Source of the DNA: Escherichia phage OliverMaurmann_Bas86 | Reading direction: 5' to 3' (one strand) | Sequence record: PQ850622.1 | DNA length: 64,000 nt | Part shown: one piece after another, positions 1-64,000 of the stretch | How positions within the stretch are numbered: position 1 is the first letter of the stretch | Layout: each line of letters starts with the position of its first letter | Translations under genes and position numbers: made by a program | The notes under the pieces: model-generated | Told to the model about the DNA's origin: nothing | Seen by the model: the letters and a program-made list of their open reading frames with translations, nothing else | Databases searched by the model: none

Positions 1-1619
1 TTGGTGTAACTCGTACTGGTATCAACTCTGATATCAAACAGTTTACGCAGAAGGTAACTTTCCAGCAACCTGTTACTGTTCCTGATGCTGTAGGTGATTA
101 TGATGCAGTTACACTGAGACAGCTTCGTAACAGTAGTGGAGGTTCTGGTGGTCCTACCATGAGCGGTATCTCCAACTTTGGTATTGGCGATTTCCATCTT
201 CGTGATAGTCGTGCTTTTATCCCAGCTTTTGAAGTTTTGTCTGACGGGCAGCTTCTGAATCGTGCTGACTACCCAGATCTGTGGGCTTATGCACAATTAT
301 TGTCACCTATAGAGGATTCAGAGTGGGTAGATGACATTTACCAACGAGGTAAATACTCTAAAGGAGATGGCTCCACTACTTTCCGTGTTCCAGACCGAAA
401 TGGTATTCAGCTTAACTCCCTTCCGGCGCTTTATGGACGAGGTGATGGTGGAGCTTCGGCTGCTAATGGTCTAATATTTGATGCTGCTGCTCCTAATATT
501 TATGGGGATATTGGTGGTGTTGTTGCTTATGGTCAGACTGGAGCTATCGCCAGAGGGCAGGAAGAAACGGCTCTCGCCCCTCAACCTAGCACTGGTAATG
601 GTGTCTTGAGGGTTAGTTTAAATGCCTCACTAGTCAGTCCTGTTTATGGTCGTTCCACTGATGAAATCCTAACCCGTAACTTTGTAGGCGTTTGGACTAT
701 TCGTGCGCATGGTGGTTTTACTGCTGCTAATACTTCTTGGTCAGTTATTAATAGTGATGCAAACCGTCCTGCTGGTGGAACTCGAGCAACTAGTGGTTCT
801 ATTATTGCTGAATATAAAATTGGTTCAGAAGTAGAGGCTTCTACTACGCTCCAAACTGATGCTTATATCGACGGAGCTTACTATGGGGTTATCAATGTTT
901 ATAATAAAACCAAAGGAGTTACCAAGCAACTATCTTTTGACGATTCTGGAACCCTGAACTCTGATAGATATGCTGCTCGGTTTGGGACATTGATGACTTG
1001 GAGCGAAACAGGAAGTCGCAGAGGTACTTTTTCTATAGACAACCAAGGGATAGGGACTAACTTCTCCTTCAACTCCATACTAAGTGCCTCTCAAGCAACT
1101 AGTGGGGGGTACAAAACTACCACCCATGTTGGCATGATTCACAACGATACTGGATCTTTTGCTGATTCCTGCTGGCATGTTGCAGGGGATGAAGACAACA
1201 AATACGGTTGTCGTTTAACCCTTAGACCAAGCAGGAATGAGATTTATTACTACACTTGGCAGCCCGGCTCCACTGGAACTTACACTCTTGCTATGAATCC
1301 TGTGTCAGATGAAAGGTTGAAACACAACATTCAAGACCTCTCGCCTGATGAAGCAATTCGTGCGATTAAAGGTTTGGACTTCAAATCGTTTGTGTACAAC
1401 AATGATAATCAAGGAAGAACTCGTCGTGGTATCATTGCACAGCAGGCAGAGAAAGTTGAACCTCTTTATGTTAAAACTCGTAAATTCCATGACAACGATG
1501 GGGTAGAGCAGGAACAGAAAGAGTTGGATGCAACTCCAATGCTTTTAGATACCATGCAGGTTGTTCAAGATCTGCTGAAGCGTATTGAAGTTCTAGAAGC
1601 GAAGTTAGCAGAGAAGTGA
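1..1619 (+). CDS. Tail fiber/tailspike protein, 5' end outside window
   Basis: The frame of ORF 159..1619 stays open back to nt 3 (GVTRTGINSDIK..DAVTLRQL). Tail-collar-like motif ADYPDLWAY..GDGSTTFRVPDRNG. C-terminal SDERLKHNI..GIIAQQAEKV plus coiled coil resembles the S74 intramolecular chaperone domain. Confidence 0.75.
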   Translation, partial: GVTRTGINSDIKQFTQKVTFQQPVTVPDAVGDYDAVTLRQLRNSSGGSGGPTMSGISNFGIGDFHLRDSRAFIPAFEVLSDGQLLNRADYPDLWAYAQLLSPIEDSEWVDDIYQRGKYSKGDGSTTFRVPDRNGIQLNSLPALYGRGDGGASAANGLIFDAAAPNIYGDIGGVVAYGQTGAIARGQEETALAPQPSTGNGVLRVSLNASLVSPVYGRSTDEILTRNFVGVWTIRAHGGFTAANTSWSVINSDANRPAGGTRATSGSIIAEYKIGSEVEASTTLQTDAYIDGAYYGVINVYNKTKGVTKQLSFDDSGTLNSDRYAARFGTLMTWSETGSRRGTFSIDNQGIGTNFSFNSILSASQATSGGYKTTTHVGMIHNDTGSFADSCWHVAGDEDNKYGCRLTLRPSRNEIYYYTWQPGSTGTYTLAMNPVSDERLKHNIQDLSPDEAIRAIKGLDFKSFVYNNDNQGRTRRGIIAQQAEKVEPLYVKTRKFHDNDGVEQEQKELDATPMLLDTMQVVQDLLKRIEVLEAKLAEK

Positions 1620-1622
1620 GAT

Positions 1623-1642
1623 AAGCCCCTTCGGGGGCTTTT
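1623..1642 (+). terminator. Rho-independent terminator
   Basis: AAGCCCC-ttcg-GGGGCTT followed by a T run, just after the stop at 1619. Confidence 0.8.
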
Positions 1643-1708
1643 AGGAGTGAAACTGGTGAATAAGTAATGAAACTACTATATCCAAAAGGAAAATGAAAGG
1701 AGAAGAAA

Positions 1709-1927
1709 ATGAAAATGATGAAACAGGTAACTTATGGTCTAGCTTGCTTAGGGACAGGTTTTGTGATTTCCACAGCAGTACCTGTAAATGCAGTAGGCTC
1801 TCATTCTATTATAGAAGCTCCTGTAGAGAAGCTTAGTTCTCAATGTAAACAAAGGACCATTCAAAATAATTTGGTTGTTATTTGCCCAGACGCTCAATCT
1901 TCAGCTCTGAGAAAAATTCTTCCTTAA
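1709..1927 (+). CDS. Small protein with N-terminal hydrophobic segment (secreted protein or single-TMD holin candidate)
   Basis: RBS aaaggag. MKMMKQ then VTYGLACLGTGFVISTAVPVNAV. Sits directly upstream of the endolysin. Confidence 0.5.
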   Translation: MKMMKQVTYGLACLGTGFVISTAVPVNAVGSHSIIEAPVEKLSSQCKQRTIQNNLVVICPDAQSSALRKILP

Positions 1928-1960
1928 TTGACCTAAAATAACAACAAAAGGAGGTCAAAG

Positions 1961-2452
1961 ATGGACGCTATCGCATTGCCGCCTGTACAGATGAGCCTAA
2001 GTCCGGCTGGTATGGAGTTTATCATGAAGCATGAAGGCATGAGAACTAAAGCCTATAAAGACTCCGCTGGAATCTGGACTATATGTGTAGGGGCTACGCG
2101 CGATATGAATGGGTATCCAGTAAGACAAGGATTAACGTATTCTATAGAGGATTGTCTAGCTCTGCTAGATAGAGACACACAAGACTCTGTTCGTGCTACT
2201 CAGAAAAACATAAGAGTTCCTATGCTAGCTCATGAATTTGATGCTGTCACTTCTTTCAACTTTAATGTTGGTGGTGGTGCTTTGTCAGCTTCAAAACTTA
2301 GGAAAGTGATCAACGGAGATGTGAAGGGTGATGTTTACTCAGAGTTCTTACGTTGGGATAAGATAACTGTTAAAGGTGTAAAGCAGCGGAGTCCGGGACT
2401 TCACAATCGCAGGGTTGCAGAAGCAAATCTATACACTACAGGAAAATATTAA
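1961..2452 (+). CDS. Endolysin, GH24 (T4/lambda-type lysozyme)
   Basis: HEGMRTKAYKDSAGIWTICVGAT matches the E-x8-D-x5-T lysozyme catalytic motif. RBS aaaggagg. Confidence 0.85.
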   Translation: MDAIALPPVQMSLSPAGMEFIMKHEGMRTKAYKDSAGIWTICVGATRDMNGYPVRQGLTYSIEDCLALLDRDTQDSVRATQKNIRVPMLAHEFDAVTSFNFNVGGGALSASKLRKVINGDVKGDVYSEFLRWDKITVKGVKQRSPGLHNRRVAEANLYTTGKY

Positions 2453-2464
2453 TGGAGGTGCCTT

Positions 2465-3268
2465 TTGGCTATCGAAACAACTGCGGTAGTTACTACCGAT
2501 TTAAACCCCCTATACCCACGGGACAGGGACTACCTTTATGAAGGGGCTGCCCAGATACGACTGGTCAAACAAGTCTTAATTAACACTTTCCCTAACATCA
2601 CAGAGCCGGTTCAACTTGACTCAGATTCTTTCAACATCCTAGCAAACAAGGTCTCTTTTACTGGAGACTCTATGGACGTTGGTGGTTTGATGATTAAGAA
2701 CCTAACTCCGGGAACTGGTGATAAAGATGCTGTAACCAAAGGTCAGATGGAAGCTTTCATGTTGAATTGGATGCAAAATAAACTATACCGTATTGGTTCT
2801 TATTACATCACTGAGGAAGATATTAATCCGGGAGACTCCAGCTCTCTTGGCTTCGGTTCTTGGGCTAAAGTAACTGGTGTTGTTATGGGTACTGGTGTTG
2901 TTAACCCTGACGGTTCTGTTCCTAACGCCCAGCGTGTGGAATTCCAAGCAGGTGGTACAGGAGGTCGTGTATTCAACACAATCCGTGCTGATAATATGCC
3001 TCTTACTACAATCAATGGTTCTAGTTTCCAAGTCAGTTCTTATTCCCACTCGCACAACATCACGATGGGTCGAGGTGATGCTAGTGGTCACAATAGCAGC
3101 CCTAATTGGTATAGTCCGGGTGGTGGTTACACTCAGGTAACTGACACCAACACTCACTCCCACTCAATCACAGGTTCTGTTAGTTTTGGGCGTGATGATG
3201 TATCAAGACAACCTATCAACACTTTGCCGCCTTTCAGAGCAGCGCATATTTGGAGACGTATTAGCTAA
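2465..3268 (+). CDS. Tail fiber-like protein with C-terminal HxH repeats
   Basis: TTG start behind ggaggtg. DAVTKGQMEAF fiber N-motif. HSHSHNIT..THSHSITG repeats resemble metal-binding fiber tips. Confidence 0.6.
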   Translation: MAIETTAVVTTDLNPLYPRDRDYLYEGAAQIRLVKQVLINTFPNITEPVQLDSDSFNILANKVSFTGDSMDVGGLMIKNLTPGTGDKDAVTKGQMEAFMLNWMQNKLYRIGSYYITEEDINPGDSSSLGFGSWAKVTGVVMGTGVVNPDGSVPNAQRVEFQAGGTGGRVFNTIRADNMPLTTINGSSFQVSSYSHSHNITMGRGDASGHNSSPNWYSPGGGYTQVTDTNTHSHSITGSVSFGRDDVSRQPINTLPPFRAAHIWRRIS

Positions 3269-3277
3269 GGAGGAATC

Positions 3278-6200
3278 ATGGCGCTTTATCCAATAAAATC
3301 TTTAGGGGCTGTAGGGGTTATTGCTGACCAAGCTCCAACTGATTTAGCACCTAATGCTTTCACTAATGCTATCAATGCCCGCTTTGTAGAGCAAAGAGTT
3401 TTTAAGACGGGGGGCAATGCCCCTCTTTCTTATGTAGAAGAAGATAAAGAGATTACACCACTCTCTTTTATCTCAATGCCTTTTGACTACTACAGTGCAG
3501 GTAATAGCTTTCTGGTTGTTGGTACAGACAAAAAGCTATATAAGTTGACAGATGAAAGCTTGACAGATATCAGCCGTAAGGTTGCCACTGTCACAAAAAG
3601 AGCTTCTGCTTCTATTAAGATTTATCCGGTTGTTTCTCAGATTGTTCCTAAAGAGACTTCCATTTCAATGAATTTCAACCAAACTAAAACTTTGGAAGTT
3701 TCTGTTCTTCCGGAAGATGCTAATAATACATCTCTGGTTTGGGAAGTCAGTAATTCCTCTTATGGTAAGGTAGAGGTTGATCCTAGTAATCCTAAAATTG
3801 CAACTCTAACTTCTTATGAAAGAGAGGGGAATTTAGTAGTCACTGTATCAACAGCCGATGAATCTATCAGCGCTCAGATTGCAGTAAACATTATAGATGG
3901 TGATTCTGGTATCTTCTTAAGCCAAGACACAATAACCGTTCGTAAAGGTGGTAACACTACAATAACTGCTGTTACTGGAAAAACCCCTGTAACTTGGACT
4001 TCTAGTAACAATTCAATCCTCTCCATCACACCGAACACTAACACACTAACGGCATCCTTATTTGCAAATGGAGAAGGCAGTGTTACTGTAACAGCGGATA
4101 ATGGCGTGAAGAGTGCTTCGTGCCAAGTTAATGTTATACCACAGATTGACAGCATCACTCTAAGTCAGACTGATGTCCAAATGAGCAGAGGTACTCAGTA
4201 CGTCCTGACTGCTACAGTTAATCCTTCAGATGCTCCTAATAAGACGATAACTTGGACTTCCTCTAACCCTAATATTGCTACAGTTTCCGGAAACAGTACA
4301 GAAGCAGTAATCACTGGACTACTTGCTGGGTTTACTGAAATCACAGCTGTTACCCAAGAAGGAAATAGAGCAGCAACTTGTACGGTAAGGGTAGACCTAG
4401 GTGGAAGAATGATGCGAACTTCTGCAATGTCTTTTTCGGAACCTATGGTTAAGGAGGTACAGTCAGAGGTTGACAATACCTATGCCCCTGCTGAAACAGA
4501 AGAGGTTTTGTATTTTGTAAGTGAGCCTTCTGGTATAGACACTTCAGGTATGTACGAAGGGAACAACTTCTACGACTACTCAAACGTCAATGACATGGAA
4601 GGTTTTGCACGGGCTGCACTTTTGGCTAACGATGCTCCTTTACAGTCGCTCTCTTTAGATATTATTAATGCATCCCTTGATGTTGGAGAAGACATTGTAA
4701 TCACAGCTAATGCTTTACCTGAGGGAGAGTATTTCTACCAGTGGACAGTAGACAAAGCAGGTTATGTTTCAACTACATCTACTACTGGAAAATCTCTAAA
4801 ACTGACAGCTATTCGTAAAGGTGAGATCAAAGTTACTTGTACTGCTAGTCAAATGACTCAGAAAGATTATGATGCTTTTGACGACTATCCTTGGTATCAC
4901 ACCATAATCTCTAACTGTGCAGTGGCTACCACTCATTATGAAACACCACAGGTCAAAGAGTTTGAATCTGAGTATTTCGTAGATCTTCCGGGATGGGGTG
5001 AGCAAACAGTCGTTGATAATGATGGCAATCCTTCTGTTAAGAAATTTAACTGGAAGTGTGAGCGTATTCGTGCATTCAACAACAGACTTTTTGCTCTGAA
5101 TATGAGGGAATCTAATGCATCTGGTGTAACTACTCACTACCCTCTAAGACTTCGGTGGTCGAATTTCGCTAACGAAAACAAAGCTCCATCTCTTTGGGAT
5201 GATTATGCTTATGATCGTTTAACAACTTCAGACCTATCAGCAAACATTGTTGGTCAAACTGAGGCTTTGGAAAATGGGTACGCTGGGTATATAGATTTAG
5301 CAGATTCTAACGGAAGTTTGATTGATGTACTTCCTCTGAAAGATTACCTTTTTGTTTACACGGAGTTCGAAACCTACATTGGTTCTCCAACCAATAACAC
5401 ATATCAGCCCCTTATGTTTAAGAAGCTGTTTAATGACTCTGGCATACTTGCTCCTGAGTGTGCAGTTGAAGTCGAAGGTGGACACTTCGTAGTAACTCAA
5501 AATGATGTGATCTTACATAATGGTGCATCTAAAAAATCTATAGCATCTAACCGAGTCAAGAATCTTCTCATTAATGAGATCTGTCTAGTAAACCCTCTAG
5601 CTACTAGAGTTCACCTACACCAAGACAAGAAAGAGGTTTGGGTTTTATATGTAGGTCCGGGAGAGCCTAAAGAGAGTTTTGCTTGTAATAAAGCCGCTGT
5701 TTGGAATTATGAGTTTGACACTTGGTCTTTCCGTACAATACCATATGCTCAGTGTATTGGGTTAGTCGATCCACCAGTTCTTGAGAGAGGTCCAATCTGG
5801 GCAGATTTTCAAGAGATCACTTGGGATGATCCCTCTATTAACCAATTAGTCTGGAGAAAGGATGCTAATAACTTCCGTCAAAGGATTACAATAGTTGGCT
5901 CTTTCCTGAAGGGATTCTATCAAGTGGATGTTGGTGCTCTGGACTACATCTATGATAGAACCAATGATAGGATTATAGAAAAACCTTTAGAAATGAGGCT
6001 AGAAAGAACTGGTATTGATTTTGATAATGTCACTAATGAGTGGAATCAAAAACATATTAATAGATTTAGACCTCAAGTTACTGGTACAGGTACTTATACT
6101 TTTGAAGTCGGTGGAAGTCAATTCTCAAACGAGTATGGACACAATCACTCAACTAAAGAGTTTAGGGTAGGCTCAGATCGTCATGTATCCGTGAGACTGA

Positions 6201-6301
6201 ACCATCCATACCTATTCTATAATGTTATAGATAATGATGTTAACAGTAATGCTTCTATGAATGGTTTAACCATAGAGTTTAGTGTTGGCGGTCGAAGATA
6301 A
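3278..6301 (+). CDS. Large virion/tail protein with three to four Big_2 Ig-like domains
   Basis: Repeated ..TLxVxVxPxDAxNKxVTWxSSNxxIATV.. modules in residues ~120-370. RBS aaggagg. Confidence 0.75.
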   Translation: MALYPIKSLGAVGVIADQAPTDLAPNAFTNAINARFVEQRVFKTGGNAPLSYVEEDKEITPLSFISMPFDYYSAGNSFLVVGTDKKLYKLTDESLTDISRKVATVTKRASASIKIYPVVSQIVPKETSISMNFNQTKTLEVSVLPEDANNTSLVWEVSNSSYGKVEVDPSNPKIATLTSYEREGNLVVTVSTADESISAQIAVNIIDGDSGIFLSQDTITVRKGGNTTITAVTGKTPVTWTSSNNSILSITPNTNTLTASLFANGEGSVTVTADNGVKSASCQVNVIPQIDSITLSQTDVQMSRGTQYVLTATVNPSDAPNKTITWTSSNPNIATVSGNSTEAVITGLLAGFTEITAVTQEGNRAATCTVRVDLGGRMMRTSAMSFSEPMVKEVQSEVDNTYAPAETEEVLYFVSEPSGIDTSGMYEGNNFYDYSNVNDMEGFARAALLANDAPLQSLSLDIINASLDVGEDIVITANALPEGEYFYQWTVDKAGYVSTTSTTGKSLKLTAIRKGEIKVTCTASQMTQKDYDAFDDYPWYHTIISNCAVATTHYETPQVKEFESEYFVDLPGWGEQTVVDNDGNPSVKKFNWKCERIRAFNNRLFALNMRESNASGVTTHYPLRLRWSNFANENKAPSLWDDYAYDRLTTSDLSANIVGQTEALENGYAGYIDLADSNGSLIDVLPLKDYLFVYTEFETYIGSPTNNTYQPLMFKKLFNDSGILAPECAVEVEGGHFVVTQNDVILHNGASKKSIASNRVKNLLINEICLVNPLATRVHLHQDKKEVWVLYVGPGEPKESFACNKAAVWNYEFDTWSFRTIPYAQCIGLVDPPVLERGPIWADFQEITWDDPSINQLVWRKDANNFRQRITIVGSFLKGFYQVDVGALDYIYDRTNDRIIEKPLEMRLERTGIDFDNVTNEWNQKHINRFRPQVTGTGTYTFEVGGSQFSNEYGHNHSTKEFRVGSDRHVSVRLNHPYLFYNVIDNDVNSNASMNGLTIEFSVGGRR

Positions 6302-6307
6302 CAAATA

Positions 6308-6334
6308 GGGGCTTCGGCCCCTTTTATTGTTTTT
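6308..6334 (+). terminator. Rho-independent terminator
   Basis: GGGGC-ttcg-GCCCC followed by TTTTATTGTTTTT. Confidence 0.8.
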
Positions 6335-6348
6335 AATTGGAGGTACTT

Positions 6349-7317
6349 ATGGGTGCTGGAGGTTTTCGAAAGAATACTGGTAGAAACAACACCACACTTC
6401 CGTACAATGTTGGTTTTCTAAACAATGTGCAGGATACAGAAACTTACAACGTTGCCGTCTATGATGAACTACAAAAAGTTAGTACAGCAACTAATCAGAT
6501 GTTTCAAGCCATTGATGAAATACATGAAGAAATTGATGTTAGGATTAAAGCTCTTAATGCAATGAATCTTCAATTTGATGAACTTGAAAACAGAATTACT
6601 ACAGAGATCGAAACAGCTATTGCTGACATTCAAACACAGATGGGCAATCTGTCCACTGAAGATATTTGGGATAATTCAGTACAACCGCCAGTTAAGCTAG
6701 AAAGTTCTATGGCAGGGTTTAAAACTTCTATAGAAGGTAATGAGGTTAAGATACAGTCTGTTGAGGGAATCGTAAACCAGCAGGGAGAGGAAATTGGCTT
6801 AGTTCAAACAGAGATCTCCAACATTAACAGCAGTCTATCTTCTTATATGAAGCTATCTGACTACGAAGCTACGTGGGGAATTAACTCAAACGTCAACGGC
6901 AGGTATGCTGGTGTCAAACTAACTAACAACGGCACGAATAGTCAGTTCCAAGTTACAGCTGATAAGTTTGTTGTAGGTGATGGTAACTCGGGTAATACAC
7001 CTTTTGTGTTTGAAGGAGGTCGAGCTAAGATAGAGTTTGCTGATATTAAGAACGTCAATATCACAACTGCTCAAATTGCTAATGCTCGTATTCAGTTTGC
7101 TCAAATAGATAACGTGTGGATTACTGATGGTCAGATTGCCAATCTTACAGCTAACAAGATCACTGCTGGCTCTATGAGTGGTTCAAACTGGAGACTTACT
7201 GTTGGTGGGGATTTTGTGATGGGTGGCACAGGTGGGGCACAGCTCTGGATGAATGGTAATAGAATTGATTTCTATGATGGGAGCGGTGCACTGAGAATCA
7301 GAATAGGGAGTTGGTAA
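6349..7317 (+). CDS. Tail fiber/host-specificity-like protein
   Basis: ATG at 6349 behind ggagg (the track start at 6337 is TTG). C-terminal ITTAQIANARIQFAQIDNVWITDGQIANLTANKITAG repeats resemble lambda J-type fiber repeats. Confidence 0.6.
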   Translation: MGAGGFRKNTGRNNTTLPYNVGFLNNVQDTETYNVAVYDELQKVSTATNQMFQAIDEIHEEIDVRIKALNAMNLQFDELENRITTEIETAIADIQTQMGNLSTEDIWDNSVQPPVKLESSMAGFKTSIEGNEVKIQSVEGIVNQQGEEIGLVQTEISNINSSLSSYMKLSDYEATWGINSNVNGRYAGVKLTNNGTNSQFQVTADKFVVGDGNSGNTPFVFEGGRAKIEFADIKNVNITTAQIANARIQFAQIDNVWITDGQIANLTANKITAGSMSGSNWRLTVGGDFVMGGTGGAQLWMNGNRIDFYDGSGALRIRIGSW

Positions 7318-7318
7318 T

Positions 7319-8350
7319 ATGGCTTATGGAATATGGTGTCAACCTGTAGGACCGGGACCAGCTTCCCCAGCTCCTCTCTTTATTGATAGCGGAAGCACTT
7401 TTCCTCAAATAAAAAATTCAATAAGTGGGAGTTTCAACTTTAACGGGGCTGGTAGATCTTTTCCTATTAGTGGGTGGGATGGGAGTGGTCAAATAGTGAT
7501 TGTACCAACAGGCTCTCTTTGTTGGCAATGGGAGGTTCCTCCTAATTTAGTTCCTGATGTATATTGTGTCAACAATATCTATGTAGAGAATAACACATCA
7601 TTCAGGGTTACATTAAACCAAAACCCGGGAAGCAACCCTTTGTTTGACTGTGGTTTCAATGTATATCAAATCTACCCAAGAGCTGATAGGAACTATGGAA
7701 TAACCTTCTCTAATACAGCTGATTATTTCTCTATCTCAGATGCTGGGATTGTGGGTCAATGCATCTGGGCTTGGCAAGGAACTATAAACAACGCTCTACA
7801 GATACCTGATATTGGTGGTTTCTATATGCCTAATGCTGTAGTTTTTGCTAACTGGTCTGATGGTGGTGTTGGTTTATCTTATACATCAGGAGATAGGGTG
7901 ATTCGAGTTTATCAAAACAGGTCTTATAACAATGGCAACACTAATGAAGGTGGTTCTGTGTTTGCTAGGGTTGCTGTATTTTGTAATGGTGCTGGGGTTC
8001 CTGAACACAACGGCGGTTTAAATATATACTCTCCCGGAACTACTCAGTGCGTATTCTCTACTTATAGGTCTCCTTTTACAGTAGACACTTTCGTAGGCTC
8101 AGCAGGTGGAAATACTGGCTTAGCTTATCCTATGATTCCTCTGTCTTCTGGAGTTGGAGCTATCAGAGGAAGTGGGAGTGGTTGGTATTATCAACAAATG
8201 CGTTCTCATACCATGTCAGGGTCTTCAATAGGAACTGGATATGGTAGATATATGTTCCAATGGTCTAATAGTTATGACTTAGGTTCTAATGCTGCTGTTA
8301 ATATCTCCATCCCTGTAATCAACGCTGCTAAGATTTTTGCAGGTTTATGA
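7319..8350 (+). CDS. Hypothetical virion protein
   Basis: Long ORF tightly coupled to its neighbours in the late operon. No motif recognised. Confidence 0.55.
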   Translation: MAYGIWCQPVGPGPASPAPLFIDSGSTFPQIKNSISGSFNFNGAGRSFPISGWDGSGQIVIVPTGSLCWQWEVPPNLVPDVYCVNNIYVENNTSFRVTLNQNPGSNPLFDCGFNVYQIYPRADRNYGITFSNTADYFSISDAGIVGQCIWAWQGTINNALQIPDIGGFYMPNAVVFANWSDGGVGLSYTSGDRVIRVYQNRSYNNGNTNEGGSVFARVAVFCNGAGVPEHNGGLNIYSPGTTQCVFSTYRSPFTVDTFVGSAGGNTGLAYPMIPLSSGVGAIRGSGSGWYYQQMRSHTMSGSSIGTGYGRYMFQWSNSYDLGSNAAVNISIPVINAAKIFAGL

Positions 8351-8362
8351 TAAGGAGTTTTT

Positions 8363-9160
8363 ATGACAAAAATAATGGGAGTGTCAGAGCTTGACCCTTT
8401 GGTCCAACAAGCTTCTAAGAAATATGGCATTCCTGCTGCTCTTATACATGCAGTGATTCAGAGAGAGTCTAATGGAAGACCTTCTGTTGAATCTGGTACA
8501 GGACCAGTAGGTTTAATGCAAATCAGTAAGGGGTTGGCTAAAGATTATGGATATAAACTTGAAGATAGGTTAGACCCTGCAAAGAATATTGACATGGGTG
8601 CTAGATATTTAAGAGATAACCTGAAAGCTTTTGATGGTGATGTGAGGAAGGCTTTGGTGGGGTATTCAGAAGGAACTGGTGGTGCTAAGCAAATGTTTGC
8701 TGGTAAGAGAGGGTTTACACCTCAAGCTTTAGATTCAATGAATAATAAGCTGTTCCTACCATTCTTTGATAAGAACACAGCAGCGGCACAAGTGGCTAAT
8801 CCTGTAGGTGCTTTGAAAGCAGTTCAGCCTGTGGACCAGTTTGATTCTAATACGCTGACTAGAGAAGGTGCTGCAAACGCTCCTACTCAAGCAGAGATAG
8901 CTGCAAGCAAGGCTGGAGCTTTAGGTGGTCGTCCTGTAGAGTTTTACTCTGATGAACAATCTACTGGGGAAAATCAAAAACCTCAACAGAACTTTGGAAA
9001 TGCTGTATTGGCAGCTGCTTCTATGCTTGCAGGAAAACAGCCTAACTCTCAAACCGTACAGAGAGCACATGCCCCTACTCAAGCAGGTTCTCGATACAGT
9101 CCACAAACACAAGCCGTGCTGAGACGTTTGTCTAGCATAGGTACTGATATTTACAGATAA
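8363..9160 (+). CDS. Lytic transglycosylase (SLT domain), probably virion-associated
   Basis: IQRESNGRP..GPVGLMQIS..Y is the SLT catalytic Glu-Ser and GLMQ motif. Confidence 0.85.
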   Translation: MTKIMGVSELDPLVQQASKKYGIPAALIHAVIQRESNGRPSVESGTGPVGLMQISKGLAKDYGYKLEDRLDPAKNIDMGARYLRDNLKAFDGDVRKALVGYSEGTGGAKQMFAGKRGFTPQALDSMNNKLFLPFFDKNTAAAQVANPVGALKAVQPVDQFDSNTLTREGAANAPTQAEIAASKAGALGGRPVEFYSDEQSTGENQKPQQNFGNAVLAAASMLAGKQPNSQTVQRAHAPTQAGSRYSPQTQAVLRRLSSIGTDIYR

Positions 9161-9169
9161 GGAGGACGT

Positions 9170-10222
9170 ATGTCTCTTTTCGGTTCTGCTCCTAAATCTA
9201 AGACTACGGTAGCTCCGTCTTCTCAGGTTGATGCTCTTCTGAAACAGATTGTAGCAAATGCTCAGGCTATGAATCAAAACGATCAAGGTTTTATTGGTCG
9301 TAACGTAGCGGGTTTTAATGAAAACCAAACAGCAGCTCTTTCTAATTTAGCAAATTCTAACACACTCAACCAACTCAGTCAGATGTACACCCCTAGAACT
9401 CAACAAGGGTTGGACCAGATGAATGAGTTGGCTCAGAAATATCAAAACCTAGTTAATAAAGGTGGTATCACTGCTCAGGATGTTAATAATTTTAGCTCTG
9501 GATTGAATAGCTCTGCTTTAGCTAAGTCTACAGGTAAAGCTGCTGCTAATGTATCTCTTGGTAATGGTTCTGATTCAGGTTCTCTTAGACGTGCTGCTGC
9601 TCAAGGTGCTGCTCTTTCTTCAGCGAACACTAATCTCTCTCGCTCTATTCAGGGTAAAAATATGGGTGTTAACACTCTTCTGAATAACAACTCTTATCAG
9701 CAAGGTTTGCTAAACGCTCAATCTGGTTTAGCAGGTCAGAACTTGAATCTAGGTGCTGCTGGAGTACAAGCTGGTCAACAGGCAATACAGAATCAGCTTA
9801 CTGCTGGTAATCTTCAACAACAGCAAGATCAACTCCAAGCTAACAACAATTGGGAGAATGCTATTGGCAATCAACAGTACGGTTGGAATCAGCTTAACAA
9901 TCAGCTTAATGTATTAAACTCAGTAAGCCCTATGGCTGGATACACTATTACTAATAAAGGTGCTGCCCCTAGTGCTTCGCAACAAATCCTTGGTGCTGGC
10001 GTTACAGGTCTTGGTATTGCTGGTCGTTTAGGTGCTTTTACCCCTAACCAGCAAACTACTAATGCTTGGAACTCATACAATGCTTCTGGAGGTCAAGCCG
10101 GATTGGCTGGTCCTATGATTGGTGGCTCAAACCTGTCTCAACAGAATGGTCAGAGCAACTGGTTATCTACCGCAGGAAGTAATATCTTAGGTGGTGTTCT
10201 AGGAGCCTTTGGAGCAAATTAA
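9170..10222 (+). CDS. Q/N/G-rich low-complexity virion protein (paralog 1)
   Basis: MSLFGS..KTT start, NVAGFNENQTAALSNL motif, Gly-rich hydrophobic C-tail. Paralog of 10232..11200. Confidence 0.6.
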   Translation: MSLFGSAPKSKTTVAPSSQVDALLKQIVANAQAMNQNDQGFIGRNVAGFNENQTAALSNLANSNTLNQLSQMYTPRTQQGLDQMNELAQKYQNLVNKGGITAQDVNNFSSGLNSSALAKSTGKAAANVSLGNGSDSGSLRRAAAQGAALSSANTNLSRSIQGKNMGVNTLLNNNSYQQGLLNAQSGLAGQNLNLGAAGVQAGQQAIQNQLTAGNLQQQQDQLQANNNWENAIGNQQYGWNQLNNQLNVLNSVSPMAGYTITNKGAAPSASQQILGAGVTGLGIAGRLGAFTPNQQTTNAWNSYNASGGQAGLAGPMIGGSNLSQQNGQSNWLSTAGSNILGGVLGAFGAN

Positions 10223-10231
10223 GGAGGAGCT

Positions 10232-11200
10232 ATGGCTTTATTCGGTGGTGGGAGTAGCAAGACTACTTCTAAAATGACAAGACCTGACTACATTCAGTCC
10301 TATATTGATCAGTTGGTCAATCAGGTTAATAACACTAGTTCAGGCGATTATGTGTATCGAGAAAATGTTGGACTTAATCAAAACCAGCAAGAAGCTCTGA
10401 ACAATCTATCACAATCTGGTGCATTAGGTGCACTTTCTTCTCAGTATATGGATGCTGCTCAATCTGGCTTAGGTTATCTAGATAATGCATACTCTGGATA
10501 TAACAACCTGTCTAACTCTGGTCAAATCACTGGGGAACAGATTGGTGCTCTTGCAGGCCAGCTCTATGACGATGAGGCTGTGCAAGCAGCTATTGCAGCG
10601 AATAATGAACAAACCCAACAGAGTTTGGCTAGGAATGCACTTCCTCAAATCTCTCAGCAGTTTGCTGGTCAGCAAGGTTCTGGTGCACGTATGGCTAAAT
10701 CTTTTGCTCAAGGTGATGCTCTGAACCAGATGCAGAACACAGCAACCAATATTACTAATAGTGCTTATGACTCCGCTCTAACTCAAGCACAGAACATTCT
10801 TTCTGGTAATAGACAAACACAAGCATCTGCTTTGGGTGGTTTATCTAACATTGGCTCCAATCTTGCTAATCTAGGAAACCAAGCTGGTCAGTTATCACAA
10901 CAGCAAATGATGAATCAGTGGAATGCAGGACTGCAACAGCAGCAACAACAGCAGTCTGATTTGAACAATGCTTATGAGAATGCTCAGAATGCCGCTAATT
11001 GGGGTTGGCAGGATATTAACAATCAACTAGGTGCTGCTGGGGTTCTTAATGGAGCTTTAGGGACAACCACAACTACTAAAACATCTGGTGGTAGTGGAGG
11101 CTTCCTAGGTGGTGCTGCTAGCGGTGCTGCTGCTGGCTCAGCTTTTGGCCCTTGGGGTGCTTTAGCTGGCGGTGTTATCGGTGGCTTAGCTAGCTCTTAA
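10232..11200 (+). CDS. Q/N/G-rich low-complexity virion protein (paralog 2)
   Basis: MALFGGGSSKTT start, NVGLNQNQQEALNNL motif, poly-Q, GGxxGxxAG C-tail. Confidence 0.6.
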   Translation: MALFGGGSSKTTSKMTRPDYIQSYIDQLVNQVNNTSSGDYVYRENVGLNQNQQEALNNLSQSGALGALSSQYMDAAQSGLGYLDNAYSGYNNLSNSGQITGEQIGALAGQLYDDEAVQAAIAANNEQTQQSLARNALPQISQQFAGQQGSGARMAKSFAQGDALNQMQNTATNITNSAYDSALTQAQNILSGNRQTQASALGGLSNIGSNLANLGNQAGQLSQQQMMNQWNAGLQQQQQQQSDLNNAYENAQNAANWGWQDINNQLGAAGVLNGALGTTTTTKTSGGSGGFLGGAASGAAAGSAFGPWGALAGGVIGGLASS

Positions 11201-11214
11201 TTAGGAGAATAATT

Positions 11215-12882
11215 ATGCAACAAACTTCTTATGCGTATCTTCGCAGTCAAGACCCAAGAAATCAGATTTATGGTGTTAAACAAGGGGCCGCTTCGGCCTC
11301 TCCATACATGGCAAGACCTGCTTACCCAGCTGCTGATGTTTCAATGTATAGTCAGAGACCTCCTGCCTCTCCTGTAGGTTTATCCTCTCTTGTTGCTACT
11401 GCTCAAGAAGACCAAGAAGCTATGTTAAATCCGGGATTTAGGCAGCGCCTTATGGAAGCAGAGAATCAAGGGACTCCTACAAGCCTTCAGGGTATTGATA
11501 TTGGCGAACCAGCTCCTGCTATGAATAACCCAGATCTATCCTCTGATGAGGGTCTACAAGCTGCTGGGTTGATGCCTAGTGACCCACTTCCTGTTACTCC
11601 TCCTCGTAAACCTCTGGAAGAAACAGATAAAGAGTTCTCTCCAGTTCAGGTGGAACAGGCTCAGAATGTTATTAACACTTTAGCTAATAGTAATCCAGCT
11701 CCTGAAGGTATGGCTGGTGCAACTCGTGCTAAAGACCAAGAACGTATTAATAATGATATTATGGAAGTAGCTAAAGCTAAAGATCCAGCACAAGCTTGGA
11801 ATGAGCTTCAGAAGCAACCGTTCTACCAGAAGTCTAGTTTCTATACTGGCTTAATGGGTGTTGGTCTTTCTATCATGTCAGGTAAATCCCCTATTGAAGC
11901 TTTCCAGATTGGTTCTGGCTTAGCTGCTCAGGATGAAACTAAACAACAACTAGAAGCCAACCGTGATGCTCTGTTAGAACAAGGCTATTCTCAAGATTCA
12001 GTTGCTGCTGCAATTGCTTCGGGAGATCCCTCCCTTCTCAAAATGCGTCAGATTAGTCCTCAGGAGAAGATGGCTCTTGCTGCTCAGGATGAAGAACGTG
12101 CTAATCGTGAGTGGGATAGACGTCAACAGATTCAAGAGAATTCGATGCGGGAACGTGCTGCTGAAACTCGTCGTGCTGCTGAAGAACGTGCTAATGCTCA
12201 GTTCGAGAAACAGAAAGAACTTATTGGATATCGTGATCAAGTTAAAGCAGAGCGTGCAGAGAAGGCTGCTCAGAGCTTTACTTTCAACCCTAAAGAAGTT
12301 CGTCTGGCTCAGAACACAGCAGAAGGTACAGTTGCTAAGCAGTGGGCAGAGAAAGCAGGTCTGTTCAACCAGTCTCATAAGGACTTGGATTTAGCAGACA
12401 AAGCTGTTAAGGATAAGGATTACCAAACTGCTCGTTCTGCTTACATGCAGGCTATTATGAACTCCGCAAGGGCAGAAATTGGTGCTAACCGTTCTCTCCA
12501 AGCTGATGACTTGGCTCACTTTGCAGAAGACCCGTCAATCTTCGTTAAGGTTGGTAATACTTGGTCCCTTAAAGCAGGCTATCGTCCTTCTGATGCTGCT
12601 CTGTCATATGCTCGTAAGCAGGCAACTGTTGGTGCTACTTCCGCTGAGAAAGGTGTGAAGGATGCTAAGAAAGCAACAATTGAGGCATATATCGGTTCTG
12701 GTATGGATAAGAAAAGAGCTACAGCTCTTGTCAACCGTGCTATCCCATCTGCTGGTTTCTATGACCCATTCGGTACGTTTGAGAGTGAAGCTGAAGCAGC
12801 TGTTGGTGGAGATACTACAAATCCTCGCTTAACAGGTGCTCTTTCTTCTTCAGCGGCAGATACGAGTTGGATGTTCCAGTAA
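11215..12882 (+). CDS. Hypothetical internal virion protein
   Basis: 555-aa ORF with RBS in the late operon. Charged coiled-coil middle part. Confidence 0.6.
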   Translation: MQQTSYAYLRSQDPRNQIYGVKQGAASASPYMARPAYPAADVSMYSQRPPASPVGLSSLVATAQEDQEAMLNPGFRQRLMEAENQGTPTSLQGIDIGEPAPAMNNPDLSSDEGLQAAGLMPSDPLPVTPPRKPLEETDKEFSPVQVEQAQNVINTLANSNPAPEGMAGATRAKDQERINNDIMEVAKAKDPAQAWNELQKQPFYQKSSFYTGLMGVGLSIMSGKSPIEAFQIGSGLAAQDETKQQLEANRDALLEQGYSQDSVAAAIASGDPSLLKMRQISPQEKMALAAQDEERANREWDRRQQIQENSMRERAAETRRAAEERANAQFEKQKELIGYRDQVKAERAEKAAQSFTFNPKEVRLAQNTAEGTVAKQWAEKAGLFNQSHKDLDLADKAVKDKDYQTARSAYMQAIMNSARAEIGANRSLQADDLAHFAEDPSIFVKVGNTWSLKAGYRPSDAALSYARKQATVGATSAEKGVKDAKKATIEAYIGSGMDKKRATALVNRAIPSAGFYDPFGTFESEAEAAVGGDTTNPRLTGALSSSAADTSWMFQ

Positions 12883-12894
12883 TCTAAGACCTAA

Positions 12895-12940
12895 GTCCTA
12901 TCTCTTATAATGTATATAGGAGGTAGGACATTTTTATTTA
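12895..12940 (+). terminator. Hairpin plus T-run whose loop carries the phage promoter motif
   Basis: GTCCTATCTC (12895-12904) pairs with GAGGTAGGAC (12920-12929), followed by ATTTTTATTT. The 15-nt loop is TTATAATGTATATAG. Confidence 0.5.
12908..12918 (+). promoter_or_regulatory. Candidate phage-sigma promoter element TAATGTATATA
   Basis: Lies 35 nt upstream of ATG 12953. The same 10-mer AATGTATATA recurs at 22900(+), 22835(-) and 33801(-). Confidence 0.55.
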
Positions 12941-12952
12941 TAAGGAGACGTT

Positions 12953-15900
12953 ATGGCTAATTTAAAATCGTGGGAAGAAGCTTCCAAAGCTCCTGCGTAT
13001 CTGAATGCCTCTCCAGAGCAACAGGCTCAAATGAGAGAACAATACAAGGCAGCAGGGGGCACTATTCCTGAGACTCAACCACAAGAGCAACCACAACAAG
13101 AAGAACGAGGTGTTATTGGGGAGTTTGCTCAAGGTGTGTCTAACGCTCTTCAATCAGGTGGTGCTAACATTGCAGCTAGTGCTGCTAAAGGTTTAGGTGG
13201 GCTGGTAGAGATTGGTGAAAACCTAACTGGTTCGGAAACAAGCTATGGTAAGCGCATTCAAGAGAACTCTAAGCAATTGCTGGAAGAACGCTTATCCAAG
13301 ATAGAAGATGGTTTTGGTAAAACAGCTGGTCAGTATGCTGGTGTTGCTGCTGATATTGGTTTGACAGTTGCAAACCCTGCTGTTGCTGCTGCTGTTATCG
13401 CAGCTCGTGAAACAGGTCGTGCTTATGCTGATCAAACTCCTAAAGAAGATGAAGATAAGTCAATCTTAGATGCTGCTCTTGTTGGTGGTGCTAACTACGC
13501 TGCTCAGAAGATACTTCCGGGCATGACTGGTACAGCTTCTACTACTCTAGGTCGTGTAGGACAAAGCGTAGCCTCTAACGCGGTTGCTGGTGCTAAGGGT
13601 GGTGCTATTGTTGGTGCTGCTGAAGCTCAGAACAAATATGGAGATGATACTACTCTAGCTAATGTCTTAGAAGGGGCTATTGAAGAAGGTGCACTCGGTG
13701 CCGCTTATGGTGGGGCGATTGGTGGGGTTCATGGGTTAATAAGTCGTCCTAGTCCTCAAGTGTTTGATCGTACTCCTGAGCATGTTAAGACTGACATTGC
13801 TGCTGAAGATGAGGCTATTCGTAAAGCTGCTAACGCTGATGAACTTCGTGAAGCCTATGCTAAAGCTGAGAATGCTAATGCTGCCTCTGCTTTAAACCTT
13901 CTGGATGAAAATGGTTTCCGAATCACAGATGCAGTTGCTATGGACTCTCCTGCTGTTCAACGTATATTAAATACAGATCAAAATCGTGCAGAGAAGGCTG
14001 CTACGGTTCAGAAAGATAGTTCTAACGTTCCCGGTCTTAATCCTTTAGCTTCTCCTAAGAAGACTCAAGGTAAAGCTTTTGCTGACAATGAGTACAACCA
14101 GAAACAAGCTGTGGCAATGAAAGATGCAATGGCTGACTACACTAAAGATAACACCAAAGCCCTTACTGATGTTCTAGACAATCTAGACCGAGAGTTAGTA
14201 GCTCTGAGAGCAAGTGGTGATTTTACTGGTAGTGCTATTGACATTAAAAACCGTACTCAAGCTGATCGTGATTTTATTGATGCTTATAAAACTTTTTACA
14301 GTGAAGCTAATCGTTTCAAAGCTCGTGATGGTGAAGACCTAAACAACTTCATTGATAAAGCTACTCAGTTGCAGAAGCTCTCTGAAAATGTTTCTCCAGA
14401 AATGAAGAAGGCCATTGGTGGATTAAAGAAACTAAAAGGTATGCCTGAAGGTTTTAACCCTATCCAAGATGCTTTCACTCTGAATAATACAGCTAAGTTC
14501 ATGAGTAACCAAGACCGTGGTTGGACCTCTCTGACTGATGACGGTTTTCGTGAAGCTCCGGCTCCTGTGTTAGTTAAGAATCCTCTCGGTGCAGCCAAGT
14601 ATGTACTTAACCGCTTTACTTCCGATCGTGCTCGTGCTCAACGTGAGAAGCAACAGTCAGCTAATAGCGAAGCTATCCGCTCTTTGGCTAGGGCTGATTT
14701 AGAAGTACAACGAGCTAGGACTCAGGCTGAAGAAGCAAGAGCAAAAATGGAAGAAGAACCAACCACAGAAGACATCAAATTCCGTACTCAAAATGATGCA
14801 CCTTCCGAACCGGTTCGTGAGGAGCCTTCTGCTACTACTGTGACAGAAGAAATTCCTTCCTCTCCAGCTCCAACTGAAACACCTCTTACTGCGAGGGATC
14901 TAGTTGCTCAAAGACGTGCTCTCCAACAAGCAGAGCTTAGACGTCAAGAAACTGAAGCTGCTCAGGCTCAAGAAAGTGCTACACCAGAACCTGAACCACA
15001 GCAAGAAGCTCTTACAGCTAGAGAATTAGTAGCTCAGCGTAGGGCTGTAGCAGAGGCTAAGAAACGTCAAGAGGCAGAGGAAGCAGAACGTGCTAAAGAA
15101 GCTCCTGAGGAGGCCGTAGAAGAGCCTAAAGAGAAACCTGAGCCATTACCTGCTCGTGCTCCTAAAGCTCCTGAGAAGGCTCCTGAGCCTGTTAAACCAT
15201 CACTCGGTGTAGAGCGTCTGGCTTCTATGTCAACTGCTGCCCGTCAGGCAACAAAAGATCGTGCTGACCGATTTGCTCGTTCTTTGTATTCGGCTGCTGC
15301 TAAAGCTAAAGCTACTGCGGAAAACTTCCTTTCTTATAAAGGAGACCCTAAAGAGCTTATGCGTCGTATCCGTCAGGAAGACCAAGCAAACAACACACAG
15401 CGTCATGAAGAGATGGCTAGAAATCAACTGGCTTCCCAGCAAGGCATTGCTTCTGCTAAATCTCAACATGTTCGTGCCTCTTTTGCTGATTGGGTAAAAG
15501 AACGTGGGTTGCCTTCTGATATCGCTACTAAAGCCTTACGGGCTGAAGAGAAAGGTTTAGGTGGGAACGTCACAAGCCTAGATTCACTGAAACGAAGAGC
15601 TGAACGTTTATATCAGAAACAGAGAGATGATGAATTTGACCGTCTCTATCGAGAGGCTCTGGAAGAGAATAAAGCGTTTGACAAGAAAGATGCTCCTAAA
15701 CTGGTAGATCAGAAGAAAGAACTTCAGGATGAAATTGGTACACTGCTTGATGCAGAACCTTTACGTCCTGCTCAGAAAGATGCTATGCGTAAGATCATGG
15801 AAGACTTTGTGGAGAGTAAGTTTAAATCTTCAGAGAAAGCTGGAAGGGTTGAGGCTTTGGAAGTTGGTCAAATGAAGGATGTGTGGGATGGGTTTATTAA

Positions 15901-17398
15901 TACCTATAACCGAGAAGTTAACATGTTCAACAAGGCTAACAAGAACTCTCAATACGAAGCAGCGGCTAAACACTTGCAAGCACGTCAAGAACGTCTTGAG
16001 ACGCTCCGTAACAGAGCTAAGGCTCGTAATGATGCCAAGGCAGCTATGGAAGCTGAAAAGCAGTCATTGGAAGCTATAGCGGCTCAGAAATCCGAGATGG
16101 AGAAGATGTTCAAAGAGTTGCCTGAAAGTGTCAGAGAAGCTCAGGAAGGTCGTACTTTGAAACAGCTTGCTGCTCACCACGATAAAAACTCTCCAGTACC
16201 ACCAGAGCGTTTCCGTAGTATTATTGAACGTATTCACAACGCTGAGAGTGATTACCTCGATCGCAAACGTCGTTTGACCGAAGCAGAGGAAGATGCTCGT
16301 GAGGCTAAGTGGAATAGGATGTATGAACAGGCTGAGGAAATGAACCGTAGGTTTGATATTGATTCTAGAGTGAAGAGAGACAAGGCTCTGAAAGAAGCTC
16401 AGGAACGAGAGAATGACCTAATGGCAGTTCAACGTCAACGTGATGACATTCATAAACGTTTAGTCAACACTCTGGAAGAGAAGGGGGTTTCTAGAGAGGA
16501 TGCTGAAGCGTATGCTGGTTCTTATATGGACAATCGGTATGCTTTGTTAGAGAAACCTATGACTCCAGTGGAACATCAGAATGCTCGTGCTCGTATCGAA
16601 TCTGACGTAGAGAAGTTTGTTAAGAAGTATGAAACAGCTACTCCAATCGAAAGAGAGATTGCTAAGGCAACTGGTGATGCAGATGGGAAAGCTTCTGACC
16701 TTGATGCAGAAACAGCAAAAGCTATCGAAGATGCTCGTAAAGTTGATTCTGATTTTAAGAAACTTTTAGATGAAGAGAAAGAAATGGAGAAGATTCGTTC
16801 GGCTCTACCTGAGGATGAAAGATCTCAGGCTAACTCTGATATTCTTGAAAGTATTAAGAAGCAGGAAGATGACTTTGCTAACAAAGCAGAGAAAGCTTTT
16901 ATTGAAGGGAAAGACTTGCAGGAGTTGGCGAGTGTTGCAGAGGTTCTAGATAGGGTTCATGGTGCAGATAAGGCTGGTAACAACCGTCGATTTGTACGTG
17001 CTCTACAGACTGCTGCTGAGAACAAGAAACGTTATGGAGATAATCCAGTGGCTTGGTTTAGTGCTGATGATTATTCTGCTATTGCGAAACTTGGTGCTGC
17101 TTCGGCAGGTGGTAACAAATCTCGAGCACTTGAGAAAATCTTTGGTTCTACAGCAGAACAAGCTAAAGGGAAACTTTTAGGGAGGGATGATGTAGCTAAG
17201 ATTAGACGTGTGATTGAAGCGAATCCTAATGCTAAGATTCCTTCTTACAAGACAACTACTCGACAAGAGTATTTACAGTTCTTGGAGAAGTATAATGATG
17301 AGGGAGAGTTGAAAGTCAAACGTGGTTCTCTGTCTGACAAGTTAGAAAGGGGTAAGCGTCAAGCTAAACTTCGTGTTAGAGTTCGAGCTAAGGAGTAA
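12953..17398 (+). CDS. Very large (1481 aa) internal virion/ejection-type protein
   Basis: Gly/Ala-rich hydrophobic N-part followed by a very long E/K/A/R coiled coil. Internal tandem repeat LTAR(D/E)LVAQRRA. Confidence 0.7.
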   Translation: MANLKSWEEASKAPAYLNASPEQQAQMREQYKAAGGTIPETQPQEQPQQEERGVIGEFAQGVSNALQSGGANIAASAAKGLGGLVEIGENLTGSETSYGKRIQENSKQLLEERLSKIEDGFGKTAGQYAGVAADIGLTVANPAVAAAVIAARETGRAYADQTPKEDEDKSILDAALVGGANYAAQKILPGMTGTASTTLGRVGQSVASNAVAGAKGGAIVGAAEAQNKYGDDTTLANVLEGAIEEGALGAAYGGAIGGVHGLISRPSPQVFDRTPEHVKTDIAAEDEAIRKAANADELREAYAKAENANAASALNLLDENGFRITDAVAMDSPAVQRILNTDQNRAEKAATVQKDSSNVPGLNPLASPKKTQGKAFADNEYNQKQAVAMKDAMADYTKDNTKALTDVLDNLDRELVALRASGDFTGSAIDIKNRTQADRDFIDAYKTFYSEANRFKARDGEDLNNFIDKATQLQKLSENVSPEMKKAIGGLKKLKGMPEGFNPIQDAFTLNNTAKFMSNQDRGWTSLTDDGFREAPAPVLVKNPLGAAKYVLNRFTSDRARAQREKQQSANSEAIRSLARADLEVQRARTQAEEARAKMEEEPTTEDIKFRTQNDAPSEPVREEPSATTVTEEIPSSPAPTETPLTARDLVAQRRALQQAELRRQETEAAQAQESATPEPEPQQEALTARELVAQRRAVAEAKKRQEAEEAERAKEAPEEAVEEPKEKPEPLPARAPKAPEKAPEPVKPSLGVERLASMSTAARQATKDRADRFARSLYSAAAKAKATAENFLSYKGDPKELMRRIRQEDQANNTQRHEEMARNQLASQQGIASAKSQHVRASFADWVKERGLPSDIATKALRAEEKGLGGNVTSLDSLKRRAERLYQKQRDDEFDRLYREALEENKAFDKKDAPKLVDQKKELQDEIGTLLDAEPLRPAQKDAMRKIMEDFVESKFKSSEKAGRVEALEVGQMKDVWDGFINTYNREVNMFNKANKNSQYEAAAKHLQARQERLETLRNRAKARNDAKAAMEAEKQSLEAIAAQKSEMEKMFKELPESVREAQEGRTLKQLAAHHDKNSPVPPERFRSIIERIHNAESDYLDRKRRLTEAEEDAREAKWNRMYEQAEEMNRRFDIDSRVKRDKALKEAQERENDLMAVQRQRDDIHKRLVNTLEEKGVSREDAEAYAGSYMDNRYALLEKPMTPVEHQNARARIESDVEKFVKKYETATPIEREIAKATGDADGKASDLDAETAKAIEDARKVDSDFKKLLDEEKEMEKIRSALPEDERSQANSDILESIKKQEDDFANKAEKAFIEGKDLQELASVAEVLDRVHGADKAGNNRRFVRALQTAAENKKRYGDNPVAWFSADDYSAIAKLGAASAGGNKSRALEKIFGSTAEQAKGKLLGRDDVAKIRRVIEANPNAKIPSYKTTTRQEYLQFLEKYNDEGELKVKRGSLSDKLERGKRQAKLRVRVRAKE

Positions 17399-17406
17399 AC
17401 AAGAAA

Positions 17407-17443
17407 AGCCCCCAACCTGAAAAGGAAGGGGGCTTCTTTATTT
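17407..17443. terminator. Bidirectional terminator between convergent operons
   Basis: AGCCCCC (17407-13) pairs with GGGGGCT (17428-34), flanked by an A run upstream and a T run downstream. Confidence 0.7.
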
Positions 17444-17495
17444 CTAGATGTTAGAATCCATCGAATTCATCATACATCCCAATTTTCTTCTTCAA

Positions 17496-17762
17496 TCACA
17501 AGACCTCCCAATCATCTGCAAACAAATCACCCTGAGATGGAACCCATCCGGGTTGCATAATACCCTGAGCATTCTTTAAGTCTAAATGAGGGGCGATGAC
17601 GAATCGACCAGTGATGCCAGCTTTTTCATAATCAGAACCCGGTCGAGCTTCTTCTACTTCATATCCACCTTCTTTGATGATGAACTGATTTGCACCATTC
17701 CAACCAGAGCGAGCAATCCTCTTCCCTTCTTTTACTTTAATAAGCGCTGAACTGAAATCCAT
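17496..17762 (-). CDS. DUF2829-family protein (Tad2-like candidate)
   Basis: MDFSSALIKVKEGKRIARSGWNG start and a W-P-S-x-x-D-L-F-A-D-D-W-E C-terminus fit my recollection of the DUF2829 profile. Confidence 0.7.
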   Translation of the reverse strand: MDFSSALIKVKEGKRIARSGWNGANQFIIKEGGYEVEEARPGSDYEKAGITGRFVIAPHLDLKNAQGIMQPGWVPSQGDLFADDWEVL

Positions 17763-17770
17763 TTGTTCTC

Positions 17771-18073
17771 CTAGATTAAATCGTAATACTTAATAATATC
17801 AGAGAGCTTAAACTCTCGAATGTCATTCTTATCATTGTCCCAAGCGGTCATTATCCAACAAGGTTTGCCCCCATTATGATAACGGGAAGAAGCAACTGAG
17901 GTTCGTAAAGGAATAACGGAGCGGTCTGCAATCTCGCCTCTCCAATTACGATAGCTAAAGCGAAGAACTTGTTTCGTAGATACTTGATCATGTGTGTTTT
18001 CCTTGTTCATAGATTCAAAGATTTCCCTTTCTTCAGGAGTCTCTAGATTTTTTAAATTCGCGTCTTGCATCAT
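17771..18073 (-). CDS. Hypothetical protein, WYL-like pattern
   Basis: FSYRNWRGEIADRSVIPL..CWIMTAWDNDKNDIREFKLSDI resembles the WYL domain pattern (weak). Confidence 0.45.
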   Translation of the reverse strand: MMQDANLKNLETPEEREIFESMNKENTHDQVSTKQVLRFSYRNWRGEIADRSVIPLRTSVASSRYHNGGKPCWIMTAWDNDKNDIREFKLSDIIKYYDLI

Positions 18074-18437
18074 TCTCTTCCTTAGTTTTTATCTTATGGC
18101 AAGGCTCTTTGCATAAGACTTGAAAACCATCTTTCTCAACTAAAGCCCTCTCGATGATTTCATCCCAAGTAGCTTCATGGTCCACTGGGACAATAGGCTC
18201 TATATGGTCTACTGCTACGTCTTTAAGAGGAGAATCATTACCACACATAGCACACTTATAGTGCATTGCCAGTTTGCCAGTTTTAGGGTTGATTTTACGT
18301 TCTGTCTGAGCCTCTTTGAGAGAATCAAACATAGGTTTCCATTTCCTAGTCAGAGAACGAATCCCTGACTTAATGAAGGAGTTATAACGTGCTTCAGTCC
18401 ACTGACCAGAGCATCTTGTCTTCTCAGCTTTCGCCAT
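18033..18437 (-). CDS. HNH endonuclease
   Basis: CAMCGN..VAVDHIEPIVPVDH..LCKEPCHKIKT gives a CxxC..DH..H..CH arrangement. Confidence 0.65.
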   Translation of the reverse strand: MAKAEKTRCSGQWTEARYNSFIKSGIRSLTRKWKPMFDSLKEAQTERKINPKTGKLAMHYKCAMCGNDSPLKDVAVDHIEPIVPVDHEATWDEIIERALVEKDGFQVLCKEPCHKIKTKEENDARREFKKSRDS

Positions 18438-18615
18438 AACCTACATCCATATCAGCGTCTTCCCAAATGCGTTTATTGACTCGGTGTGATTCTTTATCAG
18501 CACGAGGGATACGACCTGTGCGACGATCAAATGCTTGGTGCTTAATCTTTTGATCTTTACGAGATTCACGAGTAGAGGAGTTTTCATCATACGAACGATA
18601 GTCAAATTTACCCAT
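18424..18615 (-). CDS. Small basic hypothetical protein
   Basis: 63-aa ORF that fits the gap between coupled genes. Confidence 0.4.
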   Translation of the reverse strand: MGKFDYRSYDENSSTRESRKDQKIKHQAFDRRTGRIPRADKESHRVNKRIWEDADMDVGYGES

Positions 18616-18628
18616 TATAATATCCTTA

Positions 18629-19447
18629 TTACCAAGTTTTATCTAACCATGACCAATCAAAGAGGTCACCTTCAGCTTGTCCAACGAAGAGCAATCGAGC
18701 ATTTTCTAACATCTTAGCTTCTGCTTCTTCCTCGAACCTTTTATAGTATTCCATTCGTATAATATGATAAAGAGTCCACTTATCGAATACCTTCTCAATA
18801 AGTTTGATTGCAGCCTTACTACCAATGCCTTTACGACGCATTACTAGATTGCCACCCCACATCATTTCAACCTTCTCACCGCATCCGGGAATGTTATCTG
18901 TGCTATCCCCGATCAGCATCTGGTAGAAGAAGTTCTGCCATGCTACTTCTTCTGATACATAGTGAGGAGGTACTTCTTTCTGTCTCTCCCCGCAAGCCCA
19001 ACGGTAATGCCATCCGGGAGTGATTAACAAGTCTTTATCACGGGTGCAAATGATAGTGTTCTTATCACGTCTCTGTCTTTCAGCTAGGGCATCATCCGCC
19101 TCTCTCCCAAAAACTTCTACGTATTCGTAATTCTCTTTAATGTAATCACTGACATTTTGCCAGTGGTGAGGTCTTTCTCCCGGTGGTCGATTAGCTTTAT
19201 AACCTTGCTGCTTAGCAATATCAAACCGAAAATTACCACCTTCGCTGAAGTAAAAGATTGTTTTCTCACAACCAGACCTTGCAATGATTACATCTATTTT
19301 ATGTTGAAGTCGTTCAATCAAGAATCCATAATCAACTGGAACACGACCTGTGTCTAGAAAAGGATGCTCTTGTGTAAGAGCACCGACTTCATATCGCAGA
19401 ACATCTGCATCCACAATTGCTACTTCAGGATAGATTACATCAGACAT
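18629..19447 (-). CDS. 5'-3' exonuclease / flap endonuclease (T7 gp6-like)
   Basis: YKANR, EADD, TRDKDL and GDSTDNIPG motifs. ATG at 19447 behind ggagag is preferred over the track start at 19471. Confidence 0.75.
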   Translation of the reverse strand: MSDVIYPEVAIVDADVLRYEVGALTQEHPFLDTGRVPVDYGFLIERLQHKIDVIIARSGCEKTIFYFSEGGNFRFDIAKQQGYKANRPPGERPHHWQNVSDYIKENYEYVEVFGREADDALAERQRRDKNTIICTRDKDLLITPGWHYRWACGERQKEVPPHYVSEEVAWQNFFYQMLIGDSTDNIPGCGEKVEMMWGGNLVMRRKGIGSKAAIKLIEKVFDKWTLYHIIRMEYYKRFEEEAEAKMLENARLLFVGQAEGDLFDWSWLDKTW

Positions 19448-20036
19448 AGAGATCTCTCCGTGTCTCTTCAATAATCCACTCTAAATCATCAACTGCCTCT
19501 TCTACAGAACGGTCATTAAAGAGGAGGTAGGTTGGTAGGTTTGTTCCTTCAATATAAGAACGGGAGTCCCCTTCAAAGGAGCAGCCATCTCGGAGAATCT
19601 GAACTACTCGAACATAGAAGTGTTTCTCTAGTTCTTCAACTTCAGCTTTGAACCCACCATCAGAGAAGACGATAACATCATTCTGTGATGGGATACGTTG
19701 TTGAATACTGCTAACAGCAAGTTTACCCATGCAGGTCTCACCAAACATAGGTTTCAGATAATCCTCACTAGTTGCAATCATCAAGTCTCGAACTGACTTA
19801 CCGCCCCATTCAGGACGGATATGTTCTTTCCACTCACGGTCGTTGTACAGCTCCATGAACTTATAAAGAGGGAGACCTAATGCAGCAGCAGCCACCCGAT
19901 ACATAGGCTCCTTAAAAGCCTTTACATGCGGTCTAAACTCAGTGTTACCAGCGGTCTTCTCTAACCAAGCATTAGCGATTGTATCTTTACCACAACCCGG
20001 AGGTCCATTTAGAATTACTACTAATGGTTTACTCAT
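19440..20036 (-). CDS. P-loop kinase (dNMP kinase-like)
   Basis: Walker A in LNGPPGCGKDT. Size and genomic context resemble phage dNMP kinases. Confidence 0.55.
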   Translation of the reverse strand: MSKPLVVILNGPPGCGKDTIANAWLEKTAGNTEFRPHVKAFKEPMYRVAAAALGLPLYKFMELYNDREWKEHIRPEWGGKSVRDLMIATSEDYLKPMFGETCMGKLAVSSIQQRIPSQNDVIVFSDGGFKAEVEELEKHFYVRVVQILRDGCSFEGDSRSYIEGTNLPTYLLFNDRSVEEAVDDLEWIIEETRRDLYV

Positions 20037-20686
20037 TATTGAATCATCCCTTGAAGATCTTCTTTATCAAAGTGCTTCTCTACTACCGCTTCATACAGAT
20101 CACGATTCTCCGAATAACGGCGATAGAAGGTTCCGTGTGAAATTCCCAGCTCTTGTTGGATGTGATCATGAGGAATACCGAGGAAGAGCATTGAGAACAT
20201 ACTTGCCATCTTGCGGTTTTCCATAATATCACTTAGGTCTTGGAAGAAGAAAAAGATTCTAGATTCCAAGAATGGGTCTCCAGTAGAATCATGCTTATCC
20301 ATAGCAATCTCTAAAGGACTTTCCCATGAATTCATCTCGGGAGGTCTAAACATATCAGCCTCTGGAATAGAATAGATACGTCTGTCTCCAACTGTCTGAC
20401 GATTAGAACGAATCGACCAGATGATATTCTTCACACGATAAGTCATGTGTTCAATATCTTTTTCATCGGTAAGCAGTAGTTCTTCTTGCTTTGCAAATAC
20501 AAAACGCCAAGAGTTCAGTAACACTTCCTGAGCAACATCCTCTGCTTCGTGATAATCTTTAATGTCGTACATAAAATACTTATGCACAACTTTCCAATTC
20601 TCTCGATAGAATTCATCGAAGGTTGGGTAGTACTTAATAGGTATGCCATGAATACGATAGCGTGTGGGTGTTGTCTTTTTCTTCAT
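20036..20686 (-). CDS. Phage sigma factor (ECF-like sigma-70 family)
   Basis: Region-2-like [14 protein letters not shown] and region-4 [21 protein letters not shown]. Resembles the phiEco32 sigma as I recall it. Confidence 0.75.
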
Positions 20687-20710
20687 AAGTCATCCTTAAC
20701 TTACTTTACA

Positions 20711-20935
20711 TTAAACTACACAGAATAAATACATTGCTGTTTCAGGGGAAGGTATGTGGTCACTAGGATATCTAACCCTAATCCACTCATCATCTTCTGC
20801 TACATAATAAGCCCAATAAGACCCATTTTCATTAATAAAGAACTTGAAGGTACAACCAAAGATTTGGTTATTGTGTTCCCATACTGCATGAAACTGAGTA
20901 ACACCTTCTGGTATTGTAAGTTCCGCTCTGATCAT
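20711..20935 (-). CDS. Hypothetical protein
   Basis: 74-aa ORF, coupled (ATGA-type overlap) to its upstream neighbour. Confidence 0.5.
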   Translation of the reverse strand: MIRAELTIPEGVTQFHAVWEHNNQIFGCTFKFFINENGSYWAYYVAEDDEWIRVRYPSDHIPSPETAMYLFCVV

Positions 20936-21198
20936 TGTATTCCTCTCTCCTTTAGAGCTTTAAGCAAACCGTTGTGGTTAGCGGCACAGGTTGTATAATT
21001 GTCCTGATACCACTCGAGTGTTGTTGCAAGTGCTACTCCCTGTCCACTCTGAAGTAAAGGGAGGTCTACATCACATTCAGCTTTTAGGTTTGTTGGTAAG
21101 GGCATTAGCTGCCTGCTGTTGTCGCTCGTTGAACAAGCCATCAAACTAGAAGCGAGCAAAATCACCAAACAACTCTTTTGCTTTTTCTTTGTAAGCAT
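20932..21198 (-). CDS. Outer-membrane spanin (o-spanin) lipoprotein candidate
   Basis: ATG at 21198 behind aaggtg. MLTKKKQKSCLVILLASSLMAC contains the lipobox LMAC. The 5' end overlaps the 3' end of the HNH gene. Confidence 0.6.
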   Translation of the reverse strand: MLTKKKQKSCLVILLASSLMACSTSDNSRQLMPLPTNLKAECDVDLPLLQSGQGVALATTLEWYQDNYTTCAANHNGLLKALKERGIQ

Positions 21199-21631
21199 TT
21201 TCTGCACCTTCTTGAGTGCTATGATAACCAAGCCAAATTACTTTGTTTTGATATCCGATACGAGCACTCCATTTATTAATATCTGACCTGTATCCTACAC
21301 CTTTTATTCCAGTTAAAGAGTTCTTTTGAACTATTTTATTGGCATTGTTGAGGACAGGTGTTGCTTTTCTTAGATTGCTCCAAGAGTTATTAGACTTATC
21401 TAAATCTTTATGGTCTATTTGGAAATCGGGAATTTCTCCAGTTTTTATATACCAAGCAACTCGGTGAGCTTTGTATGTCTTTCTCTGAAAATTCAATGTT
21501 ACATAACCAGCTTTTGTTTTACACCCTGCAACCTTTCCTGCGAGTCTTGAGTTCCACTGAGCGCTCTTATCTTTAGAATGTTTCCAGTACAGAAGACCGG
21601 AAGCCTCGTCATAAGACAGATATTTAATTAA
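21146..21631 (-). CDS. HNH_3 + AP2-domain homing endonuclease (start unresolved)
   Basis: The frame is open to 21631 and encodes YDEASGLLYWKH..GYVTLNFQRKTYKAHRVAW..IDHKD..N, then an AP2-like GVGYR..WSARIGY. There is no in-frame ATG upstream of TTG 21496. Confidence 0.75.
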   Translation of the reverse strand, partial: LIKYLSYDEASGLLYWKHSKDKSAQWNSRLAGKVAGCKTKAGYVTLNFQRKTYKAHRVAWYIKTGEIPDFQIDHKDLDKSNNSWSNLRKATPVLNNANKIVQKNSLTGIKGVGYRSDINKWSARIGYQNKVIWLGYHSTQEGAENAYKEKAKELFGDFARF

Positions 21632-21969
21632 TTCTTTAATTTCAGTGCCTCCGCTGCTTGTTGTTGTCGTTCATTGAAAAGTCCTACATACTCATCACTA
21701 GCACACACATTGTAAAAAACTGGCTTAGTCTTTTCATAATGCATCTCTTTGTAAATAGTTTCCGTGTTCTTCTTCCAGTTAGATAAACCAGTCAGAACTT
21801 TCTGAGCCACTTCATCAGCAGCCTTAGCTCTCTCAACCTCAATCTCTTGCTGTTTCTTCTCTTGGTCAAGAGCATTACTATCACTTCTGTATTGCTCAAA
21901 CTTGACACCACCAAAGAAAACCAGAGCTGTGAAGATTAAAAAACCTATATTGTTTTGAAGCTTTTCCAT
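21628..21969 (-). CDS. Inner-membrane spanin (Rz-like i-spanin)
   Basis: ATG at 21969 behind ggag. N-terminal TMD IGFLIFTALVFFGG, then a coiled coil, then ..NVCASDEYVGLFNE, which is Rz-like. Confidence 0.7.
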   Translation of the reverse strand: MEKLQNNIGFLIFTALVFFGGVKFEQYRSDSNALDQEKKQQEIEVERAKAADEVAQKVLTGLSNWKKNTETIYKEMHYEKTKPVFYNVCASDEYVGLFNERQQQAAEALKLKN

Positions 21970-21981
21970 TTTAACTCCAAC

Positions 21982-22005
21982 GAAAAAAGCCACCCGAAGG
22001 TGGCT
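21982..22005 (-). terminator. Rho-independent terminator
   Basis: Minus strand reads GCCACC-ttcg-GGTGGC followed by TTTTTT. Confidence 0.8.
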
Positions 22006-22027
22006 AAGCTATTACAAGGAGAGATTC

Positions 22028-22768
22028 TTAGAATGGGCTATCATCTTCTTCAAAGGTTGATTGCGGCTCTTCGTTAATGGTAGGAATACTTGGAGTAGCA
22101 TCTTTCTGTTCAGTGTCAGAAGCTTTAGTAACTTCACGACCAGCCAGAGGGATATTCTTAGCATCGTTAGCTTGAGTCAAGAGGTTACGTTGGAATGGGA
22201 AGATTGCTTGATAAGCAGCTAAGTTAGCGTCAGTCTCAGCATACGGTTCGAAGAAGATCAACTCACTACGAGGAGCACCTACCGCGTCACGATATTTAGT
22301 CGGGATTGGAGTGATGCTTTTAATGGAGTTTTTCTTCTCACCAGCTTTATTGGTGTAAGAGTTAACCAGAATGTTAACAGGCTGACCTAACAGCATATCT
22401 TTAAACCAACCCAAATCACCTTTCAGTGCTTGAACACTTGGGTCGATCATTTTAATCAGATTTAGAATACCAGAGTTCTTAGCTCGTGGGTTTACATCAA
22501 AAGATTTAAACTGGCAAGCAGGACGAGGGTCCAGAGGTTTGCCTTCATTATCAGTCCCTGTTGCATCTACGCCAATCAGCTCAAAAGCTAAGTCCATACG
22601 GAAAGCTGGGTTCTTAGGAGTAACTGCTTTGGTTTTAGGGTCAATCCAAGGGTCACGATTGTGAACACCCAAACCTACAACACGAACAATACGTGCTTCG
22701 TACTCACCATCAGGGATTACATCGTAGTTGGATTTACGGGATACAGACAGTTCAGGGATCATAGACAT
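22028..22768 (-). CDS. Single-stranded DNA-binding protein (T7 gp2.5-like)
   Basis: The acidic C-terminal tail ..FEEDDSPF, ending in an aromatic residue, is typical of phage SSBs. Located in the replication module. Confidence 0.7.
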   Translation of the reverse strand: MSMIPELSVSRKSNYDVIPDGEYEARIVRVVGLGVHNRDPWIDPKTKAVTPKNPAFRMDLAFELIGVDATGTDNEGKPLDPRPACQFKSFDVNPRAKNSGILNLIKMIDPSVQALKGDLGWFKDMLLGQPVNILVNSYTNKAGEKKNSIKSITPIPTKYRDAVGAPRSELIFFEPYAETDANLAAYQAIFPFQRNLLTQANDAKNIPLAGREVTKASDTEQKDATPSIPTINEEPQSTFEEDDSPF

Positions 22769-22825
22769 ATTAATATTTCCTTATATAGATTTAAGATTGT
22801 TGCTCTCTTTGAGCGGTTTGTATAC

Positions 22826-22836
22826 TATATACATTA
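22826..22836 (-). promoter_or_regulatory. Candidate phage-sigma promoter TAATGTATATA
   Basis: Lies about 60 nt upstream of SSB ATG 22768, in the loop of the TGTATA/TATACA inverted repeat (22819-22848). Confidence 0.55.
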
Positions 22837-22898
22837 CACTTATACAGATAAGGTTCTATTATACTATAACCTTTTTGGTAGTAGATAATGACAAGTAG

Positions 22899-22909
22899 TA
22901 ATGTATATA
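22899..22909 (+). promoter_or_regulatory. Same motif TAATGTATATA in divergent (plus) orientation
   Basis: Points away from SSB into an ORF-free, hairpin-rich 200 nt and then antisense to gene 23104..23742. Confidence 0.4.
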
Positions 22910-22998
22910 TGGTATAGCTAGTAAAGCTATTGCAGGCTTGTATATTGGGCAATCATTGTAACCCTTGCAAGTACCGAAGGGCAGGAGACACCTGCGAG

Positions 22999-23067
22999 AT
23001 AAAAATAGAGAATTAAGGAATCCTTGATTTAGGTTGTGGGGACTCCTAGGGACTTTGATTCTCTATT
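22999..23067 (-). terminator. Long-stem terminator-like structure
   Basis: A perfect 10-bp inverted repeat, AATAGAGAAT (23004-13) and ATTCTCTATT (23058-67), encloses smaller hairpins. On the minus strand it is followed by TTTTAT. Confidence 0.5.
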
Positions 23068-23103
23068 AAAATCAAAAGAAAACTTAACTTAAAACAATAA
23101 CTT

Positions 23104-23742
23104 CTACCATTCTAAAAGACCTTTAAAACTAGTTTGTTCTACTGTTCTCTGATAAGGTAAGTTAGATTCTGCTTGTTTGCTTAGCATCTCTTGTACTTTA
23201 TCAGTAATTGGATAATCTTTTTGTAATAAAGAAGCTACCCACTCTTTCCTACTTTCCAGCTCTTTTCTAATTTCTTGCAGAGACACAGCTCTGTAATCAA
23301 TTTGTTCCATAGAGGTACAAAAATATCTCCAATCTTTGATAGTAGAATTATGAGTATGAGCATAGATATTATACTTTCCTCTCATTTCATCAGAGTGAAT
23401 AGGGATATGAGTTACCCAAAATTCTTTGTATTTATAATCACCACTGATGTGTCTAAAGACTTTCATCATATCAGGTAGAAGTTCTAATCTATCATGGTTC
23501 CCTAAGACAAGATGTTTCTCTCCCTTTATTTCAGCGATAATATCAAGTGCATACTTCTCAAACACCCAGTCACCTGTAAAGAAAGTTTTATCACGTTTAG
23601 TAACATGATCAAACGCTGCTAAGATAGCTTTATCATGTTCTTCAATACTACTAAACTTCTTCCTAAAGTTACAGATATTACGATGGCCTAGGTGACCATC
23701 ACCTGCAAAATAAACTTCAGCCACTTTCGTATGTGTCCTCAT
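23104..23742 (-). CDS. Calcineurin-like metallophosphoesterase
   Basis: GDGHLGH, TGDW, GNHD and HTH motifs occur in the canonical order. Confidence 0.75.
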   Translation of the reverse strand: MRTHTKVAEVYFAGDGHLGHRNICNFRKKFSSIEEHDKAILAAFDHVTKRDKTFFTGDWVFEKYALDIIAEIKGEKHLVLGNHDRLELLPDMMKVFRHISGDYKYKEFWVTHIPIHSDEMRGKYNIYAHTHNSTIKDWRYFCTSMEQIDYRAVSLQEIRKELESRKEWVASLLQKDYPITDKVQEMLSKQAESNLPYQRTVEQTSFKGLLEW

Positions 23743-23974
23743 AATATGAGTAGTTGAAGGATTCAGCTTTCGTTTCAGCCTCCTCCATATCGTCTGTTTC
23801 CAGAATCACTCTCCAGCCAGAGCCGTTAGGGTATTCAGCTCCCTCATCTAGCCAGACTTTGTATCGTTTAGATTGTGCAACCATCGCAGATGTAATCTCC
23901 ACTGAGAGACTCTTGTAGGAGTCGAGATTGCTCATCGGCATACAGAGCATCAATTTCTTCCTTGAGCTTTGCAA
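23717..23974 (-). CDS. Hypothetical protein (start uncertain)
   Basis: Overlaps the upstream ORF by 107 nt if the start is at 23974. Internal starts at 23935 and 23884 are possible. Confidence 0.4.
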   Translation of the reverse strand: MQSSRKKLMLCMPMSNLDSYKSLSVEITSAMVAQSKRYKVWLDEGAEYPNGSGWRVILETDDMEEAETKAESFNYSYYEDTYESG

Positions 23975-24071
23975 GTTCTACGAAGTTTATCAATTGACCA
24001 TAATCCGTCGCATCAGTGACGAATTGAAACAAACCTTTACCTTCAGCTTTAATAATATACTCTTTAGACAT
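23868..24071 (-). CDS. Hypothetical protein
   Basis: 67-aa ORF whose start codon overlaps the stop codon of upstream gene 24071..24295. Confidence 0.5.
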   Translation of the reverse strand: MSKEYIIKAEGKGLFQFVTDATDYGQLINFVELAKLKEEIDALYADEQSRLLQESLSGDYICDGCTI

Positions 24072-24295
24072 TATAAGATCTCCCTTTGTTTGCTGTTAAT
24101 GACTGTCATCGCTGTGACTGGATTGTTTGTTCCAAGATATTCTAGAACAGGGACACCCTTAGTCGGTTTATCAGCCTCTATGTAATTCTTAACCTTGCCA
24201 CCAAGAACCGCTAGAGAAGCCTGAGCTTCCGCTTCATCATAATGAATTCGGTCAACTGTTTTCTTTCCAATCTTATAAGTGTGAACGTAAATCAT
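24071..24295 (-). CDS. Hypothetical protein
   Basis: ATG at 24295 behind aagga is preferred over the track start at 24331. Confidence 0.5.
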   Translation of the reverse strand: MIYVHTYKIGKKTVDRIHYDEAEAQASLAVLGGKVKNYIEADKPTKGVPVLEYLGTNNPVTAMTVINSKQREIL

Positions 24296-24306
24296 TTTAA
24301 TCCTTA

Positions 24307-24486
24307 TTAACGAGTTGTAGTACGACTCCAACCTTCAACATAGCAATGACCGCCTACAAACTTAGTAGGTGCATTAAATTCTTTTGATATTCGTGTCTCA
24401 CAATCTTCTTTGCTGAAGTCTCCAAAAATATCTATTACCCAAAGAAACAAAGCAAAAGCGACAGCCCAGCATATAAACTTCTTCAT
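24307..24486 (-). CDS. Small membrane/secreted protein (59 aa, below track cutoff)
   Basis: MKKFICWAVAFALFLWVIDIF.. The ATG overlaps the TGA of the upstream gene (ATGA). Confidence 0.45.
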   Translation of the reverse strand: MKKFICWAVAFALFLWVIDIFGDFSKEDCETRISKEFNAPTKFVGGHCYVEGWSRTTTR

Positions 24487-24875
24487 CGTATCACCAGAGG
24501 CTCTTCAGAGTACACAGGAGAGGCTATTTCTACCGGAGGTGCTGCTCTAAGGTCATTAAGCCTTACGCCCTTCAGCATACCATCTAGGTGGTCCATTTTA
24601 GGGATACCGACAGGGAAGTCATCAATCCAAACATCCACAAAGAAACCCAAGCTCTGAGTGACAGAATCCTTCTGAACACCGTTGCAAAAGATAACAGGAA
24701 TATCTAGACTTGCTGCATCTGCTAGAAGCTCTTCATTTGAATACCCATTGGGCTGAGCAAAACGATAAGTGACAATACGAACATCGTGTCCACGAGATTT
24801 CATAAGACCTACAATGTGGGTCCACATCTCCTTGTCCACTGTAAAAGTGTCATCATAATCTAAACCAATATTCAT
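24483..24875 (-). CDS. HAD-superfamily phosphatase-like protein
   Basis: N-terminal GLDYDDT matches HAD motif I (DxDxT). Confidence 0.55.
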   Translation of the reverse strand: MNIGLDYDDTFTVDKEMWTHIVGLMKSRGHDVRIVTYRFAQPNGYSNEELLADAASLDIPVIFCNGVQKDSVTQSLGFFVDVWIDDFPVGIPKMDHLDGMLKGVRLNDLRAAPPVEIASPVYSEEPLVIR

Positions 24876-24890
24876 ACTAGCCTCTTAGAC

Positions 24891-24914
24891 AAGAAAAGCC
24901 ACCCGAAGGTAGCT
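24891..24914 (-). terminator. Rho-independent terminator
   Basis: Minus strand reads AGCTACC-ttcg-GGTGGCT followed by TTTCTT. Confidence 0.7.
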
Positions 24915-25156
24915 TATTTATTCTGTGTTTCCAGTTCACTGATACGAACTTTCAAACCATTAATTTCAGCCTGAGCGGCTTCTAGCTTAATTAGGGCTTC
25001 TTCAGCGTCAGCTTCTGTTTGAAGAACCACAGTAGTTAGTTCATACAAAGCCTGACGTAGTGAATCTTTGCCCATAGAATGAATCTGTGCAACAAAGAAT
25101 TGCTTACCTTCAGTTGTTTCTAGAGTCTCTTTCAATTCTTTAGATGTTAAAGTCAT
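24914..25156 (-). CDS. Coiled-coil hypothetical protein
   Basis: 80-aa ORF, helical and charged. Confidence 0.55.
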   Translation of the reverse strand: MTLTSKELKETLETTEGKQFFVAQIHSMGKDSLRQALYELTTVVLQTEADAEEALIKLEAAQAEINGLKVRISELETQNK

Positions 25157-25158
25157 TA

Positions 25159-25326
25159 TTACTCCCTTTCATAAATTTTGAGAACTGTACCACCATCCGC
25201 TTTAATCTGAGCAGCGACTTCATCGCGTTCTTCATTAGAATAAACCAGTTGGTTGTGAAATTTTCCTGTAGCATCTTGGAAATATACATTCCATTTTGGA
25301 GCAGGTTTACGAATCAAATCCATCAT
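25159..25326 (-). CDS. Small hypothetical protein (55 aa, below track cutoff)
   Basis: MMDLIRKPAPKWNVYFQDATGKFHN.. Fills an otherwise empty gap. The start overlaps the upstream stop. Confidence 0.45.
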   Translation of the reverse strand: MMDLIRKPAPKWNVYFQDATGKFHNQLVYSNEERDEVAAQIKADGGTVLKIYERE

Positions 25327-25457
25327 TGATCTTTCTCCTCTCGTTCAACCCATGTATGAAAAAGCTCCCCATACACTTTGGCATCATCAAAACGTCCTTC
25401 TTCCTGTGCGAGTTTTTGTTGCTTCAAGCACCATTCAGAACTTTTTACTTCTTCCAC
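25323..25457 (-). CDS. Small hypothetical protein (44 aa, GTG start)
   Basis: RBS aaggagacaagga precedes the GTG. The TGA overlaps the next ATG. Confidence 0.35.
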   Translation of the reverse strand: MEEVKSSEWCLKQQKLAQEEGRFDDAKVYGELFHTWVEREEKDQ

Positions 25458-25514
25458 TTCCTTGTCTCCTTAAAAAGAACTAATCAATAAGACTAGTTCA
25501 TTTCGTAATACGAT

Positions 25515-25706
25515 TCAGCTCTTCCACGGGAGGTTGATGGTTAAATTCTTAATAGAGAAATCTTTATCAGGAAACTCTTCCATTAACTCAGCCGCTTCTT
25601 GAATAGCTTTTCTTTCTGTGTTATAGATGCAGAAATGTCCATTACAGCAAACAATTGCATCTTTTGCTCCCGTAATGGCCCATGTTTCATGTACATGTCT
25701 AGTCAT
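25515..25706 (-). CDS. Hypothetical protein
   Basis: 63-aa ORF directly downstream of the polymerase gene. Confidence 0.5.
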   Translation of the reverse strand: MTRHVHETWAITGAKDAIVCCNGHFCIYNTERKAIQEAAELMEEFPDKDFSIKNLTINLPWKS

Positions 25707-25723
25707 TATTCCTCCACTACAAA

Positions 25724-27571
25724 TTAGTGAGTGTGATTCCAGTTTAACCCAATCTTACAATCAGATGCAAGAGGACATTCCATTTTGAGGTATTCACCTG
25801 CTTTACGAACACACTCTTCAGTGAGGGTACGAAGTTTGTTAACATCGTCACGATGTACAGTGAACTGGCCTTCATCATGCATGTCAATAACCTTCGCACA
25901 ACGAACACCATCACGCTCAATCCATTTATTAAGGAATAGCATTGCATACTTCATAACAATCGCCCCAGCGCTCTGTAAGAGAGTGTTTAAGGCTTTATGA
26001 ACCATAACCTTTCCAGTTGCATCTCTTCTCATTGTAATACGACGTCCATCCACACCGTAGATGTATCCACTTTGTGCTTTCTCTGTCATACGTTCAATAA
26101 GAATTGCAATACAAGGATTCTCTGCTAAGAATCTTGCCCTCATGACAGCCCCTTCATCAGAGCCACCACCTACGATGCTTCCTAACTTAGCGTCACCAGC
26201 TCCGTAGTTGAATGCATAGATAAACGTTTTAGCATTATCACGAGTAGGAAGGCCAGCAAGTTTTTGGTTATGTGAGTGAATATCTCCTTCTAAAAGAATA
26301 TCTCTGTACATAACAGCAGAAGCTAGACCGCGTTCAGCTTCTCGTTTCTTAGCTGGGTTGTTTTCCTGCTCTGCTTCAGCGAGCATCTCACGACATTCTT
26401 TGATAAGGTAATGAGCAAGCATCCTCAGCTCAAGACCAGAGCCATCGTAACCTAAGAAGATTTCACGACCAGCAGGTACATAAAATTTATAAGCACCTAT
26501 TGGTTTGTCTTTCTTGCCCGGTTTTCCCATTTCGTAGATAATGTTAGTACCCTTTCGTACGTAACACCCATCAGGGATATGGTTGGTAATGATGAAAGGA
26601 TGGTTATGACTATCGTCTGAGGAATAGTCAGATTGAAAAAGACTGCGGCACTCGTGACCAAACAAACCGCGAGAAGGAATATTAACAACAATGCGATGTT
26701 TAAAACGAAATGTCGGAGTAGCGCAGCTATTAGCTTCGGCGGACAACTTACCATCTTTACGTTCCTTGTCGATAAGCCCGCTAATCAAACCTAGCCTGTG
26801 AGCCGCTACAACGCGTCTCTTAAGCAAACTTCCTACACCCCCTAGCTCACCCCCAAGCCCCTCTTCAAGAGTCTCCTCAAGGTTTGTAGGGGCTGTAGGC
26901 CACTTGTTTGATGTAGCCAAAGCTTTTTTGATTTCATCAAAGGTTACAGGCTTCTTCCTATTAGGGTTGAGACCTAAACCGCTGACATAGGCTTTCATAT
27001 AATTGACAGTGTGATAACGGAAGTGCTTATCCAAAAACCTTCGGATATCAGCATCTATCATCTCTGCTGTCTGTTTCTCTTTAGCGTTACCTCGAATCCA
27101 AGCAGAATACCATGCAGAGTATGTACCATACTTCTTCATAGCTTTACGAATTTCAAAAGTATTCCAAGGTTTCTTAGAATAATTCCACTCTGGAGGTATA
27201 AAACCTTCATCCATCAAGGCTTCTTTGATACGTGCATCTTTTGATGGGTCAAAGTCTACATACTCAACGCAAGTAAACGCCCCACCGATATCTTCTCTTT
27301 TAAGACCAACCCTATCACAATAGAGTTGAGGCCACTTCTGCAAAGCACCGGACTTCTTAAAAGGTTTAGAATAAGTTGAACCATCCACCCGCATTTTGGG
27401 GAGGAGAGGAATCAGTTCTTTATCAATATTGACAATAATCTCTTTGAGAAGATGAACAAACCACCGAGCGTTTCTTCTGTTGAAGTTGACTCCATGCTTC
27501 GCCTGTTTTGAGATTATATCAGCGACTGTCATCTCCGTTATGAAAGGTAACTTATCAGGGTTATCCATCAC
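25724..27571 (-). CDS. Family A DNA polymerase, polymerase domain only
   Basis: Motif A YDGSGLELRMLAHY, motif B RDNAKTFIYAFNYGAG, motif C VIDMHDEGQF. No exonuclease motifs in this ORF. Confidence 0.9.
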   Translation of the reverse strand: MMDNPDKLPFITEMTVADIISKQAKHGVNFNRRNARWFVHLLKEIIVNIDKELIPLLPKMRVDGSTYSKPFKKSGALQKWPQLYCDRVGLKREDIGGAFTCVEYVDFDPSKDARIKEALMDEGFIPPEWNYSKKPWNTFEIRKAMKKYGTYSAWYSAWIRGNAKEKQTAEMIDADIRRFLDKHFRYHTVNYMKAYVSGLGLNPNRKKPVTFDEIKKALATSNKWPTAPTNLEETLEEGLGGELGGVGSLLKRRVVAAHRLGLISGLIDKERKDGKLSAEANSCATPTFRFKHRIVVNIPSRGLFGHECRSLFQSDYSSDDSHNHPFIITNHIPDGCYVRKGTNIIYEMGKPGKKDKPIGAYKFYVPAGREIFLGYDGSGLELRMLAHYLIKECREMLAEAEQENNPAKKREAERGLASAVMYRDILLEGDIHSHNQKLAGLPTRDNAKTFIYAFNYGAGDAKLGSIVGGGSDEGAVMRARFLAENPCIAILIERMTEKAQSGYIYGVDGRRITMRRDATGKVMVHKALNTLLQSAGAIVMKYAMLFLNKWIERDGVRCAKVIDMHDEGQFTVHRDDVNKLRTLTEECVRKAGEYLKMECPLASDCKIGLNWNHTH

Positions 27572-27584
27572 CCACTCCTTATAG

Positions 27585-27938
27585 TTATTGGTATATTAAA
27601 TCTGTGAATGCTTGGTTGTCTTCAACAATATCTAAAGCTTCATATGAATCAGCCAATTCATCCACATAAAAGACTGCTGGAACATCTTCTGCTCGCTGTC
27701 TACGAGCTTCTCTCTGTTCATTACTATCCCTCTGAACCTGTGCTAGTTTCATCCCCCACACCTGCTCATACAGCTCTGGATACTTATCGCTAACCACCAC
27801 AAAGTTTCGAGCTGGTTGGTTTCGGTTAATCTTCGCTGTCAATTCGATAAACTGACGAAACTCTTGAATAGAGAGGTTATCATGGATATTGTCCCACTTG
27901 AGAACGCAGTGTCGTTCTAGGCGTTGAGGTACTGGCAT
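27585..27938 (-). CDS. Hypothetical protein
   Basis: 117-aa ORF in the replication module. Confidence 0.55.
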   Translation of the reverse strand: MPVPQRLERHCVLKWDNIHDNLSIQEFRQFIELTAKINRNQPARNFVVVSDKYPELYEQVWGMKLAQVQRDSNEQREARRQRAEDVPAVFYVDELADSYEALDIVEDNQAFTDLIYQ

Positions 27939-27941
27939 AAC

Positions 27942-28211
27942 TTACTCCACTGTCGGGAAAGGTTTCAAATTATTCATAGCTGTACGAACAATAGCACAGA
28001 TTTCAGGGTCACGATAAGAGAGGAATTTTCCATCCTTGCCACGAATCATTACATTAGTTCGCGCTGTTTTGTTAGGTAATAAAGAGATCCCTCCAAGCAG
28101 GTGGTTGGTAGGATGTTGTCCTTGATTAACTTTGTAATCATGAGTGTGAGCCTCACCATTAAAGAGATGATCACGGATTTGAATTAAACTGATTTTCATA
28201 TTATGCACCAA
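27942..28211 (-). CDS. Hypothetical protein, tandem paralog A
   Basis: Shares TARTNV-x-RG-x-x-GKF-x-S-x-RD..NLKPFP with 28201..28452. Confidence 0.55.
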   Translation of the reverse strand: MVHNMKISLIQIRDHLFNGEAHTHDYKVNQGQHPTNHLLGGISLLPNKTARTNVMIRGKDGKFLSYRDPEICAIVRTAMNNLKPFPTVE

Positions 28212-28452
28212 AGTTAGGGAAAGGTTTCAGGTTTTCAATGGACTTAGCGATACGCTTAGGGACACTCTTATCGCGGAAGGAGATGAATTTGCCATTAGCA
28301 CCACGAAGGGCTACGTTAGTACGAGCTGTTGTTGGATTAAACTGAATCATCTCAACAGAGCCTGTAATGTTTTCTACAGGGAAAGTGTAGCTCTCAGTTG
28401 CATTCATAGAAGGAAGGAAATCAGTTACAGTGATATAAGTTACTTTAGACAT
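28201..28452 (-). CDS. Hypothetical protein, tandem paralog B
   Basis: See 27942..28211. Confidence 0.55.
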   Translation of the reverse strand: MSKVTYITVTDFLPSMNATESYTFPVENITGSVEMIQFNPTTARTNVALRGANGKFISFRDKSVPKRIAKSIENLKPFPNFGA

Positions 28453-28473
28453 ATTTATTACCTTAGATTATAT

Positions 28474-28505
28474 AAAAGAAAAGGCCACCCGAAATGGGTA
28501 GCCTT
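28474..28505 (-). terminator. Rho-independent terminator
   Basis: Minus strand reads GGCTACCC-atttc-GGGTGGCC followed by TTTTCTTTT. Confidence 0.8.
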
Positions 28506-28508
28506 ATA

Positions 28509-28823
28509 TTAACTAGAGCTTAAAGCTCCTTTGCGACCGCCTGCTGATTTTCCAGCACGATCTCCACTTTTGCCGCCGTTCGAGCGATTTCGAGAGACTG
28601 ATTCAACACGTAAGTTACTTGACGCATTAGAACCTCCCGACTTGATTGATCGTTTATGTCCAACGTCTTTACCTCGGACAGCAGCTTTTCCATCGCGCTT
28701 TTCAACGATGCGACGTGCACGGTGGCGCTGAGCATCTCCGCTCTTGCTACCAACACCTGTCTCCCCACGTTTGATTGCGGTACGTCTTTCTTGCTCATAA
28801 TCTCTTTTCGCCTTATCCGTCAT
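28509..28823 (-). CDS. Basic Gly/Ser/Arg/Lys-rich low-complexity protein
   Basis: Its codon style (CGT, GGT, GCT, GAT) matches the rest of the phage better than the overlapping alternative frame 28520..28798. Confidence 0.5.
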   Translation of the reverse strand: MTDKAKRDYEQERRTAIKRGETGVGSKSGDAQRHRARRIVEKRDGKAAVRGKDVGHKRSIKSGGSNASSNLRVESVSRNRSNGGKSGDRAGKSAGGRKGALSSS

Positions 28824-29193
28824 TGTTAGTTATCCTCTGATTGAAAGTGTGAATTGCGTGGCAGTTAGCGCAGAGGATTCTGCACTTCTTCATCTCTGCC
28901 TTCACTTGAGAAATTGATCTCGTGTGACCTTGAGATAGCTCAAAGGATTTTTCAGAGGGGTTAATATGGTCAAACTGGAGAGCAGAAGCGTGTTCTTTAT
29001 AGCCACACAGAGAGCATCCGTAAAAGGTTTTAACTCTTCTGATGAATACTAATTGTCGATTTCTTCTCTCTTCATTGTAAAGCCTACGCTTCTCCCTATT
29101 AGCTGGGTCCGCGTACCTGCACCTGTCTGAACAGTATTTTTGAAATACAAACCTCTTCTCAAATACTTCTTGACAAGTAGGACAAACATCCAT
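28813..29193 (-). CDS. HNH endonuclease with N-terminal zinc ribbon
   Basis: CPTC..CSDRC, then CSLCG..FDHINP..CANCH. Confidence 0.7.
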   Translation of the reverse strand: MDVCPTCQEVFEKRFVFQKYCSDRCRYADPANREKRRLYNEERRNRQLVFIRRVKTFYGCSLCGYKEHASALQFDHINPSEKSFELSQGHTRSISQVKAEMKKCRILCANCHAIHTFNQRITNNDG

Positions 29194-29268
29194 GTTACTA
29201 ACTCCTCCTTAAAATCCTTATAGGTAAGTACATTACATAGCATCAAGCACAGCTATCATATGCTACTT

Positions 29269-30006
29269 TCATGATTTTTCAGATTCCATTGCTTTAACAA
29301 TAGCTTTACAGAAACCTGAACGAACAATATCGTCTGATTCACCATCTACTAGAGCGGCAAATTCAAATAAATTGTGACGGTATATGAAATCAGTAGCCCA
29401 ATCTAGACCACTCTCACCACGCATGTCGTGCTGATTAGTGTCCCCCATACAGAACATCTGAGAGGTTTCACCAAGACGTGTCATGATTGAATATGCTTCA
29501 TCAGGAGTAGTATTCTGGAACTCATCAACAATTACAATAGAATCGTTGAATGAGCGACCACGGAGATATTCCAGAGGTACGAACTCAATGTTACCGTTGC
29601 CAATTTGACACTCATAGAAGCCTTTACCATAACGCTGAGTGATAACATCAACAATAGGCATTAAGTATGGTTCAAACTTCTCACGAAGCCCACCGGGAAG
29701 TAATCCAAGACTGTTACCCATACCAACAGCAGGTCGGCTTAGGATAATCTTCTCAATCTTCCCACTTTTCAGAGCATCAATAACAGTTGTTGTGATAACA
29801 TAAGTCTTACCACAGCCAGCAGGAGCATCTGTGAATACAACCTGTTTGGTTTTAATTGCATCAAGCAGCTCACTCTGGAATTGGTTCTGAGGTACTACCG
29901 GCTTAGCAAGAACTACTTCTTCAAATTCCCGCTTTCCTTTCTTGGTGACGAGAGCTTCACGACGTAATTCTCTCCGTGATGCTTTCCGAGATTCTCTACG
30001 ACTCAT
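29269..30006 (-). CDS. phoH: PhoH-like ATPase
   Basis: Walker A DAPAGCGKTY and Walker B IVIVDEFQN. Typical PhoH length and layout. Confidence 0.9.
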   Translation of the reverse strand: MSRRESRKASRRELRREALVTKKGKREFEEVVLAKPVVPQNQFQSELLDAIKTKQVVFTDAPAGCGKTYVITTTVIDALKSGKIEKIILSRPAVGMGNSLGLLPGGLREKFEPYLMPIVDVITQRYGKGFYECQIGNGNIEFVPLEYLRGRSFNDSIVIVDEFQNTTPDEAYSIMTRLGETSQMFCMGDTNQHDMRGESGLDWATDFIYRHNLFEFAALVDGESDDIVRSGFCKAIVKAMESEKS

Positions 30007-30184
30007 TTCCTACCTCCGTGTTCTTCATATAAGAAGCTACAGGATTTACACTCTGAGCAATGGATACCTATAACCTTAATTTCGACAAACTTCTTATTCT
30101 TCCCTTTAGTCGGGGAGCCTTTGGCAAGCTCCCGTATTACTTTCGAGTCCAAATGGAGAAGAGTTGATTCACATTTAAAACATT

Positions 30185-30505
30185 TCAGATTGATTTGTCC
30201 TTATGTAAACGGTATACTTCAGTAGTCATACAAGCTATACGCTCGTCATGTGGGAGATGCATACCAGTAGAGCCGTTCCATCCTTCGAACTCTGAATCAA
30301 AGAATCCAATAGGCTCGGGATACATCTCTTGCAAGGTGGTTAAGTCATCAGCCACTTGTTGCCACTTATCGTCAGACCAGATTGGGTCATCCAACCAATA
30401 ATACAAATAGGAGTGGATAAGCATCTGTGTTCTGTGTCGTTTAATCACTTCAGCAGGACTGATTTCATTTCCGTTACCAGTCCTAAATGTACTATCGTTG
30501 ATCAT
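30185..30505 (-). CDS. Hypothetical protein with LigA domain-Ia-like motif
   Basis: SYLYYWLDDPIWSDDKWQQVADDLTTLQEMYPE resembles YY-x-D-x-P-x-x-SD-x-x-Y-D..L..LE..P of NAD-ligase domain Ia. Confidence 0.5.
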   Translation of the reverse strand: MINDSTFRTGNGNEISPAEVIKRHRTQMLIHSYLYYWLDDPIWSDDKWQQVADDLTTLQEMYPEPIGFFDSEFEGWNGSTGMHLPHDERIACMTTEVYRLHKDKSI

Positions 30506-30691
30506 TTAGATAACCTTGTGCTCGTAGATGCTGGGGTTGAAATAATGCAACCAGTTTATATATTGTTTCTGTTCAAGGTAGTGTCTGCAATCATGACAAA
30601 AAGCATGACCCAAACCTGTTTCCTCGTTCAGCTTGAAGTTGATAAGAAGCTTCTGCTTTTGACAGAAGCTACATGTTTTGTATAAGTCCAC
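30506..30691 (-). CDS. Small Cys/His-rich protein
   Basis: CSFC..HAFCHDCRH pattern. Confidence 0.45.
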   Translation of the reverse strand: MDLYKTCSFCQKQKLLINFKLNEETGLGHAFCHDCRHYLEQKQYINWLHYFNPSIYEHKVI

Positions 30692-30699
30692 AGTTTTAC

Positions 30700-30834
30700 C
30701 TATTCATCTGAATTGTGACTACAACAATACTCACAAACTCCGCAGCAAGGACAAATCTCTACTGTAGGGTCGTAAGCATCATCAACTGTCATACCGCACC
30801 GTGTACAGAAAACATCATCATCGTTTTCTTCCAA
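30700..30834 (-). CDS. Possible 44-aa Cys-rich ORF (TTG start)
   Basis: ..FCTRCG..ICPCCGVCEYCC.. No ATG start. Weak call. Confidence 0.25.
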   Translation of the reverse strand: MEENDDDVFCTRCGMTVDDAYDPTVEICPCCGVCEYCCSHNSDE

Positions 30835-30836
30835 AA

Positions 30837-31484
30837 TTAACTCTCCAAAGTTTTCTTCAAAGCTGCCCATGAGATTGGATAGAGTTTAGCCATCTCTTCA
30901 TCTAATGACTGAGCAAATAGTCGAACTTCATATTGAGCATGGGATGATAGTCGTTGACGACACAATTCAAACCAGCCATACAAGCTACCAGTCCAGTACC
31001 AAGTAGTTACCATACCTTGAGGTAAAACAAATCTAGCTTGTTCAGGAGCTACGAACTTAATCAATTCGTCATAACTAGCAAGAGATGCCTCGTACGCAGA
31101 GTTAAACAAAGCTAAAGCTTTTGCCTCTTCCTCCCCTTCAAGAAGTATTCCAGAACCAGAATGTAGATCATCTGGACGGGAGAAGATTTCTTTAGGTATG
31201 AAAATATCCACTGCTCCATCTTTATATCTACGACTCATCTCGTTCCAAGAAAAACCAACTTGATGCTTCTGTAACTGTCGTGCAATTGCTATAGGAGCTT
31301 CGCATCTGAAGCTCGCTTGTGGGTGACGAAAAGGACTTACGTGTCGTTCCCGAGCTAGAAAATTTATTAGACGAGTGTCACTTTCTTTTAATTCTTCCCT
31401 TTCTACCCCCATAGTTACACGAGCAGCATTGACTACTGTAAGATCTGAACCGAAGTTATCAATTAATGAAGCTTTGATTGTCAT
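30837..31484 (-). CDS. thyX: ThyX-like flavin-dependent thymidylate synthase homolog with divergent signature
   Basis: ThyX-like ..RHVSPFRHP..QLQKHQVGFSWNEMSRRY. The canonical RHR-x7-S motif reads KHQ here. Confidence 0.8.
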   Translation of the reverse strand: MTIKASLIDNFGSDLTVVNAARVTMGVEREELKESDTRLINFLARERHVSPFRHPQASFRCEAPIAIARQLQKHQVGFSWNEMSRRYKDGAVDIFIPKEIFSRPDDLHSGSGILLEGEEEAKALALFNSAYEASLASYDELIKFVAPEQARFVLPQGMVTTWYWTGSLYGWFELCRQRLSSHAQYEVRLFAQSLDEEMAKLYPISWAALKKTLES

Positions 31485-31950
31485 TTATGTAAGTCTCCTT
31501 GACTTTATTATATTCCCTAGAGGCTTCTTCTATGGTTGAGAAGAGTCCTATGTGCTTAGATTTAAATACCGCCCGGTAAGCAATAGAGCCACTTTTCCTT
31601 CTATGGACAGTCACTCCAATCACTCCGGTTGATAAATTATTACTCTGAGCTACTTTGTTTAGGCCATTTCCTGATCTAGTAGTCCCCCTAAGATTCTCTC
31701 TTTTGTTGTTTATCCTGTTGCGGTCTATGTGATCTACTTCTTCAGGAAGCAATCCAGTGTCCCACCAGTAAGCAAGTCGATGAGCGTAGTATCTAGCACC
31801 TTTATAAACGATTCTCAAATACCCATTGGTATTTACAGAACCAGCTATAGACCCTTTGTGTCCTTTTCCATAAGTTTTAACCCATCGGAAATCTCCAGTC
31901 AAAGGGTCGTAATCAAGAGCTTCTTTTATTGACGGGTCAATATCATTCAT
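31459..31950 (-). CDS. HNH_3 + AP2-domain homing endonuclease
   Basis: YDPLTGDFRW..GYLRIVYKGARYYAHRLAYWW..VDHIDRNRINN, then GVTVHRR..YRAVF (AP2-like). Overlaps the thyX start by 26 nt. Confidence 0.8.
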   Translation of the reverse strand: MNDIDPSIKEALDYDPLTGDFRWVKTYGKGHKGSIAGSVNTNGYLRIVYKGARYYAHRLAYWWDTGLLPEEVDHIDRNRINNKRENLRGTTRSGNGLNKVAQSNNLSTGVIGVTVHRRKSGSIAYRAVFKSKHIGLFSTIEEASREYNKVKETYINDNQSFIN

Positions 31951-31965
31951 CCGTGAATACCCTTA

Positions 31966-32241
31966 TTATTTATTGCCTAGAGCTGTATCCAAAAATGCTT
32001 TCAGGTTTGCTTCAGTCTGCATACCGGAGAGGCTGTAGTGTGCACCACTGTTACGGTCAGGCACAACGAAAGCAGGGATACTTCGTACACCATACTTAAC
32101 AGCTTGTTCACGACCATCACCTTCAAGGATGTTAATCTCTTCCACTTCTACATCAAACTCCTTAACAACCTTCTCAAAGGTAGGAGCCATTGCTTTACAT
32201 GGAGCACATGAATTACTATAAAATTTAATTACTTTACTCAT
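31966..32241 (-). CDS. Thioredoxin
   Basis: FYSNSCAPCKAM contains the CxxC active site. ATG at 32241 behind aagga is preferred over the track start. Confidence 0.8.
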   Translation of the reverse strand: MSKVIKFYSNSCAPCKAMAPTFEKVVKEFDVEVEEINILEGDGREQAVKYGVRSIPAFVVPDRNSGAHYSLSGMQTEANLKAFLDTALGNK

Positions 32242-32242
32242 T

Positions 32243-32419
32243 CTATTCCTTGTTAATAAACAGATTGATATGGCGCTGAGTAGCAGGGACAACAATAAAA
32301 GATTTATACTGCCCTTTTGCTAAATCATGAGCAATCTTCTTTGTCTGACCAAGACCCATTACACAGCCACTAACAATAATGGCATGTGCTTGTAATTCTT
32401 CAGGGAGGTTTAATTTCAC
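32243..32419 (-). CDS. Possible 58-aa ORF (GTG start)
   Basis: aaggaatccaaaga precedes the GTG. Fills the gap between two genes. Confidence 0.35.
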   Translation of the reverse strand: MKLNLPEELQAHAIIVSGCVMGLGQTKKIAHDLAKGQYKSFIVVPATQRHINLFINKE

Positions 32420-32431
32420 TCTTTGGATTCC

Positions 32432-32617
32432 TTACAGCATAACAAGAACGATAATAAGAGGTAGTGTTATAGCAAAATGTACCAGAACAACACTACCTAG
32501 CTTGATAGCTTTAACATCCTCTTCTGCTGGGTTTTCTTTAATTGCTAAATTTCGAGCTTTATAGATAATAGTACCAACTATTAACGACCACACGGCCCAC
32601 ACAACCAATGAAATCAT
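32432..32617 (-). CDS. Small two-TMD membrane protein (paralog 1)
   Basis: MISLVVWAVWSLIVGTIIY..VLVHFAITLPLIIVLV. Confidence 0.5.
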   Translation of the reverse strand: MISLVVWAVWSLIVGTIIYKARNLAIKENPAEEDVKAIKLGSVVLVHFAITLPLIIVLVML

Positions 32618-32626
32618 ATCAAACCC

Positions 32627-32806
32627 TTATGCAGTCAGAAGGTGAAGCAGGAATGGGATAACAACAGCTACGACAACCATGATGGTTGATGCTGTTTGAA
32701 TCTCACCTTTCTTGTCAGGGGTTTCTTCAATAAGCTTACCAGAAGCCCAATAGATACCACCGCCAATAAAGATAGCCCAAATACCCCATACGATTGCTGA
32801 TAACAT
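32627..32806 (-). CDS. Small two-TMD membrane protein (paralog 2, 59 aa, below track cutoff)
   Basis: MLSAIVWGIWAIFIGGGIYWASGKLIEETPDKKGEIQTASTIMVVVAVVIPFLLHLLTA. RBS aagga. Confidence 0.5.
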   Translation of the reverse strand: MLSAIVWGIWAIFIGGGIYWASGKLIEETPDKKGEIQTASTIMVVVAVVIPFLLHLLTA

Positions 32807-32867
32807 ATATCTATATCCTTATAAATGAGTTCGCCCCACCTCGGGTTAGGAGACAGGGCGGAGGTTT

Positions 32868-33443
32868 TTAGTAAGACACATCACCACTTGAGTGGGACAT
32901 GTTGCTCTTGACGAAGTAACAGAACTTGCCAAGACCTTCATTAATTTCTTGAAGCATACTCTGGTCCACTGGATAGGTGCACAAGTCTGAATCAAACTCA
33001 TCCATCTTCTCAATGATACACATAAGAGTCATGCACATGTCGGAAAGCATACCGTCCATGTCGAGATCAGCGTTACCTTCTCGGAACCAAGCATGGCCTA
33101 AATAATTACTAGCAGTAGCATCCACTTTAACACAATGAAAGCGCATACGCTCTGCTATTCGGTCGCCTGCCTCACGAGCATAATCTTCTAGTTCATCGAA
33201 CATACCATGAACACCTTGGAAACCAGCTCCAGAGACGTTCCAGTGGTAGTTCTTTGCTTTGATGTGTAGAAGTTCAAGGTTAGCTTGCACACCACACAAG
33301 ATGTGTTCTAAGCTGTTACCGCTAATCAGTTTATTCATTCCCTCAAGACGAGAGATAGAAGAGTCAGTAGTAGAGAATGGGTTGCTAGAACCCACTCGTG
33401 TTAGTTCTGGTAAGTCGAAGACATTATTATGCATTAGGTGCAT
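32868..33443 (-). CDS. Dps/ferritin-like protein
   Basis: KAKNYHWNVSGAGFQGVHGMFDELEDYAREAGDRIAERM matches the Dps ferroxidase helix pattern HW-x-x-x-G..F..H..F-[DE]-E..D..AER. Confidence 0.75.
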   Translation of the reverse strand: MHLMHNNVFDLPELTRVGSSNPFSTTDSSISRLEGMNKLISGNSLEHILCGVQANLELLHIKAKNYHWNVSGAGFQGVHGMFDELEDYAREAGDRIAERMRFHCVKVDATASNYLGHAWFREGNADLDMDGMLSDMCMTLMCIIEKMDEFDSDLCTYPVDQSMLQEINEGLGKFCYFVKSNMSHSSGDVSY

Positions 33444-33774
33444 CCCCTTCTAAGTTAGTTGAATTAGCTACATTACGAGCAATGTTATCCATGACCTGCT
33501 GGGTAATAACAATGCAATTCTGTGGGTCTACAGACTTAGAACGCCCCATTTCAGGGTCATAAACCTTAACACGCTTGGCTGTTGAGCCAGTAACTTGCAA
33601 CACTTTGAGAAGATAACCTTGGTTTCCAATAGACCATGCAACAACATCACGATTCTTGATATAACGACCAAGCATATCACGATGATAGAACTGCTGCATA
33701 ACTTTAGCTTTGCTAATCTCTTCAGATGGCGGGGCCACTTTACTCAAATCTAACATAACTCTCTCCTGTTTCAT
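33427..33774 (-). CDS. Hypothetical protein
   Basis: 115-aa ORF downstream of promoter motif 33792-33802. Confidence 0.5.
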   Translation of the reverse strand: MKQERVMLDLSKVAPPSEEISKAKVMQQFYHRDMLGRYIKNRDVVAWSIGNQGYLLKVLQVTGSTAKRVKVYDPEMGRSKSVDPQNCIVITQQVMDNIARNVANSTNLEGDAPNA

Positions 33775-33791
33775 ACAATATTCTTATACTG

Positions 33792-33802
33792 TATATACAT
33801 TT
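33792..33802 (-). promoter_or_regulatory. Candidate phage-sigma promoter AAATGTATATA
   Basis: Lies 18-28 nt upstream of ATG 33774. Contains the 10-bp palindrome TGTATATACA. Confidence 0.5.
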
Positions 33803-33826
33803 GAGAGTTATCATATCTACTACCAA

Positions 33827-34033
33827 CTAGTAGTGGACCTTGCTAGTCAAGGACCCAGCACTGTTATTATCATTTTGAAACCAGCGATGAATCTCCACTT
33901 TTTCAGCGAGTCCTAAAGCTTTTGTAGCTTTCTTAGCAAGACGAGCTTCTTGTCGTGTGTCGAATAATTTAAGACAGTCACCACCGAGATCTTTGTTAGC
34001 CCATTTAACACGAACTGCCCATAATTTAACCAT
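33827..34033 (-). CDS. Hypothetical protein, tandem paralog
   Basis: Shares V-R-V-x-W..TRQEAR..KK..I-H..KVHY-stop with 34033..34248. Confidence 0.5.
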   Translation of the reverse strand: MVKLWAVRVKWANKDLGGDCLKLFDTRQEARLAKKATKALGLAEKVEIHRWFQNDNNSAGSLTSKVHY

Positions 34034-34248
34034 TAGTAATGTACCTTTCCGCTGATATAGAAACGACCTGATTTAAAGTCCTGAGCTTTGTGGATAGTGA
34101 TCTTGTCAATAGTACTTTCGCAGCTTAATAAGAACTTCTTATGAGCGCGAGCTTCTTGACGAGTGTTTCTGATACCCATTGACTCTGTACCACTGCTCCA
34201 GTGAACGCGGACTACCCAACGTCTTTTCATTGTTCCAAACTCCATCAA
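34033..34248 (-). CDS. Hypothetical protein, tandem paralog
   Basis: See 33827..34033. Confidence 0.5.
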   Translation of the reverse strand: MMEFGTMKRRWVVRVHWSSGTESMGIRNTRQEARAHKKFLLSCESTIDKITIHKAQDFKSGRFYISGKVHY

Positions 34249-34782
34249 TTATACGCCTTTAGAAGCAACAACCCCATCAGAGTTATTGTAACGACCCTTC
34301 ACTGCATAGGAATCATCACCAGCGTGAGAGTGTTCAAACATAACCATTTGACCAACACGCATCCCAGCACGAACTCGTAAGCTGTGATTGTGGGTAACGT
34401 TATGGAACTCAAAGGTTAGCTTACTGCTGTTAAACCCTGCATCAGCCCACCCAGCATGTAAGTGGTTCAAACCACAACGAGCCATTGAGGAGCGAAGTAC
34501 AAACAGACTTGAGATGTTATCTGGAAGGTTAAACTCTTCCATTGAGTGCGCTAAGAAGAATTGTCCCGGAGTGATGACAATACCATCTTCAGGGATTTTC
34601 ACCTCTTTCCACTTGAGGTTTTCTTTAGCATCAATGTCAACAATGCCGTCAGCCTGTTCTTCAACAAGGATAGTATCACCAATACGGATATCCACACTAG
34701 CAGCGTTAACATATTTATGCTCCGCATCTAAAAAGCCATTATCAATAACACTGTGTAATTCTTGAGAACCTAAAAGACTCAT
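34249..34782 (-). CDS. dcd: dCTP deaminase family protein
   Basis: SVDIRIGD, LRSSMARCGL and GWADAGFNSSKLTFEFHN fit the Dcd/dUTPase trimeric fold motifs. Confidence 0.85.
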   Translation of the reverse strand: MSLLGSQELHSVIDNGFLDAEHKYVNAASVDIRIGDTILVEEQADGIVDIDAKENLKWKEVKIPEDGIVITPGQFFLAHSMEEFNLPDNISSLFVLRSSMARCGLNHLHAGWADAGFNSSKLTFEFHNVTHNHSLRVRAGMRVGQMVMFEHSHAGDDSYAVKGRYNNSDGVVASKGV

Positions 34783-36227
34783 GAGTTTCTGTTTCCTTGT
34801 ACAGATGATGCCAAATTGTTAATCATGTTACGAGCTGTTTCACGAGTCAGCGTAACACCTGCTAAGTTACTATCAAGTTCACCAACTAATTCACGAGCTG
34901 TTGCTCGGAGTTCTGCACCAAGTGTAGTGTTAGAATGAGCCAGACCATTACGACGACCGACAGGTCGAGGAGTATTGTTAGCATCATTAGCTAAAGATGC
35001 AAAACCAATACGAGCAGCTTCACGAGCGGCTATAGCTGCTACCCGATCTTCCGTAGGGGTTGGCAAATCACCAACTTCTACACGTTCTATATCACTAGAA
35101 CGTAGACCCTGAACAACAGAGCTAACTGTTTCCCATGAACGACGGGAGCGCTGCAAATCACCCATAGATGGAGAAGAAGCAGGTCGAACAGTTACTCCAC
35201 CTGTATCATGAGTGACGTGCCATGTACGAGTACCCATTCCAGAAGAACGGGCACTACCAAAACTACCAGTGAAAGTATCACGAGGTGCCTCTGTAGCAGG
35301 TGCTGCGAATCTTGTCTGTTGCCAAGAGTCACGTCTGTCAGTTCCCGGAGTCCAAGGCTGCGTAATTGCTTCAGCACCTATAGTGGTTAATCCGCTAGAC
35401 CATTCTGTCTGTAGATTAACTTCCTCGTCCAGATAACTACGACCCCTTTCCTGAGGAATGTTTAATATAGTTTCCATCATCTTCAGGGTATAATGATGAC
35501 GCTGATTCTGATATAAATTTACACCAGCCATAGGTCCAACTAAATCACTAATCAGGTGAACTTCTGGCTCACCGAAAGCTCCCATTGCAAGGTGCATGTA
35601 TTCAGTAGAACTGCTATAAACTGCAACAGTTGCTTCAGGCCACTTCTTGTGAACATACTTCATTTCACGACTAGATACCACAGGAATGTCACGAGTGTAT
35701 GACATTGCAAACAAACCTTCGTTTGACACATACAGATTACCAAGAGTCATAAACCCTTGACAGATCATAGGAAAGCGACGGCTTAAAGTATCCATATCCA
35801 AAGGTAGATTAATCATCATCTGGATTTTAACTTGATCAATCTCAATTTCCAGAATCTCTTGGAAAGTGAAAAGCGCTTCAGCATAGGTTGTCCCGTTAAC
35901 AGGCTGAATTAGTCGAGATGTAACCTGAAGCCCCTTACTTTCTGTCCAAGATAAGAAGTTGTCAAGGAATAGTGCAGCATTACCTACGTTAGCAGGGCTG
36001 TTTTCTTGACGAGTGTTCCAACGAAGCCCTCCTTGAACTAGGAAGATATCAACATCATTCGGAGTTCTATTTTGAAAGAACGTATCACGGATAGCACCAC
36101 CTGCAATAACAGGATAGATGCCATCAGGGACTACGTTATCTCTGATCAAATTACGAATCAGGTCAAGCCCTACACTGAGGGCTTCTCCTTCTTGAAGGTT
36201 CAATTCAGATAGTGGAATCTTAATCAT
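34779..36227 (-). CDS. Class II (CCA/polyA-type) nucleotidyltransferase-like N-domain plus long S/T/R/G-rich C-terminal region
   Basis: VIAGGAIRDTFFQNRTPNDVDIFL matches GG-x-x-RD..D-x-D. Residues ~270-480 are low-complexity. Confidence 0.5.
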   Translation of the reverse strand: MIKIPLSELNLQEGEALSVGLDLIRNLIRDNVVPDGIYPVIAGGAIRDTFFQNRTPNDVDIFLVQGGLRWNTRQENSPANVGNAALFLDNFLSWTESKGLQVTSRLIQPVNGTTYAEALFTFQEILEIEIDQVKIQMMINLPLDMDTLSRRFPMICQGFMTLGNLYVSNEGLFAMSYTRDIPVVSSREMKYVHKKWPEATVAVYSSSTEYMHLAMGAFGEPEVHLISDLVGPMAGVNLYQNQRHHYTLKMMETILNIPQERGRSYLDEEVNLQTEWSSGLTTIGAEAITQPWTPGTDRRDSWQQTRFAAPATEAPRDTFTGSFGSARSSGMGTRTWHVTHDTGGVTVRPASSPSMGDLQRSRRSWETVSSVVQGLRSSDIERVEVGDLPTPTEDRVAAIAAREAARIGFASLANDANNTPRPVGRRNGLAHSNTTLGAELRATARELVGELDSNLAGVTLTRETARNMINNLASSVQGNRNS

Positions 36228-36229
36228 TT

Positions 36230-36778
36230 CTACATTTTCCAGTTGAGAGATGGGGGATTCTTATAATCAAATCCAGCCATTTGGCAAAGACACATGTAAA
36301 CCTTAACTGTCAAGTTAACGTCTTGTTCACAATACGTGAACATGTCTTCAGTGAAAGCATCCCATGCTTCTTCCTGTTCACCATAGTCACCCTTCAGCTC
36401 TCCCAGAAATTCGCCCCATTGCTTGAGGCCATGACCGCGAGGTCCGTGTCTAGGGTCGCCTTTGGGATATTCTGGACTGTCACCAATACGGTCAGGCTTG
36501 AGGTATCGACTCAGGCACAGGGTATCAAAGACATTAAAACGAAAAGGTATCACATGAGAGTAGAATTTAAACAAAGCAGGAAGGTCAAAATCAATAATAT
36601 TGTGACCTATTACTACATCAGCTTCTTTCAGTTTGTGTAGTGCTTCTTCAATTTGGTGAGGGCGATACCCCCACCGTTCTCCAGACAGTACATCAAATAT
36701 CCATATACACCAGACATTCTGAATACCATCATAGAGGTTATCACCTTCAATATCAAACGCATACAGTTTCTTTACCAC
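36230..36778 (-). CDS. 3'-5' exonuclease (DnaQ-like), separate exonuclease part of the DNA polymerase
   Basis: Exo I FDIEGD, Exo [11 protein letters not shown], Exo III YCEQDV. Confidence 0.8.
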
Positions 36779-38562
36779 GGACGTGCCTCCCCTTCTTGTG
36801 AAAGTAAGGAAGCTGCATCTTCTCCGTTGGTGACTGTAAACGGATTATCTTCATCAACTTCATGATCTTCTCGTTCCACAAGACGACCTGTTTCGTTAAT
36901 GTATTTGGTATAGCAAACCCCTGTCTGTCCATAGTTACGCTCTTTGAGCAGACGTATGATTGACAAGTTTTTACCTAACCCATCCGCTTGTTTATTACGT
37001 TCGAAACCGATAATACATTGACACCAGCGCATTAATGAACGTGAGCCAGTAAACTGTACTTCTTTAACCTGACCACCTTCTTCGTGAGGGGCACCGCCCG
37101 CCGGAGCATTCAAGTGAGATAACACAAAAGCAGTGAAGTCTAATTCCTTACACATACCAGCAAGCTCTGAAGCAATCTTACTGATTTCTGTATTCACTTC
37201 GGATGGAGTTAAGTGAGATACCAATGCAGTGATGTTATCAAGAATGATAAATTTACACTGATTCTCAACTACCCAAAAGCGAATACACTGCTTAATGTCT
37301 TCCCATTCGTTCTGCCCAAAGTTGTCATACAAGAAAAACTTATCAGCGTATCGAAGTGCTTCATCTCGTAGCTGGCTTTCTTCGTACTCAACATCTGGTC
37401 GGTGGAAAGGTACAGATGCTGACTTACCTGCAATGTTCTTAACAGACATGCCTACCTTCTCTTCCAAGAAGAAGCCACCACCATTAAAACCATGCTCAAG
37501 GCAAAGCCATGCTACCAGTTCGTGTGCGATTAAGGTTTTACCTGAACCAACACCACCGCCGATTGCAACCATCTCTCCCCAACGAATACCGAAAGTCATG
37601 TCGTTAAGAGTTTTCCACGGATAAGGGATACCCCACTCCGCTTTCTTCAGAGCATCTTCAAGGCAATCAAAAACTGTAACAGCGCCGGCAGGAGATTCCC
37701 GCTTAGCTGAATATTTCAGATTGTTGAAAAGCTCTTGACCTCTCCCTGCAAGTAACATGTCGTTTGCATCTTTGATTTCCTTTTCTTGTCCGTTATAAGT
37801 GAACGTACCTTTTGGAATTCTTGCAAACTTGACATGTGGGTACAGAGAACGACCTTTAGTCAATGCAATCTCTCCTGCATCATCATTGTCCATGCAGAGT
37901 ACAATCTCCTCGAAACCATTAATAAAATCACGATTTCTTGACAACACAGAAGAGATTGAACCTGCACCGAACGGAAGAGAGACACAAGCAGGTTTGATAT
38001 TAGTTGCGTTTGTGAACGCAGTAAGTACGTGGAATCCAGACATACAAGAGAGTGGGTCTTCGAAGATGAAGAGCTTCTTATTGTAAACATCGCCACGTTG
38101 TGCTTGAGCCATACCAAATAAGTCGGCTTCTTTCACATTACCTACATAATAGAACTTCTTGCTGTCTAGAAGTTTTACTTCATATCCAACAATATTCCCA
38201 TCACGTTCACGAGGGAAGAAGTAGCTGTCAGGAGTTTGACCGTCTGTTTGACTTAAACCAATACGGCATCCATAACGTTCAGATACAGCTTTAGGAATTA
38301 AGCGACGAGTCAATTCTCCCTGAGGAAGCTCTAAGCAATCGTCTAAGACTTCTCGGAGTTCTTCAGGGGACAGCTCTTTCTTTTCATTAGGGGTGGGCGT
38401 CGTTCCTTTCTCGAAGATTTCATACGCACCACATCTGTTACATGAACCCCACTCCTCACCGGACTCTTCATTTCGGAAGAGAATCATGTGATTGCGGGTC
38501 TTATCACGACCATGAGAGATACACTCTTTACAGCCCGTGTCTCCCAAAATGATCTTTGACAT
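36772..38562 (-). CDS. Primase-helicase (T7 gp4-like)
   Basis: N-terminal zinc ribbon [24 protein letters not shown], Walker [10 protein letters not shown], Walker B FIILDNIT. Confidence 0.9.
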
Positions 38563-38597
38563 GCTCTATCCTCCTTGGAATTCCTTGAGCAATCTTC

Positions 38598-38804
38598 TTA
38601 GTAAAACGATCGTATTTCTTCCCACACATCATCTTGCAAGTTTCTAAAACCCTGCAAGGTTTGCTTTGTTCTGTGAATAAATTCTTCAGAGTGCTTATCA
38701 GGTGTGAGCATACTGACAAACTTTTCATAGCGATTAATCTTCCACCGCATCTTCAAGTAGTCAGATTCCAGCTTTCTTAACTTCTGCCTGTCAGTTACTG
38801 TCAT
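38598..38804 (-). CDS. Hypothetical protein
   Basis: ATG at 38804 behind aggtgagaagg is preferred. The track start at 38900 would overlap GGCT-like gene 38791..39222 by 110 nt. Confidence 0.45.
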   Translation of the reverse strand: MTVTDRQKLRKLESDYLKMRWKINRYEKFVSMLTPDKHSEEFIHRTKQTLQGFRNLQDDVWEEIRSFY

Positions 38805-39222
38805 CCTTCTCACCTGCCAGATATGCTGTCCAGTCACCAGATTCAACCAGAACATCTTGTTCTTCGTCGATGTGATAAATCCACGCTTCCACAGTTTCAC
38901 CGCTGTCCAATAATACTGGAATCAGCGTACGCTTATAAAAGGTGTATGGGTTATCATTGCCACGGTGACCTTCCAGACCGTCATATGGGCCTTCCAGACC
39001 AGCTTGGGTTGTTTCAAAGACTTCTACACGAACAGGCTTACCATTGCTGTCATGCTCCAAAGATACACTTGGGAAGTATGCTGTGCAATACTGATACAGG
39101 TTACAGTTGTTTACTGTCCACCCTTCACCAATAGACACACCACCTGCACGAGCATTGATAGCATGGTTGTGTTGACCTTTTCTCAAGCTTCCGTAAGTTG
39201 CAACTAGTACTTTATCAGACAT
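38791..39222 (-). CDS. Gamma-glutamyl cyclotransferase-like (AIG2/GGCT fold) protein
   Basis: N-terminal VATYGSLRKGQHNH is the YGSL-x-x-G signature of the GGCT/AIG2 family. Confidence 0.7.
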   Translation of the reverse strand: MSDKVLVATYGSLRKGQHNHAINARAGGVSIGEGWTVNNCNLYQYCTAYFPSVSLEHDSNGKPVRVEVFETTQAGLEGPYDGLEGHRGNDNPYTFYKRTLIPVLLDSGETVEAWIYHIDEEQDVLVESGDWTAYLAGEKDDSN

Positions 39223-39288
39223 TATATTACCTTTTAGTGTTTCAGTTAAATTCGAACTAGCCTCCTCTTTCGAAGAGGCTAAAGCAAA

Positions 39289-39474
39289 TTATTCTACTTC
39301 GAAGTGTTTGATCACACCAGTCAACACATCAGATTGGAATGTACCCACTAGCTCTGTACCTCGGAAGAAGTTAACACTTGTTCCAAGTGATTCAAAGCGA
39401 TCTGCTTGAATGTCCAGAGATTGAATATTTCCTTCTGCTGACATTGTACGAAACATGATTGTGTATTTATTCAC
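39289..39474 (-). CDS. Hypothetical protein
   Basis: 61-aa ORF coupled to the upstream gene. Confidence 0.45.
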   Translation of the reverse strand: MNKYTIMFRTMSAEGNIQSLDIQADRFESLGTSVNFFRGTELVGTFQSDVLTGVIKHFEVE

Positions 39475-39713
39475 AGACTTGTTACTCCCTTATCTGCTTG
39501 TGCAATTGCGATGATACGCTCAGCACATTCCATTGAATATTTATCACCTCGTTTGAGGAAGGTGATGATTGCAGAGAACTGATTACCAATCATTCTCTTA
39601 TTTGTGATACCGAACTCTTCACAGAGTTGGTTGATAGCTTTACGAGAGCCTACAATCAGAGGCTCTTTTTCTTCGGTCATTCCACGGCTGATCAAATCTT
39701 CGATAGACAACAT
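39471..39713 (-). CDS. Hypothetical protein (possible HTH)
   Basis: 80-aa ORF. INQLCEEFGITNKRMIGNQFS is HTH-like (weak). Confidence 0.5.
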   Translation of the reverse strand: MLSIEDLISRGMTEEKEPLIVGSRKAINQLCEEFGITNKRMIGNQFSAIITFLKRGDKYSMECAERIIAIAQADKGVTSL

Positions 39714-39739
39714 TACAAATTCCTTTTTGTTTAATTTAA

Positions 39740-40975
39740 TTACAGAGTTACTGCTACTTCGCTACCTTCAACATTGACAGACTCTAACTTGCGAGGGTTA
39801 TGAATCTGTACCGGATTAACCGGAACGTTCCAACCACTACGGTAGAAGTTACGACCATCACAGAACAAAATGACATTGGCAGACATTGCATTCGGTTGCA
39901 GGTTGTTATGGACATGACGGATATCTGCAATCCAATAACCACGAGACAAAGTGTAACCAGTAGGTGCATTACGAATAGTTTGAGTATTCATCTGACCTTC
40001 CAGTTGCATCTCTTCAGGAACTACATCTACCGAATCAACTGGCTGTGCTACCTGATCTTCCAGTGCAAAGTTTTCATCATTAGCGCTTTCGCTGTCATCT
40101 ACCAACTCACCGTCTCCATCTTCAATCGGAGTCTGGTAAACCACTTTATACTGAGGAGTATAGAGAGGGTTCTGAGCTTTAACAAACTCAAGGATGTTAT
40201 GGCGGTAGGTATCCAGAGTTGTACCAGTCAGGCCCGGTGCTGTATTAACTTCCAGTACCCACGCTTCTTGACCTTTGGTGATAATATCAACTGCACCGAA
40301 ATCCAGACCCATTGATTCAACAGCTTTCACCGCATTGATCAGAGAGGCGTCATTCGGAGCATCTGTGAAGGAGCTTGAGTAAACCCAGCCAGTGTGGTGA
40401 TTACGAATATCTTCACGATAGTTAGGGTCTTCGCGATAACCATTGCGACGAATCTTCTTCTGAACATAGGTGATTACACCTTTGAACACATGAACACGCC
40501 ACTCACGACGTGGGCCTTGAATGCCTTTAGTGTACAGTTCAGCTCGACCAAGACCATCACCCGGTTCTACAACAACAATACCCGAACCAGAGTGACCAGT
40601 CAGCTCATGGCGCTCATACACAATATTACCAGTGTTTGACCACTCCTGAGCAGTCTCTTGAACATCTGTGTATTCCACAGTTTTAACACCTGCTTGGTCC
40701 ATCACACTGAAAGCACGACGTTTGTTCGCTGCCATATATAAGGCTGCGGTACGGTTAAGGACGGTTGCAGAACCAAAGAATGATTCAGGATAGCGACGGT
40801 TCCCGTAGTTAACAACCACATCACCTTCACGAGAACGCCAGCGGCTATTCTCTGAAAGAAGACCCATCACGTTAGCATTGATGCGTTCATCACGGATAGT
40901 ATCACTGATAGCAGATACTAGAGCGTTAACAGAATCAGACGGGCCATACGGAAGAACACGGATACGAGTAGTCAT
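39740..40975 (-). CDS. ATP-grasp ligase (RimK-like)
   Basis: Layout and motifs fit an ATP-grasp fold (..ANKRRAF..GV.TV.., EWRVHVFKG, DFGAVDII..WVLEVNTAPGL). The C-terminal 130 aa are unassigned. Confidence 0.75.
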   Translation of the reverse strand: MTTRIRVLPYGPSDSVNALVSAISDTIRDERINANVMGLLSENSRWRSREGDVVVNYGNRRYPESFFGSATVLNRTAALYMAANKRRAFSVMDQAGVKTVEYTDVQETAQEWSNTGNIVYERHELTGHSGSGIVVVEPGDGLGRAELYTKGIQGPRREWRVHVFKGVITYVQKKIRRNGYREDPNYREDIRNHHTGWVYSSSFTDAPNDASLINAVKAVESMGLDFGAVDIITKGQEAWVLEVNTAPGLTGTTLDTYRHNILEFVKAQNPLYTPQYKVVYQTPIEDGDGELVDDSESANDENFALEDQVAQPVDSVDVVPEEMQLEGQMNTQTIRNAPTGYTLSRGYWIADIRHVHNNLQPNAMSANVILFCDGRNFYRSGWNVPVNPVQIHNPRKLESVNVEGSEVAVTL

Positions 40976-40977
40976 TT

Positions 40978-41208
40978 TTAGATACCTTTTAGTTTAAGAA
41001 TTTCGTTACGACAGGATTGAATTTTAGCTTCGATTGCCCAATACTCAGCGAACATTTCGTCTTCTTGGGCATCGCTTGGAGAGTCAATTAAGTTAAAAGC
41101 AAACGGATACAGCTTTCGCTGCTCCGTTACCAGTTGTTGAAGTCGGAGTTGTTGATACTCCAGCATTGTCAGGTGAGGCTTAGCTCCCTTGCTTGACATG
41201 AGGCTCAA
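40978..41208 (-). CDS. Hypothetical protein
   Basis: 76-aa helical ORF. Start uncertain. Confidence 0.45.
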   Translation of the reverse strand: MSLMSSKGAKPHLTMLEYQQLRLQQLVTEQRKLYPFAFNLIDSPSDAQEDEMFAEYWAIEAKIQSCRNEILKLKGI

Positions 41209-41413
41209 CTTTAATCCCCTTCATTTTAACATAGTCAGCCAACACGTTATTGATAACGGTTGGAAAAGGGATTTCTACTGGAGAGTCAACCAGCTTCCCA
41301 ATACCTTCTTGCATCCACTTCTGGATTGCTCGGAGGTTATCACATCCTGTGCTTGTCATCGGAATACGGCGGGTAGTTACCACGTTATCCAACATCAGTT
41401 TACGAACTTCCAT
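41180..41413 (-). CDS. Hypothetical protein
   Basis: 77-aa ORF directly downstream of the GATase. Confidence 0.45.
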   Translation of the reverse strand: MEVRKLMLDNVVTTRRIPMTSTGCDNLRAIQKWMQEGIGKLVDSPVEIPFPTVINNVLADYVKMKGIKVEPHVKQGS

Positions 41414-41424
41414 AACTATACCTC

Positions 41425-43458
41425 TTAGTGTTTACCTTTACAGTAATCTGAATTACAGATCACCCTGTTTTCTTTGTTCAGTGAGCAAGTTTCTGCATCA
41501 CGCCACGGAATTTGTTTATAACAGACTGCACAAAACCCAATTGAAGTCCAGAGGGCTTTTGTAAACTCAGCTGTTCGTTGTCCATCGTAACTGACAACTG
41601 TTTTTCGGAGAGAGGTTGACTTTTCTGGAAATGTCTCCGCTTTCTCAGCGGGTACCTCCTTTGGGGCATTCTTTGGACCATAAACAGAGATGGCATAAGT
41701 ATCACCACCACGTTTTTCCAAATACGAATTAGGAACATCTGCAAGTGTGATGTCCCCTGAACGTTTTGCTGAGCTGACCATTACAATCATACGGCTAAGC
41801 ATACGTTCATCAACACGAACAGCTACTTCAGGACGACGTGGGTTGGTTGTGTCTACTGCTTTAGTCCAAATATAACCTTCAGATAGAGTAACATTCTTTA
41901 CTTTATCTTTGATTTCTTTGGAGCAGATATAACAAACGTCTTCACCACGAAGTTTACTCATTTCGTTGTCAAACTCGAAATCAGTCTTGACTTCACCACA
42001 GATAGCACATACACCCAAAGGCACATCTTCTTCCTCTTCAGAGGTTTTAGATAACGCTTCGAAGCATTCTGGATGCCAGTATGCCTGATAAGCAAACACA
42101 GCCTTACGAGCATCTTTCCAGTCAATGTGCTTATCACAACCACCACAGTCACCATGAGAGTGAGATTCCCAGAACTTACGAGTGACTTCTACACCATTCT
42201 TAGTGATGAAGGAGTCCTCTGCATCAAAAGGGATATCATCATCAAAATCAGCAGTAGTGCTTTGAGGCTCCTTATCTGTAGCATCAACAAACAGCCCTGA
42301 AGTTAGTACGAGGCGAATCATACTGTCCACTTCGGAGATACAAGCGATTGTCCCGCGATATACTACCTTTGGGTTTTCAAGAGCCTTAAGATATTCATCT
42401 TTGGCTACGTTGTGAACATCCCCTTCGACATACTCTTGGGCTTTATCATCGTAGATGTAACCAACCATCTTACCACGATCTGTGTTGTTATAAGCATGGA
42501 ACTCGTGAGGAGTAATATCCACACGACCATCACGACGATAAGGAAGACCACGATCGGCAGCCAGTTTGTTCTGGTCTTCAATCGCTTTACGACGACGAAT
42601 GTCTCCGCTTGTCACGCCGGGCTTGTCGTCTTTGTTTCCGTAAATGTCGCTTGTGCTGCTGCTTGGTTTGTTTGTCTGTTGGTTCTGATAAAGAGAGGAG
42701 TTCGAGTAATAGCCGCCCCAGCGACTCGTTACCGTAAAAACCGGAAGCTTGTGCTCCACCTCTTGAACCAGAGTCATACGACTGTTAGACACATCAAAGA
42801 TATACTCAGTTCCCACTTTACACTCGAAGTGGTCATTGATACGGTTCTTGTGGGATTTAGAACGCTCTAAAATCCACATAAGCATAGCTTCTTCAGAAGC
42901 CCCAAACCAATCCAAACCACAGCGGGCTAGGTGGAAAGGACGCTCATCATTACGGATAATGTGAAGCGTGTTGTCTTTAGCATCATGCCAAATCAAAGTG
43001 AATGCACCATCCAGTTTTTGGATAGTCTCTGCTGCTCCAATGGTGTTAATTGAGTGGCAGATGTTTTCACTATCAACTTCGAAACGCTTACTGTCAGGAA
43101 GGAGATCTTGATCTAACAGGGTTCCATTATGAACCAGAGTAATATCCCCGTGAGTAAATGGGTGAGCATTTCGAGCATTGACAGCCCCACGAGTGGCATG
43201 TCGGCTGTGACCAACAATCCACGAAGGAGGAACTACGTAGTTCGTAAGCCCTTTGGTAATATTTGTATATTCTGTCTGGAGCATAAAAGCATAAGAAGGA
43301 AGAGCTTCTTTATAAGAGAAGACTTGCTTTTCACCTTTACGCTGACCAAACACACCAGTTGAGTGCTGTCCACGGAAAACACCAGCATACAGAAGTTGGT
43401 TGAAAATGTCCAAATCTGCTGAGGTCATGTTGCCGCCAGCTAATACGATACCACAAAT
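41425..43458 (-). CDS. Class II (Ntn) glutamine amidotransferase fused to a Cys-rich zinc-ribbon region; predicted ATT start
   Basis: The frame upstream of ATG 43428 reads TAG-AAA-ATT-TGT-GGT-ATC-GTA, giving (M)CGIVLAGG, the canonical GATase-II N-terminus, behind aggtgga. HSRHATRG and NAHPF motifs are present. The C-terminal half has 3-4 CxxC pairs. Confidence 0.8.
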   Translation of the reverse strand: MCGIVLAGGNMTSADLDIFNQLLYAGVFRGQHSTGVFGQRKGEKQVFSYKEALPSYAFMLQTEYTNITKGLTNYVVPPSWIVGHSRHATRGAVNARNAHPFTHGDITLVHNGTLLDQDLLPDSKRFEVDSENICHSINTIGAAETIQKLDGAFTLIWHDAKDNTLHIIRNDERPFHLARCGLDWFGASEEAMLMWILERSKSHKNRINDHFECKVGTEYIFDVSNSRMTLVQEVEHKLPVFTVTSRWGGYYSNSSLYQNQQTNKPSSSTSDIYGNKDDKPGVTSGDIRRRKAIEDQNKLAADRGLPYRRDGRVDITPHEFHAYNNTDRGKMVGYIYDDKAQEYVEGDVHNVAKDEYLKALENPKVVYRGTIACISEVDSMIRLVLTSGLFVDATDKEPQSTTADFDDDIPFDAEDSFITKNGVEVTRKFWESHSHGDCGGCDKHIDWKDARKAVFAYQAYWHPECFEALSKTSEEEEDVPLGVCAICGEVKTDFEFDNEMSKLRGEDVCYICSKEIKDKVKNVTLSEGYIWTKAVDTTNPRRPEVAVRVDERMLSRMIVMVSSAKRSGDITLADVPNSYLEKRGGDTYAISVYGPKNAPKEVPAEKAETFPEKSTSLRKTVVSYDGQRTAEFTKALWTSIGFCAVCYKQIPWRDAETCSLNKENRVICNSDYCKGKH

Positions 43459-43535
43459 TTTCTAATCCACCTGAAGGGTAAACCCTTTCATCTAATTAAC
43501 CTTTAAATGCGCCCTGTATAAGAGCGCCCGTTGTG

Positions 43536-44636
43536 TTACAGCAGTCGTTCTAATTGCATTTCCAGAAGGTCTGGAATATAACCAGTGACGTTATCATCAC
43601 TGCTACCTGATTCACGCATCAATGCAAACATGTGACGAATTTCACGAACCGTTGCGATTCGAGTGCTTTCAATCTGAGGGGTGTAGTAGGTCATGATCTC
43701 TTCGTAGACACTGTTGGCATTACCGCGCACATATCCCAAGAAACCATAGAAGTCATTCATATCACGTAAGTTGATAAGGACTTCACCATCAGGGCCAGTC
43801 TGTTGCACACGAACACGACCAACCAAAGTCACAGATTGCTCACGACAGAAGAGAATATCACGAGCAAGACGATACCCTTCAGTGAGATCACTGTCTCTTG
43901 GAGTATAGTCTAGGGGTAGATGTTGAATCATAGGAGCGAAGCGCAGCTCATTCAACTTCTCAACATAAGCTTCATTGTCTAAATCTGCATATTCAACAGC
44001 CAGTTTCTTGAGAACCAAGAAGCGGTTGACCAGATTCAGAAGTTGGCTCTTTTTCCACTTCGGCTCTGAGATACGGAACTCAACAGAACCAAATTGAGAT
44101 AGAGGCAAAAGATTAAGGGAGGTATATTTATCCCAGCTATTAACAAGAGAGTGGAAGAAAGCTTCCCCGTCTCGGTTGAACGCTGACGAAGCATTCATAA
44201 CTTGTGCTTGAACGACAGCAAAAGCTGGACAGAAGTTGCTACGATAGCGATGGTATCCAGAACATTTGAACATCATCTTTTCATAGAACGTCCATCCAAG
44301 AATAACTTTCTTAAGGATGTTACTATCAGCGTCACGCATATCCATATGAACATGAGTGGAGCAGCGCCAAGTTCCCTCGGCTCCAGAATCCTGTACTGCT
44401 TCACTCAGATTGTTAATAGCACGAAGTAATTCTTCACCGTTGTAAGGTCGTGCACATACTAATTCACAACCATCACGAAGAGAGCCATCTTCAGTACAAA
44501 CCCACATATCAGCGTCAATGTCAGTTGTACCTTCGACTTCTAACTCAATACCAACACCACACTGAAAAGCAATACTTGGATGCGGTTCAGATAAGCGAGG
44601 GTTACGGTATCCAAAAACTTGTGCTACGGTTGTCAT
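43536..44636 (-). CDS. Amidoligase_2-family (GS-like) enzyme
   Basis: GVGIELEVEG, TEDGSLRDGCELV and CSTHVHMD match my recollection of the putative amidoligase family. Confidence 0.7.
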   Translation of the reverse strand: MTTVAQVFGYRNPRLSEPHPSIAFQCGVGIELEVEGTTDIDADMWVCTEDGSLRDGCELVCARPYNGEELLRAINNLSEAVQDSGAEGTWRCSTHVHMDMRDADSNILKKVILGWTFYEKMMFKCSGYHRYRSNFCPAFAVVQAQVMNASSAFNRDGEAFFHSLVNSWDKYTSLNLLPLSQFGSVEFRISEPKWKKSQLLNLVNRFLVLKKLAVEYADLDNEAYVEKLNELRFAPMIQHLPLDYTPRDSDLTEGYRLARDILFCREQSVTLVGRVRVQQTGPDGEVLINLRDMNDFYGFLGYVRGNANSVYEEIMTYYTPQIESTRIATVREIRHMFALMRESGSSDDNVTGYIPDLLEMQLERLL

Positions 44637-45259
44637 AATGATTCCACCAACTCTACATTATATGATGACAGGTCTGAAGAAATATGCTTGAACTTCTCCA
44701 GAAGGTTTAAAGATTGACGACCATTGTCGCCATAACCAGCTTCAAGAAGCACGTTTCCAACGTAAGCCCCTTTGTAATAAACTTTTCCATCGACAGGATT
44801 GATATAGATGAAACGAGTAACCAACCCTTCAAACTCTGGATTAAACAGGTTGTACACCAATTCACCCGGAATCGAACGACCGAGAGAAGGAGGTGCACCG
44901 CGAAGTTTGTTTCCCATCAAACCTTTAGCTCTCTGACGAACAGGGTTGATATGGGTCCAGCTCACCATGTTATTGCCATGCTGAAGGTATCCTACATCTG
45001 GAGATTCCAGAATAAGGCTGTGATCAAACACTGGTATATTGCTAACAATCTGACGTTCAAACTGACCTTCAGAGTTTTTAGTCCAACGTTCTGCCTCAAA
45101 CACTAAAGACATTTCAGCGTCGTGTGAGTAGTCGTCGATATCAAAGTTACCTTGCTGACGAACATCAAGCACATATAGAGGGAGGTTTTTACCATCAGGT
45201 GATCGCTGAGCAATCCATGTTCCACAATAATAGTGTTGAAAATCTCTTAACAAGCTCAC
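44633..45259 (-). CDS. Hypothetical protein of the amidoligase cluster
   Basis: 208-aa ORF, translationally coupled on both sides. Confidence 0.55.
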   Translation of the reverse strand: MSLLRDFQHYYCGTWIAQRSPDGKNLPLYVLDVRQQGNFDIDDYSHDAEMSLVFEAERWTKNSEGQFERQIVSNIPVFDHSLILESPDVGYLQHGNNMVSWTHINPVRQRAKGLMGNKLRGAPPSLGRSIPGELVYNLFNPEFEGLVTRFIYINPVDGKVYYKGAYVGNVLLEAGYGDNGRQSLNLLEKFKHISSDLSSYNVELVESL

Positions 45260-45268
45260 AATATCACC

Positions 45269-46078
45269 TTATACAATCTGGAGTTTAGAGGAGAATTTAT
45301 CCGCTTCTTTAACATCGTTGCTGTTGATGATGTTATGAAGCTTTTCGATTGGAAGACGAGAGTGAAGTGACATCAACACTTCCATATCACAGCCTTGAAC
45401 AACCTTATCCACTTGCTCATAAACAAACTTGCGGGTTGACTTCTCACCAATCCAGAAGTTAGAAAGAGAACGATATTCAATACCGTAGTCCTTGTAACGA
45501 ATAGCAGAAGCCTTTCCGTACAACTCTTTACGACGAGTGTCTTTATCCATGATTACAGCTGGCAAGGACAGGAAGTAATCACACAGCACACCCAACATCA
45601 TTTGAGTTTGTCGATTGATCTCCAAAGTTCCAGAGACACCGAGGTGCACATGGCCCCCAGCAGTACGCAAACCTTTATCGGTTGCGACTGGTGAAGGGTT
45701 CTTTTGTCCAGTGAAGGCGTTGAAATCAGGAGTACAGCCAAATACAAAAGCTGACGGATGGAATGATTCAAGCTCTTCTGAAGTGAACACATGAGAGCTA
45801 ATCCCAAGCGCTGCTTCCAGACCACGATCATTCAGGATTTTGTTAGTCAGATCAATACCGCGCTGAATATTATCATCAAACGCTTCAAACCCTTTCTGTG
45901 GGTTAATATCAAACTCAGCCAGAACGTTGTCTTCTTGAAGACGAACATCAGGAGCCAGATCAATTTTGTTATCTTTAGAACATCCCAGCTTACCAGCCAC
46001 AGAGGTGATAATACCGGAAGCAGTACGAACAAACATTTCCGGATCCGACCCTATTAAGAATTTACGTTTAGTAGTCAT
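45269..46078 (-). CDS. phiEco32-type COOH-NH2 ligase (GCS-like, type 2)
   Basis: N-terminal FLIGSDPEMFV and the later GGHVHLG fit my recollection of this family. Confidence 0.65.
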   Translation of the reverse strand: MTTKRKFLIGSDPEMFVRTASGIITSVAGKLGCSKDNKIDLAPDVRLQEDNVLAEFDINPQKGFEAFDDNIQRGIDLTNKILNDRGLEAALGISSHVFTSEELESFHPSAFVFGCTPDFNAFTGQKNPSPVATDKGLRTAGGHVHLGVSGTLEINRQTQMMLGVLCDYFLSLPAVIMDKDTRRKELYGKASAIRYKDYGIEYRSLSNFWIGEKSTRKFVYEQVDKVVQGCDMEVLMSLHSRLPIEKLHNIINSNDVKEADKFSSKLQIV

Positions 46079-46545
46079 GCTTTAGTCCAACCTTTATGAG
46101 ATAGATAGTTTTTAAATCTGCCACTGTGCACAGCGCCCATGTGGCCTTGATGTAAGTCGTTGCTTCTACAGAAGTCTCTAAGATTGTATATTGTTACAAC
46201 CTCGCCATCTGGAGATCTAAACTTCCAAAATCTAGCATTCCCTTTCACAGCGTTTTCTTCACTGGTCAGAAGTTGGAAATTACTTGGGTGGTTATTAAGT
46301 TTATCGCCATCGATGTGATCAACAGTCATACCATCCGGAATAGGCCCAATAAACAATTCATACATAAGTCTATGTAATAAAAAGTTCCTTGTTATCTTTT
46401 CAGGAGCCTGAACTGTTGTAAACTTAAGATAACCATCTTTATCAGGAAACAGTTTCCTCTGTTTCCCTGTTCTTGCATGGAATATACTACCGTCTTCGAA
46501 CACCAAGAAGGTAGCAACTCCGACTACTAACTCCCTAAATTCCAT
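46075..46545 (-). CDS. HNH_3 homing endonuclease
   Basis: GYLKF..LHRLMYELFIGPIPDGMTVDHIDGDKLNNHPSNFQL. Inserted inside the amidoligase cluster. Confidence 0.75.
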   Translation of the reverse strand: MEFRELVVGVATFLVFEDGSIFHARTGKQRKLFPDKDGYLKFTTVQAPEKITRNFLLHRLMYELFIGPIPDGMTVDHIDGDKLNNHPSNFQLLTSEENAVKGNARFWKFRSPDGEVVTIYNLRDFCRSNDLHQGHMGAVHSGRFKNYLSHKGWTKA

Positions 46546-46569
46546 AGAGAGCCAATAAGGAAAGCACGC

Positions 46570-47520
46570 TTAGTCATTGTAATACTCCACGAGTTCATCA
46601 AAAAGGGAAACAACACGAGCACCAGCTTCTTCTGGTGTCATTGAGGAAGGTACTGCTTGCATCAGTCGTTCGATAAAACTGCGAACAGTGATTCTGTCCA
46701 TACGCTGATCTAATACTTCTCGCTTGTGACCTGCACAAGTTGACCAGAGACGCAACCACTCACTCATACTTTCATAATGGTCAGGGTCTTGGTCACGACG
46801 GCGTGCCATACGACGGAGAACTCCATCATTATGGTTTCGTACATAACCATCTCGGTTATCATCAACACCGAACACATTCTGAACCCATACGTTTTCAGAA
46901 AATTCATCAGTGGTGCAAATTAGTGGCAGAAATGCAATTGCACTCATGTCACCATCAAAATAAGTCGCTGCTGACTCATCGGTTGAGTCTACGTCATTAC
47001 TATAACACCAGCGACCAAAGAAGTTACGACTTAAACCAGCTAAGCGTAGAGCTAAACCGATTCGTTGTCGCTTAAGCAACTCTTCCTTGTCTTGTACGCC
47101 TTCCTGAAGGAACTCCATTCCATTAAAATCACCATCCAAATAGCTACGGATGGTCATTAGTCCAGTAAACACCTTGTCTGCTGGATGGTTTCGAAGGTTC
47201 ACGGCAATGGAGTTCACCGAAGTGACAGAGAACATATCTTTATAGCAAGACATTGAGTTAAAAATGTCTGTTGCTTCAACTAAAGCTCTTTCGATATCTT
47301 TAGCCGGCACGCCATAAAAATTGTGAGGCCAGAAGTTAATAACTTCAATTTCTGAAGTTCTGTCACGAAGGCTTGTTCGGTTACGACTTTCACCGTTAAT
47401 GTCTGTAACAGAATACATGTGCATACAGTTAAAAGTACCAAAGCAAGCTCTTCCTTTGAACACTGACTCACCGAAATCCTCTGCCGGTGTTACCGGAGCA
47501 ATCGATGCGGAGATTGACAT
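46570..47520 (-). CDS. Hypothetical protein of the amidoligase cluster
   Basis: 316-aa ORF. No motif recognised. Confidence 0.55.
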   Translation of the reverse strand: MSISASIAPVTPAEDFGESVFKGRACFGTFNCMHMYSVTDINGESRNRTSLRDRTSEIEVINFWPHNFYGVPAKDIERALVEATDIFNSMSCYKDMFSVTSVNSIAVNLRNHPADKVFTGLMTIRSYLDGDFNGMEFLQEGVQDKEELLKRQRIGLALRLAGLSRNFFGRWCYSNDVDSTDESAATYFDGDMSAIAFLPLICTTDEFSENVWVQNVFGVDDNRDGYVRNHNDGVLRRMARRRDQDPDHYESMSEWLRLWSTCAGHKREVLDQRMDRITVRSFIERLMQAVPSSMTPEEAGARVVSLFDELVEYYND

Positions 47521-47528
47521 ATTCGCCT

Positions 47529-48746
47529 CTATTTATTAAAGAATAATTTTTCCATAATGGTTTCCCACTCTTCTGAGGGGAGGGTTGAGAACCCGTTTCC
47601 GTGAAGCCTGTTTGTCATGCAACTAATAATATTGTACATGTTGTAGCTTCGGGTGGATTCTGTTCCATTGTTCCAGTTATAACCGAAAACAATTTTATCG
47701 AAGGAGGTTTTATCCGTAGTTACTTCTCGGATGAACTCAACCAAGAGCGATTTCTCTGTGATGACCGCACGTTCACCATCTGGCAGATTACAATACTGAG
47801 GAAGAAGGATTGGTAAGAACATCGAATTGTTCACTCGACAATCGCGCACACCTTCACTGCGATAGATTAGGCTTGAGAAGTCTTCATCACGCAGGTGTCC
47901 TTCACCTTCAGTGTATTCACACTGTCGCCATTTGGTCTGGCGAGGTTCAACCATTGTACTACCAACGCCTACTGTATACAGAGACGCTTGGAAGATACAT
48001 GAATCGTAATCATTCCCTGTTAAAGCAACTTGCTCATTGCCGAACACATCCACTGAAGAGTTGATCAGTCGGCTGAATGCAAGAGAGGCTAAAGGGGACC
48101 AACCTTTCTTATACATCTTGTTCAACATTTCATACACAGCAGATTTTTCATCATCTGTATAGAATGTACGATTCAGCATCAGATAGAACAGAGCGCGATC
48201 AGCAGGACAACCATCAGTACAAACACCCATGAATCCTACTTCATGCCATACCAGACATGAGTCAGAATCCTTATCCATGAATGCTTCAAAGGCTTCCATT
48301 ACAGCCCTGTCAGTAACATCAGGACGGTTGTTTTCTTCTGCCCATGTTTCTACATGAGAAGGAGGACGAGGGTCTCCATTCTCCACCCCTTCGCGGAAAT
48401 ATTGAGTGGTAATAGGCTTTTTATCACCATAACGTTTTACACCATAAGCGGGAAGGTGTGTACCAGAGTTCCAGATGTACTTAATTTCGGACATAGGCAT
48501 CATGTTTTCAAGAACGTTCTCTTCAGCAGTGCCTTGACGAACCATCATATTTTCACTCCACACCTTAATGCGGATATTCCAGCCGTAGTTGCTGTCATAC
48601 GTGTTATAATAATCAGGATCACCATCTTCATCTTCATCATAATCACCACCCTGATAGTAACCTGCTTTCAGGAAACCATAACAAGGAGGCCAGATGGTTA
48701 CAACATCATCTGATTCTTTCCAGCTTTGAAGTGTTACAGGGAACAT
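47529..48746 (-). CDS. Hypothetical protein of the amidoligase cluster
   Basis: 405-aa ORF. Acidic D/E/Y-rich insert near the N-terminus. Confidence 0.55.
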   Translation of the reverse strand: MFPVTLQSWKESDDVVTIWPPCYGFLKAGYYQGGDYDEDEDGDPDYYNTYDSNYGWNIRIKVWSENMMVRQGTAEENVLENMMPMSEIKYIWNSGTHLPAYGVKRYGDKKPITTQYFREGVENGDPRPPSHVETWAEENNRPDVTDRAVMEAFEAFMDKDSDSCLVWHEVGFMGVCTDGCPADRALFYLMLNRTFYTDDEKSAVYEMLNKMYKKGWSPLASLAFSRLINSSVDVFGNEQVALTGNDYDSCIFQASLYTVGVGSTMVEPRQTKWRQCEYTEGEGHLRDEDFSSLIYRSEGVRDCRVNNSMFLPILLPQYCNLPDGERAVITEKSLLVEFIREVTTDKTSFDKIVFGYNWNNGTESTRSYNMYNIISCMTNRLHGNGFSTLPSEEWETIMEKLFFNK

Positions 48747-48757
48747 CTTTTACCTCT

Positions 48758-49120
48758 TTACTCTGCTACCAAAAGGCTCAGAGATTTGCGAATGTAGTCA
48801 ATACTACGGAAGTTTCGATAGTTCTCTTGGAAGCGCATTTTTTCAAACTCTGCTTCCTGAAGCTCTACCTCTGCTGCTTTATATCCTGATAAAGCTAAAC
48901 TTACCACATCCTGAGGTAAGGTATTACGACGGCGAATAAGATATTTATTCGCTTTTAGTTTACCTTGTGCACGAGCCATTTTGGCCTTTGCCGCCTTGAT
49001 ACCATGAGAAATCCAAAGCAGTTGCTGTTTCAGATCTTCCTCATCCATACCACCTAAATCATTTGCTACTTTATGAAGCGTAGACAGGTTCACATGGCCT
49101 TTAATGGGGCGTAGGTTCAT
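48758..49120 (-). CDS. Hypothetical helical protein
   Basis: 120-aa ORF. Confidence 0.5.
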   Translation of the reverse strand: MNLRPIKGHVNLSTLHKVANDLGGMDEEDLKQQLLWISHGIKAAKAKMARAQGKLKANKYLIRRRNTLPQDVVSLALSGYKAAEVELQEAEFEKMRFQENYRNFRSIDYIRKSLSLLVAE

Positions 49121-49284
49121 AACTTCTCCTGTTTGTCACATTGATTGGTTAGCCAGTTGTAAGACCCTCTGTTATTCTTGCTTAACTCGCAAGATGCAAA
49201 AGAGTACATCCTGACAAACCCCACAGTGGCTAAGCAAATAAAGATTGCTGCCAATAAGAATTTAGCTTTCAACTTATTATCCAT
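49117..49284 (-). CDS. Small membrane-anchored protein (55 aa, below track cutoff)
   Basis: MDNKLKAKFLLAAIFICLATVGFV.. RBS agagg. The TGA overlaps the next ATG. Confidence 0.45.
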   Translation of the reverse strand: MDNKLKAKFLLAAIFICLATVGFVRMYSFASCELSKNNRGSYNWLTNQCDKQEKL

Positions 49285-49304
49285 ACAACCTCTTCTTTGA
49301 ACTT

Positions 49305-49329
49305 AAAAAAGGACTCTCATAAGAGAGCC
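49305..49329 (-). terminator. Rho-independent terminator
   Basis: Minus strand reads GGCTCTC-ttat-GAGAGTCC followed by TTTTTT. Confidence 0.8.
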
Positions 49330-49392
49330 AAGCTTTAAGGCCAATTAAATAGATATCACCCAATATCTGTGGATAACCTGCTCTTAAAATAT

Positions 49393-49525
49393 TCTATCCG
49401 ACGGATGTTCGAGGATTATTCCTCTCCCTAGCATCGGCCCCATACGGGAAAGATTAAATTAAGATTAGGTTAGTTGAGCCAGAATAGCTCACATAGCCCT
49501 CTGATACTCACGAGGGCTATAGATG
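49393..49525 (-). repeat. Conserved structured non-coding element, copy 1
   Basis: Aligns with 53929-54055. Contains stop-proximal hairpin ATAGCCCTC/GAGGGCTAT (49493-49520) and inner hairpin GAGGA-ttat-TCCTC (49411-24). Confidence 0.6.
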
Positions 49526-49777
49526 TTACTCTGTATCTCCGTCGAAGCGGAGGATTGCTGTCGGAACAGGAATAACTGCCATGTCAATCTCTAAACGGAA
49601 GAGATGACCTGTGCTCAACTGAACTGCTGTTACCGGCTTAGCGATACCAGCAACAGAGGCAGAAGGGATTCGGATAAAGAATTCCCCCGGATATTCAACC
49701 GAACGAAACACATCTCCCGGTGTCATATCTTTTACTTGAACAGTAGGCTCAGGAGGTGTTTTATTGGAAATTTGCAT
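49526..49777 (-). CDS. Small protein, PGDxF paralog family member 1
   Basis: ..DMTPGDVFR..L.TGHLFRL..VIPVP. Confidence 0.55.
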   Translation of the reverse strand: MQISNKTPPEPTVQVKDMTPGDVFRSVEYPGEFFIRIPSASVAGIAKPVTAVQLSTGHLFRLEIDMAVIPVPTAILRFDGDTE

Positions 49778-50010
49778 TACAAACCTTTCTTAGCACGATC
49801 TTTGGCAGTCTTGCCAGTGCGAATACGGTGGGAAACATTAACCAGTTCGCCGCCTTCGACGATGGTTACGCTTTTATTTTTCGCAATATCGAATACAGTC
49901 TTCTCTGTACCGCCCAGACGAATCTGTTTAGGTTCGCTGTGGGTCTGAGTTGATTTAGACTGGAACTGGAACGGCTGACGGATGGCATCAATTGCGCTAA
50001 CTTTAGACAT
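49777..50010 (-). CDS. Small basic hypothetical protein
   Basis: 77-aa ORF whose stop overlaps the next start. Confidence 0.5.
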   Translation of the reverse strand: MSKVSAIDAIRQPFQFQSKSTQTHSEPKQIRLGGTEKTVFDIAKNKSVTIVEGGELVNVSHRIRTGKTAKDRAKKGL

Positions 50011-50037
50011 GCTTTATTACCTTACATTAAAGAGAGA

Positions 50038-50451
50038 TTAAACAACAAATTGGAACGCTTCGTATCCAAACTTGTATGAGAAGTCATGCTTGAATTTCAC
50101 TACACGACCACGATCACGGAAAGATTTCAGACGACTAATAAAGCCAGCCATCGGCTCAGGGTCAATAGGGCTACGAATCTTCATAGCTACAGAGTGCAGC
50201 TTGAAGCGTTTACCAGTGCTACAGGCCATCATCACATACTCCATACGAGTAGTCCAGATGTTGAGCACCATGCTTGTTTTCTCCGCTGACCAACCAGTCT
50301 TGCGGGCGATTTCTTTATGGACATTAAGCTCCAAAGGAAGAGGGAATTGCTTGTTGAATGAAGCCGGATATAGCTTGACCAGAAGGTCAATGTTTTCTTT
50401 ATACGTTAAGTAAGCCAATTTCTTGCTTACGTTAGGGAATTTCCCAGACAT
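50038..50451 (-). CDS. ProQ/FinO-domain RNA-binding protein candidate
   Basis: LYPASFNKQFPLPLELNVHKEI..SAEKTSMVLNIWTTRMEYV..GKRFKLHS parallels E. coli ProQ FPHCF..RPLKIGIFQDL..LRSALRLYTSSWRYL..GATRVDLDG. Confidence 0.65.
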   Translation of the reverse strand: MSGKFPNVSKKLAYLTYKENIDLLVKLYPASFNKQFPLPLELNVHKEIARKTGWSAEKTSMVLNIWTTRMEYVMMACSTGKRFKLHSVAMKIRSPIDPEPMAGFISRLKSFRDRGRVVKFKHDFSYKFGYEAFQFVV

Positions 50452-50629
50452 TTTTTGAAGCTCCAAAACAGCGCCGAAAAGAGAGGCGTCATAGTAGCTA
50501 AAGGGAGGAGAGAAGAGGGCTTATTTACTTGCCTTTTTCTGTCCGTTAATGTACCAGAGAACTGAGCCATCAGGCTGTCGCTGACCGAAGCCTTTCAGGT
50601 TAACCATTTCTTCTTCAGAGTAGGCACGT

Positions 50630-50893
50630 TTATTCACTGATCTTCTCCACTAAATCCAGAGTTGCCGATTCAAACACAACACCAACTGGCATACTAGGTG
50701 CCATATTACGAACGTATCCACTCTGCATAGACACGGCTCGAGAGTATTCAGAACCGTTAGAGCTTTTGTTTACCTTCATGTAAAGGGTTTGTTCTTTATC
50801 TTCTTTCAGAGTAAAGAAAGAGCCGGGAAGAAGCCCCTGAACAGTCAGAGGGATATCTGCAACATGAGTCTTATTGATAGTAAGAACTGTCAT
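50630..50893 (-). CDS. Small protein, PGDxF paralog family member 2 (divergent)
   Basis: ..GLLPGSFFTL..LYMKV.. Confidence 0.5.
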   Translation of the reverse strand: MTVLTINKTHVADIPLTVQGLLPGSFFTLKEDKEQTLYMKVNKSSNGSEYSRAVSMQSGYVRNMAPSMPVGVVFESATLDLVEKISE

Positions 50894-50896
50894 TGC

Positions 50897-51151
50897 TTAT
50901 TCCTTAATAGTTGCTTCAGCTTTAATAGGAATAACAGCAACATCTTTACGAGGTGCTGTCGCTCGGCCCGTATTAAGACAGGCTACAAGTCTGTGCTCAT
51001 CCGCACCCTTAATACAGAGTCGAGTAGAGAACTCGGTAGACAATAAGATGTACAAATCATCATCTTCACTATTAGGGAACATGAAGCAATCCCCGAGTCG
51101 TAAAGCACTGAGAGGTATTGCATTCTTACCTGCTGGTTTGTTAACTTTCAT
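50897..51151 (-). CDS. Small protein, PGDxF paralog family member 3
   Basis: ..LRLGDCFMF..LYILL..VAVIPI. Confidence 0.5.
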   Translation of the reverse strand: MKVNKPAGKNAIPLSALRLGDCFMFPNSEDDDLYILLSTEFSTRLCIKGADEHRLVACLNTGRATAPRKDVAVIPIKAEATIKE

Positions 51152-51427
51152 TTAACCACCTTTAGTTATGGACCGATTTATGAGAGAACTCTTGGAAGAA
51201 TGCTTTCATAAATAGGGGGAGGGGACGAATCCTCCCATATCCTATTAATTAATATTGCATGTAAGATCTAACAATTCGATGCTGTAGTGGATAGCGTAAA
51301 ACGCTTACCGGCATTAAACCCAGCCCATGAGGGGCTTATGTGAATAAAATGCTCAACATTGAGCGGTTAGTTGATAGGAGATCTGAAGTCCTATCTCAAA
51401 GGACTCTCGTAAGAATCCTTCACGATA

Positions 51428-51694
51428 TTACTTAGTAACAAAGACTGTCACCTTATCCATTACCCAGCCTATCAACATAAGTAAAGGTAAGAAGAGGATA
51501 AAGATCAGCATAAAAGGCCAGAAGAATATCACCGTCCAAATAGAGTATTCATCAGGCTTACCACTCCACGAGGAATGGAAGAAGTTGTAGAGTGTATTGG
51601 TTTTGAAGCACCACTTAACTACAATGGCTGCCAACCACCAACCAATAACATAAATCAGGAGGACATACGCTGCTGTAACCATTGACCGTTCCAT
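51428..51694 (-). CDS. Integral membrane protein (3 TMD)
   Basis: Hydrophobic stretches AAYVLLIYVIGWWLAAIVV and IWTVIFFWPFMLIFILFLPLLMLIGWV. Confidence 0.55.
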   Translation of the reverse strand: MERSMVTAAYVLLIYVIGWWLAAIVVKWCFKTNTLYNFFHSSWSGKPDEYSIWTVIFFWPFMLIFILFLPLLMLIGWVMDKVTVFVTK

Positions 51695-51909
51695 TGATAG
51701 TTGCGAGTGACCACGTTTCCGTGGATAAGAAAGTGCTGTCGACGAAGGGTATCTTTAACGTTGTAATAGGCAGCGTTTCCAAGATGGCCTTCTTTGATAA
51801 GCCAACGCAGGTTGCGAATACCAACTAACAACATAAGTACTTGTTGCTTGTATGAAGTTTGAGCTGCTGTTTCAAGTAGAGCTTTCGTATCAGAATAATG
51901 ACCGGACAT
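51655..51909 (-). CDS. Hypothetical protein
   Basis: 84-aa ORF. Confidence 0.45.
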   Translation of the reverse strand: MSGHYSDTKALLETAAQTSYKQQVLMLLVGIRNLRWLIKEGHLGNAAYYNVKDTLRRQHFLIHGNVVTRNYQWNGQWLQQRMSS

Positions 51910-51910
51910 A

Positions 51911-52237
51911 TCACCACTCCTTACCTGTTGTTGTCACAGAGCCACCACACAGCTCACCACGGGAGATGAAGTCATAACGTGACCAATCACCTTGGGTAGC
52001 CATATCACGCTTTGCATAAGCCTTCTCGTCAACAGCACCGCCATTGGAACAAGAAGCACCAGCATAATGCATATCAATTTCTCCACTAGGAATCTTCTCT
52101 CCGCTATGCCAACGGGAAACACAGACACCTTCTACAGATAATGCACACCATCCATCAGGACGATGCTGTACGCAGCCTGTAAGAGCTACACAGGCGATAA
52201 AGATACAGGTTAAGGTAATTACACCACCCCAACTCAT
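51911..52237 (-). CDS. Lipoprotein
   Basis: ITLTCIFIACVALTGCVQH contains the lipobox LTGC. Confidence 0.6.
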   Translation of the reverse strand: MSWGGVITLTCIFIACVALTGCVQHRPDGWCALSVEGVCVSRWHSGEKIPSGEIDMHYAGASCSNGGAVDEKAYAKRDMATQGDWSRYDFISRGELCGGSVTTTGKEW

Positions 52238-52374
52238 GATCCCTCCTGAAGCGCCTTACGGCGGCTATCTCGCCAAGCCATCCATAGGTAGGTTTTAAGT
52301 TCTTCTCTTTCTTCTTCTCTGAACAAAGGAGAAGTAAAGATATCATCGAACCACTCATTAAACTCAGGGGTCAT
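52234..52374 (-). CDS. Small acidic protein (46 aa, below track cutoff)
   Basis: Strong RBS aggaggg. MTPEFNEWFDDIFTSPLFREEEREELKTYLWMAWRDSRRKALQEGS. The TGA overlaps the next ATG. Preferred over track ORF 52155..52358. Confidence 0.55.
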   Translation of the reverse strand: MTPEFNEWFDDIFTSPLFREEEREELKTYLWMAWRDSRRKALQEGS

Positions 52375-52392
52375 AAACCCTCCTACGTTGAT

Positions 52393-52470
52393 TGGTGCAC
52401 CCTACAGGATTCGAACCTGTAACCGACGACTTAGAAGGTCGCTACTCTAATCCAATTGAGCTAAGGGTGC
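52393..52470 (-). tRNA. tRNA-Arg (anticodon UCU), CCA encoded
   Basis: Minus strand reads GCACCCTTAGCTCAATTGGATTAGAGTAGCGACCTTCTAAGTCGTCGGTTACAGGTTCGAATCCTGTAGGGTGCACCA. 7-bp acceptor stem GCACCCT/AGGGTGC, anticodon loop CTTCTAA, T-loop GGTTCGAATCC. Confidence 0.9.
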
Positions 52471-52479
52471 TAGATTTAT

Positions 52480-52689
52480 TTAACTAAAGATACGAATGGC
52501 TACATCGTGACCAATATGACCGGGAACTTTATGCTGCTCTATTTTCAGACAGCGCTTACAGATACGAGATACACGAGACTCTTTTCTCTCGACTGGAGTG
52601 TCTTTTGCGTGAGTGATTTGAAGGTTTTCAGTGATCACCCACTCATGTTTACACTCAGAATCTTCGGGCTTTTTCTTACGAAAGAACAT
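52480..52689 (-). CDS. Small zinc-ribbon protein (family with 52698, 52872, 62203)
   Basis: ATG at 52689. ..CKHEW..CKRC.. Confidence 0.5.
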   Translation of the reverse strand: MFFRKKKPEDSECKHEWVITENLQITHAKDTPVERKESRVSRICKRCLKIEQHKVPGHIGHDVAIRIFS

Positions 52690-52697
52690 AACACCTC

Positions 52698-52862
52698 TTA
52701 GATCAGATCTGTTTTCTTGTGCAGACCACACACTTTACAGCGAGAGTAGATACGCAACCCTTGTCGCTCTCTGTCAGTAAGTTTATTTGTGATCGTCAGT
52801 TCATAAGTAGAAAGATCTTCCCACTCATGGAAATGAAATAGACGTTTGAACCATTTGATCAT
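52698..52862 (-). CDS. Small zinc-ribbon protein (54 aa, below track cutoff)
   Basis: MIKWFKRLFHFHEWEDLS..RCKVCGLHKK. RBS aaggaa. Confidence 0.5.
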   Translation of the reverse strand: MIKWFKRLFHFHEWEDLSTYELTITNKLTDRERQGLRIYSRCKVCGLHKKTDLI

Positions 52863-52871
52863 AATGATTCC

Positions 52872-53018
52872 TTAGATTATGTCACGACGACTAACTTCAC
52901 CACACACCTTACACTGGATAACGTAACGTACGCCCCTTGCATCTCCACAGATCAGCGGACGGGTGTCGATAATCTTCCAATCATGACAATGGAAGACACG
53001 CTTTAGCCACTTAATCAT
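52872..53018 (-). CDS. Small zinc-ribbon protein (48 aa, below track cutoff)
   Basis: MIKWLKRVFHCHDWKIID..QCKVCGEVS. Paralog of 52698..52862. Confidence 0.5.
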   Translation of the reverse strand: MIKWLKRVFHCHDWKIIDTRPLICGDARGVRYVIQCKVCGEVSRRDII

Positions 53019-53019
53019 A

Positions 53020-53277
53020 TTAAGCACACGCCGGTAGTTCAATTAACTGAGGAGTACGACAAGGACCGTCTTCATACACACCAACCAACGTTGGCATGTA
53101 AGGCCCAGCGCACTGGTATTCGTCGAACAGTTCATTGTAAGTAGGCTTCCACTTCCAAGCCCACACATAACCCATTCGGTCAATGGCAATGTAACGAGTG
53201 TTCAGAGGAACTTGCATCATTACATCACCAACTGCTATTACTTTCGTAATAACTGCTGCTCGGAAGTTTGTCTTCAT
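53020..53277 (-). CDS. Hypothetical protein
   Basis: 85-aa ORF. Confidence 0.5.
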   Translation of the reverse strand: MKTNFRAAVITKVIAVGDVMMQVPLNTRYIAIDRMGYVWAWKWKPTYNELFDEYQCAGPYMPTLVGVYEDGPCRTPQLIELPACA

Positions 53278-53525
53278 GGTGATTTAATCTCAATCTGAAC
53301 ATTGACAACAAATACAGTATGGTTTGCACTGTACACCGAAGTGCCGATGATTGGCTTATCATCACTGAGGATTTCAACAGCGTGATCGAGGTTGATCTTC
53401 AGATGAAGACGACCTGATTCCATGAAGAAATCACCAGCACGTATCTCACCGAACTTAGCTGGCACACCGATAGAAGGTATCAGTATGTCAGTGCGACCTT
53501 TACGGTCAAATAAACGATTGAACAT
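53274..53525 (-). CDS. Small protein, PGDxF paralog family member 4
   Basis: ATG at 53525 behind gagagg, downstream of terminator 53569-99. ..IRAGDFFM..LHLKI.. Confidence 0.5.
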   Translation of the reverse strand: MFNRLFDRKGRTDILIPSIGVPAKFGEIRAGDFFMESGRLHLKINLDHAVEILSDDKPIIGTSVYSANHTVFVVNVQIEIKSP

Positions 53526-53568
53526 ATCAACCTCTCTTGTTAGTTTAAGTAAGAGTTGTCCCTTAATT

Positions 53569-53599
53569 AAAACAACAAAGGCCACCCCGAAGGGCAGCC
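53569..53599 (-). terminator. Rho-independent terminator
   Basis: Minus strand reads GGCTGCCC-ttcg-GGGTGGCC followed by TTTGTTGTTTT. Confidence 0.7.
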
Positions 53600-53608
53600 C
53601 ATTATTAA

Positions 53609-53749
53609 TTATCCACCGTAGAACCAATCACCTTGACGCTTACGGATGTTAGTTGTCAGACGAAGCATGGCAGACTCAATCTTCAGAGCACCATTTGCTA
53701 CTGCATCCATACGTTCAGGACGGTTCATACGTTTGGTTGTCTTCTTCAT
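53609..53749 (-). CDS. Small basic protein (46 aa from ATG 53749)
   Basis: MKKTTKRMNRPERMD.. The upstream part of track ORF 53609..53884 overlaps a hairpin-rich non-coding stretch. Confidence 0.4.
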   Translation of the reverse strand: MKKTTKRMNRPERMDAVANGALKIESAMLRLTTNIRKRQGDWFYGG

Positions 53750-53788
53750 ATCGTTCTCTCTTTGTTGGTGGAGGCAGGTTTGCCAGTT

Positions 53789-53822
53789 AATATAAAGGGA
53801 AGCCCTACACGTTAAGGCTTCC
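53789..53822 (-). terminator. Terminator-like hairpin
   Basis: Minus strand reads GGAAGCC-N11-GGCTTCC followed by CTTTATATT. Confidence 0.45.
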
Positions 53823-53928
53823 GCTTGTACAAACTGTCGAGAACTCTCTACCCCTAGATTGTTCTCTATCCCAAACCGATACATACCCCTACATATCGGA
53901 AAGCTGTTCGAAAATTAACAGGTTTTAG

Positions 53929-54055
53929 TCTATCACCGGATGTTTGAGACAAGTCTCGCCCTAGCGGTGAGCCATATGGCGTTGAGATTATAGTTAATTG
54001 AGGAACACCCTCACATAGCCCTCTGATAGACACAAGGGCTATAAGTCGATGTTAC
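53929..54055 (-). repeat. Conserved structured non-coding element, copy 2
   Basis: Aligns with 49393-49525. Stop-proximal hairpin at 54015-54042. The inner hairpin is GAGAC-aa-GTCTC (53946-57), a compensatory change relative to copy 1. Confidence 0.6.
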
Positions 54056-54286
54056 TTAACCATTGATATGAGTTACTTGAACATCAGGTACAGGGATAAC
54101 TTCATGGTCTTCCTGTAATTGGAACAGTGTCCCCTGACTAAGACCAACCACACGATGCATATCGTTAAGTCTAGTGTCTGTCTTTAGGTAGACATTTTCA
54201 GAGTTAGTTGGTAAACGGAACACATCGCCCGGACGTAACTCACTGAGCTTTTTAGTAACAACTACAGAGAAGAGATTAATTTTCAT
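54056..54286 (-). CDS. Small protein, PGDxF paralog family member 5
   Basis: ..LRPGDVFRL..VYLKT..GTLFQL..VIPVP. Confidence 0.55.
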   Translation of the reverse strand: MKINLFSVVVTKKLSELRPGDVFRLPTNSENVYLKTDTRLNDMHRVVGLSQGTLFQLQEDHEVIPVPDVQVTHING

Positions 54287-54474
54287 TTGATTAACACCAA
54301 ATCAGTACGACGTTCGAAGGAAGGGGAGGATTCACCATTCCACTGAACAAGATAACAGAGAACACCATCAATCGTTGTTCTCCGACGAATAACACCTGTA
54401 ACAGTTCCACCAACAAGGCGAACGGTGTCGCCAACGGTAAATTTAACCTTTGAGCGCATCTCCTGTTTCCTCAT
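54283..54474 (-). CDS. Small SH3/KOW-like protein (start uncertain)
   Basis: ..KFTVGDTVRLVGGTVTGVIRRR..YLVQWNGE. The long track ORF to 54612 overlaps the upstream gene. Confidence 0.4.
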   Translation of the reverse strand: MRKQEMRSKVKFTVGDTVRLVGGTVTGVIRRRTTIDGVLCYLVQWNGESSPSFERRTDLVLIK

Positions 54475-54748
54475 TCTGGCGTTTAATTTCTTCAGTGAGT
54501 TGCTTATTAAGATCTTGAATACGCTTAATCTCCCAACCCAAAGAAGCCAAACGATCGTTACGTGCTTCGATTTGTTCCTGCATTTTAAGTAATTTGGAAC
54601 GAACATCAGCATTAAAAACTTCTTCTTGCTTAAGAAGGAACTCGTAACGACGCTTCCAGCTTGCTGATTTATTTCTTAAAACAATAAACCCTAGAGTAGA
54701 AACCGTTACAGTGAGTACGAAAAGGAACTTATAAACCTCTAAAGACAT
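54443..54748 (-). CDS. Membrane-anchored coiled-coil protein
   Basis: N-terminal TMD FLFVLTVTVSTLGFIVL followed by a charged helix. Confidence 0.55.
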   Translation of the reverse strand: MSLEVYKFLFVLTVTVSTLGFIVLRNKSASWKRRYEFLLKQEEVFNADVRSKLLKMQEQIEARNDRLASLGWEIKRIQDLNKQLTEEIKRQNEETGDALKG

Positions 54749-54949
54749 ATCTTTATCCTCTTAAAGTAAGATATTATAAGAAATATTATTTAGAATTTAT
54801 TATTTCTAAACTTAATTTCTATCAATAATTTTCAGAGGTCTATATACAGTCATTACCTCTGGTCCCAAATCACTTCCACTTTTTACAGAGAAAATCATAA
54901 GTGTGTGATTTATAAGGAAATTTAGTTTGTCAATATTGGCACCTATGAA

Positions 54950-55336
54950 TCAGTCACGGGAGCTATTATTGAACACTAAATCACCACAATACATCGGATT
55001 GGTATACCACTTTGGCACCCCTTCGCTCTTACTCTGAAAGTATGTACCGCTGTACAAAGGCACATAATCTTTCTTCAGTGCACGTCTTGCAAGCCGCTCG
55101 CTCTCTCTGATTGATCTCTTTATCAGAGAGTTATCATCACGAATTAGCTTTACATAACGCTTAAAAGGTTTCTCCTTCTTTAATAGGACGGGTATCCACT
55201 CGAACTGGTTTCGTTGATTTATAACCTGCTCGGCAGTCAGTTTTCGTTGTGACATTCTGTTTATTACGGTATCCGCTACTAATGCTTTGCAAGCGGTTGG
55301 CTGATTCCCTGCCTCATAATAAATAGTCAATGTCAA
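54950..55336 (-). CDS. SleB-type cell wall hydrolase (Hydrolase_2) homolog
   Basis: IYYEAGNQP..ALVADTVINRM..VINQRNQFEW matches E-A..AV..V-x-NR..V-x-x-x-x-QF. TTG start; the upstream frame is open to 55363. Confidence 0.65.
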   Translation of the reverse strand: MTLTIYYEAGNQPTACKALVADTVINRMSQRKLTAEQVINQRNQFEWIPVLLKKEKPFKRYVKLIRDDNSLIKRSIRESERLARRALKKDYVPLYSGTYFQSKSEGVPKWYTNPMYCGDLVFNNSSRD

Positions 55337-55389
55337 AAGTAGCTGGGCTGTCGTTATCAGAACTTACTACCCCCTTGTTTTACGGGCAT

Positions 55390-55415
55390 AAAAAAGCCCC
55401 ATCCGAAGACGGGGC
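55390..55415 (-). terminator. Rho-independent terminator (third of three)
   Basis: Minus strand reads GCCCCGTC-ttcg-GATGGGGC followed by TTTTTTAT. Confidence 0.85.
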
Positions 55416-55470
55416 GACCTGAAAGAGTGAACATGACCTCACTCATTTAAGAATCCTCGAAAAGACTCTT

Positions 55471-55494
55471 AAAAAAGCGGCCTCGTTAAAGGCC
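55471..55494 (-). terminator. Rho-independent terminator (second of three)
   Basis: Minus strand reads GGCCT-ttaacg-AGGCC-gc followed by TTTTTT. Confidence 0.65.
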
Positions 55495-55574
55495 CGGTCA
55501 AATGACCATCCAATAGGGGTTGAACCATGCCAATGATTCACAAAGGGAGTTCCCTTTAGGTATCACTAGCTACG

Positions 55575-55596
55575 CAAAAAGCCGCACAAAGGCGGC
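55575..55596 (-). terminator. Rho-independent terminator (first of three)
   Basis: Minus strand reads GCCGC-ctttgt-GCGGC followed by TTTTTG. Confidence 0.65.
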
Positions 55597-55655
55597 AGAC
55601 ACAAAGACGCTCAAGAAGAGCGTCATAGTAGTTGACTACTGGTACAGAAGAGGGC

Positions 55656-56099
55656 TTACTTAACTCTTGCTGTTTTGAGTGGGTCAATATATTTTTCAAC
55701 TCCCCACTTATGCTTACTATCAGCGTAGAAAACATCTGGTGCACATTGGCTAGTAGTAGGAAATGCTTTCGGTGGCTTAGTGCTACCTTTATTCTTCTGC
55801 TTACCTTTAGTGCGACCGTTACAAAAGATTTCTAAACGTTTTTCTTGTTCTGTTTTTGCTGCACCGTTGGTTAACAGAGAACGCTTGTGATCAGCAAGAA
55901 GAAGAGCATCAGCACGATGAACACGACGACCTAACACCTTCGCTACGGTAGAAGGTTTATGTTCTTGAGCGGCTTGTTTGATAGCTCTTCGTTTAAGGCT
56001 ACGTTTGCTAATATGGTTAACAGCGGCTGGCTTTTCTTTTTCCAGCTCACTCATAGAGAACACTCGTCCGCCTTTCATGCTGATTTTAGATTTAGCCAT
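55656..56099 (-). CDS. Basic hypothetical protein
   Basis: 147-aa K/R-rich ORF. A TATAAT hexamer at 56128-56133 (minus) lies upstream. Confidence 0.55.
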   Translation of the reverse strand: MAKSKISMKGGRVFSMSELEKEKPAAVNHISKRSLKRRAIKQAAQEHKPSTVAKVLGRRVHRADALLLADHKRSLLTNGAAKTEQEKRLEIFCNGRTKGKQKNKGSTKPPKAFPTTSQCAPDVFYADSKHKWGVEKYIDPLKTARVK

Positions 56100-56169
56100 T
56101 TCTTTATTCCTTTCGCTGATAAATTATATCGTGCAAGCCTTACCACATAGCAAGGCTTAACCAAATAAC

Positions 56170-56379
56170 TTAATCAATTAAACTAAACGATTTCCAACTA
56201 CGTGTAATTGCTACCTTTTCGCCATCAAAGAGAACACTTACAGAGATCAGTTTACCGCGACAACTGGATACCGTGGTAATACGTCCGGTTAATGCCTTAC
56301 CTTTATTCAGGTAGTGATAGCGGACACGACGTCCTAACAAACGAGTAGCTTTCTTCTCTAACGTGCTTAAGCTGGTCAT
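56170..56379 (-). CDS. Small hypothetical protein
   Basis: 69-aa ORF whose start overlaps the upstream stop. Confidence 0.5.
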   Translation of the reverse strand: MTSLSTLEKKATRLLGRRVRYHYLNKGKALTGRITTVSSCRGKLISVSVLFDGEKVAITRSWKSFSLID

Positions 56380-56600
56380 TAAATAGCCCCTTTATATTGG
56401 AGTGATCTTACACGACGATACATAACAGTTGATGCACTAATCGCCGCTTGTTTTCTTTCGTGCTCATGCTGATTCTTTCGAATCTTATCCATCTCGGCAT
56501 CATTACGACGACGTTGTAAGATTCTGCTACATTTGCGATGGTTATTATTAGCACGTGCTTTCTTACAGATAGGGCACAAATGGGATTGAGTTAAGATCAT
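56379..56600 (-). CDS. Small basic Cys-containing protein
   Basis: HLCPICKK..HRKC, then R/K-rich. Confidence 0.5.
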   Translation of the reverse strand: MILTQSHLCPICKKARANNNHRKCSRILQRRRNDAEMDKIRKNQHEHERKQAAISASTVMYRRVRSLQYKGAI

Positions 56601-56830
56601 TTGCGTAACCCCAGCTTACGAAGGAATCGGCCTAACTTAGTTTCTTGCGTGATAGTGTAAGTAACAGAGTTATCAATCAAGGCTTGTTCTTGAATCGGCG
56701 ACGGATACCATTCACCGGTAAGAATGCATTTGCATTCGATTCCATATCTATCGGTTTTACGATAGGTCATATTGTTTAAGATATTACGATACATCTTAAC
56801 TTCTGTTTTCAATTTTGGCATGGTGATCAT
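56597..56830 (-). CDS. Small hypothetical protein
   Basis: 77-aa ORF, coupled. Confidence 0.5.
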   Translation of the reverse strand: MITMPKLKTEVKMYRNILNNMTYRKTDRYGIECKCILTGEWYPSPIQEQALIDNSVTYTITQETKLGRFLRKLGLRK

Positions 56831-56875
56831 CTCTTTTTAGTTTCTTTGATTAGCACACTGAATCAATGCACTAGT

Positions 56876-56908
56876 AAAAGAAAAGGCGCTACCCTTTCGA
56901 ATAGCGCC
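56876..56908 (-). terminator. Rho-independent terminator
   Basis: Minus strand reads GGCGCTA-N10-TAGCGCC followed by TTTTCTTTT. Confidence 0.8.
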
Positions 56909-56927
56909 CCATGTGTTTTATTGTTGG

Positions 56928-57830
56928 TTATGCTGCCAGTTGGCGTGCCGCCATAATCTCGGCAGCTTTGCGTAACACTTCCTCTTCTTCCTGCGCAGCT
57001 TTCTCATTAGCTTTGACAGTTGAAGCGTTTGAGATACGACCGCGAAGGTTAGACAATTTTTCAGTCATTTCATTGATCACCTTTTCCATTTCATCGGCGT
57101 ACGAGTCCAGAGATTCAAGCTCTTTAGTTGAGGCATTAATCAGGTAGTCATCGCTGATAGAAACAGTTGAAGCGGTTACTTTCTTAAGGAGTGAATCGAA
57201 AGTTTTCTTAACTTTGCCTACTTCTTCACTCAATGCGATAGTATTGTCAGAAGATGCGCCGTTGCGTTCATCTGCCAGTAGTGCCGCTTCAATACGGATT
57301 GCAGCCAGACGGTCAACCAGTGCATAAATATCCTGATTAAAGTTTTCGTTAACCTTCTGGTTGATCTGGTTTGCTACCGGAACATTGTCGTTGCAACCTT
57401 TGTAGAATGCTGGGTTATCAACCTGCACGTCTTCACCTTTAGCAAAGCGTTCAAAGGAATTAGACCAGCGGGCGCGGTTTTGTTCCATTTTGGCCTTAAC
57501 TTGTTCCGGTTTAGCATCCTCTTTCGCTTTCGCTTCACCTTCCAGATTAATCCATTTCTTTTTACCGTTCGCCCCGTCGCTGTTGTACTTGATCGGGGTT
57601 AAGAAAGAGATGGCAACCGCAATCACGTCTAAGTCACGATAACGCTCAGTTAACAAGAAATCAACCGCCGCCTGCAATACATCCAGTTTCTTACCGTTGG
57701 TGCGGAAGTGCTGCAAATGGCCTAACAGGAAGTTAGAAACATCTTGTTTGATTGCCGCGTTGTTGCTACGAATGTTGTTAGCCAGTGCATTAAAGCCGGA
57801 TTCGTTAACCAGATTAAAAACTTTAGCCAT
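56928..57830 (-). CDS. Helical early protein of unknown function (300 aa)
   Basis: ATG at 57830 behind ggtga (the track start at 57839 is GTG). First long gene after the promoter/boxA array. Confidence 0.6.
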   Translation of the reverse strand: MAKVFNLVNESGFNALANNIRSNNAAIKQDVSNFLLGHLQHFRTNGKKLDVLQAAVDFLLTERYRDLDVIAVAISFLTPIKYNSDGANGKKKWINLEGEAKAKEDAKPEQVKAKMEQNRARWSNSFERFAKGEDVQVDNPAFYKGCNDNVPVANQINQKVNENFNQDIYALVDRLAAIRIEAALLADERNGASSDNTIALSEEVGKVKKTFDSLLKKVTASTVSISDDYLINASTKELESLDSYADEMEKVINEMTEKLSNLRGRISNASTVKANEKAAQEEEEVLRKAAEIMAARQLAA

Positions 57831-57898
57831 GATATTCACCTTTCAATTGTAAGGGCACTATGCCCCCGCTCTCTATGAGCTTTTTAAGTCACTATTGA

Positions 57899-57938
57899 CT
57901 TATCAATAATCACTCAATATCAAGTAATTATTGATAAG
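57899..57938. repeat. Perfect 12-bp inverted repeat with 16-nt spacer
   Basis: CTTATCAATAAT (57899-910) and ATTATTGATAAG (57927-938), 70-110 nt upstream of ATG 57830. Confidence 0.8.
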
Positions 57939-58650
57939 CGAGGCGGTCTTATCAGGAGTTAACCTTGCCGCCTCCTTATCCGTGATGTTTCATCTGGTAT
58001 CTTTAATTAGTCGCTATAAATAAAGCCGACCTGATAGCGATGATCAATCATCACAATAAGGCAGTGCGTCCGACTCTATTTAATTACTTTATCGTAACCG
58101 TCGGCAATATCGTCTACTTTGCTTTCGCTCCCGCCTATCCTTTTGTACTAACTCTCAATCGCTAACCATCGCCCACTACGGGAGGTTATTGCGAAAGAGT
58201 CATTAGCCGTCTAATGCATTGACGTTTTATATCTTTCAGCAGGTTTACTACATAAACTGATTATGTACGCCATCAATAGTGGCCTCAAATCATTCACATC
58301 GTAAACGTTCACACTAAACCTTATTGTTAAATAGCAATTTGCCACTTTTTAACCATTCACCGCCGCCCCCAATTGGGCGTTAATTCGTCGGATTTGCCTA
58401 CCCTGATAAACTTCTTTCACTGTAGCACCTTGTTAGCGATGGCCGCCGCTACCCTTTAACCGTGGGCGATTAGTTTAGGCCGTTGCGTGTACTCAATGAA
58501 TCCGTTTTATCAGTGGTGACGTTTCCAGTTAAGGGATTGTAAAAACTGTTTACCCTGATAATTTAGGGAGTCTTACGCCGTTTTATCTGGTATGTTTTCC
58601 GATGGTTATTATCATCCAACATATTCAACCGATATAGGAGAATGTTTAAA

Positions 58651-58663
58651 TTGTTAAAGAGCG
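58651..58663 (-). promoter_or_regulatory. rrn-type boxA-like element, copy a (CGCTCTTTAACAA)
   Basis: Minus strand reads CCGCTCTTTAACAATTTAAAC. Hairpin AGTGTG/CACACT (58675-92) lies just upstream on the transcript. Confidence 0.65.
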
Positions 58664-58750
58664 GTAAATCTATCAGTGTGCTTTCTCACACTATGCAACT
58701 GTTAGCCGTTGTTACGCTTTTCTTAAGCGGTGAATTGCTTAAGTGTGCTC

Positions 58751-58779
58751 ATTATGAATCATGCTGTTTTAGCTGTCAA
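58751..58779 (-). promoter_or_regulatory. Sigma70-type promoter P-a
   Basis: TTGACA (58779-74), 17-nt spacer, CATAAT (58756-51). A-rich upstream flank. Confidence 0.65.
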
Positions 58780-58881
58780 CCGCTTTTTTAATCTTTTTCG
58801 TCGTTCCCTTTATTGGGAGGATATATCAATCAGCTATATTTGATTGAAGATTAAGCGGTAAGGCTTAACTCACGATTCATA

Positions 58882-58894
58882 TTTTTAAAGAGCG
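58882..58894 (-). promoter_or_regulatory. rrn-type boxA-like element, copy b (CGCTCTTTAAAAA)
   Basis: One mismatch to copy a. Confidence 0.55.
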
Positions 58895-58917
58895 GTGTTT
58901 CTTACTGCTTGGTGAAC

Positions 58918-58944
58918 ATTCTATCAGAGTGTTCACCTTGTCAA
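58918..58944 (-). promoter_or_regulatory. Sigma70-type promoter P-b (extended -10)
   Basis: TTGACA (58944-39), 15-nt spacer, TG-a-TAGAAT (58923-18). Confidence 0.55.
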
Positions 58945-59016
58945 CTCTTTTTATCATCTTCTTTTATTCTATTCCCTTATCTCGCTTGAATCTATGCGAA
59001 AGGGCAAGATGATAAA

Positions 59017-59029
59017 TTGTTAAAGAGCG
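59017..59029 (-). promoter_or_regulatory. rrn-type boxA-like element, copy c (CGCTCTTTAACAA + TTTATCA)
   Basis: Minus strand reads GGCAC-tta-GTGCC-CCGCTCTTTAACAATTTATCATC. The hairpin at 59031-59043 immediately precedes it. Confidence 0.7.
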
Positions 59030-59075
59030 GGGCACTAAGTGCCGGATGTTTCAAGTCATCGCTGACCGTGTGAAC

Positions 59076-59103
59076 ATCTTATCATAGTGATTCGATGTGT
59101 CAA
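59076..59103 (-). promoter_or_regulatory. Sigma70-type promoter P-c (extended -10)
   Basis: TTGACA (59103-098), 16-nt spacer, TG-a-TAAGAT (59081-76). AAAAATAG lies upstream. Confidence 0.65.
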
Positions 59104-59165
59104 CAACTATTTTTCGATTAATGCATCTTGATAAACTAGCGACCGTTAAGGCCGCTAACCTTACC

Positions 59166-59366
59166 TTAGTTCATACGTTTAAAGGTTAAATCTTTATCCG
59201 TACTTACCAGCGATAACACCGCAATAGCTTTGCCTTTATCGGCATCGGCTACCATCTCTTTTGCCTGCTGTAATGTACTACCGACTATTCTCATAATCAT
59301 GTTAGTAACGTTAATGCTAGTGCAAGTGATTTGCGTGTCTTTGCTTGAGAAGGTGTAGATGTTCAT
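59166..59366 (-). CDS. Small hypothetical protein
   Basis: ATG at 59366 behind gagga is preferred over the track start at 59405. Confidence 0.5.
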   Translation of the reverse strand: MNIYTFSSKDTQITCTSINVTNMIMRIVGSTLQQAKEMVADADKGKAIAVLSLVSTDKDLTFKRMN

Positions 59367-59420
59367 TGATAAATCCTCGTTATGGCATGGTTGAGAGTTT
59401 ATCAAGATACACTAATCGAA

Positions 59421-59433
59421 TTATTAAAGAGCA
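59421..59433 (-). promoter_or_regulatory. rrn-type boxA-like element, copy d (TGCTCTTTAATAA)
   Basis: Preceded on the transcript by hairpin GGCTA-gatgtt-TAGCC (59450-35). Confidence 0.6.
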
Positions 59434-59491
59434 AGGCTAAACATCTAGCCTATCAGGAGGTAACTTACTGCATCGCGTCCTGACAAGATTC

Positions 59492-59519
59492 AATATACAC
59501 TATCCTAAAACCGTTGCAA
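59492..59519 (-). promoter_or_regulatory. Sigma70-type promoter P-d
   Basis: TTGCAA (59519-14), 16-nt spacer, TATATT (59497-92). Confidence 0.5.
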
Positions 59520-59681
59520 GCCTTTTTCTAAAATAATTTCACTTTCTTTTAGGTATAGAGGAACACGCGCACGAATAACATCAAGGGAGGAAGAAAACAA
59601 GCATTATAATCAAAAGCTAGGCATGTAGGAGGCGTTCTAACGAGATAAACAGGGGCAAGATGTGCAATCACCTTAGAAATG

Positions 59682-59705
59682 AAAAAAGCGCCTCAAAAGG
59701 GCGCT
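59682..59705 (-). terminator. Rho-independent terminator
   Basis: Minus strand reads AGCGCC-cttttg-aGGCGCT followed by TTTTTC. Confidence 0.8.
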
Positions 59706-59725
59706 TAGAGAGTCTTACGGGTTGG

Positions 59726-60052
59726 TTACGGATTGGTGCAAGTGCCGTTACCTGATGCTATTTCGTTCATCGACTCATCGAACAACGTCATGCTAGACCG
59801 CATCATGTGATCAATGGTGATTTGCTTGCCTGTTGTCTGATTGACCAGCATTGCAGACTTACTATCAACTATCTTGCTGTCGTAGTCGTTCAGGTCAATC
59901 AATATTGCCTTGCTGGACTTCTTGCCAGTGTCGTAGTTTTCCATTAGATAGGTGCATTGCAGACCATCTAAACTGGCCTCGTTGAATACGGCAGCATGTG
60001 ACACGGAAGAAACAGCGAACAAGGCAGCACATACAGCTAATTTAATTTTCAT
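59726..60052 (-). CDS. Secreted (Sec signal peptide) small protein
   Basis: MKIKLAVCAALFAVSSVSHA-AV. Confidence 0.6.
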   Translation of the reverse strand: MKIKLAVCAALFAVSSVSHAAVFNEASLDGLQCTYLMENYDTGKKSSKAILIDLNDYDSKIVDSKSAMLVNQTTGKQITIDHMMRSSMTLFDESMNEIASGNGTCTNP

Positions 60053-60145
60053 GATTCAACCTCAAGAAGAACGTGCAACAAAGAAAAACAAGTCATAGAT
60101 AAATGCTATGATACAGAGAACTAACAGACAATGCAAAAAAAATAC

Positions 60146-60421
60146 TTATGTAACATTACTCACCACTTTATCTAGATGATCATCGAACGTTTCACAAATG
60201 GATTGCACTTCGTCAATATCTAGTAACAGACCGTGACGGGCAAAGAATTGAGCTAACTCAAGATAATCCGCACCAATAAGCATGACACCATTGAAAGGGG
60301 CGATCTTAACATCTTGAGATGTTACCAATAATAAATTACCAATATCAGCAATAGCATCATAATTCAGTGTAACGCCTACGCCGTAATTATGTGTTTCAAT
60401 AATGGCGATAGTTTCCATCAT
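60146..60421 (-). CDS. Hypothetical protein
   Basis: 91-aa ORF whose start overlaps the upstream stop. Confidence 0.5.
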   Translation of the reverse strand: MMETIAIIETHNYGVGVTLNYDAIADIGNLLLVTSQDVKIAPFNGVMLIGADYLELAQFFARHGLLLDIDEVQSICETFDDHLDKVVSNVT

Positions 60422-60669
60422 TAGTTATCCTCGATAGTCAATAACTCTTCCAGCGATAAGCCAGATTTAACCAGCAAATCACGATACTCGTTAGCATCCA
60501 TCGGATCGAGGCCGGACAATTGAGCGATGGTCATGCGTGCACGTAATGAAGGTAAGGAAACTAAAGCACGGATAGGGATCAATACAAGCCCATATTTACC
60601 ACTGATAACTAAATCACCGTGCTGGATGCACATATGAGCATTTACTACGATTGCAAATGATTCATTCAC
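60421..60669 (-). CDS. Hypothetical protein
   Basis: 82-aa ORF, coupled. Confidence 0.5.
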   Translation of the reverse strand: MNESFAIVVNAHMCIQHGDLVISGKYGLVLIPIRALVSLPSLRARMTIAQLSGLDPMDANEYRDLLVKSGLSLEELLTIEDN

Positions 60670-61166
60670 TGGATAGCCTCACAATTAGCAAAGTTAATAA
60701 AGGTTGTATAAACTGCTACACCGTCATTGTAAGCAGTGGTAGCGAGTACAGTTTCACTCACATCCCCATAACTAACGAGATTCGTTACGAACTGTAATTT
60801 CTCTTTCTCGACCTTCTGATATAGAGAGTAAGTCACCATATCTTGATCACTATCAGCACGTTTCAATTTAATGACTGACTGAGTGCCAGATTTCTCGCCC
60901 AATGGGGTAAGAGTGACACGCACATTAGCGGTAGTGACTTCATTGAAGTGTACACGCCAGAAGGCATCATTACCATCACTACCAACGTCACGGCAGACCA
61001 TATCAGGAGCATTCTTAAACGTGCTAACAAAGGATTGCAGACCTGTAGGAGCGGATAACGCTTTATCATCTTTAGCCTGAACATTGGTAGCGATAGCACT
61101 AACACCGATAGCTGCAACCAGTGCATAGGACGCTAGATTGATAGCCTGCATTGCTTTGATAGCCAT
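60666..61166 (-). CDS. Secreted protein (signal peptide)
   Basis: ATG at 61166 behind aggag. MAIKAMQAINLASYALVAAIGVSAIATNVQA-KD. Confidence 0.6.
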   Translation of the reverse strand: MAIKAMQAINLASYALVAAIGVSAIATNVQAKDDKALSAPTGLQSFVSTFKNAPDMVCRDVGSDGNDAFWRVHFNEVTTANVRVTLTPLGEKSGTQSVIKLKRADSDQDMVTYSLYQKVEKEKLQFVTNLVSYGDVSETVLATTAYNDGVAVYTTFINFANCEAIQ

Positions 61167-61300
61167 TATTACTACTCCTGATAAATGAAAGATTGTTTGT
61201 CGTGTGTAGTTACTTAGGCTGATCAACCTTCACTACTCACTATCACCGCTAACTACTTTACATCACTGCTTCATTAACGATAATTCAAACTACGATTGCA

Positions 61301-61328
61301 ACTATATATTAAAGGAAAAACATGTCAA
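61301..61328 (-). promoter_or_regulatory. Sigma70-type promoter P-e (leftmost-operon start)
   Basis: TTGACA (61328-23), 16-nt spacer, TATAGT (61306-01). Confidence 0.6.
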
Positions 61329-61617
61329 CCACTTATTTTCAAACTATTTCATAAGTCACTGAATATAAAAGGAATTTAATTTACTAAACTTTCTTGTTCA
61401 GAGATACAGCTTACCAAATAGATGTTATTTTATAACACTTACAGAACGGGTAGCAGACCAACGGGATAGATAGATGGGTAAGACGTGCCGCATAGGTTAG
61501 CCAATGGGTAAGAAGCCTAACGAGGAAGGGGAAACGGGTAGGATATAATGTAAGTTAGTTACAGGTAACAGGTCAGACCATGCGGTGATAAATTACCAGT
61601 CAAATTCCCTACTCATC

Positions 61618-61690
61618 AAAAGAAAAAAGAAACGCTGAAAAAGAAAAGAATAAAAGAAAGAATAAAAATAATAACTAAAGTAAACAACTA
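61618..61690 (+). repeat. A-rich, nearly all-purine tract
   Basis: AAAAGAAAAAAGAAACGCTGAAAAAGAAAAGAATAAAAGAAAGAATAAAAATAATAACTAAAG, lying between the two iteron clusters. Confidence 0.8.
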
Positions 61691-62202
61691 CCAGTCTAAA
61701 CATACATACATCAATAATCCACTCATGAATAATCACATAAGTTATTACATTCAAACTATGGGGGATGGTCATCAATGGTATAGTTTACATAGGTTATCAT
61801 TAATGTTCTTACTATTAATACCGGTTAGTTATAGTCTTCTATTAGTATGCCTGTACAGTGCTAGCCTTTCATCCCTTCTCAATATGAGTAAGAGAAATAC
61901 GGGTGGGAGAATACTGGTTAGATATACATGGGTATTAAATAGATGGCTTATATCAATGGGTAGGGTATTTATGGGTAGGCATACCTCTGATAGCAGGTAG
62001 GGCAAGGATTAGAGCTTAAAGGCTGATTGATTTCCTAAAGGCGATTGCATTCCCTATAACCCTTTTTTAAATGAGGACTCCCCCTTTTACCAAAACACGC
62101 TCGGAGGGGCTAGGTCCACTCGGTCAAATCAGAATTTTAAACTCTTATATATAACTATATGCCCCAACGTTAGTTGTGGATTTAAGAATAAGGAACTATT
62201 TT

Positions 62203-62367
62203 ATGTGGAAGATTAAGTTACTACTTAAGCAATTCAAATGTAATCACGAGTACTATCCAATCCGGATATCAAGAGGTGATGAACGATTACACACTTATTA
62301 CAAGAGTACATGGAGATGTGCAGACTGTGGTAAGGTGAGGAATAGTAAATGGGTGGATAGGCCTTAA
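62203..62367 (+). CDS. Small zinc-ribbon protein (same family as 52480/52698/52872)
   Basis: ATG at 62203 behind aaggaa. MWKIKLLLKQFKCNHEYYP..WRCADCGKV. Confidence 0.5.
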   Translation: MWKIKLLLKQFKCNHEYYPIRISRGDERLHTYYKSTWRCADCGKVRNSKWVDRP

Positions 62368-62502
62368 TGTGAGGTGGACTTTATGGGTATGCCTTTATGA
62401 GATCCCCTTTACATCAGCGTACATGGGTTTATACATGGGTGGGCCTTTAGATGAGTACGCCTTTATGGGTTGATCACTCTCGTTTATCAGAGGAGAACAA
62501 AT

Positions 62503-62751
62503 ATGTTTCTAGACTTTTTATCAGAGGTACTTCCCTACTTCCGCACTGAGAAATGTGCATTTGTATTTGATGAAGGGGAGGAGTCAATGACTTGTTTGGG
62601 TAGATTAGTAGACCTAGACGATGATGAAGATTTTGATGCTACGATGGACATTAGTTCATTGGGCTGGTTGTACATGAGATGCTTTGTAAGTTACAAGGCT
62701 GAAACGTTTAAAGATTATCGCTATAGCGCTGAAGGAGAGAATGATGAATAA
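62503..62751 (+). CDS. Acidic hypothetical protein
   Basis: ATG at 62503 behind gaggag. D/E-rich. Confidence 0.5.
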   Translation: MFLDFLSEVLPYFRTEKCAFVFDEGEESMTCLGRLVDLDDDEDFDATMDISSLGWLYMRCFVSYKAETFKDYRYSAEGENDE

Positions 62752-63400
62752 CAATATGACAGGAACTAATACACTGAATGCAATCTACGAGAACATGGGA
62801 TGTAAAGGCGAGGTTGTTTACAATGGTAATCTCCGTCCTTTATCAGAGGACACTTTCTATCTGAATCGTGTTCATGAAACTACTGGAGGTCAGTCCCGAG
62901 TTGAGATGGCAAAACAATTGGCTCATGGTTCTGTGTATGGTTATGCTCCTTCAACCCGTGAAATATGGGAAGGTTTGATTCCTTGTACAGAAGCTAAAGA
63001 TGTGAAAGATTATTTCACTGTAGCGAAAGAAGTTAAACGTAAGTGTCCGTCCAATTTAGAAGTTGTTCCGTATGTAGCTGACAAACATGCACACCTACCG
63101 GACTATGCCCGTGAGATGATTGAGATGATAGAAGAGGCTGAGTATGAAGCTCTGAATAATTATTTAAATTCAAAAGAGCAATGGTCTCGTAATGTAGTAA
63201 TTGACGAAGAAGGTAATGAAGTTGTAACGTGGGTGCATGTTAGTGAACAAGCTCTGGACCCCGAGCTTGAAGAATACAAAAAATTTTTGGCGTCCTCTTC
63301 TTTTGAGGTAGAGAATGACAAATCTATTCCAGTTAGCTGGGAAGGTGAAACTGTAGCTCTCCAGACTTTGTTCAACCTACACGTAGGTGATGTAGACTAA
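62741..63400 (+). CDS. Hypothetical protein
   Basis: 219-aa ORF with RBS aaggagag. Confidence 0.55.
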   Translation: MMNNNMTGTNTLNAIYENMGCKGEVVYNGNLRPLSEDTFYLNRVHETTGGQSRVEMAKQLAHGSVYGYAPSTREIWEGLIPCTEAKDVKDYFTVAKEVKRKCPSNLEVVPYVADKHAHLPDYAREMIEMIEEAEYEALNNYLNSKEQWSRNVVIDEEGNEVVTWVHVSEQALDPELEEYKKFLASSSFEVENDKSIPVSWEGETVALQTLFNLHVGDVD

Positions 63401-63411
63401 TAAAAGGTGTT

Positions 63412-63437
63412 GCCTCCTCTCGTGGGAGGCTTTTTGT
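63412..63437 (+). terminator. Rho-independent terminator
   Basis: GCCTCC-tctcgtg-GGAGGC followed by TTTTTGTTG. Confidence 0.8.
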
Positions 63438-63465
63438 TGTAACGATAATGTAGAAGGAGTATAAG

Positions 63466-63933
63466 ATGTTTGGAGAAAAAGGAGAACTCACGCCTGCACA
63501 GGTAGCTGAGATTACAGGAAGACTGCCCGGAGTAACGGAAGAACTTGAATCCAAGGGCATGGAACCAAGCACAGGGAAGTTCACTAAAGGTAATAAATTT
63601 GGACGTCCCAAAGGTAGTAGAGGTAAATTGACACAGCTCATGCTCGATCGTGTTGCTGCTAGTCACCTGTCTCCCGATGAAGTGTTGATTCAGATTTATG
63701 AAGATCCAAATATTCCACCTGATCTTAGATTCAAGGCTGCAAGTAAAGTCGCTGATCTGGTATATCCTAAGGCAGCTTCTGTTGAGGTTAAGATTGAGGA
63801 AGAGAATGTAATCAATGAAGAGTCACTGAACGCACAGATTCGAGACTTCTTGACTGGTGCACTGAAAGTGGATGTGCTACCTCCAGAGGACTCTGAGGAC
63901 GCTGAAAAGGAGGAGGAAGCGGACGAGAGTTAA
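63466..63933 (+). CDS. Terminase small subunit-like protein
   Basis: ..GNKFGRPKGSRGKLTQ..PDEVL..RFKAASKVADLVYPK resembles the GN-x-x-GRPKG..R..AA..L-x-x-Y-x-x-PK pattern of many small terminases. Located at the start of the rightward operon. Confidence 0.5.
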   Translation: MFGEKGELTPAQVAEITGRLPGVTEELESKGMEPSTGKFTKGNKFGRPKGSRGKLTQLMLDRVAASHLSPDEVLIQIYEDPNIPPDLRFKAASKVADLVYPKAASVEVKIEEENVINEESLNAQIRDFLTGALKVDVLPPEDSEDAEKEEEADES

Positions 63934-63962
63934 TAGGAATAAAGGGGAGGGTTCTTTTCGCG

Positions 63963-63983
63963 AGGGATCTCTCCCTTTTTTTA
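63963..63983 (+). terminator. Rho-independent terminator
   Basis: AGGGA-tctc-TCCCT followed by TTTTTTTATTTT. Confidence 0.6.
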
Positions 63984-64000
63984 TTTTATTGGAGGAATAT

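Follow-up and report, generated by a model that had tools for sequence, protein, structure and literature searches.

Does the glutamine amidotransferase gene of this phage start at a non-canonical ATT codon, or is the enzyme made without its N-terminal nucleophile? The gene lies on the minus strand of the analyzed stretch of DNA (64,000 nt, hereafter the window), and the initial annotation had posed these two readings side by side, a rare AUU start or a protein lacking the catalytic Cys; the comparative evidence gathered here strongly favors the first. The relevant features, all on the minus strand, are the following:

41425..43458 (-), full glutamine amidotransferase CDS with ATT start, 677 codons plus stop (ORF list)
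43426..43428 (-), first canonical ATG, codon 11 (Met), not conserved, annotated as the start in SU7 and most other records
43453..43455 (-), TGT, encoding the catalytic Cys, the N-terminal nucleophile (residue 1 after loss of the initiator Met)
43456..43458 (-), ATT (AUU), proposed initiation codon (direct read and conservation)
43459..43465 (-), A-rich spacer TTAGAAA, which includes the in-frame TAG 43462-43464
43466..43472 (-), Shine-Dalgarno (SD) sequence AGGTGGA, separated from the ATT by 7 nt
43472..43490 (-), small hairpin UGAA(A)GGG-UUUA-CCCUUCA (predicted folds), the 3' arm of which adjoins the SD
43462..43491 (-), in-frame 9-codon mini-ORF MKGFTLQVD* (ATG AAA GGG TTT ACC CTT CAG GTG GAT TAG)
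43451..43505 (-), 55-nt block TAAAGG...ATT TGT GG, without a difference among eight sequences of Gordonclarkvirinae, which represent four genera

Read directly on the minus strand, the ATT immediately precedes TGT GGT ATC GTA, which gives the M-C-G-I-V start that had been claimed, and the frame continues with TTA GCT GGC GGC AAC up to the ATG at 43428-43426. The ORF from the ATT comprises 677 aa with the N-terminus (M)CGIVLAGGNM, and the N-terminal peptide expected after Met removal is CGIVLAGGNMTSADLDIFNQLLYAGVFR; the ORF from the first canonical start comprises 667 aa (ORF list), and, as noted initially, it begins with MTSADL and lacks the nucleophile. Upstream, the frame is closed by a TAG (43464-43462) that begins 6 nt before the ATT and is separated from it by 3 nt, the AAA at 43461-43459. 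The TAG-AAA-ATT order given earlier is thus correct, but the distance of 33 nt is not, as the ATT lies 30 nt and the TAG 36 nt upstream of the ATG. The good ribosome binding site reported 7 nt before the ATT was found as described, with AGGTGGA at 43472-43466 forming a predicted duplex of -7.0 kcal/mol with the 3' end of the 16S rRNA. The annotation of Bas87_0079 covers exactly the same span as the ATT-start CDS, and neither the 677-aa nor the 667-aa protein has an exact match in the protein collection. A near-cognate codon with a good SD upstream of the first canonical start of a long ORF occurs at 8 sites in the window, the strongest being an intergenic terminator/promoter region, and the combination was rejected as something special within the window; the start at 43458 is taken as real because of homology and comparative conservation, not because of the pattern alone.

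The N-terminal ~240 aa form an Ntn class-II glutaminase domain (Pfam GATase_6, E = 2.7e-14, 53.7 bits vs. a cut-off of 27; GATase_7, 25.1 bits vs. 25; GATase_4, 22 bits, just under the cut-off of 23), followed by a Cys-rich C-terminal region of ~430 residues without any Pfam family match except a weak LIM hit. When the family profile was compared with GlmS (1xff, E = 1.4e-13), profile position 1, the Cys, fell on residue 1, and it was also aligned to residue 1 of the PurF structures 1ecb and 1ao0. This Cys is invariant in 16 of 16 aligned homologues, alongside R86, T89, H99, N111-G112, and D129, which are likewise invariant in the family and pair, in the pairwise alignment, with Arg73, Thr76, His86, Asn98-Gly99, and Asp123 of GlmS, the glutamine-binding and oxyanion residues. 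The invariance of these glutamine-site residues implies that the active site is under selection, and such a site needs Cys1. The class-II domains of GlmS, PurF, and AsnB share with the phage protein the N-terminal Cys nucleophile, the M-C-G-I/L-V start and the conserved Arg, Thr, His, Asn-Gly, and Asp of the glutamine site, while the phage acceptor domain differs from theirs in being neither a sugar isomerase nor a PRTase or synthetase. The Cys would be the mature residue 1, a feature of class-II Ntn enzymes, only if the ATT is the start. These features speak for an active glutamine-hydrolysing enzyme being encoded in the phage cluster of amidoligase, ATP-grasp, and amidotransferase. In SU10, gp85 was detected during infection with 9 peptides, in a search presumably based on the truncated annotation and therefore silent on the N-terminus; extended to the ATT, the SU10 protein reads CGIVLAGGNLSSTDLDVFNQLFYAGVFR.

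Homologues from other lineages indicate the position of the start. ATG-TGT-GG stands at the aligned position in 11 of them (L010, L011, and nine phage lineages from Proteus, Cronobacter, Salmonella, Aeromonas, Pseudoalteromonas, Pseudomonas, and Vibrio phages), so that in distant homologues the start at the ATT position encodes M-C-G-I/L-V. None of the 96 E. coli/Shigella relatives has lost the ATT, which Aeromonas phage BUCT695 has as well. Among codons 2-8, five are variable and every change is synonymous; judging from these substitutions, the segment is under purifying selection at the amino-acid level. Starting at the next canonical codon would cost the nucleophile, and that codon is itself variable: the window, SU7, and ECBP2 have Met11, but most relatives do not, codon 11 being CTG in Kuravirus, CTC in Nieuwekanaalvirus (EP335, KBNP1711), and AAC in BUCT695. 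In these sister genera, the following in-frame canonical start is either missing from the first 50 codons, as in Kuravirus, or located at codon 46, leaving 45 or more codons without one. What these data show is where the homologous start lies, which residue is the Cys, that codons 2-8 are under coding constraint, and that the ATT and its leader are conserved. Because homologues start with M-C-G at this point, the Cys corresponds to residue 1 of GlmS and PurF, and codons 2-8 are constrained, we consider it very likely that the gene starts at the ATT, with initiation at AUU, removal of Met, and exposure of Cys1. In the literature, mapping of the N-terminus or of the initiation site was found for no family member.

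A start at ATG 43428 would remove residues 1-10 together with the nucleophile and yield a catalytically dead or non-glutaminase protein. This ATG, the first canonical start, follows a GGCGG purine run by a few nt, and SU7 and most GenBank records place the start there or further downstream. However, sister lineages have CTG, CTC, or AAC at this codon (in Kuravirus with no canonical start in 50 codons), and this, the selection on codons 2-8, the conservation of every glutamine-site residue, and the M-C-G start of the homologues at the ATT position make this reading highly improbable. The use of both starts, AUU giving the active enzyme and ATG11 a shorter inactive isoform, would concern only lineages with Met11 such as the window, SU7, and ECBP2; as AUU is weak, ribosomes might conceivably scan to the ATG 30 nt downstream or initiate there independently, but the absence of Met11 from most relatives means that a second isoform is not a conserved feature, and ATG11 is not preceded by an SD of comparable quality. 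We regard this dual use as unlikely, albeit less so than exclusive initiation at the ATG. The idea of a pseudogene, with the ATT due to faulty sequencing or to an inactivating mutation of recent date, has nothing in its favor beyond the rarity of ATT starts and is effectively refuted by the presence of the identical ATT in 98 independently sequenced phage genomes and also in metagenomes, the intact ORF of 677 codons, and the detection of the protein in SU10.

Translation could also begin further upstream, at the mini-ORF ATG (43491), and proceed by readthrough of the UAG, with a 12-residue propeptide removed autocatalytically to expose Cys1. The mini-ORF contains the hairpin as well as the SD, shares the frame of the gene, and is conserved in Gordonclarkvirinae and BUCT695, and some Ntn enzymes do process themselves; B. 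subtilis PurF carries an 11-residue propeptide that is self-processed, and its solved chains begin at the Cys. Against this, 98 records keep the TAG without exception, both BUCT695 substitutions in the mini-ORF are non-synonymous, and the window, which covers all but ~13 kb of the genome, contains tRNA-Arg(TCT) as its only tRNA and no amber suppressor tRNA. L044 and L140 keep TAG-AAA/TAA-ATT yet lack an upstream start codon, 27 of the 33 ATT/ATC loci of the family have no in-frame canonical start upstream, and the ATG-start homologues have no propeptide. Such a route is about as improbable as initiation at ATG 43428 alone. As L044 has no start codon there and L140 has CTG instead of ATG, the mini-ORF was also rejected as a universal partner of AUU starts and, not being conserved in these two leaders, is probably not essential. 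A -1 frameshift from the out-of-frame ATG of L103-type leaders (ATGAGAAAATT) was rejected as well, as no slippery heptamer was found on reading the sequence.

Returning to the AUU start, the leader in which it is embedded is highly conserved. Over 69-73 nt, none of the 96 E. coli/Shigella records falls below 97% identity, and the coding sequence flanking the 55-nt block varies at roughly one third of the alignment columns. In BUCT695, 44 of 46 leader positions are identical, compared with an identity of only 39% for the protein. The window contains a single copy of the block, and AGAAAATTTGTGG is common to the window, L044, L103, L123, L134, and BUCT695, with SD variants AGGCGGA in BUCT695 and AGGAGGA in L044. 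Several explanations of the leader were rejected. A stable RNA fold does not account for its invariance, as predicted energies, including that of the hairpin, are no better than those of shuffled sequences (z -0.2 to -0.45); a promoter or terminator is not indicated either, as the leader contains no sigma-70-like or terminator-like site. The phage-sigma motif AATGTATA has seven copies elsewhere in the window and none in the leader, and an Rfam scan of the leader with permissive settings returned chance-level matches only.

The codon before the Cys was recorded at 195 distinct loci of the family (ATG 151, ATT 26, ATC 7, TTG 9, GTG 2). ATT or ATC precedes the Cys at 33 of the 195 loci, or in 29 of 140 lineages scattered over the tree, a frequency of 17-21% that is possibly inflated, given that both held-out sets were seeded with AUU-start queries. 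Many of the AUU/AUC starts appear to be independent. The hairpin, with its core AAGGG/CCCTT at 43474-43487, was found in 7 of 7 AUU/AUC lineages of the discovery set and in 0 of 38 ATG lineages, with a position window that was picked after these data had been seen; in the held-out set the corresponding counts were 10 of 22 and 4 of 63 (p = 1e-4). By loci, it occurs at 9 of 9 in the discovery set but at only 12 of 24 in the held-out set, so that its universality at AUU/AUC starts was rejected; what the predicted structures indicate is an enrichment at these loci in the position adjoining the SD. A BUCT695 change falls in the hairpin loop, and L140 shows a compensatory stem extension (AAGGGAT/ATCCCTT). 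A stronger SD does not offset the weak codon, as the AUU/AUC and ATG groups are not significantly different (p = 0.15), and a scan of a genome collection intended as replication provided only 7 loci, too few for this use. The leader invariance over 55 nt, the recurrence of ATT/ATC over the tree, and the hairpin enrichment are newly reported here.

A plausible course of initiation can be outlined. The AGGUGGA SD, 7 nt upstream, would position the 30S subunit for the AUU at 43458-43456, where the initiator fMet-tRNA would decode it; deformylase and then methionine aminopeptidase would strip the Met, as expected for Cys, a small second residue, and expose Cys1 as the Ntn nucleophile. IF3 sensitivity is expected of AUU starts, and the codon may thus be a deliberately weak, IF3-discriminated start that keeps the enzyme level low or regulated within the operon, a role suggested by the recurrence of weak starts in the family; being intrinsically weak, AUU could well lower the enzyme yield. 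The hairpin and the A-rich spacer may help initiation at the weak codon, either by keeping the SD exposed or by stabilizing the 30S-mRNA complex. Some reinitiation may be added in the phiEco32-like phages by ribosomes ending at the mini-ORF UAG, as at thrS-infC, which would be optional since related leaders lack the mini-ORF. More tentatively, the combination of hairpin, SD, A-rich spacer, and AUU or AUC codon may represent a dedicated initiation module that arose repeatedly or passed by lateral exchange from one phage to another, unrelated one. Such exchange would account for the 44/46-nt leader identity between the phiEco32-like coliphages and the Aeromonas phage despite their non-sister enzymes. 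With such a module, if real, phages could express a glutaminase that is potentially wasteful from a weak start gated by IF3.

In previous studies, AUU was described as 6-8 fold weaker than AUG and as giving 1-2% of AUG, weak hairpins flanking the initiation region were found to stimulate expression, and confirmed AUU starts are very rare, those in E. coli being only infC and pcnB. The comparison with infC made in the initial annotation is apt, as both genes combine an AUU start and an upstream SD with a stop codon of the upstream frame 3 nt before the AUU (UAA-GGU-AUU at the natural infC junction vs. UAG-AAA-AUU in the phage). They differ in that the upstream frame is a full gene in infC and a 9-codon mini-ORF, dispensed with by related leaders, in the phage; the phage-encoded gene moreover has a hairpin adjoining the SD, and no autoregulation is expected of it, since its product is not IF3. 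The closest counterpart is the orthologous gene 83 of phiEco32 (phi32_83, ABY52884.1; EU330206), which shares 81-82% of the residues of the N-terminal domain and every position of the 55-nt leader and has a deposited CDS starting at the same ATT; unlike in the window, its codon 11 is CTG, leaving no alternative canonical start. In ebpA of Enterococcus faecalis, a rare ATT start upstream of a mis-annotated ATG is reported to lower protein output (PMC4447247); protein and organism are unrelated, and that start was verified by experiment, whereas the phage start is predicted from sequence comparison.

With its numerous AUU/AUC starts of apparently independent origin, its invariant leader, and a hairpin specific in position, this amidotransferase family is a natural comparative system for how weak start codons are made to function in bacteria and phages and for the reasons behind their selection. 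Standard gene callers generally ignore ATT or ATC starts, and they will repeat the truncation in about a fifth of the lineages in the family, leaving deposited proteins without the catalytic residue. The ATT start is already annotated in the records of phiEco32, Bas87, Bas90-92, and LAMP; among the records listed, 6 of 60 cover the ATT and most truncate the gene, the RefSeq entry of EP335 by 57 codons.

The start region of the glutamine amidotransferase gene was read directly on the minus strand of the window as ...TTCAGGTGGATTAGAAA ATT TGT GGT ATC GTA TTA GCT GGC GGC AAC ATG ACC TCA..., and the following features were located by sequence reading:

43472-43466, minus strand: Shine-Dalgarno sequence (SD) AGGTGGA, with a 7-nt spacer to ATT
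43464-43462, minus strand: in-frame TAG
43458-43456, minus strand: ATT, the proposed start codon
43455-43453, minus strand: TGT, the Cys codon directly after ATT
43428-43426, minus strand: ATG, the first canonical start (codon 11)

The initial annotation had described ATT directly before Cys, a Met-Cys-Gly-Ile-Val N-terminus and AGGTGGA 7 nt upstream, a layout that is correct on the minus strand save for a trivial offset in its upstream distance. The ORF counted mechanically from ATG 43428 has 667 aa (N-terminus MTSADL), and reading from ATT gives 677 aa (N-terminus (M)CGIVLAGGNM). A good SD with a near-cognate codon is by itself not statistically special, as a whole-window scan of long ORFs found eight sites with this pattern 5' of the first canonical start, the strongest of them in an intergenic terminator/promoter region. 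The spurious SD-plus-CTG candidate of this control scan is explained by the minus strand at 55330-55420, where a strong hairpin and T-run resembling a terminator (GGTCGCCCCGTCTTCGGATGGGGCTTTTTT) come before the promoter-like pair TTGACA...TATTAT.

More distant homologues, namely two IMG/VR contigs (39-43% identity) and nine phages of Proteus, Cronobacter, Salmonella, Aeromonas, Pseudoalteromonas, Pseudomonas, and Vibrio, open with ATG-TGT-GG (M-C-G-I/L-V) exactly at the aligned ATT position. Cys2, R86, T89, H99, N111-G112, and D129 were all invariant in a 16-sequence alignment, and in a pairwise alignment with E. coli GlmS the residues after Cys2 paired with Arg73, Thr76, His86, Asn98-Gly99, and Asp123, the glutamine-site residues of GlmS. 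The family profile, whose first position is Cys, aligned to residue 1 of GlmS (1xff, E = 1.4e-13), and this Cys also corresponded to residue 1 of PurF from both E. coli and B. subtilis. The invariant residues and the profile alignment together argue for an active site that is intact, under selection, and in need of Cys as the N-terminal residue. The segment from ATT to ATG was compared in nine sequences (eight Gordonclarkvirinae of four genera and Aeromonas phage BUCT695): five of codons 2-8 (CGIVLAG) were variable, with all changes synonymous, and codon 11 was ATG solely in the window's lineage and ECBP2; Kuravirus has CTG there, EP335 and KBNP1711 have CTC, and BUCT695 has AAC. Among the first 50 codons of Kuravirus there was no in-frame ATG, GTG or TTG, and EP335 had no in-frame canonical start earlier than codon 46. 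Because codon 11 varies and these relatives have no early start, ATG 43428 cannot be the conserved start.

Between the two readings offered initially, a rare AUU start or an enzyme made without its nucleophile, the M-C-G start of the homologues, the synonymous changes in codons 2-8 and the invariant active site favour the former, and we consider it very probable from these comparisons that AUU is the physiological start giving a Cys1 enzyme. Initiator tRNA decodes AUU, and Met is removed before Cys; at 43458 the initiator tRNA would read AUU and the Met would then be cut off, exposing Cys1. A shorter isoform from ATG11 may also be made in the window's lineage. One homologue (L085 and L163, IMGVR_UViG_3300025276_000050) starts with ATG TGC TGT GG (M-C-C-G-I-V), and with two consecutive Cys codons its nucleophile would be either Cys1 plus an extra residue, or Cys2.

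A start-codon census of the family covered 195 distinct loci from three IMG/VR scans and from GenBank, metagenome and genome-collection sources, clustered at 60% identity into 140 lineages.

Codon before Cys in the census (AUU-start queries seeded two of the three scans, which may have raised the ATT/ATC frequency)
ATG: 151 loci, 100 lineages
ATT: 26 loci, 23 lineages
ATC: 7 loci, 6 lineages
TTG: 9 loci, 9 lineages
GTG: 2 loci, 2 lineages

Neither ATA nor CTG preceded Cys in any of the 195 loci, and ATT/ATC made up 11/80 loci in the scan that took the protein of the window itself as query. An upstream in-frame canonical start before a stop was absent from 27 of the 33 ATT/ATC loci. The ATT/ATC lineages were dispersed over the tree; for example, the ATG-starting GP100 fell within the clade of loci L115, L120, and L124 (support 92/100). 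Non-ATG starts usually rank GTG, then TTG, with ATT far rarer, an order that is inverted in this family, where ATT is the most frequent and GTG the least. This inversion suggests selection for weak initiation of the amidotransferase, and we lean towards a weak codon having been selected to limit or gate expression. Two Herbiconiux daphne scaffolds (L140 and L141, 624 and 771 nt) carry amidotransferase N-termini of a phiEco32-like or Grimontviridae-like type; the start codon is ATT in one and GTG in the other, and both look like phage contamination of an actinobacterial assembly, not Herbiconiux genes.

The 69-73 nt around the start were kept at ≥ 97% identity in 96/96 E. coli/Shigella records, and a 55-nt block (43505-43451, minus strand, TAAAGG...ATT TGT GG) was invariant in the alignment, with about a third of the columns variable in the flanking coding sequence. 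In BUCT695, which belongs to a different family (Grimontviridae), the leader matched 44/46 nt and the enzyme was just 39% identical; the likeness starts abruptly, 5 nt 5' of the ATG of a nine-codon mini-ORF. The protein tree placed BUCT695 with the ATG-starting Cronobacter phage A24 (bootstrap 93/100) and Gordonclarkvirinae with an ATG-starting clade (94/100), and the two ATT lineages grouped together in 0/100 bootstraps, which points to a leader either laterally exchanged or repeatedly lost. The leader had no Rfam match, no predicted stability above that of shuffled sequence, and no promoter-like or terminator-like site. The A24 leader (L014, ~370-400; AATGTAAATAGATGAAAGGATGTTTTT-ATG) has TAGATGAAAGG in common with that of the window, and its AAAGGA acts as SD for an ordinary ATG start; the phiEco32-type leader resembles an A24-like sequence that has gained ~24 nt (hairpin 3' half, new SD, TTAGAAA) and has ATT in place of ATG.

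A G+C-rich hairpin, GCGCUCU-UAUAC-AGGGCGC (43509-43527, minus strand), lies 3' of the amidoligase stop and 5' of the invariant leader, with pairing kept across genera (stem GCGC.. in the window, GUGCC../..GGCAC in phiEco32 and EP335); since no T-run follows, it was rejected as a canonical terminator. In BUCT695 and ATG-starting Grimontviridae relatives (L012 2495-2520; L013, L014, L015, L021, L064-L070), a hairpin is followed by TTTAAATGTA(A), ~20-35 nt 5' of the start codon. This resembles the promoter motif of the phage sigma factor gp36 (tAATGTATAtA) from the SU10 paper, and such a promoter may drive the amidotransferase in those relatives; the window has TTTAAAGGTTAA there instead.

The mini-ORF (ATG AAA GGG TTT ACC CTT CAG GTG GAT TAG, 43491-43462) shares the reading frame of the enzyme and stops 3 nt 5' of AUU. 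Its geometry is that of the natural thrS-infC junction (UAA-GGU-AUU), at which reinitiation and de novo initiation have roughly equal shares. Since the metagenomic relative L044 (...CAG GAG GAT TAG AAA ATT TGT GG...) has the short frame without a start codon and L140 (60% identity to the enzyme of the window) reads CTG where the mini-ORF has ATG, the mini-ORF appears to be accessory at most. For the same reason, and because the window has no suppressor tRNA (its one tRNA gene is tRNA-Arg, anticodon TCT, 52393-52470, minus strand), readthrough making a propeptide is unlikely. Many AUU/AUC leaders carry a stop codon immediately 3' of the SD (GGAGGATAG, GGAGGATAA, GGATTAG; L120, L124, L142, L150, L153, L159, L162, L167, L169, L189, L243, and the window), in a frame relative to the start that differs between leaders; this could mark termination-reinitiation or merely common leader ancestry.

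In all AUU/AUC leaders read in the discovery set, a small hairpin ended 13-16 nt 5' of the start codon, with unrelated stems (AAGGG/CCCTT, CCTGA/TCAGG, AGACTAA/TTAGTCT, ACGACA/TGTCGT, GCCCT/AGGGC, and others).

Hairpin occurrence (stem ≥ 4 bp, ≥ 2 G-C pairs, loop 3-8 nt, 3' end at -17 to -12; rule fixed after the AUU/AUC leaders had been read, then frozen for 106 previously unseen, held-out loci)
Discovery, loci: AUU/AUC 9/9, ATG 0/79
Discovery, lineages: AUU/AUC 7/7, ATG 0/38
Held-out, loci: AUU/AUC 12/24, ATG 6/71
Held-out, lineages: AUU/AUC 10/22, ATG 4/63 (odds ratio 12, p = 1e-4)

The association is real yet partial. Scanned by position, the discovery set showed the enrichment solely from -21 to -10, and SD strength did not differ between the AUU/AUC and ATG groups (p = 0.15). 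In E. coli, Osterman et al. found expression to be stimulated when weak hairpins flank the initiation region, and a role as enhancer or insulator would fit this result; we regard it as rather unlikely that the hairpin acts together with the SD and AUY as one functional module.

The ATT start of this gene is not new, as it is deposited for phiEco32 (EU330206, phi32_83), and the annotation is inconsistent from record to record: Bas87, Bas90-92, and LAMP also start the CDS at ATT, SU7 starts it at ATG and the EP335 RefSeq entry 57 codons downstream, with a CDS reaching ATT in 6/60 among the records listed. No verification of the ATT start was found in the open-access literature. AUU initiation is already known for infC, pcnB, and E. 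faecalis ebpA. Apparently new, as judged from the open-access literature, are the comparative proof of ATT as the start, the invariant leader incongruent with the tree, the position-specific hairpin, and the recurrence of AUU/AUC starts within one family of phage enzymes (roughly one lineage in five, a share that the scan seeding may inflate). In EP335 (L004, NC_070979), the amidoligase gene (425-1525) bears an amidotransferase-like product name in RefSeq, and the true amidotransferase CDS (1774-3618), short by 57 codons, lacks both the nucleophile and the domain's first strands.

The window derives from a phiEco32-like podovirus (Gordonclarkvirinae), the region being 99.9% identical to Escherichia phage Bas87 and ~98% to SU7, and the amidotransferase gene clusters with four neighbours:

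39740-40975: ATP-grasp protein
43536-44636: amidoligase (Pfam Amidoligase_2)
44633-45259: 208-aa ORF
45269-46078: phiEco32-type COOH-NH2 ligase

According to the SU10 paper, this region belongs to the early genes, transcribed by the host sigma-70 RNA polymerase, and the orthologue gp85 was detected by mass spectrometry (9 peptides). The C-terminal ~430 residues of the amidotransferase (41425-42700) had no Pfam match except a sub-threshold LIM, and contain several repeated Cys-pair motifs (e.g., HGDCGGCDKHIDW, GVCAICGE, CYICSKE, GFCAVCYKQIPW) resembling zinc ribbons; matching repeats occur in the BUCT695 enzyme.

Follow-up and report, generated by a model that had tools for sequence, protein, structure and literature searches.

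Conserved intrinsic terminators and boxA-bearing tandem promoters in the early region of Escherichia phage OliverMaurmann_Bas86

Promoters and leader of the early region

The window analysed in this study comprises 64,000 bp of Escherichia phage OliverMaurmann_Bas86 (acc. no. PQ850622.1), a Suseptimavirus/Kuravirus (phiEco32-like) podophage. The following promoters, leader elements and genes of its early region are located on the minus strand:

61301–61328, minus strand: P1, sigma70 promoter (TTGACA-16-TATAGT), start of a separate four-gene immediate-early operon
59676–59706, minus strand: T1, intrinsic terminator (AAGCGCC CUUUUGA GGCGCUU UUUUCAUUUC)
59519–59492, minus strand: P2, sigma70 early promoter
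59103–59076, minus strand: P3, sigma70 early promoter
58944–58918, minus strand: P4, sigma70 early promoter with a 15-nt spacer
58779–58751, minus strand: P5, sigma70 early promoter
59451–59434, 59043–59031, and 58691–58676, minus strand: boxB-like hairpins (none at P4)
59432–59421, 59028–59017, 58893–58882, and 58662–58651, minus strand: rrn-consensus boxA copies
57840–58667, minus strand: conserved, highly structured, ORF-free leader RNA of ~0.8 kb, between boxA4 and the first long gene
56928–57830, minus strand: first long early gene (300 aa, phrog_13018)
39471–39713, minus strand: homologue of gp79, the RNAP-binding switch protein of phiEco32 (PDB 9m7y chain G, E = 4e-34)

P1, the counterpart of the SU10 promoter 'upstream of CDS125', drives the genes at 61166–59726, and its transcript carries no boxA. 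The T1 hairpin (59706–59686) is followed by UUUUUUCAUUUC; Kuravirus relatives have another stem (AAGCCUCGCUAUGAGGCUU) with an unchanged tail, and T1 is listed as a terminator for SU10 and annotated in SU7. A preliminary description of this DNA had placed T1 inside the long early operon and had held read-through to be unnecessary wherever downstream genes possess promoters of their own. T1 instead ends the separate, boxA-less P1 operon (61328 to 59726), and it drops out by that very measure because four promoters come after it.

Promoters P2–P5 and their antitermination-like modules form a block at 58651–59519 (minus strand), in which P4 is expected to be weaker because of its short spacer. The four consensus boxA copies are all on the sense strand, each 19–82 nt downstream of a sigma70 promoter start; five boxA matches were found versus 1.25 expected, again all in sense orientation. 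Though the flanks diverge, every relative examined harbored four or five copies. A boxB-like hairpin precedes boxA in three of the four modules, and the one before boxA4 displays an invariant purine-rich loop (GUGAGAAAGCAC) and a stem that covaries among relatives. Within one boxA region, 19 nt (GCTCTTTAACAATTTATCA) are identical to the E. coli rrnB leader, with a similar boxB loop.

The leader RNA was found at full length in 97 of 97 related phage records. Its fold comprises 237 pairs with 99.2% of cells paired, its folding z-score is −5.9, and 60 pairs were changed on both sides compared to 2–8 in slid controls. A leader–trailer helix was also predicted, but a wider alignment gave no support for it. 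The 300-aa product is encoded by the sole gene between the leader and the next terminator, T2. T2 and all later terminators are probably inside one early unit of ~25 kb, which runs from P2–P5 (59.5–58.75 kb) towards the first phage-sigma promoter, near 33.8 kb. The gene for the gp79 homologue lies ~19–20 kb downstream of P2–P5, behind all early terminators.

Intrinsic terminators of the early unit

Outside of a cluster at 55.6–55.4 kb, the following sites were identified in this unit:

56875–56910, minus strand: T2, strong intrinsic terminator (hairpin 56910–56883, stem 11–12 bp, GAAA loop, tail UUUUCUUUU)
53798–53822, minus strand: hairpin with a poor U-tract (tail CUUUAUAUUA), Suseptimavirus only
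53569–53599, minus strand: intrinsic terminator (hairpin 53599–53580, UUCG loop, tail UUUGUUGUUUU)
49305–49329, minus strand: intrinsic terminator (hairpin 49329–49312, tail CUUUUUU)

All eight hairpin-plus-U sites proposed earlier were found, on the minus (coding) strand and in intergenic positions, four of them 9–31 nt past a stop codon. At the level of sequence, they are confirmed as authentic Rho-independent terminators, located on the strand that host RNAP (sigma70) transcribes in the early unit. Between 45 and 64 kb, 35 terminator-like sites were counted versus 13.2 ± 3.6 in shuffled sequences. A stricter scan of positions 49000–61400 yielded six sense and no antisense terminators versus 0.35 ± 0.67 in 150 dinucleotide shuffles, none of which reached six (0/150). 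Terminator density in the early region was about twice that of the middle-gene region (seven sense and two antisense in 31.5 kb) and about four times that of the late region.

Most sites are kept across two genera with compensatory stem changes, and those common to Suseptimavirus, Kuravirus, phiEco32, and Bas92 differ by compensatory or loop-only changes. T2, located 18 nt past the stop codon of the 300-aa gene with the next gene at 56830, retains its stem across the two genera, has a variable loop and is annotated as a terminator in the SU7 record. A basic ORF of 46 aa has its stop codon 9 nt before the terminator at 53599, of which four versions with a constant stem and a varying loop were detected across genera. 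The terminator at 49329 closes a structured ORF-free gap of 240 nt (z = −4.5) and is immediately followed by the ribosome-binding site of the next gene (start at 49284); the terminator stem is preserved in TH06 via G-U changes, and the terminator is annotated in SU7. The site at 53822–53798 had been graded as weaker, and indeed a good hairpin is combined there with a poor tail; this element probably acts as a weak terminator or as a stabiliser. Intergenic hairpins without U-tracts also recur in the operon, represented by a 34-nt repeat at 49521 and 54043.

The terminator cluster at 55.6–55.4 kb

In the cluster, the following elements were distinguished:

55606–55624, minus strand: conserved 3'-end hairpin of a 147-aa gene, weak U-tract (UUUGUGUCUG)
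55576–55596, minus strand: terminator 3a (GCCGC CUUUGU GCGGC UUUUU; hairpin 55596–55581, five GC pairs)
55425–55575, minus strand: Suseptimavirus-specific ORF-free cargo insert of ~150 nt, very structured and highly conserved
55570–55529, minus strand: long hairpin in the insert (~20-bp extended stem; AAAGGG/CCCUUU at 55557–55542)
55494–55479 (hairpin) and 55476–55471 (U-run), minus strand: terminator 3b, inside the insert (GC spacer, then UUUUUU)
55474–55447, minus strand: 12-bp hairpin in the insert
55444–55425, minus strand: hairpin GAGUGA-GGUCAUGU-UCACUC in the insert
55390–55415, minus strand: terminator 3c (GCCCCGUC UUCG GAUGGGGC UUUUUU; hairpin 55415–55396, stem 8 bp)

This cluster had been described as a triple terminator. 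Its three sites are real, but a fourth hairpin (55624–55606) with a weak U-tract, which is missing in Kuravirus relatives, is also present. Terminator 3a is kept in Kuravirus, phiEco32, and Bas92, and 3c is 100% conserved within the genus, shows a compensatory U-A to G-C change in Kuravirus and is annotated in the records of SU7, Paul, WFI101126, and 4E8. The two ORF-free segments noticed earlier were recovered together with their AAAGGG/CCCUUU and GAGUGA/UCACUC hairpins. At the same slot, Kuravirus carries ~60 nt in which the stem is swapped and the loop conserved, KBNP1711 a 41-aa membrane-peptide ORF with a ribosome-binding site, and phiEco32 an extra 226-aa gene with its own terminator just after the tandem pair. 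The triple terminator thus consists of two ancestral tandem members (55596 and 55415) on either side of a hot spot for variable inserted cargo, and the Suseptimavirus cargo is an ORF-free structured RNA module carrying its own terminator (55494). Moron-type insertions likewise consist of variable cargo between or beside conserved terminators at one hot spot, and a gene that comes with a terminator of its own is also what phiEco32 shows; in contrast, the cargo at this slot has no promoter and, in Suseptimavirus, is non-coding.

A 29-aa peptide had been considered as a coding candidate here. Neither this ORF nor a 32-aa ORF annotated in some relatives nor other small ORFs were conserved among 12 close relatives, because frame-shifting 1-nt indels are present (alignment columns 226, 277, and 326). 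Alternatively, the hairpins could have mainly post-transcriptional roles, stabilising 3' ends and providing RNase III/E with processing sites on a polycistronic transcript, with the ORF-free units as stable 3'-UTR-derived, terminator-ended sRNAs acting on trans targets. Conservation of units A and B (97.9% and 95.5%) exceeds that of the flanking coding sequence (87.8%), and the region shows an extreme degree of structure (z = −5.6 to −6.4, the lowest value for a 271-nt stretch of the cluster). UUCG and GAAA tetraloop hairpins are typical phage stabilisers (PMC8948821, discussion), and the repeated U-less hairpins elsewhere in the operon would fit as well. However, discrete small RNAs, as offered in the preliminary description, found no support, since neither unit is preceded by a promoter, both are confined to one genus (Suseptimavirus) with no compensatory changes within it, and no Rfam match was obtained; the weak matches of unit B, all to sRNA families of the hairpin-plus-terminator type, stayed far under the family thresholds. 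BLAST against E. coli genomes revealed no similarity or extended complementarity to the units, and the canonical U-tracts argue that the sites act during transcription, too. Mainly post-transcriptional roles thus appear improbable.

Read-through and candidate antitermination

That every downstream gene has its own promoter, which would make read-through dispensable, holds after T1 but not after T2 or the cluster, where no credible promoter was found. No promoter-like sequence was seen in the 55 nt that separate T2 from the ribosome-binding site after it. The same was true for the stretch from 55390 to 55336, which is invariant among relatives and precedes a cell-wall-hydrolase-like gene (54950–55336, minus strand; PF07486), the first gene whose expression depends on passage of RNAP through the cluster. 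The region contained fewer promoter-like matches than expected by chance (20 vs 43.5), and in the early region the motif of the phage sigma factor (gp36) had no exact match and one-mismatch matches at about chance frequency. In the published promoter map of the relative SU10, only three promoters in the leader spacer and one ahead of the first cluster precede the middle promoter P68, and the SU10/phiEco32 map shows no early promoters downstream of the leader. Since T2 and the cluster are not followed by a credible promoter and separate P2–P5 from the distal early genes (gp79 at 39.7 kb among them), read-through past T2 and the 55.6–55.4 kb cluster is predicted to be required. For phage 7-11, read-through has also been stated to be needed, with an antitermination strategy that 'remains to be defined' (PMC8948821).

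Efficient stops could instead split the region into independent units whose downstream genes are served by unrecognised promoters, so that antitermination would be unneeded. T1, with promoters after it, behaves in this way. Further downstream, an AT-rich stretch harbors a perfect TATAAT (54776–54771) that lacks a −35 element; SU7 annotates a promoter here, ahead of the gene that begins at 54748. In the SU7 record, BPROM promoters are annotated at three places (after T2, ~54.8 kb, and ~51.4 kb), and weak matches were detected at 53042, 52885, and 51451. Weak internal promoters like the TATAAT may count against read-through. However, the promoter-free stretches after T2 and before the hydrolase gene, the rarity of promoter-like matches and the SU10/phiEco32 map argue against independent units, and in several cases (49329; 55415 in Bas92) the terminator abuts the next ribosome-binding site, the layout of a read-through junction. 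We therefore consider independent units rather unlikely.

The best explanation, to which we assign a probability of about 0.5, would be Nus-factor antitermination loaded at the boxA copies of P2–P5, with leaky terminators in a long early unit. Since each of these promoters is followed by an rrn-type boxA, three of four with a boxB-like hairpin, RNAP is most likely Nus-loaded and would leave the leader with a host Nus complex of NusB/NusE on boxA plus NusA, NusG, and SuhB. Its first job would be to carry RNAP over 0.8–1.3 kb of untranslated structured leader without Rho termination; its second would be to speed up RNAP and give it partial resistance to the terminators further downstream, perhaps with the aid of a candidate phage factor. 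The terminators would serve as leaky attenuators and 3'-end formers, which would halt unmodified polymerases, grade expression along the operon and cause RNAP to reach distal early genes, among them gp79, with a delay. Regarding the boxA-linked conditional read-through proposed earlier, the genuine sites, the need for read-through and a reasonable link to boxA thus stood, whereas we only infer that boxA and Nus factors overcome these terminators.

For the boxA copies, a simpler account is sufficient, namely the long untranslated structured leader (0.8–1.3 kb), which would otherwise be a Rho target. Ribosomal RNA operons themselves end at intrinsic terminators. Complexes of the rrn type are known chiefly for acting against Rho and perform poorly at intrinsic terminators; in the rrn elongation complex, hairpins can form in the exit channel without restriction, and only NusA-assisted stabilisation is lost (PMC8632103). 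A phage antiterminator of the N, Q, or Xp10-p7 type or an HK022 put-like cis RNA in the leader could act together with the Nus complex or in its stead; boxA would then belong to a nut-like site, and host factors alone would confer Rho resistance only. Besides the poor performance at intrinsic terminators, this is suggested by the loop and covarying stem before boxA4, as expected of a protein-binding site, by the 0.8-kb structured RNA immediately behind it and by the 300-aa phrog_13018 product of the only gene from the leader to T2. A 46-aa ORF with an Arg/Lys-rich N-terminus between two terminators (53749–53609) and gp79, which enters the RNA channel of RNAP (PMC12276001), also fit, but both are encoded downstream of the terminators to be overcome, and the literature reports no antitermination activity of gp79. 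Moreover, no N-, Q-, or P7-like factor was recognised by Pfam and PHROG among the ten proteins encoded upstream, the hairpin precedes boxA, which is the order of rrn leaders, whereas in lambda nut sites the hairpin follows boxA, and the purine-rich loop occurs in only one of four promoter–boxA modules. A phage factor is thus possible but doubtful.

The proposed Nus-based antitermination in Bas86 can be compared to several known systems. The lambdoid N/nut system (pL, pR; tL1, tR1) likewise shows a host-RNAP early operon broken by several terminators, a short first unit closed by a terminator, distal early genes that need read-through and a leader-RNA boxA adjoining a hairpin. In contrast, Bas86 is a virulent podophage with no recognised N homologue, its boxA fits the rrn consensus (GCUCUUUAACAA), of which lambda has a weaker form, and it displays four tandem modules with the hairpin 5' of boxA and the structured leader RNA. 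With E. coli rrn operons (P1/P2, boxB-boxA-boxC, Nus/SuhB, T1/T2), it shares tandem strong promoters, a hairpin followed by a consensus boxA (including the 19 nt of rrnB and a similar loop, GAGAAA(A)GC), a long structured untranslated RNA directly downstream and a tandem terminator pair further on. Unlike rrn, the Bas86 unit runs on into ~25 kb of protein-coding genes, boxC was not seen, and RNAP has to get past several intrinsic terminators instead of stopping at them. A function of boxA in extended untranslated transcripts is known from CRISPR arrays, where it is also found at the 5' end of an unusually long transcript, though directed against Rho only and without intrinsic terminators or downstream coding genes (PMC7665894). 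HK022 put RNA and Xp10 p7 represent a cis element or small phage protein at the start of an early operon which causes host RNAP to ignore intrinsic terminators; p7, like gp79, blocks sigma70 initiation, but gp79 is encoded far downstream.

The right-end leader of Salmonella phage 7-11 contained no rrn-type boxA, and the mechanism is therefore not general to all phiEco32-like phages. The leader at 58.67–57.84 kb represents an undescribed structured RNA of ~0.8 kb with 60 covarying pairs. Altogether, conserved terminators combined with boxA at tandem promoters offer a testable answer to how phiEco32-like phages reach their later genes.

Terminators of the leftward early unit

The region at 49.3–59.7 kb was 92–96% identical to Escherichia phages vB_EcoP-101114UKE3, MLP3, SU7, ECBP2, EK010, and NC-B, all of them Gordonclarkvirinae of the genera Suseptimavirus and Kuravirus, i.e., phiEco32-like podophages of C3 morphology. 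Phages of this group serve as a model of sigma factors and RNA polymerase (RNAP) inhibitors encoded by phages. Their early genes are transcribed leftward from the right end by the host sigma70 RNAP, after which the phage sigma factor gp36 and the RNAP-binding protein gp79 take over (PMC12276001; PMC8948821). The features of this unit are listed below, with terminators named by the 5' coordinate of their hairpin.

Features of the early region and the gp79 gene
61328-61301, minus strand, promoter P1 of a separate operon
59706, minus strand, terminator T1
59.5-58.75 kb, minus strand, four tandem sigma70 promoters P2-P5, each followed by a boxA copy (boxA1-boxA4)
58667-57840, minus strand, ORF-free leader RNA
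57830-56928, minus strand, first long early gene (300 aa)
56910, minus strand, terminator T2
55624-55606, minus strand, additional hairpin
55596, 55494, and 55415, minus strand, triple terminator cluster
55575-55425, minus strand, cargo insert of the cluster
53822, minus strand, hairpin with poor tail
53599, minus strand, terminator
52393-52470, tRNA-Arg(UCU), sole RNA gene recognised in the window
49329, minus strand, terminator
39713-39471, minus strand, homologue of the phiEco32 switch protein gp79 (PDB 9m7y chain G, E = 4e-34)

All hairpin-plus-U sites of the preliminary description were found on the minus strand. GC-rich hairpins with an immediate U-rich tract on the transcribed strand were present at 59706, 56910, 55596, 55415, 53599, and 49329, while a 2-nt spacer separates hairpin and U-run at 55494. 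Every site is intergenic, and four sit 9–31 nt past a stop codon. The picture of an early unit punctuated by sense-oriented terminators was confirmed with three corrections. The site at 53822, already described as weaker, combines a good hairpin with a poor U-tract; a further conserved hairpin (55624), absent from the earlier list, has a tail of merely UUUGUGUCUG; and T1 ends a separate operon of four genes transcribed from P1, whose transcript carries no boxA and which is followed by promoters. T1 is not an internal site.

A tool scan of 45–64 kb detected 35 terminator-like sites, compared to 13.2±3.6 in shuffled sequences. With a stricter definition (a single compact hairpin at -9 kcal/mol or below, with a following 7-nt tract of no fewer than 5 U that contains UUU), the stretch 49000–61400 revealed six sense and no antisense sites, a number reached by none of 150 dinucleotide shuffles (0.35±0.67). 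Since the same scan also gave a sense bias in the middle-gene region (31.5 kb; seven sense, two antisense; late region, two and one), sense internal terminators are a style of this genome, about twice as dense over the initial 10 kb of the early unit.

The whole cluster is kept in 12 Suseptimavirus genomes. Positional homologues were compared in the kuraviruses TH06, TH38, PH444, Paul, NJ01, KBNP1711, and a metagenomic contig, as well as in Bas92 and phiEco32, and were identified across this set for T1, T2, 55596, 55415, and 53599. Stems were maintained by compensatory or G-U changes at T1 (differing stem AAGCCUCGCUAUGAGGCUU, same tail), 55415 (U-A to G-C), and 49329, which was found in only one kuravirus, TH06, with its stem retained via G-U changes. 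Variation was confined to the loop at T2 and at 53599, the latter showing a single stem with four loop versions. A few of these sites are already annotated as terminators in the GenBank records of SU7, Paul, WFI101126, and 4E8; the SU10 paper lists T1 as the sole terminator of the early region.

Several further elements were observed in the region. A motif leading into hairpin 55624 (CUACUAUGACGC, 55613–55631) is repeated 5 kb downstream at 50479–50497, also between genes. Two copies of a 34-nt hairpin (UAUAGCCCUC...GAGGGCUAUGUGAG), 91% identical and lacking a U-tract, occur at 49488–49521 and 54010–54043. Both directly follow a gene in sense orientation; the element was found again in relatives and may serve in processing or stabilisation. 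A structured ORF-free gap of 276 nt (51152–51427, minus strand, z = -4.3) harbors a hairpin GGGAGGAUUCGUCCCCUCCC (51236–51217) kept in three of four kuraviruses scanned (TH06, PH444, and Paul). Between hairpin 53822 and terminator 53599 lies a 46-aa ORF (53609–53749, minus strand) with an Arg/Lys-rich N-terminus (MKKTTKRMNRPERMD...), which might, speculatively, encode an RNA-binding peptide. A 108-aa protein (51911–52237, minus strand) matched PDB 9rps chain D (E = 7e-13), solved as a "phage lipoprotein", and the gene-poor region separating the divergent early clusters (about 61400–62500) contains many short repeats with ACCCAT/CCCAT, which look iteron-like and may be related to the terminal repeat or an origin.

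The triple terminator and its cargo

The 271 nt spanning the cluster (55655–55385) fold as a chain of hairpins (-105.9 kcal/mol compared to -73.0±5.2 in shuffles, z = -6.4). Only 55596 and 55415 are common to the clusters of both genera. Most kuraviruses have about 60 nt between their homologues, comprising the hairpin GCAAC-GGUCAUGUG-UUGC and then UUUCAGGU, while the equivalent hairpin in the window is GAGUGA-GGUCAUGU-UCACUC, again followed by UUUCAGGU; the stem is wholly swapped, whereas loop and 3' flank are retained. KBNP1711 (locus L017, about 3800–3940) harbors an insertion between both terminators with a gene for a 41-aa hydrophobic peptide preceded by a good ribosome-binding site. In phiEco32 (sense-strand positions 7157–7865 of the reverse-complemented locus L096), an additional gene of 226 aa follows right after the terminator pair and has its own terminator (GCCUCUCCC GAAA GGGAGGGGU), and in Bas92 the junction of 55415 and AAAACAGGAGGU precedes a different gene. 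Thus, the differing inserts indicate that the pair flanks a cargo hot spot, which would be useful for engineering therapeutic-candidate phages of this group.

The Suseptimavirus cargo is non-coding and carries the third terminator, 55494. A coding role of units A and B, the two terminator-bounded segments inside the cluster, was ruled out in agreement with the preliminary description: their small ORFs lack ribosome-binding sites and cross terminators, and 1-nt indels shift the frames in close relatives. Conservation of the cargo exceeds that at the end of the adjacent gene, with a mean pairwise identity of 97.9% and 95.5% in the two units compared to 87.8%. The suggestion that both units yield discrete small RNAs found no support. 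No sigma70-like promoter was found before unit A or unit B, though terminators are present, and Rfam gave no family match for them. Folding is strong (z = -6.4), conservation is high, and relative to Kuravirus the stem is swapped around a kept loop; among 12 near-identical relatives, there were no compensatory pairs. We consider it improbable that the elements act mainly after transcription and that small RNAs are released from them.

Downstream of terminator 55415, a strong ribosome-binding site (55337–55362, minus strand; 6246–6275 in locus L101) reads AAGGGGG in the window and AGGAGGU in Kuravirus, with no ATG, GTG, or TTG at a suitable distance. The hydrolase-like frame is open from just past this site and has an in-frame CTG about 9 nt downstream; the stretch from terminator to hydrolase gene, including the site, does not vary among genomes. 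The same junction of terminator and ribosome-binding site leads, in Bas92, to the ATG of another gene. Thus, the junction appears to be portable, or translation starts at a non-canonical codon.

Promoters, boxA modules, and the leader RNA

The possibility that each downstream gene has its own promoter, making read-through unnecessary, holds for T1 and fails for the remaining sites. Nothing promoter-like was detected in the 55 nt from T2 to the next ribosome-binding site or in the invariant stretch from 55390 to the hydrolase-like gene. Sigma70-like matches in the region were below chance (20 vs. 43.5±6.7). No exact copy of the gp36 promoter motif was detected in the early region, where one-mismatch matches were at chance level; a one-mismatch copy elsewhere (33794–33802) corresponds to the published middle promoter P68. 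The SU10 promoter table, which rests on phiEco32 experiments, has a single promoter ahead of the first cluster, three more within the leader spacer, and no further one until P68. Hidden promoters could still serve the downstream genes, e.g., at 54776–54771, where a perfect TATAAT without -35 element may act as a weak promoter, but we found no convincing promoter for the units or the genes behind them and give this explanation only a small chance.

Searching the whole 64 kb for the boxA pattern GCTCTTTAAMAA with one mismatch allowed resulted in five occurrences (1.25 expected), all of them minus-strand and within 59432–58324. Four are good copies (consensus GCUCUUUAACAA), identical to the boxA of the E. 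coli rrnB operon, and each lies 19–82 nt past the start of its promoter (P2, P3, P4, or P5). The fifth, GCUAUUUAACAA at 58335, is base-paired within the predicted structure of the leader RNA and is probably structural. In every relative examined, boxA is kept in four or five copies despite diverging flanks. The promoter/boxA stretch (59165–58668, minus strand) is very structured (z = -6.5), and three of the four copies have a boxB-like hairpin directly 5' of boxA. In the hairpin preceding boxA4 (58691–58676), the stem shows covariation around the invariant GUGAGAAAGCAC, and the loop is similar to that of the host rrnB boxB (UGAGAAAAAGCG). Moreover, boxA2 plus 7 nt forms a 19-mer (GCTCTTTAACAATTTATCA, 59028–59010) that is identical in the rrnB leader. 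A boxC like UGUGUGGG, by sequence inspection, does not follow any of the four copies and thereby distinguishes them from rrnB. In rrn antitermination, boxC is dispensable.

Between boxA4 and the first long gene lies a conserved, structured RNA of about 0.8 kb that contains no ORF. In an alignment of nine genomes (88% mean identity), RNAalifold predicted 237 pairs. Among the aligned cells, 99.2% were paired, compared to 92.3±0.4% with shuffled and 34–47% with slid partners; 60 pairs were changed on both sides (2–8 with slid partners), and the covariation score was 0.280 (0.03–0.06). The folding z-score was -5.9, and the leader is present at full length in 97 of 97 related phage records. A closing helix of boxA4 with AGAGAGCGG (57874–57866), predicted by RNAalifold on nine sequences, was withdrawn after three of 14 aligned sequences broke a pair; in this larger alignment, a compensatory change in PAS59 (U-A to C-G) favours the local hairpin GCUC-AUAGA-GAGC instead.

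At gathering and permissive thresholds, Rfam matched tRNA-Arg alone and nothing for cluster, leader, or boxA region. BLAST against 5,426 E. coli genomes returned no match for cluster or leader, so that neither is host-derived over any length. The literature searched contains no mention of the leader, apparently an undescribed large structured RNA, which may be the most novel feature of the region.

Proposed passage of the terminators by host RNA polymerase

The preliminary description suggested that conditional read-through is linked to boxA. The boxA copies proved to be real, conserved, and placed after every one of P2–P5; the link itself is reasonable, and we infer it from this arrangement. 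We assign a probability of about one half to the reading that a Nus complex assembled on boxA carries RNAP through the leader and then confers partial resistance to the downstream terminators. Polymerases starting at P2–P5 would acquire the host Nus complex at boxA, which would bring them across the untranslated leader and render them partly resistant to the hairpins beyond. In this case, the terminators would serve as leaky attenuators and 3'-end formers, halt unmodified polymerases, and delay the making of gp79, the gene of which lies about 19–20 kb downstream of P2–P5, behind all of the terminators described here.

The weak point of this reading lies in the rrn-type complexes, the documented action of which is against Rho; they remove the help of NusA to terminator hairpins but leave hairpin formation itself unblocked (PMC8632103). 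boxA is also known to protect long untranslated RNA from Rho (PMC7665894). Since the leader is a long untranslated RNA of this type, boxA is sufficiently explained without the intrinsic terminators.

The closest rival would add a phage cofactor, or a cis-acting role of the leader RNA, as a requirement for passage. We regard it as rather unlikely: no antiterminator family of Pfam or PHROG was detected among ten proteins upstream of and around the cluster, where the only notable match was Hydrolase_2 in the gene after the cluster. The 300-aa protein revealed no PDB relative and no similarity to gp151 of Salmonella phage 7-11. The absence of an antiterminator family also speaks against a lambda-type N/nut system, for which an arginine-rich N-like protein would be expected upstream of the first terminator and in which, moreover, boxB lies 3' of boxA, while the phage hairpin lies 5' of it. 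A search for more distant phages by way of the hydrolase protein led only to Suseptimavirus, Kuravirus, and unrelated phages. Passage by the Nus complex, a phage cofactor, hidden promoters, and a post-transcriptional role are not mutually exclusive.

A wider proposal appears possible to us, though doubtful as a whole. The subfamily would mimic a host rRNA operon with tandem strong promoters, boxB-boxA leaders, and a structured RNA of about 0.8 kb, the rrn-like leaders having been either copied from rrn or converged on it. Either by itself or helped by a small cofactor from the phage, the ribosomal antitermination complex would act on an early unit of about 25 kb and pass at least six conserved terminators in vivo, so timing the arrival of RNAP at gp79, and the ORF-free units would be processed to stable small RNAs.

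For Salmonella phage 7-11, antitermination was explicitly postulated, with a strategy described as yet to be defined (PMC8948821). Phage 7-11 (locus L099, 88864–89916) likewise has a GC-rich, ORF-free leader of about 1 kb before its first early gene. This leader revealed no rrn-type boxA and no match to a covariance model of one coliphage leader-RNA domain, so that 7-11 must rely on something else.

Altogether, the arrangement, as far as we infer read-through, belongs with terminator-punctuated early operons under boxA-dependent antitermination. It adjoins a large structured RNA and bears on a question left open in the literature on this phage group. The map of terminators to be passed, the rrn-consensus boxA at P2–P5, and the position of the gp79 gene behind all terminators make the route of host RNAP to the distal early and middle genes experimentally addressable. 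If rrn-type complexes do pass strong intrinsic terminators here, the view of their Rho-specificity would need revision.

Follow-up and report, generated by a model that had tools for sequence, protein, structure and literature searches.

Comparative analysis indicates that a phiEco32-like phage and its relatives carry a previously undescribed, strongly conserved folded RNA element, a candidate for the terminator read-through switch that these phages are thought to need. The window, meaning the whole stretch of 64,000 nucleotides that was analysed, derives from a phiEco32-like coliphage (Gordonclarkvirinae), with E. coli or Salmonella as the host. The element measures 125-137 nt, lies on the minus (sense) strand and occurs in exactly two copies in the window, at 49393-49529 and 53929-54055, which share 75% column identity in the alignment. 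That these are two related copies, as the first-pass annotation proposed, was borne out: all of the shared blocks it listed are present, and two covariance models matched copies 1 and 2 at 131.8 and 118.4 bits (model one) and at 109.2 and 106.9 bits (model two). A pattern derived from the core had 0 matches in 100 shuffles of the window. No third copy was found in the window, where the next covariance match reached only 19 bits with filters off. The partial third occurrence claimed at 59042-59051 is an exact 10-mer at chance level that neither model scores; about 10 other copy 2 10-mers, at eight other places, recur elsewhere in the window. Rfam 15, run on the whole window at the gathering threshold, returned only a tRNA-Arg, leaving the element without a family, and nothing in region 49200-54300 overlapped either copy at E <= 10. 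A literature search found no paper describing the element and no RNA-seq for these phages. Genome collections yielded two matches, one on a probable phage contig and one on a contig with a kuravirus-type copy-1 sequence.

The fold comprises five helices, in which the 5' hairpins P1 and P2 precede a 3' domain consisting of P3 beside a rod of P4, a 7x7 internal loop and P5. Each copy begins at the stop codon of its upstream gene. The copy 1 locus is organized as follows:

49526-49777, minus strand: PGDxF-family gene upstream of copy 1, 83 aa; the stop codon falls within motif GUAACAUC
49393-49529, minus strand: copy 1 core RNA, 137 nt (covariance model, pair counts)
49522-49529, minus strand: motif GUAACAUC, holding the upstream stop codon
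49493-49520, minus strand: P1 hairpin
49476-49490, minus strand: P2 hairpin
49449-49475, minus strand: linker, G-free
49439-49448, minus strand: P3 hairpin, CCC-GUAU-GGG
49398-49437, minus strand: P4, 7x7 internal loop and P5, then the tail AUAGA
49367-49385, minus strand: post-core box AAGAGCAGGUUAUCCACAG (MFE fold, duplex z-scores)
49368-49376, minus strand: TTATCCACA, a perfect DnaA-box consensus inside the post-core box
49302-49338, minus strand: P6 intrinsic terminator with A-tract, 7-bp stem GGCUCUC/GAGAGUC and U6 (terminator scan)
49329-49312, minus strand: stem of this terminator, then U6
49284, minus strand: start of the next gene after the terminator

Covariation strongly supports an RNA structure under selection, as the first-pass annotation had inferred. 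The same five helices are kept in some 45 distinct sequences, which represent at least seven lineages. In the most diverse set, 97.1% of cells were paired, compared with 32-44% when partners were slid, and 17 of 26 pairs showed changes on both sides; the observed covariation score was reached by none of 500 shuffles. Between the two copies, the reported double change GAGGA/UCCUC versus GAGAC/GUCUC is real and compensatory, and three helices that the first-pass annotation had not mentioned, P2, P3 and P4, show further compensatory changes. G-U pairs appear only when the minus strand is read, which is the sense strand. The 9-bp hairpin described past the stop codon is present in both copies; the spacing of 4-9 nt given for it does not hold for copy 2, where the hairpin lies 13 nt from the true stop and 9 nt only from an out-of-frame UAA.

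The internal loop has the sequence CUAGGGN/NAACAUC, with 13 of its 14 positions invariant in 43 distinct sequences, while the remaining opposed pair covaries non-canonically (A:G 26, C:A 15, A:A 2). It is purine-rich, with likely G:A and A:A pairs, and the P3 loop is conserved as RUAU. Such a rod, amounting to about 18 base-pair equivalents, could serve as a T7-type RNase III site, or the AU-rich linker as an RNase E site, in an RNA processing or stability module, an idea already put forward in the first-pass annotation. The early polycistronic RNA would then be cut at gene borders, leaving protective 3' hairpins, or cleavage would free a small RNA of about 215 nt that derives from the 3'UTR, is stable and has the terminator at its end. 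We consider this rather unlikely. The location at gene borders right after stop codons fits it, as does the conservation of copy 1 and its terminator as one block between phage families, and an irregular hairpin with an internal loop resembles the early RNase III sites of T7, which are likewise repeated, related hairpins at gene borders in early RNA. However, RNase III has little sequence specificity, which does not account for the 13 loop bases that never vary, for the non-canonical pair that covaries or for the three other helices conserved across families; the element differs from T7-type sites in its stricter sequence invariance, its extra helices and a linked protein gene, a linkage that processing does not explain either.

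The length of about 130 nt given earlier is correct for the core only, since the conserved unit continues for another 90-180 nt or so to a conserved hairpin. In the MFE fold, the 5' part of the post-core box pairs with the linker (UAACCU:AGGUUA, UCUUAA:UUAAGA), forming a long-range helix that encloses P3-P5. Duplex z-scores were -3.2 to -3.8 in the copy-1 type and phage 7-11, and contigs L054, L061 and L062 keep the duplex with different complementary sequences. A P6 hairpin follows every copy, with a conserved stem base (GGCU...AGUCC) and a stem top that covaries across lineages. The terminator reported after copy 1 is present, with its stem at 49329-49312 and U6, and P6 is a canonical terminator with U6 in the copy-1 type and in 7-11; the U-tract is interrupted at P6 of the new lineages and at hairpin D of copy 2. 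The label terminator is thus secure only for the copy-1 type, because P6 has no clean U-tract in the new lineages or copy 2.

The post-core box touches on two further explanations. The 9-mer TTATCCACA occurs once in the window and stands unchanged amid variable flanks in all 22 of the 22 distinct copy-1-type sequences, which come from two families. This could point to a DNA-level element, for example a replication origin or a DnaA-dependent roadblock at the DnaA box beside copy 1. Such a reading is very improbable: the compensatory changes, together with G-U pairs on one strand, are a signature of RNA, the box is absent from copy 2 and all new lineages, its first bases are accounted for by the long-range helix, and GC skew has no inflection near 49 kb. 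It is also quite improbable that the element is a riboswitch-like attenuator, whose helix-closed junction domain would bind a small molecule and decide termination at P6. The architecture would suit such a device, since a helix closes the domain, the invariant loop could form a pocket and a terminator precedes the next gene, and the box sequence UAAGAG can pair with CUCUUA of the P6 5' arm over 6 bp in the window's copy 1. Nevertheless, by direct reading of the sequences, only 4-5 bp of this alternative are left in phiEco32 and 7-11, so it does not appear to be conserved; the controlled genes share no metabolic theme, and the element is confined to phages and matches no Rfam family.

Copy 2 retains the same core, followed by a different extension and a small gene:

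54056-54286, minus strand: PGDxF-family gene upstream of copy 2, 76 aa, predicted SH3-like five-strand barrel
53929-54055, minus strand: copy 2 core RNA, 127 nt (covariance model)
54048-54055, minus strand: motif GUAACAUC
54015-54042, minus strand: P1
54000-54012, minus strand: P2
53971-53980, minus strand: P3
53933-53970, minus strand: P4, internal loop and P5
53773-53928, minus strand: extension, then ribosome-binding site (alignment of 17 distinct kuravirus sequences, covarying stems)
53904-53921, minus strand: extension hairpin A
53876-53899 and 53839-53866, minus strand: two hairpins sharing the identical octaloop UAGGGGUA
53798-53822, minus strand: hairpin D, then CUUUAUAUU
53773-53784, minus strand: hairpin GGCA...UGCC, then CCUCC
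53609-53749, minus strand: 46-aa basic protein gene, MKKTTKRMNRPERMDAVANGALKIESAMLRLTTNIRKRQGDWFYGG, phi32_112 family, phrog_13305 (translation, PHROG match)
53569-53600, minus strand: strong intrinsic terminator directly after the small-protein gene (terminator scan)

The hairpin reported after copy 2 corresponds to 53798-53822. The extension has four UAGGG motifs within 160 nt, compared with 33 on the same strand in 64 kb. The upstream genes of the two copies are true paralogs (33% identity, E = 6e-8), and the PGDxF protein is predicted to form a five-strand beta barrel of the SH3-like, KOW or Tudor small-barrel type. Each copy had been described as lying directly after a PGDxF-family gene, and this link is frequent, holding for both copies in the window, but not universal: in phiEco32 and SU10 the genes ahead of copy 1 are unrelated to this family, and on contig L043 an unrelated ORF precedes the element. 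Framing the element as the 3'UTR of a PGDxF gene therefore appears weaker. It seems to be a leader or regulatory module for what lies downstream more than the tail of an upstream gene, because the downstream partner is more regular: a hairpin or terminator is conserved there, and five lineages also have the gene of a tiny basic protein.

The encoded small protein is 46 aa long, rich in arginine and lysine, with a KRMNRPERMD motif and a conserved proline in the basic segment. PHROGs 13305 and 35232 are annotated as unknown function, and a Pfam scan of five family members gave no hit above the curated cut-off and none to an N family. The gene lies downstream of copy 2 in all kuraviruses examined. 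Distant homologs were retrieved by profile search with the protein alone, and their contigs (L052-L057 and L061-L063, representing four further lineages) all contain the RNA core, at 68-85 bits and 110-400 nt upstream of the homolog, bringing the lineages with RNA upstream of the small gene to five. In phage 7-11 both RNA and protein are present, with the protein gene not adjacent but about 12 kb away and promoter-proximal to the RNA and terminator. The early half of GAP52 yielded neither the RNA nor the protein motif, and L043 has no small-protein homolog within the 8 kb examined. Comparison of phage families gives about 77% identity for the RNA but only about 31-34% for the flanking membrane protein, suggesting a conserved, probably host, partner.

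Adjacency of RNA and small gene does not discriminate between modes of control, because it is equally expected for a mere translational operator. The RNA might accordingly act as a translational or feedback operator of the small-protein gene, or as the scaffold of an RNA-protein particle, leaving polymerase processivity unaffected; the hairpin between RNA and gene would do no more than adjust how much protein is made per RNA, as it does in type III toxin-antitoxin loci. This explanation is unlikely, although it draws on the placement of the RNA directly upstream of the gene in five lineages, on the missing P6 U-tract in most lineages linked to the small gene, and on RNAalifold pairing of the region just 5' of hairpin B (the second hairpin of the extension) with that around the gene's ribosome-binding site. 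Against it, copy-1-type elements and the sole 7-11-like copy precede a strong terminator and unrelated genes rather than the small gene, and an operator of a single gene would need no second, equally conserved copy elsewhere. The ToxIN arrangement is similar in that a structured RNA is followed by a terminator-like hairpin and the gene of a likely RNA-binding protein, whereas the present element has no tandem RNA repeats and its protein is far below the size of a ToxN-like nuclease; PADLOC and Pfam gave no evidence for a ToxIN type at the small-protein locus.

The transcription context bears on what lies behind the copy 1 terminator. In kuraviruses a membrane-protein gene lies behind the copy-1-type terminator, and in 7-11 the terminator is followed by an endolysin gene. 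On the minus strand, no sigma70-like site was found from 49329 to 46000 and no gp36-type (tAATGTAtA) site from 49329 to 44660, so the genes behind the copy 1 terminator of the window seem to depend on read-through. Strong sigma70-like promoters lie at 59103 and 58779, at least 4.7 kb upstream with terminators between, and those nearer to the element are annotator-predicted only. The early strand has 34 terminator-like sites versus 12.4 expected. Transcription from the early promoters has to pass three or four good terminators (56910, 55624/55596, 55415) before it reaches copy 2, so copy 2 cannot explain read-through at these sites. In 7-11, early transcription spans about half the genome, and an antitermination strategy "that remains to be defined" was judged "highly likely" (Lavysh et al. 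2022, PMC8948821).

That expectation would also be satisfied, in principle, by a factor-independent processive antiterminator, in which the nascent RNA alone makes host polymerase terminator-resistant. HK022 put RNA acts in this way, in cis and without a phage protein, via the beta' zinc-binding domain. Like putL and putR, the element occurs as two related structured copies with bulged, non-canonical helices in early coliphage transcripts, running in one early direction ahead of terminators, and its high sequence conservation fits a host-polymerase partner. Such a mechanism is nonetheless improbable. HK022 put comprises about 70 nt and two stem-loops and requires no protein (PMC9378689), whereas the element is twice that size, with 125-137 nt plus extensions and five covarying helices plus the long-range helix and P6. 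It does not appear to be promoter-proximal, and constitutive action would leave the conserved terminator right behind it purposeless. Nor does the model account for the genomic tie to the small protein, a further difference from put.

The explanation we favour, tentatively and short of an even chance, is a cis-acting leader RNA that is bound by the small protein and controls read-through of adjacent terminators, in the manner of lambda N and nut. The element would be transcribed within the phage's leftward early mRNAs and would fold once the ribosome leaves the upstream stop codon, with the long-range helix closing the 3' domain in several lineages. The invariant loop domain would then provide the docking site for the co-conserved 46-aa basic protein, which suits the protein-binding option among those the first-pass annotation had listed. 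Arginine-rich peptides classically dock on purine-rich internal loops, as in Rev-RRE. The likeness to HIV Rev-RRE IIB and BIV Tat-TAR, namely a purine-rich internal loop between two short helices and a short peptide that is very basic, goes no further than the mode of recognition, with no sequence relation, and the small protein is a putative binder. The fold of the RNA, its strand and conservation, its placement with respect to stop codons and terminators, and its genomic linkage to the small protein are observed here; that the protein binds, that RNA polymerase is the target and that read-through increases are inferred. In this model the RNA-protein complex would act on transcribing host RNA polymerase, enabling it to read through P6 and later terminators. 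Through copy 2, the counterpart of nutL ahead of N, the protein would regulate the gene that encodes it, and copy 1 would gate the genes behind terminator 49329-49302. Several observations weigh against the model: the good terminators ahead of copy 2, the roughly 12 kb between RNA and protein gene in 7-11, the lack of a Pfam match and of a boxA/boxB-like module, the proline in the basic segment, the imperfect U-tracts outside the copy-1 type, and L043, where the protein was not found.

The gene order is of the nut type, with copy 2 followed by the small gene (53749-53609) and copy 1 by the terminator (49329-49302). In lambda, too, a small basic protein gene lies directly downstream of one RNA copy (N after nutL), a second copy precedes a terminator gating later genes, and the RNA belongs to the early transcript. 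The systems differ in that the element has about 130 nt and five helices instead of the 15-nt nut hairpin, no module of boxA plus boxB hairpin (GNRA-like pentaloop) was found in the aligned element, the protein has 46 aa, no Pfam family and a proline in its basic segment, and copy 2 does not appear to be promoter-proximal; the antitermination role of the element is a proposal.

It is possible, though doubtful, that antitermination in phiEco32-like phages, 7-11-like phages and several of their uncultured relatives relies on the same pair of components. If so, a nascent RNA of about 130 nt and a 46-aa protein would make host RNA polymerase pass the intrinsic terminators that partition the early region, and neither lambda N/nut nor HK022 put would be related to this system by sequence.

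Both copies of the RNA element are read on the minus strand of the OliverMaurmann_Bas86 window and begin with GUAACAUC, their start coinciding with the upstream ORF's stop codon. All the sequence blocks listed as common to two aligned copies by the first-pass annotation are present in both on this strand, and a pattern derived from the core gave 0 matches in 100 shuffles of the window. Two covariance models, R1 (built from 19 sequences) and R2 (built from the most diverse set), each recovered exactly two copies in the window, the next-best match with filters off reaching 19 bits.

49393-49529, minus strand, copy 1 of the element
53929-54055, minus strand, copy 2 of the element

A weak R2 match at 51353-51431 (minus strand; 19.3 bits, rough E ~0.05) probably reflects nothing more than a hairpin close to a terminator-like site. 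The partial third occurrence previously suggested at 59042 is a chance 10-mer, one of several from copy 2 that recur in the window. A sigma70-like promoter (59103-59076) lies ~25 nt upstream of it, and the site receives no score from either covariance model. Homologs were drawn from ~100 phage records, from IMG/VR, metagenomes and genome bins, and from contigs reached via the neighbouring protein, the complete viral and metagenome collections being scanned by exact pattern only. The IMG/VR pattern scan returned known phages only, plus one chance match. The Aeromonas APT65 locus was negative for the RNA, as was GAP52, whose early half yielded neither the RNA nor the protein motif described below.

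Order of the core element, 5' to 3'
5' motif, upstream stop codon included
P1, 9 bp
P2, 4-7 bp, fourth pair U-A, C-G or G-C
Linker, G-free
P3, 3 bp, loop RUAU
P4, 6-7 bp
7x7 internal loop, CUAGGGN opposite NAACAUC
P5, 4-5 bp

In 43 distinct sequences, pairing holds in 96.3% of cells and both sides change at 16 of the 26 pairs; in the 22 most diverse sequences the values are 97.1% and 17 of 26. When partners were slid in these 22 sequences as a control, pairing fell to 32-44%, and none of 500 shuffles reached the observed covariation score. The covariation first noticed in one inner hairpin between the two copies is real, and four helices in all carry compensatory changes. Since G-U pairs appear solely when the minus strand is read, the folded molecule is the sense RNA. 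Within the internal loop, 13 of 14 bases are invariant and the remaining opposed pair covaries (A:G in 26 sequences, C:A in 15, A:A in 2). Read antiparallel, the loop gives C:C, U:U, A:A, G-C, G:A, G:A and A:G or C:A, and therefore probably forms a continuous non-canonical helix. In the divergent contig L043, P1 and P2 are wholly different in sequence yet still form hairpins, and P3-P5 and the loop are retained. Pseudoknots between loop and linker and a UCCACA:J1/2 pairing were rejected on inspection, their complementarity being weak or inconsistent between lineages.

The conserved unit is longer than the ~130 nt initially assigned to it, with a purine box and then a hairpin, P6, lying 3' of the core. 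The purine box (UAAGAG...AGGUU) directly follows the core and is complementary to the linker in copy-1-type sequences, in 7-11 and in three new lineages, with sequences that vary by lineage (UAACCU:AGGUUA, CAAACUA:UAGUUUG and AAACAC:GUGUU; duplex z ~-1.5 to -3.8); the duplex test was not significant in copy 2, L055 (a related phage contig) and L043. P6 has a conserved base (AAAG-GGCU...AGUCC-UU) and a covarying top (CUC/GAG, GCUUC/GAGGC, ACCU/AGGU, CC/GG and GCUUG/CAAGC). P6 takes the form of a textbook terminator, complete with A-tract and U6, in copy 1 of kuraviruses and in the only copy of Salmonella phages 7-11, SE131, SeKF_80 and pSal-SNUABM-01; elsewhere its U-tract is interrupted. The closed junction and terminator layout would suit a riboswitch, a very unlikely reading given the lack of a conserved alternative pairing. 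Two related copies in early RNA could also represent a factor-independent antiterminator resembling put. However, size and architecture differ from put, and an antiterminator acting constitutively would leave the strong terminator conserved immediately after it without a purpose, making this quite unlikely.

In kuravirus copy 2, an insertion between the core and P6 forms two hairpins that share an identical loop and have stems covarying among kuraviruses.

53876-53899, minus strand, hairpin with octaloop UAGGGGUA
53839-53866, minus strand, hairpin with octaloop UAGGGGUA

Together with CUAGGG of the core and a further hairpin, D, these place four UAGGG motifs within 160 nt. An SD-like or CsrA-like reading of the octaloops was set aside on inspection, as the complementarities were weak or lineage-inconsistent. 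Read against the respective consensus sequences, the element holds no gp36-type and no 7-11 late promoter match. One DNA motif lies between copy 1 and its terminator.

49368-49376, minus strand, perfect DnaA-box consensus TTATCCACA

This 9-mer occurs once in the window and is identical in 22/22 distinct copy-1-type sequences (kuraviruses and Salmonella 7-11-like phages). It is the sole hint of a DNA-level role, which is extremely unlikely: neither copy 2 nor the newly found lineages have the box, a long-range RNA helix also takes in its first bases, and GC skew lends no support. A replication origin was likewise rejected, with no GC-skew inflection near 49 kb and the box missing in most lineages.

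A selected RNA structure, as expected by the first-pass annotation, is upheld by the double-sided changes and shuffles reported here. A constant association with PGDxF genes was rejected: unrelated genes precede the L043 copy as well as copy 1 in both phiEco32 and SU10. The PGDxF family itself comprises a broad set of PHROGs with function unknown. Several small [KP]GD-x-[VF]-type proteins in L043 (1978-4396), a contig binned as a Flavobacterium MAG yet phage-like, share a C-terminal motif ...EENE. A processing or stability site, or a 3'UTR-derived small RNA, would match the position at a gene border, but would leave the strict loop invariance and the protein linkage unexplained, and appears unlikely.

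The downstream neighbour is more regular than the upstream one. Copy 2 is followed by a small gene with a strong terminator directly after it.

53609-53749, minus strand, gene for a 46-aa basic protein

The protein, which belongs to no recognised family, has a net charge of ~+7 and a conserved N-terminal motif, K-R-M-N-R-P-E-R-M-D-A-x-x-N-G; its residues 1-25 read MKKTTKRMNRPERMDAVANGALKIE. A profile search recovered distant homologs with 48-59% identity over part of the length. Contigs picked solely because of this protein match show the RNA core at 110-400 nt upstream of the small gene in a further four lineages (L052-54, L055-57, L061 and L062-63); a fifth homolog family (P0017; L058-L060, 7-11-like), whose contigs include very little sequence on the upstream side, gave no RNA match. 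Both the anatomy of the element and its genomic linkage to the protein are matters of observation. In 7-11, the small protein gene is ~12 kb promoter-proximal to the single RNA copy. An RNA serving the same protein as a translational operator, or as part of an RNA-protein particle, with no control of polymerase, would account for the adjacency to the small gene but not for copy 1, and is unlikely.

Uncultured relatives with both the RNA and the small protein also encode proteins with ProQ/FinO domains, which are RNA chaperones (L052 19454-19894; L053 10741-11181; L055 17080-17517; L056 10005-10442; L058 6664-7392), and there TerB and KilA-N genes adjoin the small gene. In 7-11 (contig L045), a 700-nt unannotated gap after the small basic protein gene (L045 2640-3350; 7-11 genome ~82130-82840) contains ends of T-arm-like and CCA-like type. 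Rfam gives it a match to permuted tmRNA below threshold (29.6 bits against a gathering score of 47), and ARAGORN found nothing in it.

The window matches phiEco32-like coliphages (subfamily Gordonclarkvirinae), most closely the records of Bas87 (95.8% identity) and SU7. Negative GC skew between ~17.5 kb and 61 kb agrees with minus-strand transcription, and at 46-61 kb the examined ORFs lie on that strand; this stretch corresponds to the early leftward region as described for phiEco32, SU10 and 7-11. The terminator scan found 34 intrinsic-terminator-like sites on the minus strand of 46000-64000 vs 12.4 expected. The strong ones split the early region into many short units.

56910, minus strand, strong intrinsic-terminator-like site
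55624/55596, minus strand, strong intrinsic-terminator-like site
55415, minus strand, strong intrinsic-terminator-like site
53600, minus strand, strong intrinsic-terminator-like site
49329, minus strand, strong intrinsic-terminator-like site

Behind the copy 1 terminator, the minus strand showed no sigma70-like promoter as far as 46000 and none of gp36 type as far as 44660. A 1.3-kb stretch at 57852-59166, free of ORFs of at least 50 aa, is the spacer of the early promoters, with a long untranslated leader after it, and carries the best sigma70-like promoters of the promoter scan on this strand.

59103-59076, minus strand, sigma70-like promoter
58779-58751, minus strand, sigma70-like promoter

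Early transcription of 7-11 starts at two right-end promoters and must reach the sigma gene; an antitermination strategy was considered 'highly likely' but undefined (Lavysh et al., PMC8948821).

Tentatively, and as a possibility well short of an even chance, the RNA and the 46-aa protein may act on RNA polymerase by the logic of lambda N/nut. The nascent RNA would fold just ahead of terminators, and the basic protein, its gene tied to the RNA, would act as the partner of the RNA in read-through; protein binding, an effect on polymerase and the sign of that effect are what we infer. This logic is the best fit because the RNA folds before terminators, is conserved across families, has an invariant purine-rich loop and is linked to a tiny basic protein. 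The RNA is strongly conserved between families whose flanking proteins are ~31-34% identical. Against the N/nut model, copy 2 has terminators upstream of it, RNA and protein gene are apart in 7-11, the protein lacks a recognised family, and clean U-tracts are missing outside the copy-1 type. A lysis-cassette gate like lambda PR'-tR' was considered because endolysin follows the element in 7-11, and was rejected, as kuraviruses have other genes there and their lysis genes elsewhere.

Rfam 15 contains no matching family, including ribozymes, riboswitches and tRNA-like RNAs, and the literature searched yielded neither a description of the element nor RNA-seq for kuraviruses. At the element, annotation in the SU7 and 4E8 records is limited to generic promoters and terminators, and several phage genomes carry predicted 'hypothetical protein' ORFs over it. 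We rate the element as a new RNA family within a known general class, that of cis-regulatory leader or antitermination RNAs in phages; its putative protein partner is unusual and very small. Structured RNAs that reprogram bacterial RNA polymerase are rare and have been highly instructive, the main examples being nut, put and EAR, and this phage group is one whose transcription programme has been studied biochemically. Even if the N/nut model fails, the element would still be a new, well-defined RNA family worth annotating in >100 phage genomes. If the model is true, it would add a new minimal switch, made of an RNA and a peptide and working on E. coli RNA polymerase, of use in mechanism studies and synthetic biology, and would explain gene timing in kuraviruses, which are under development for phage therapy.
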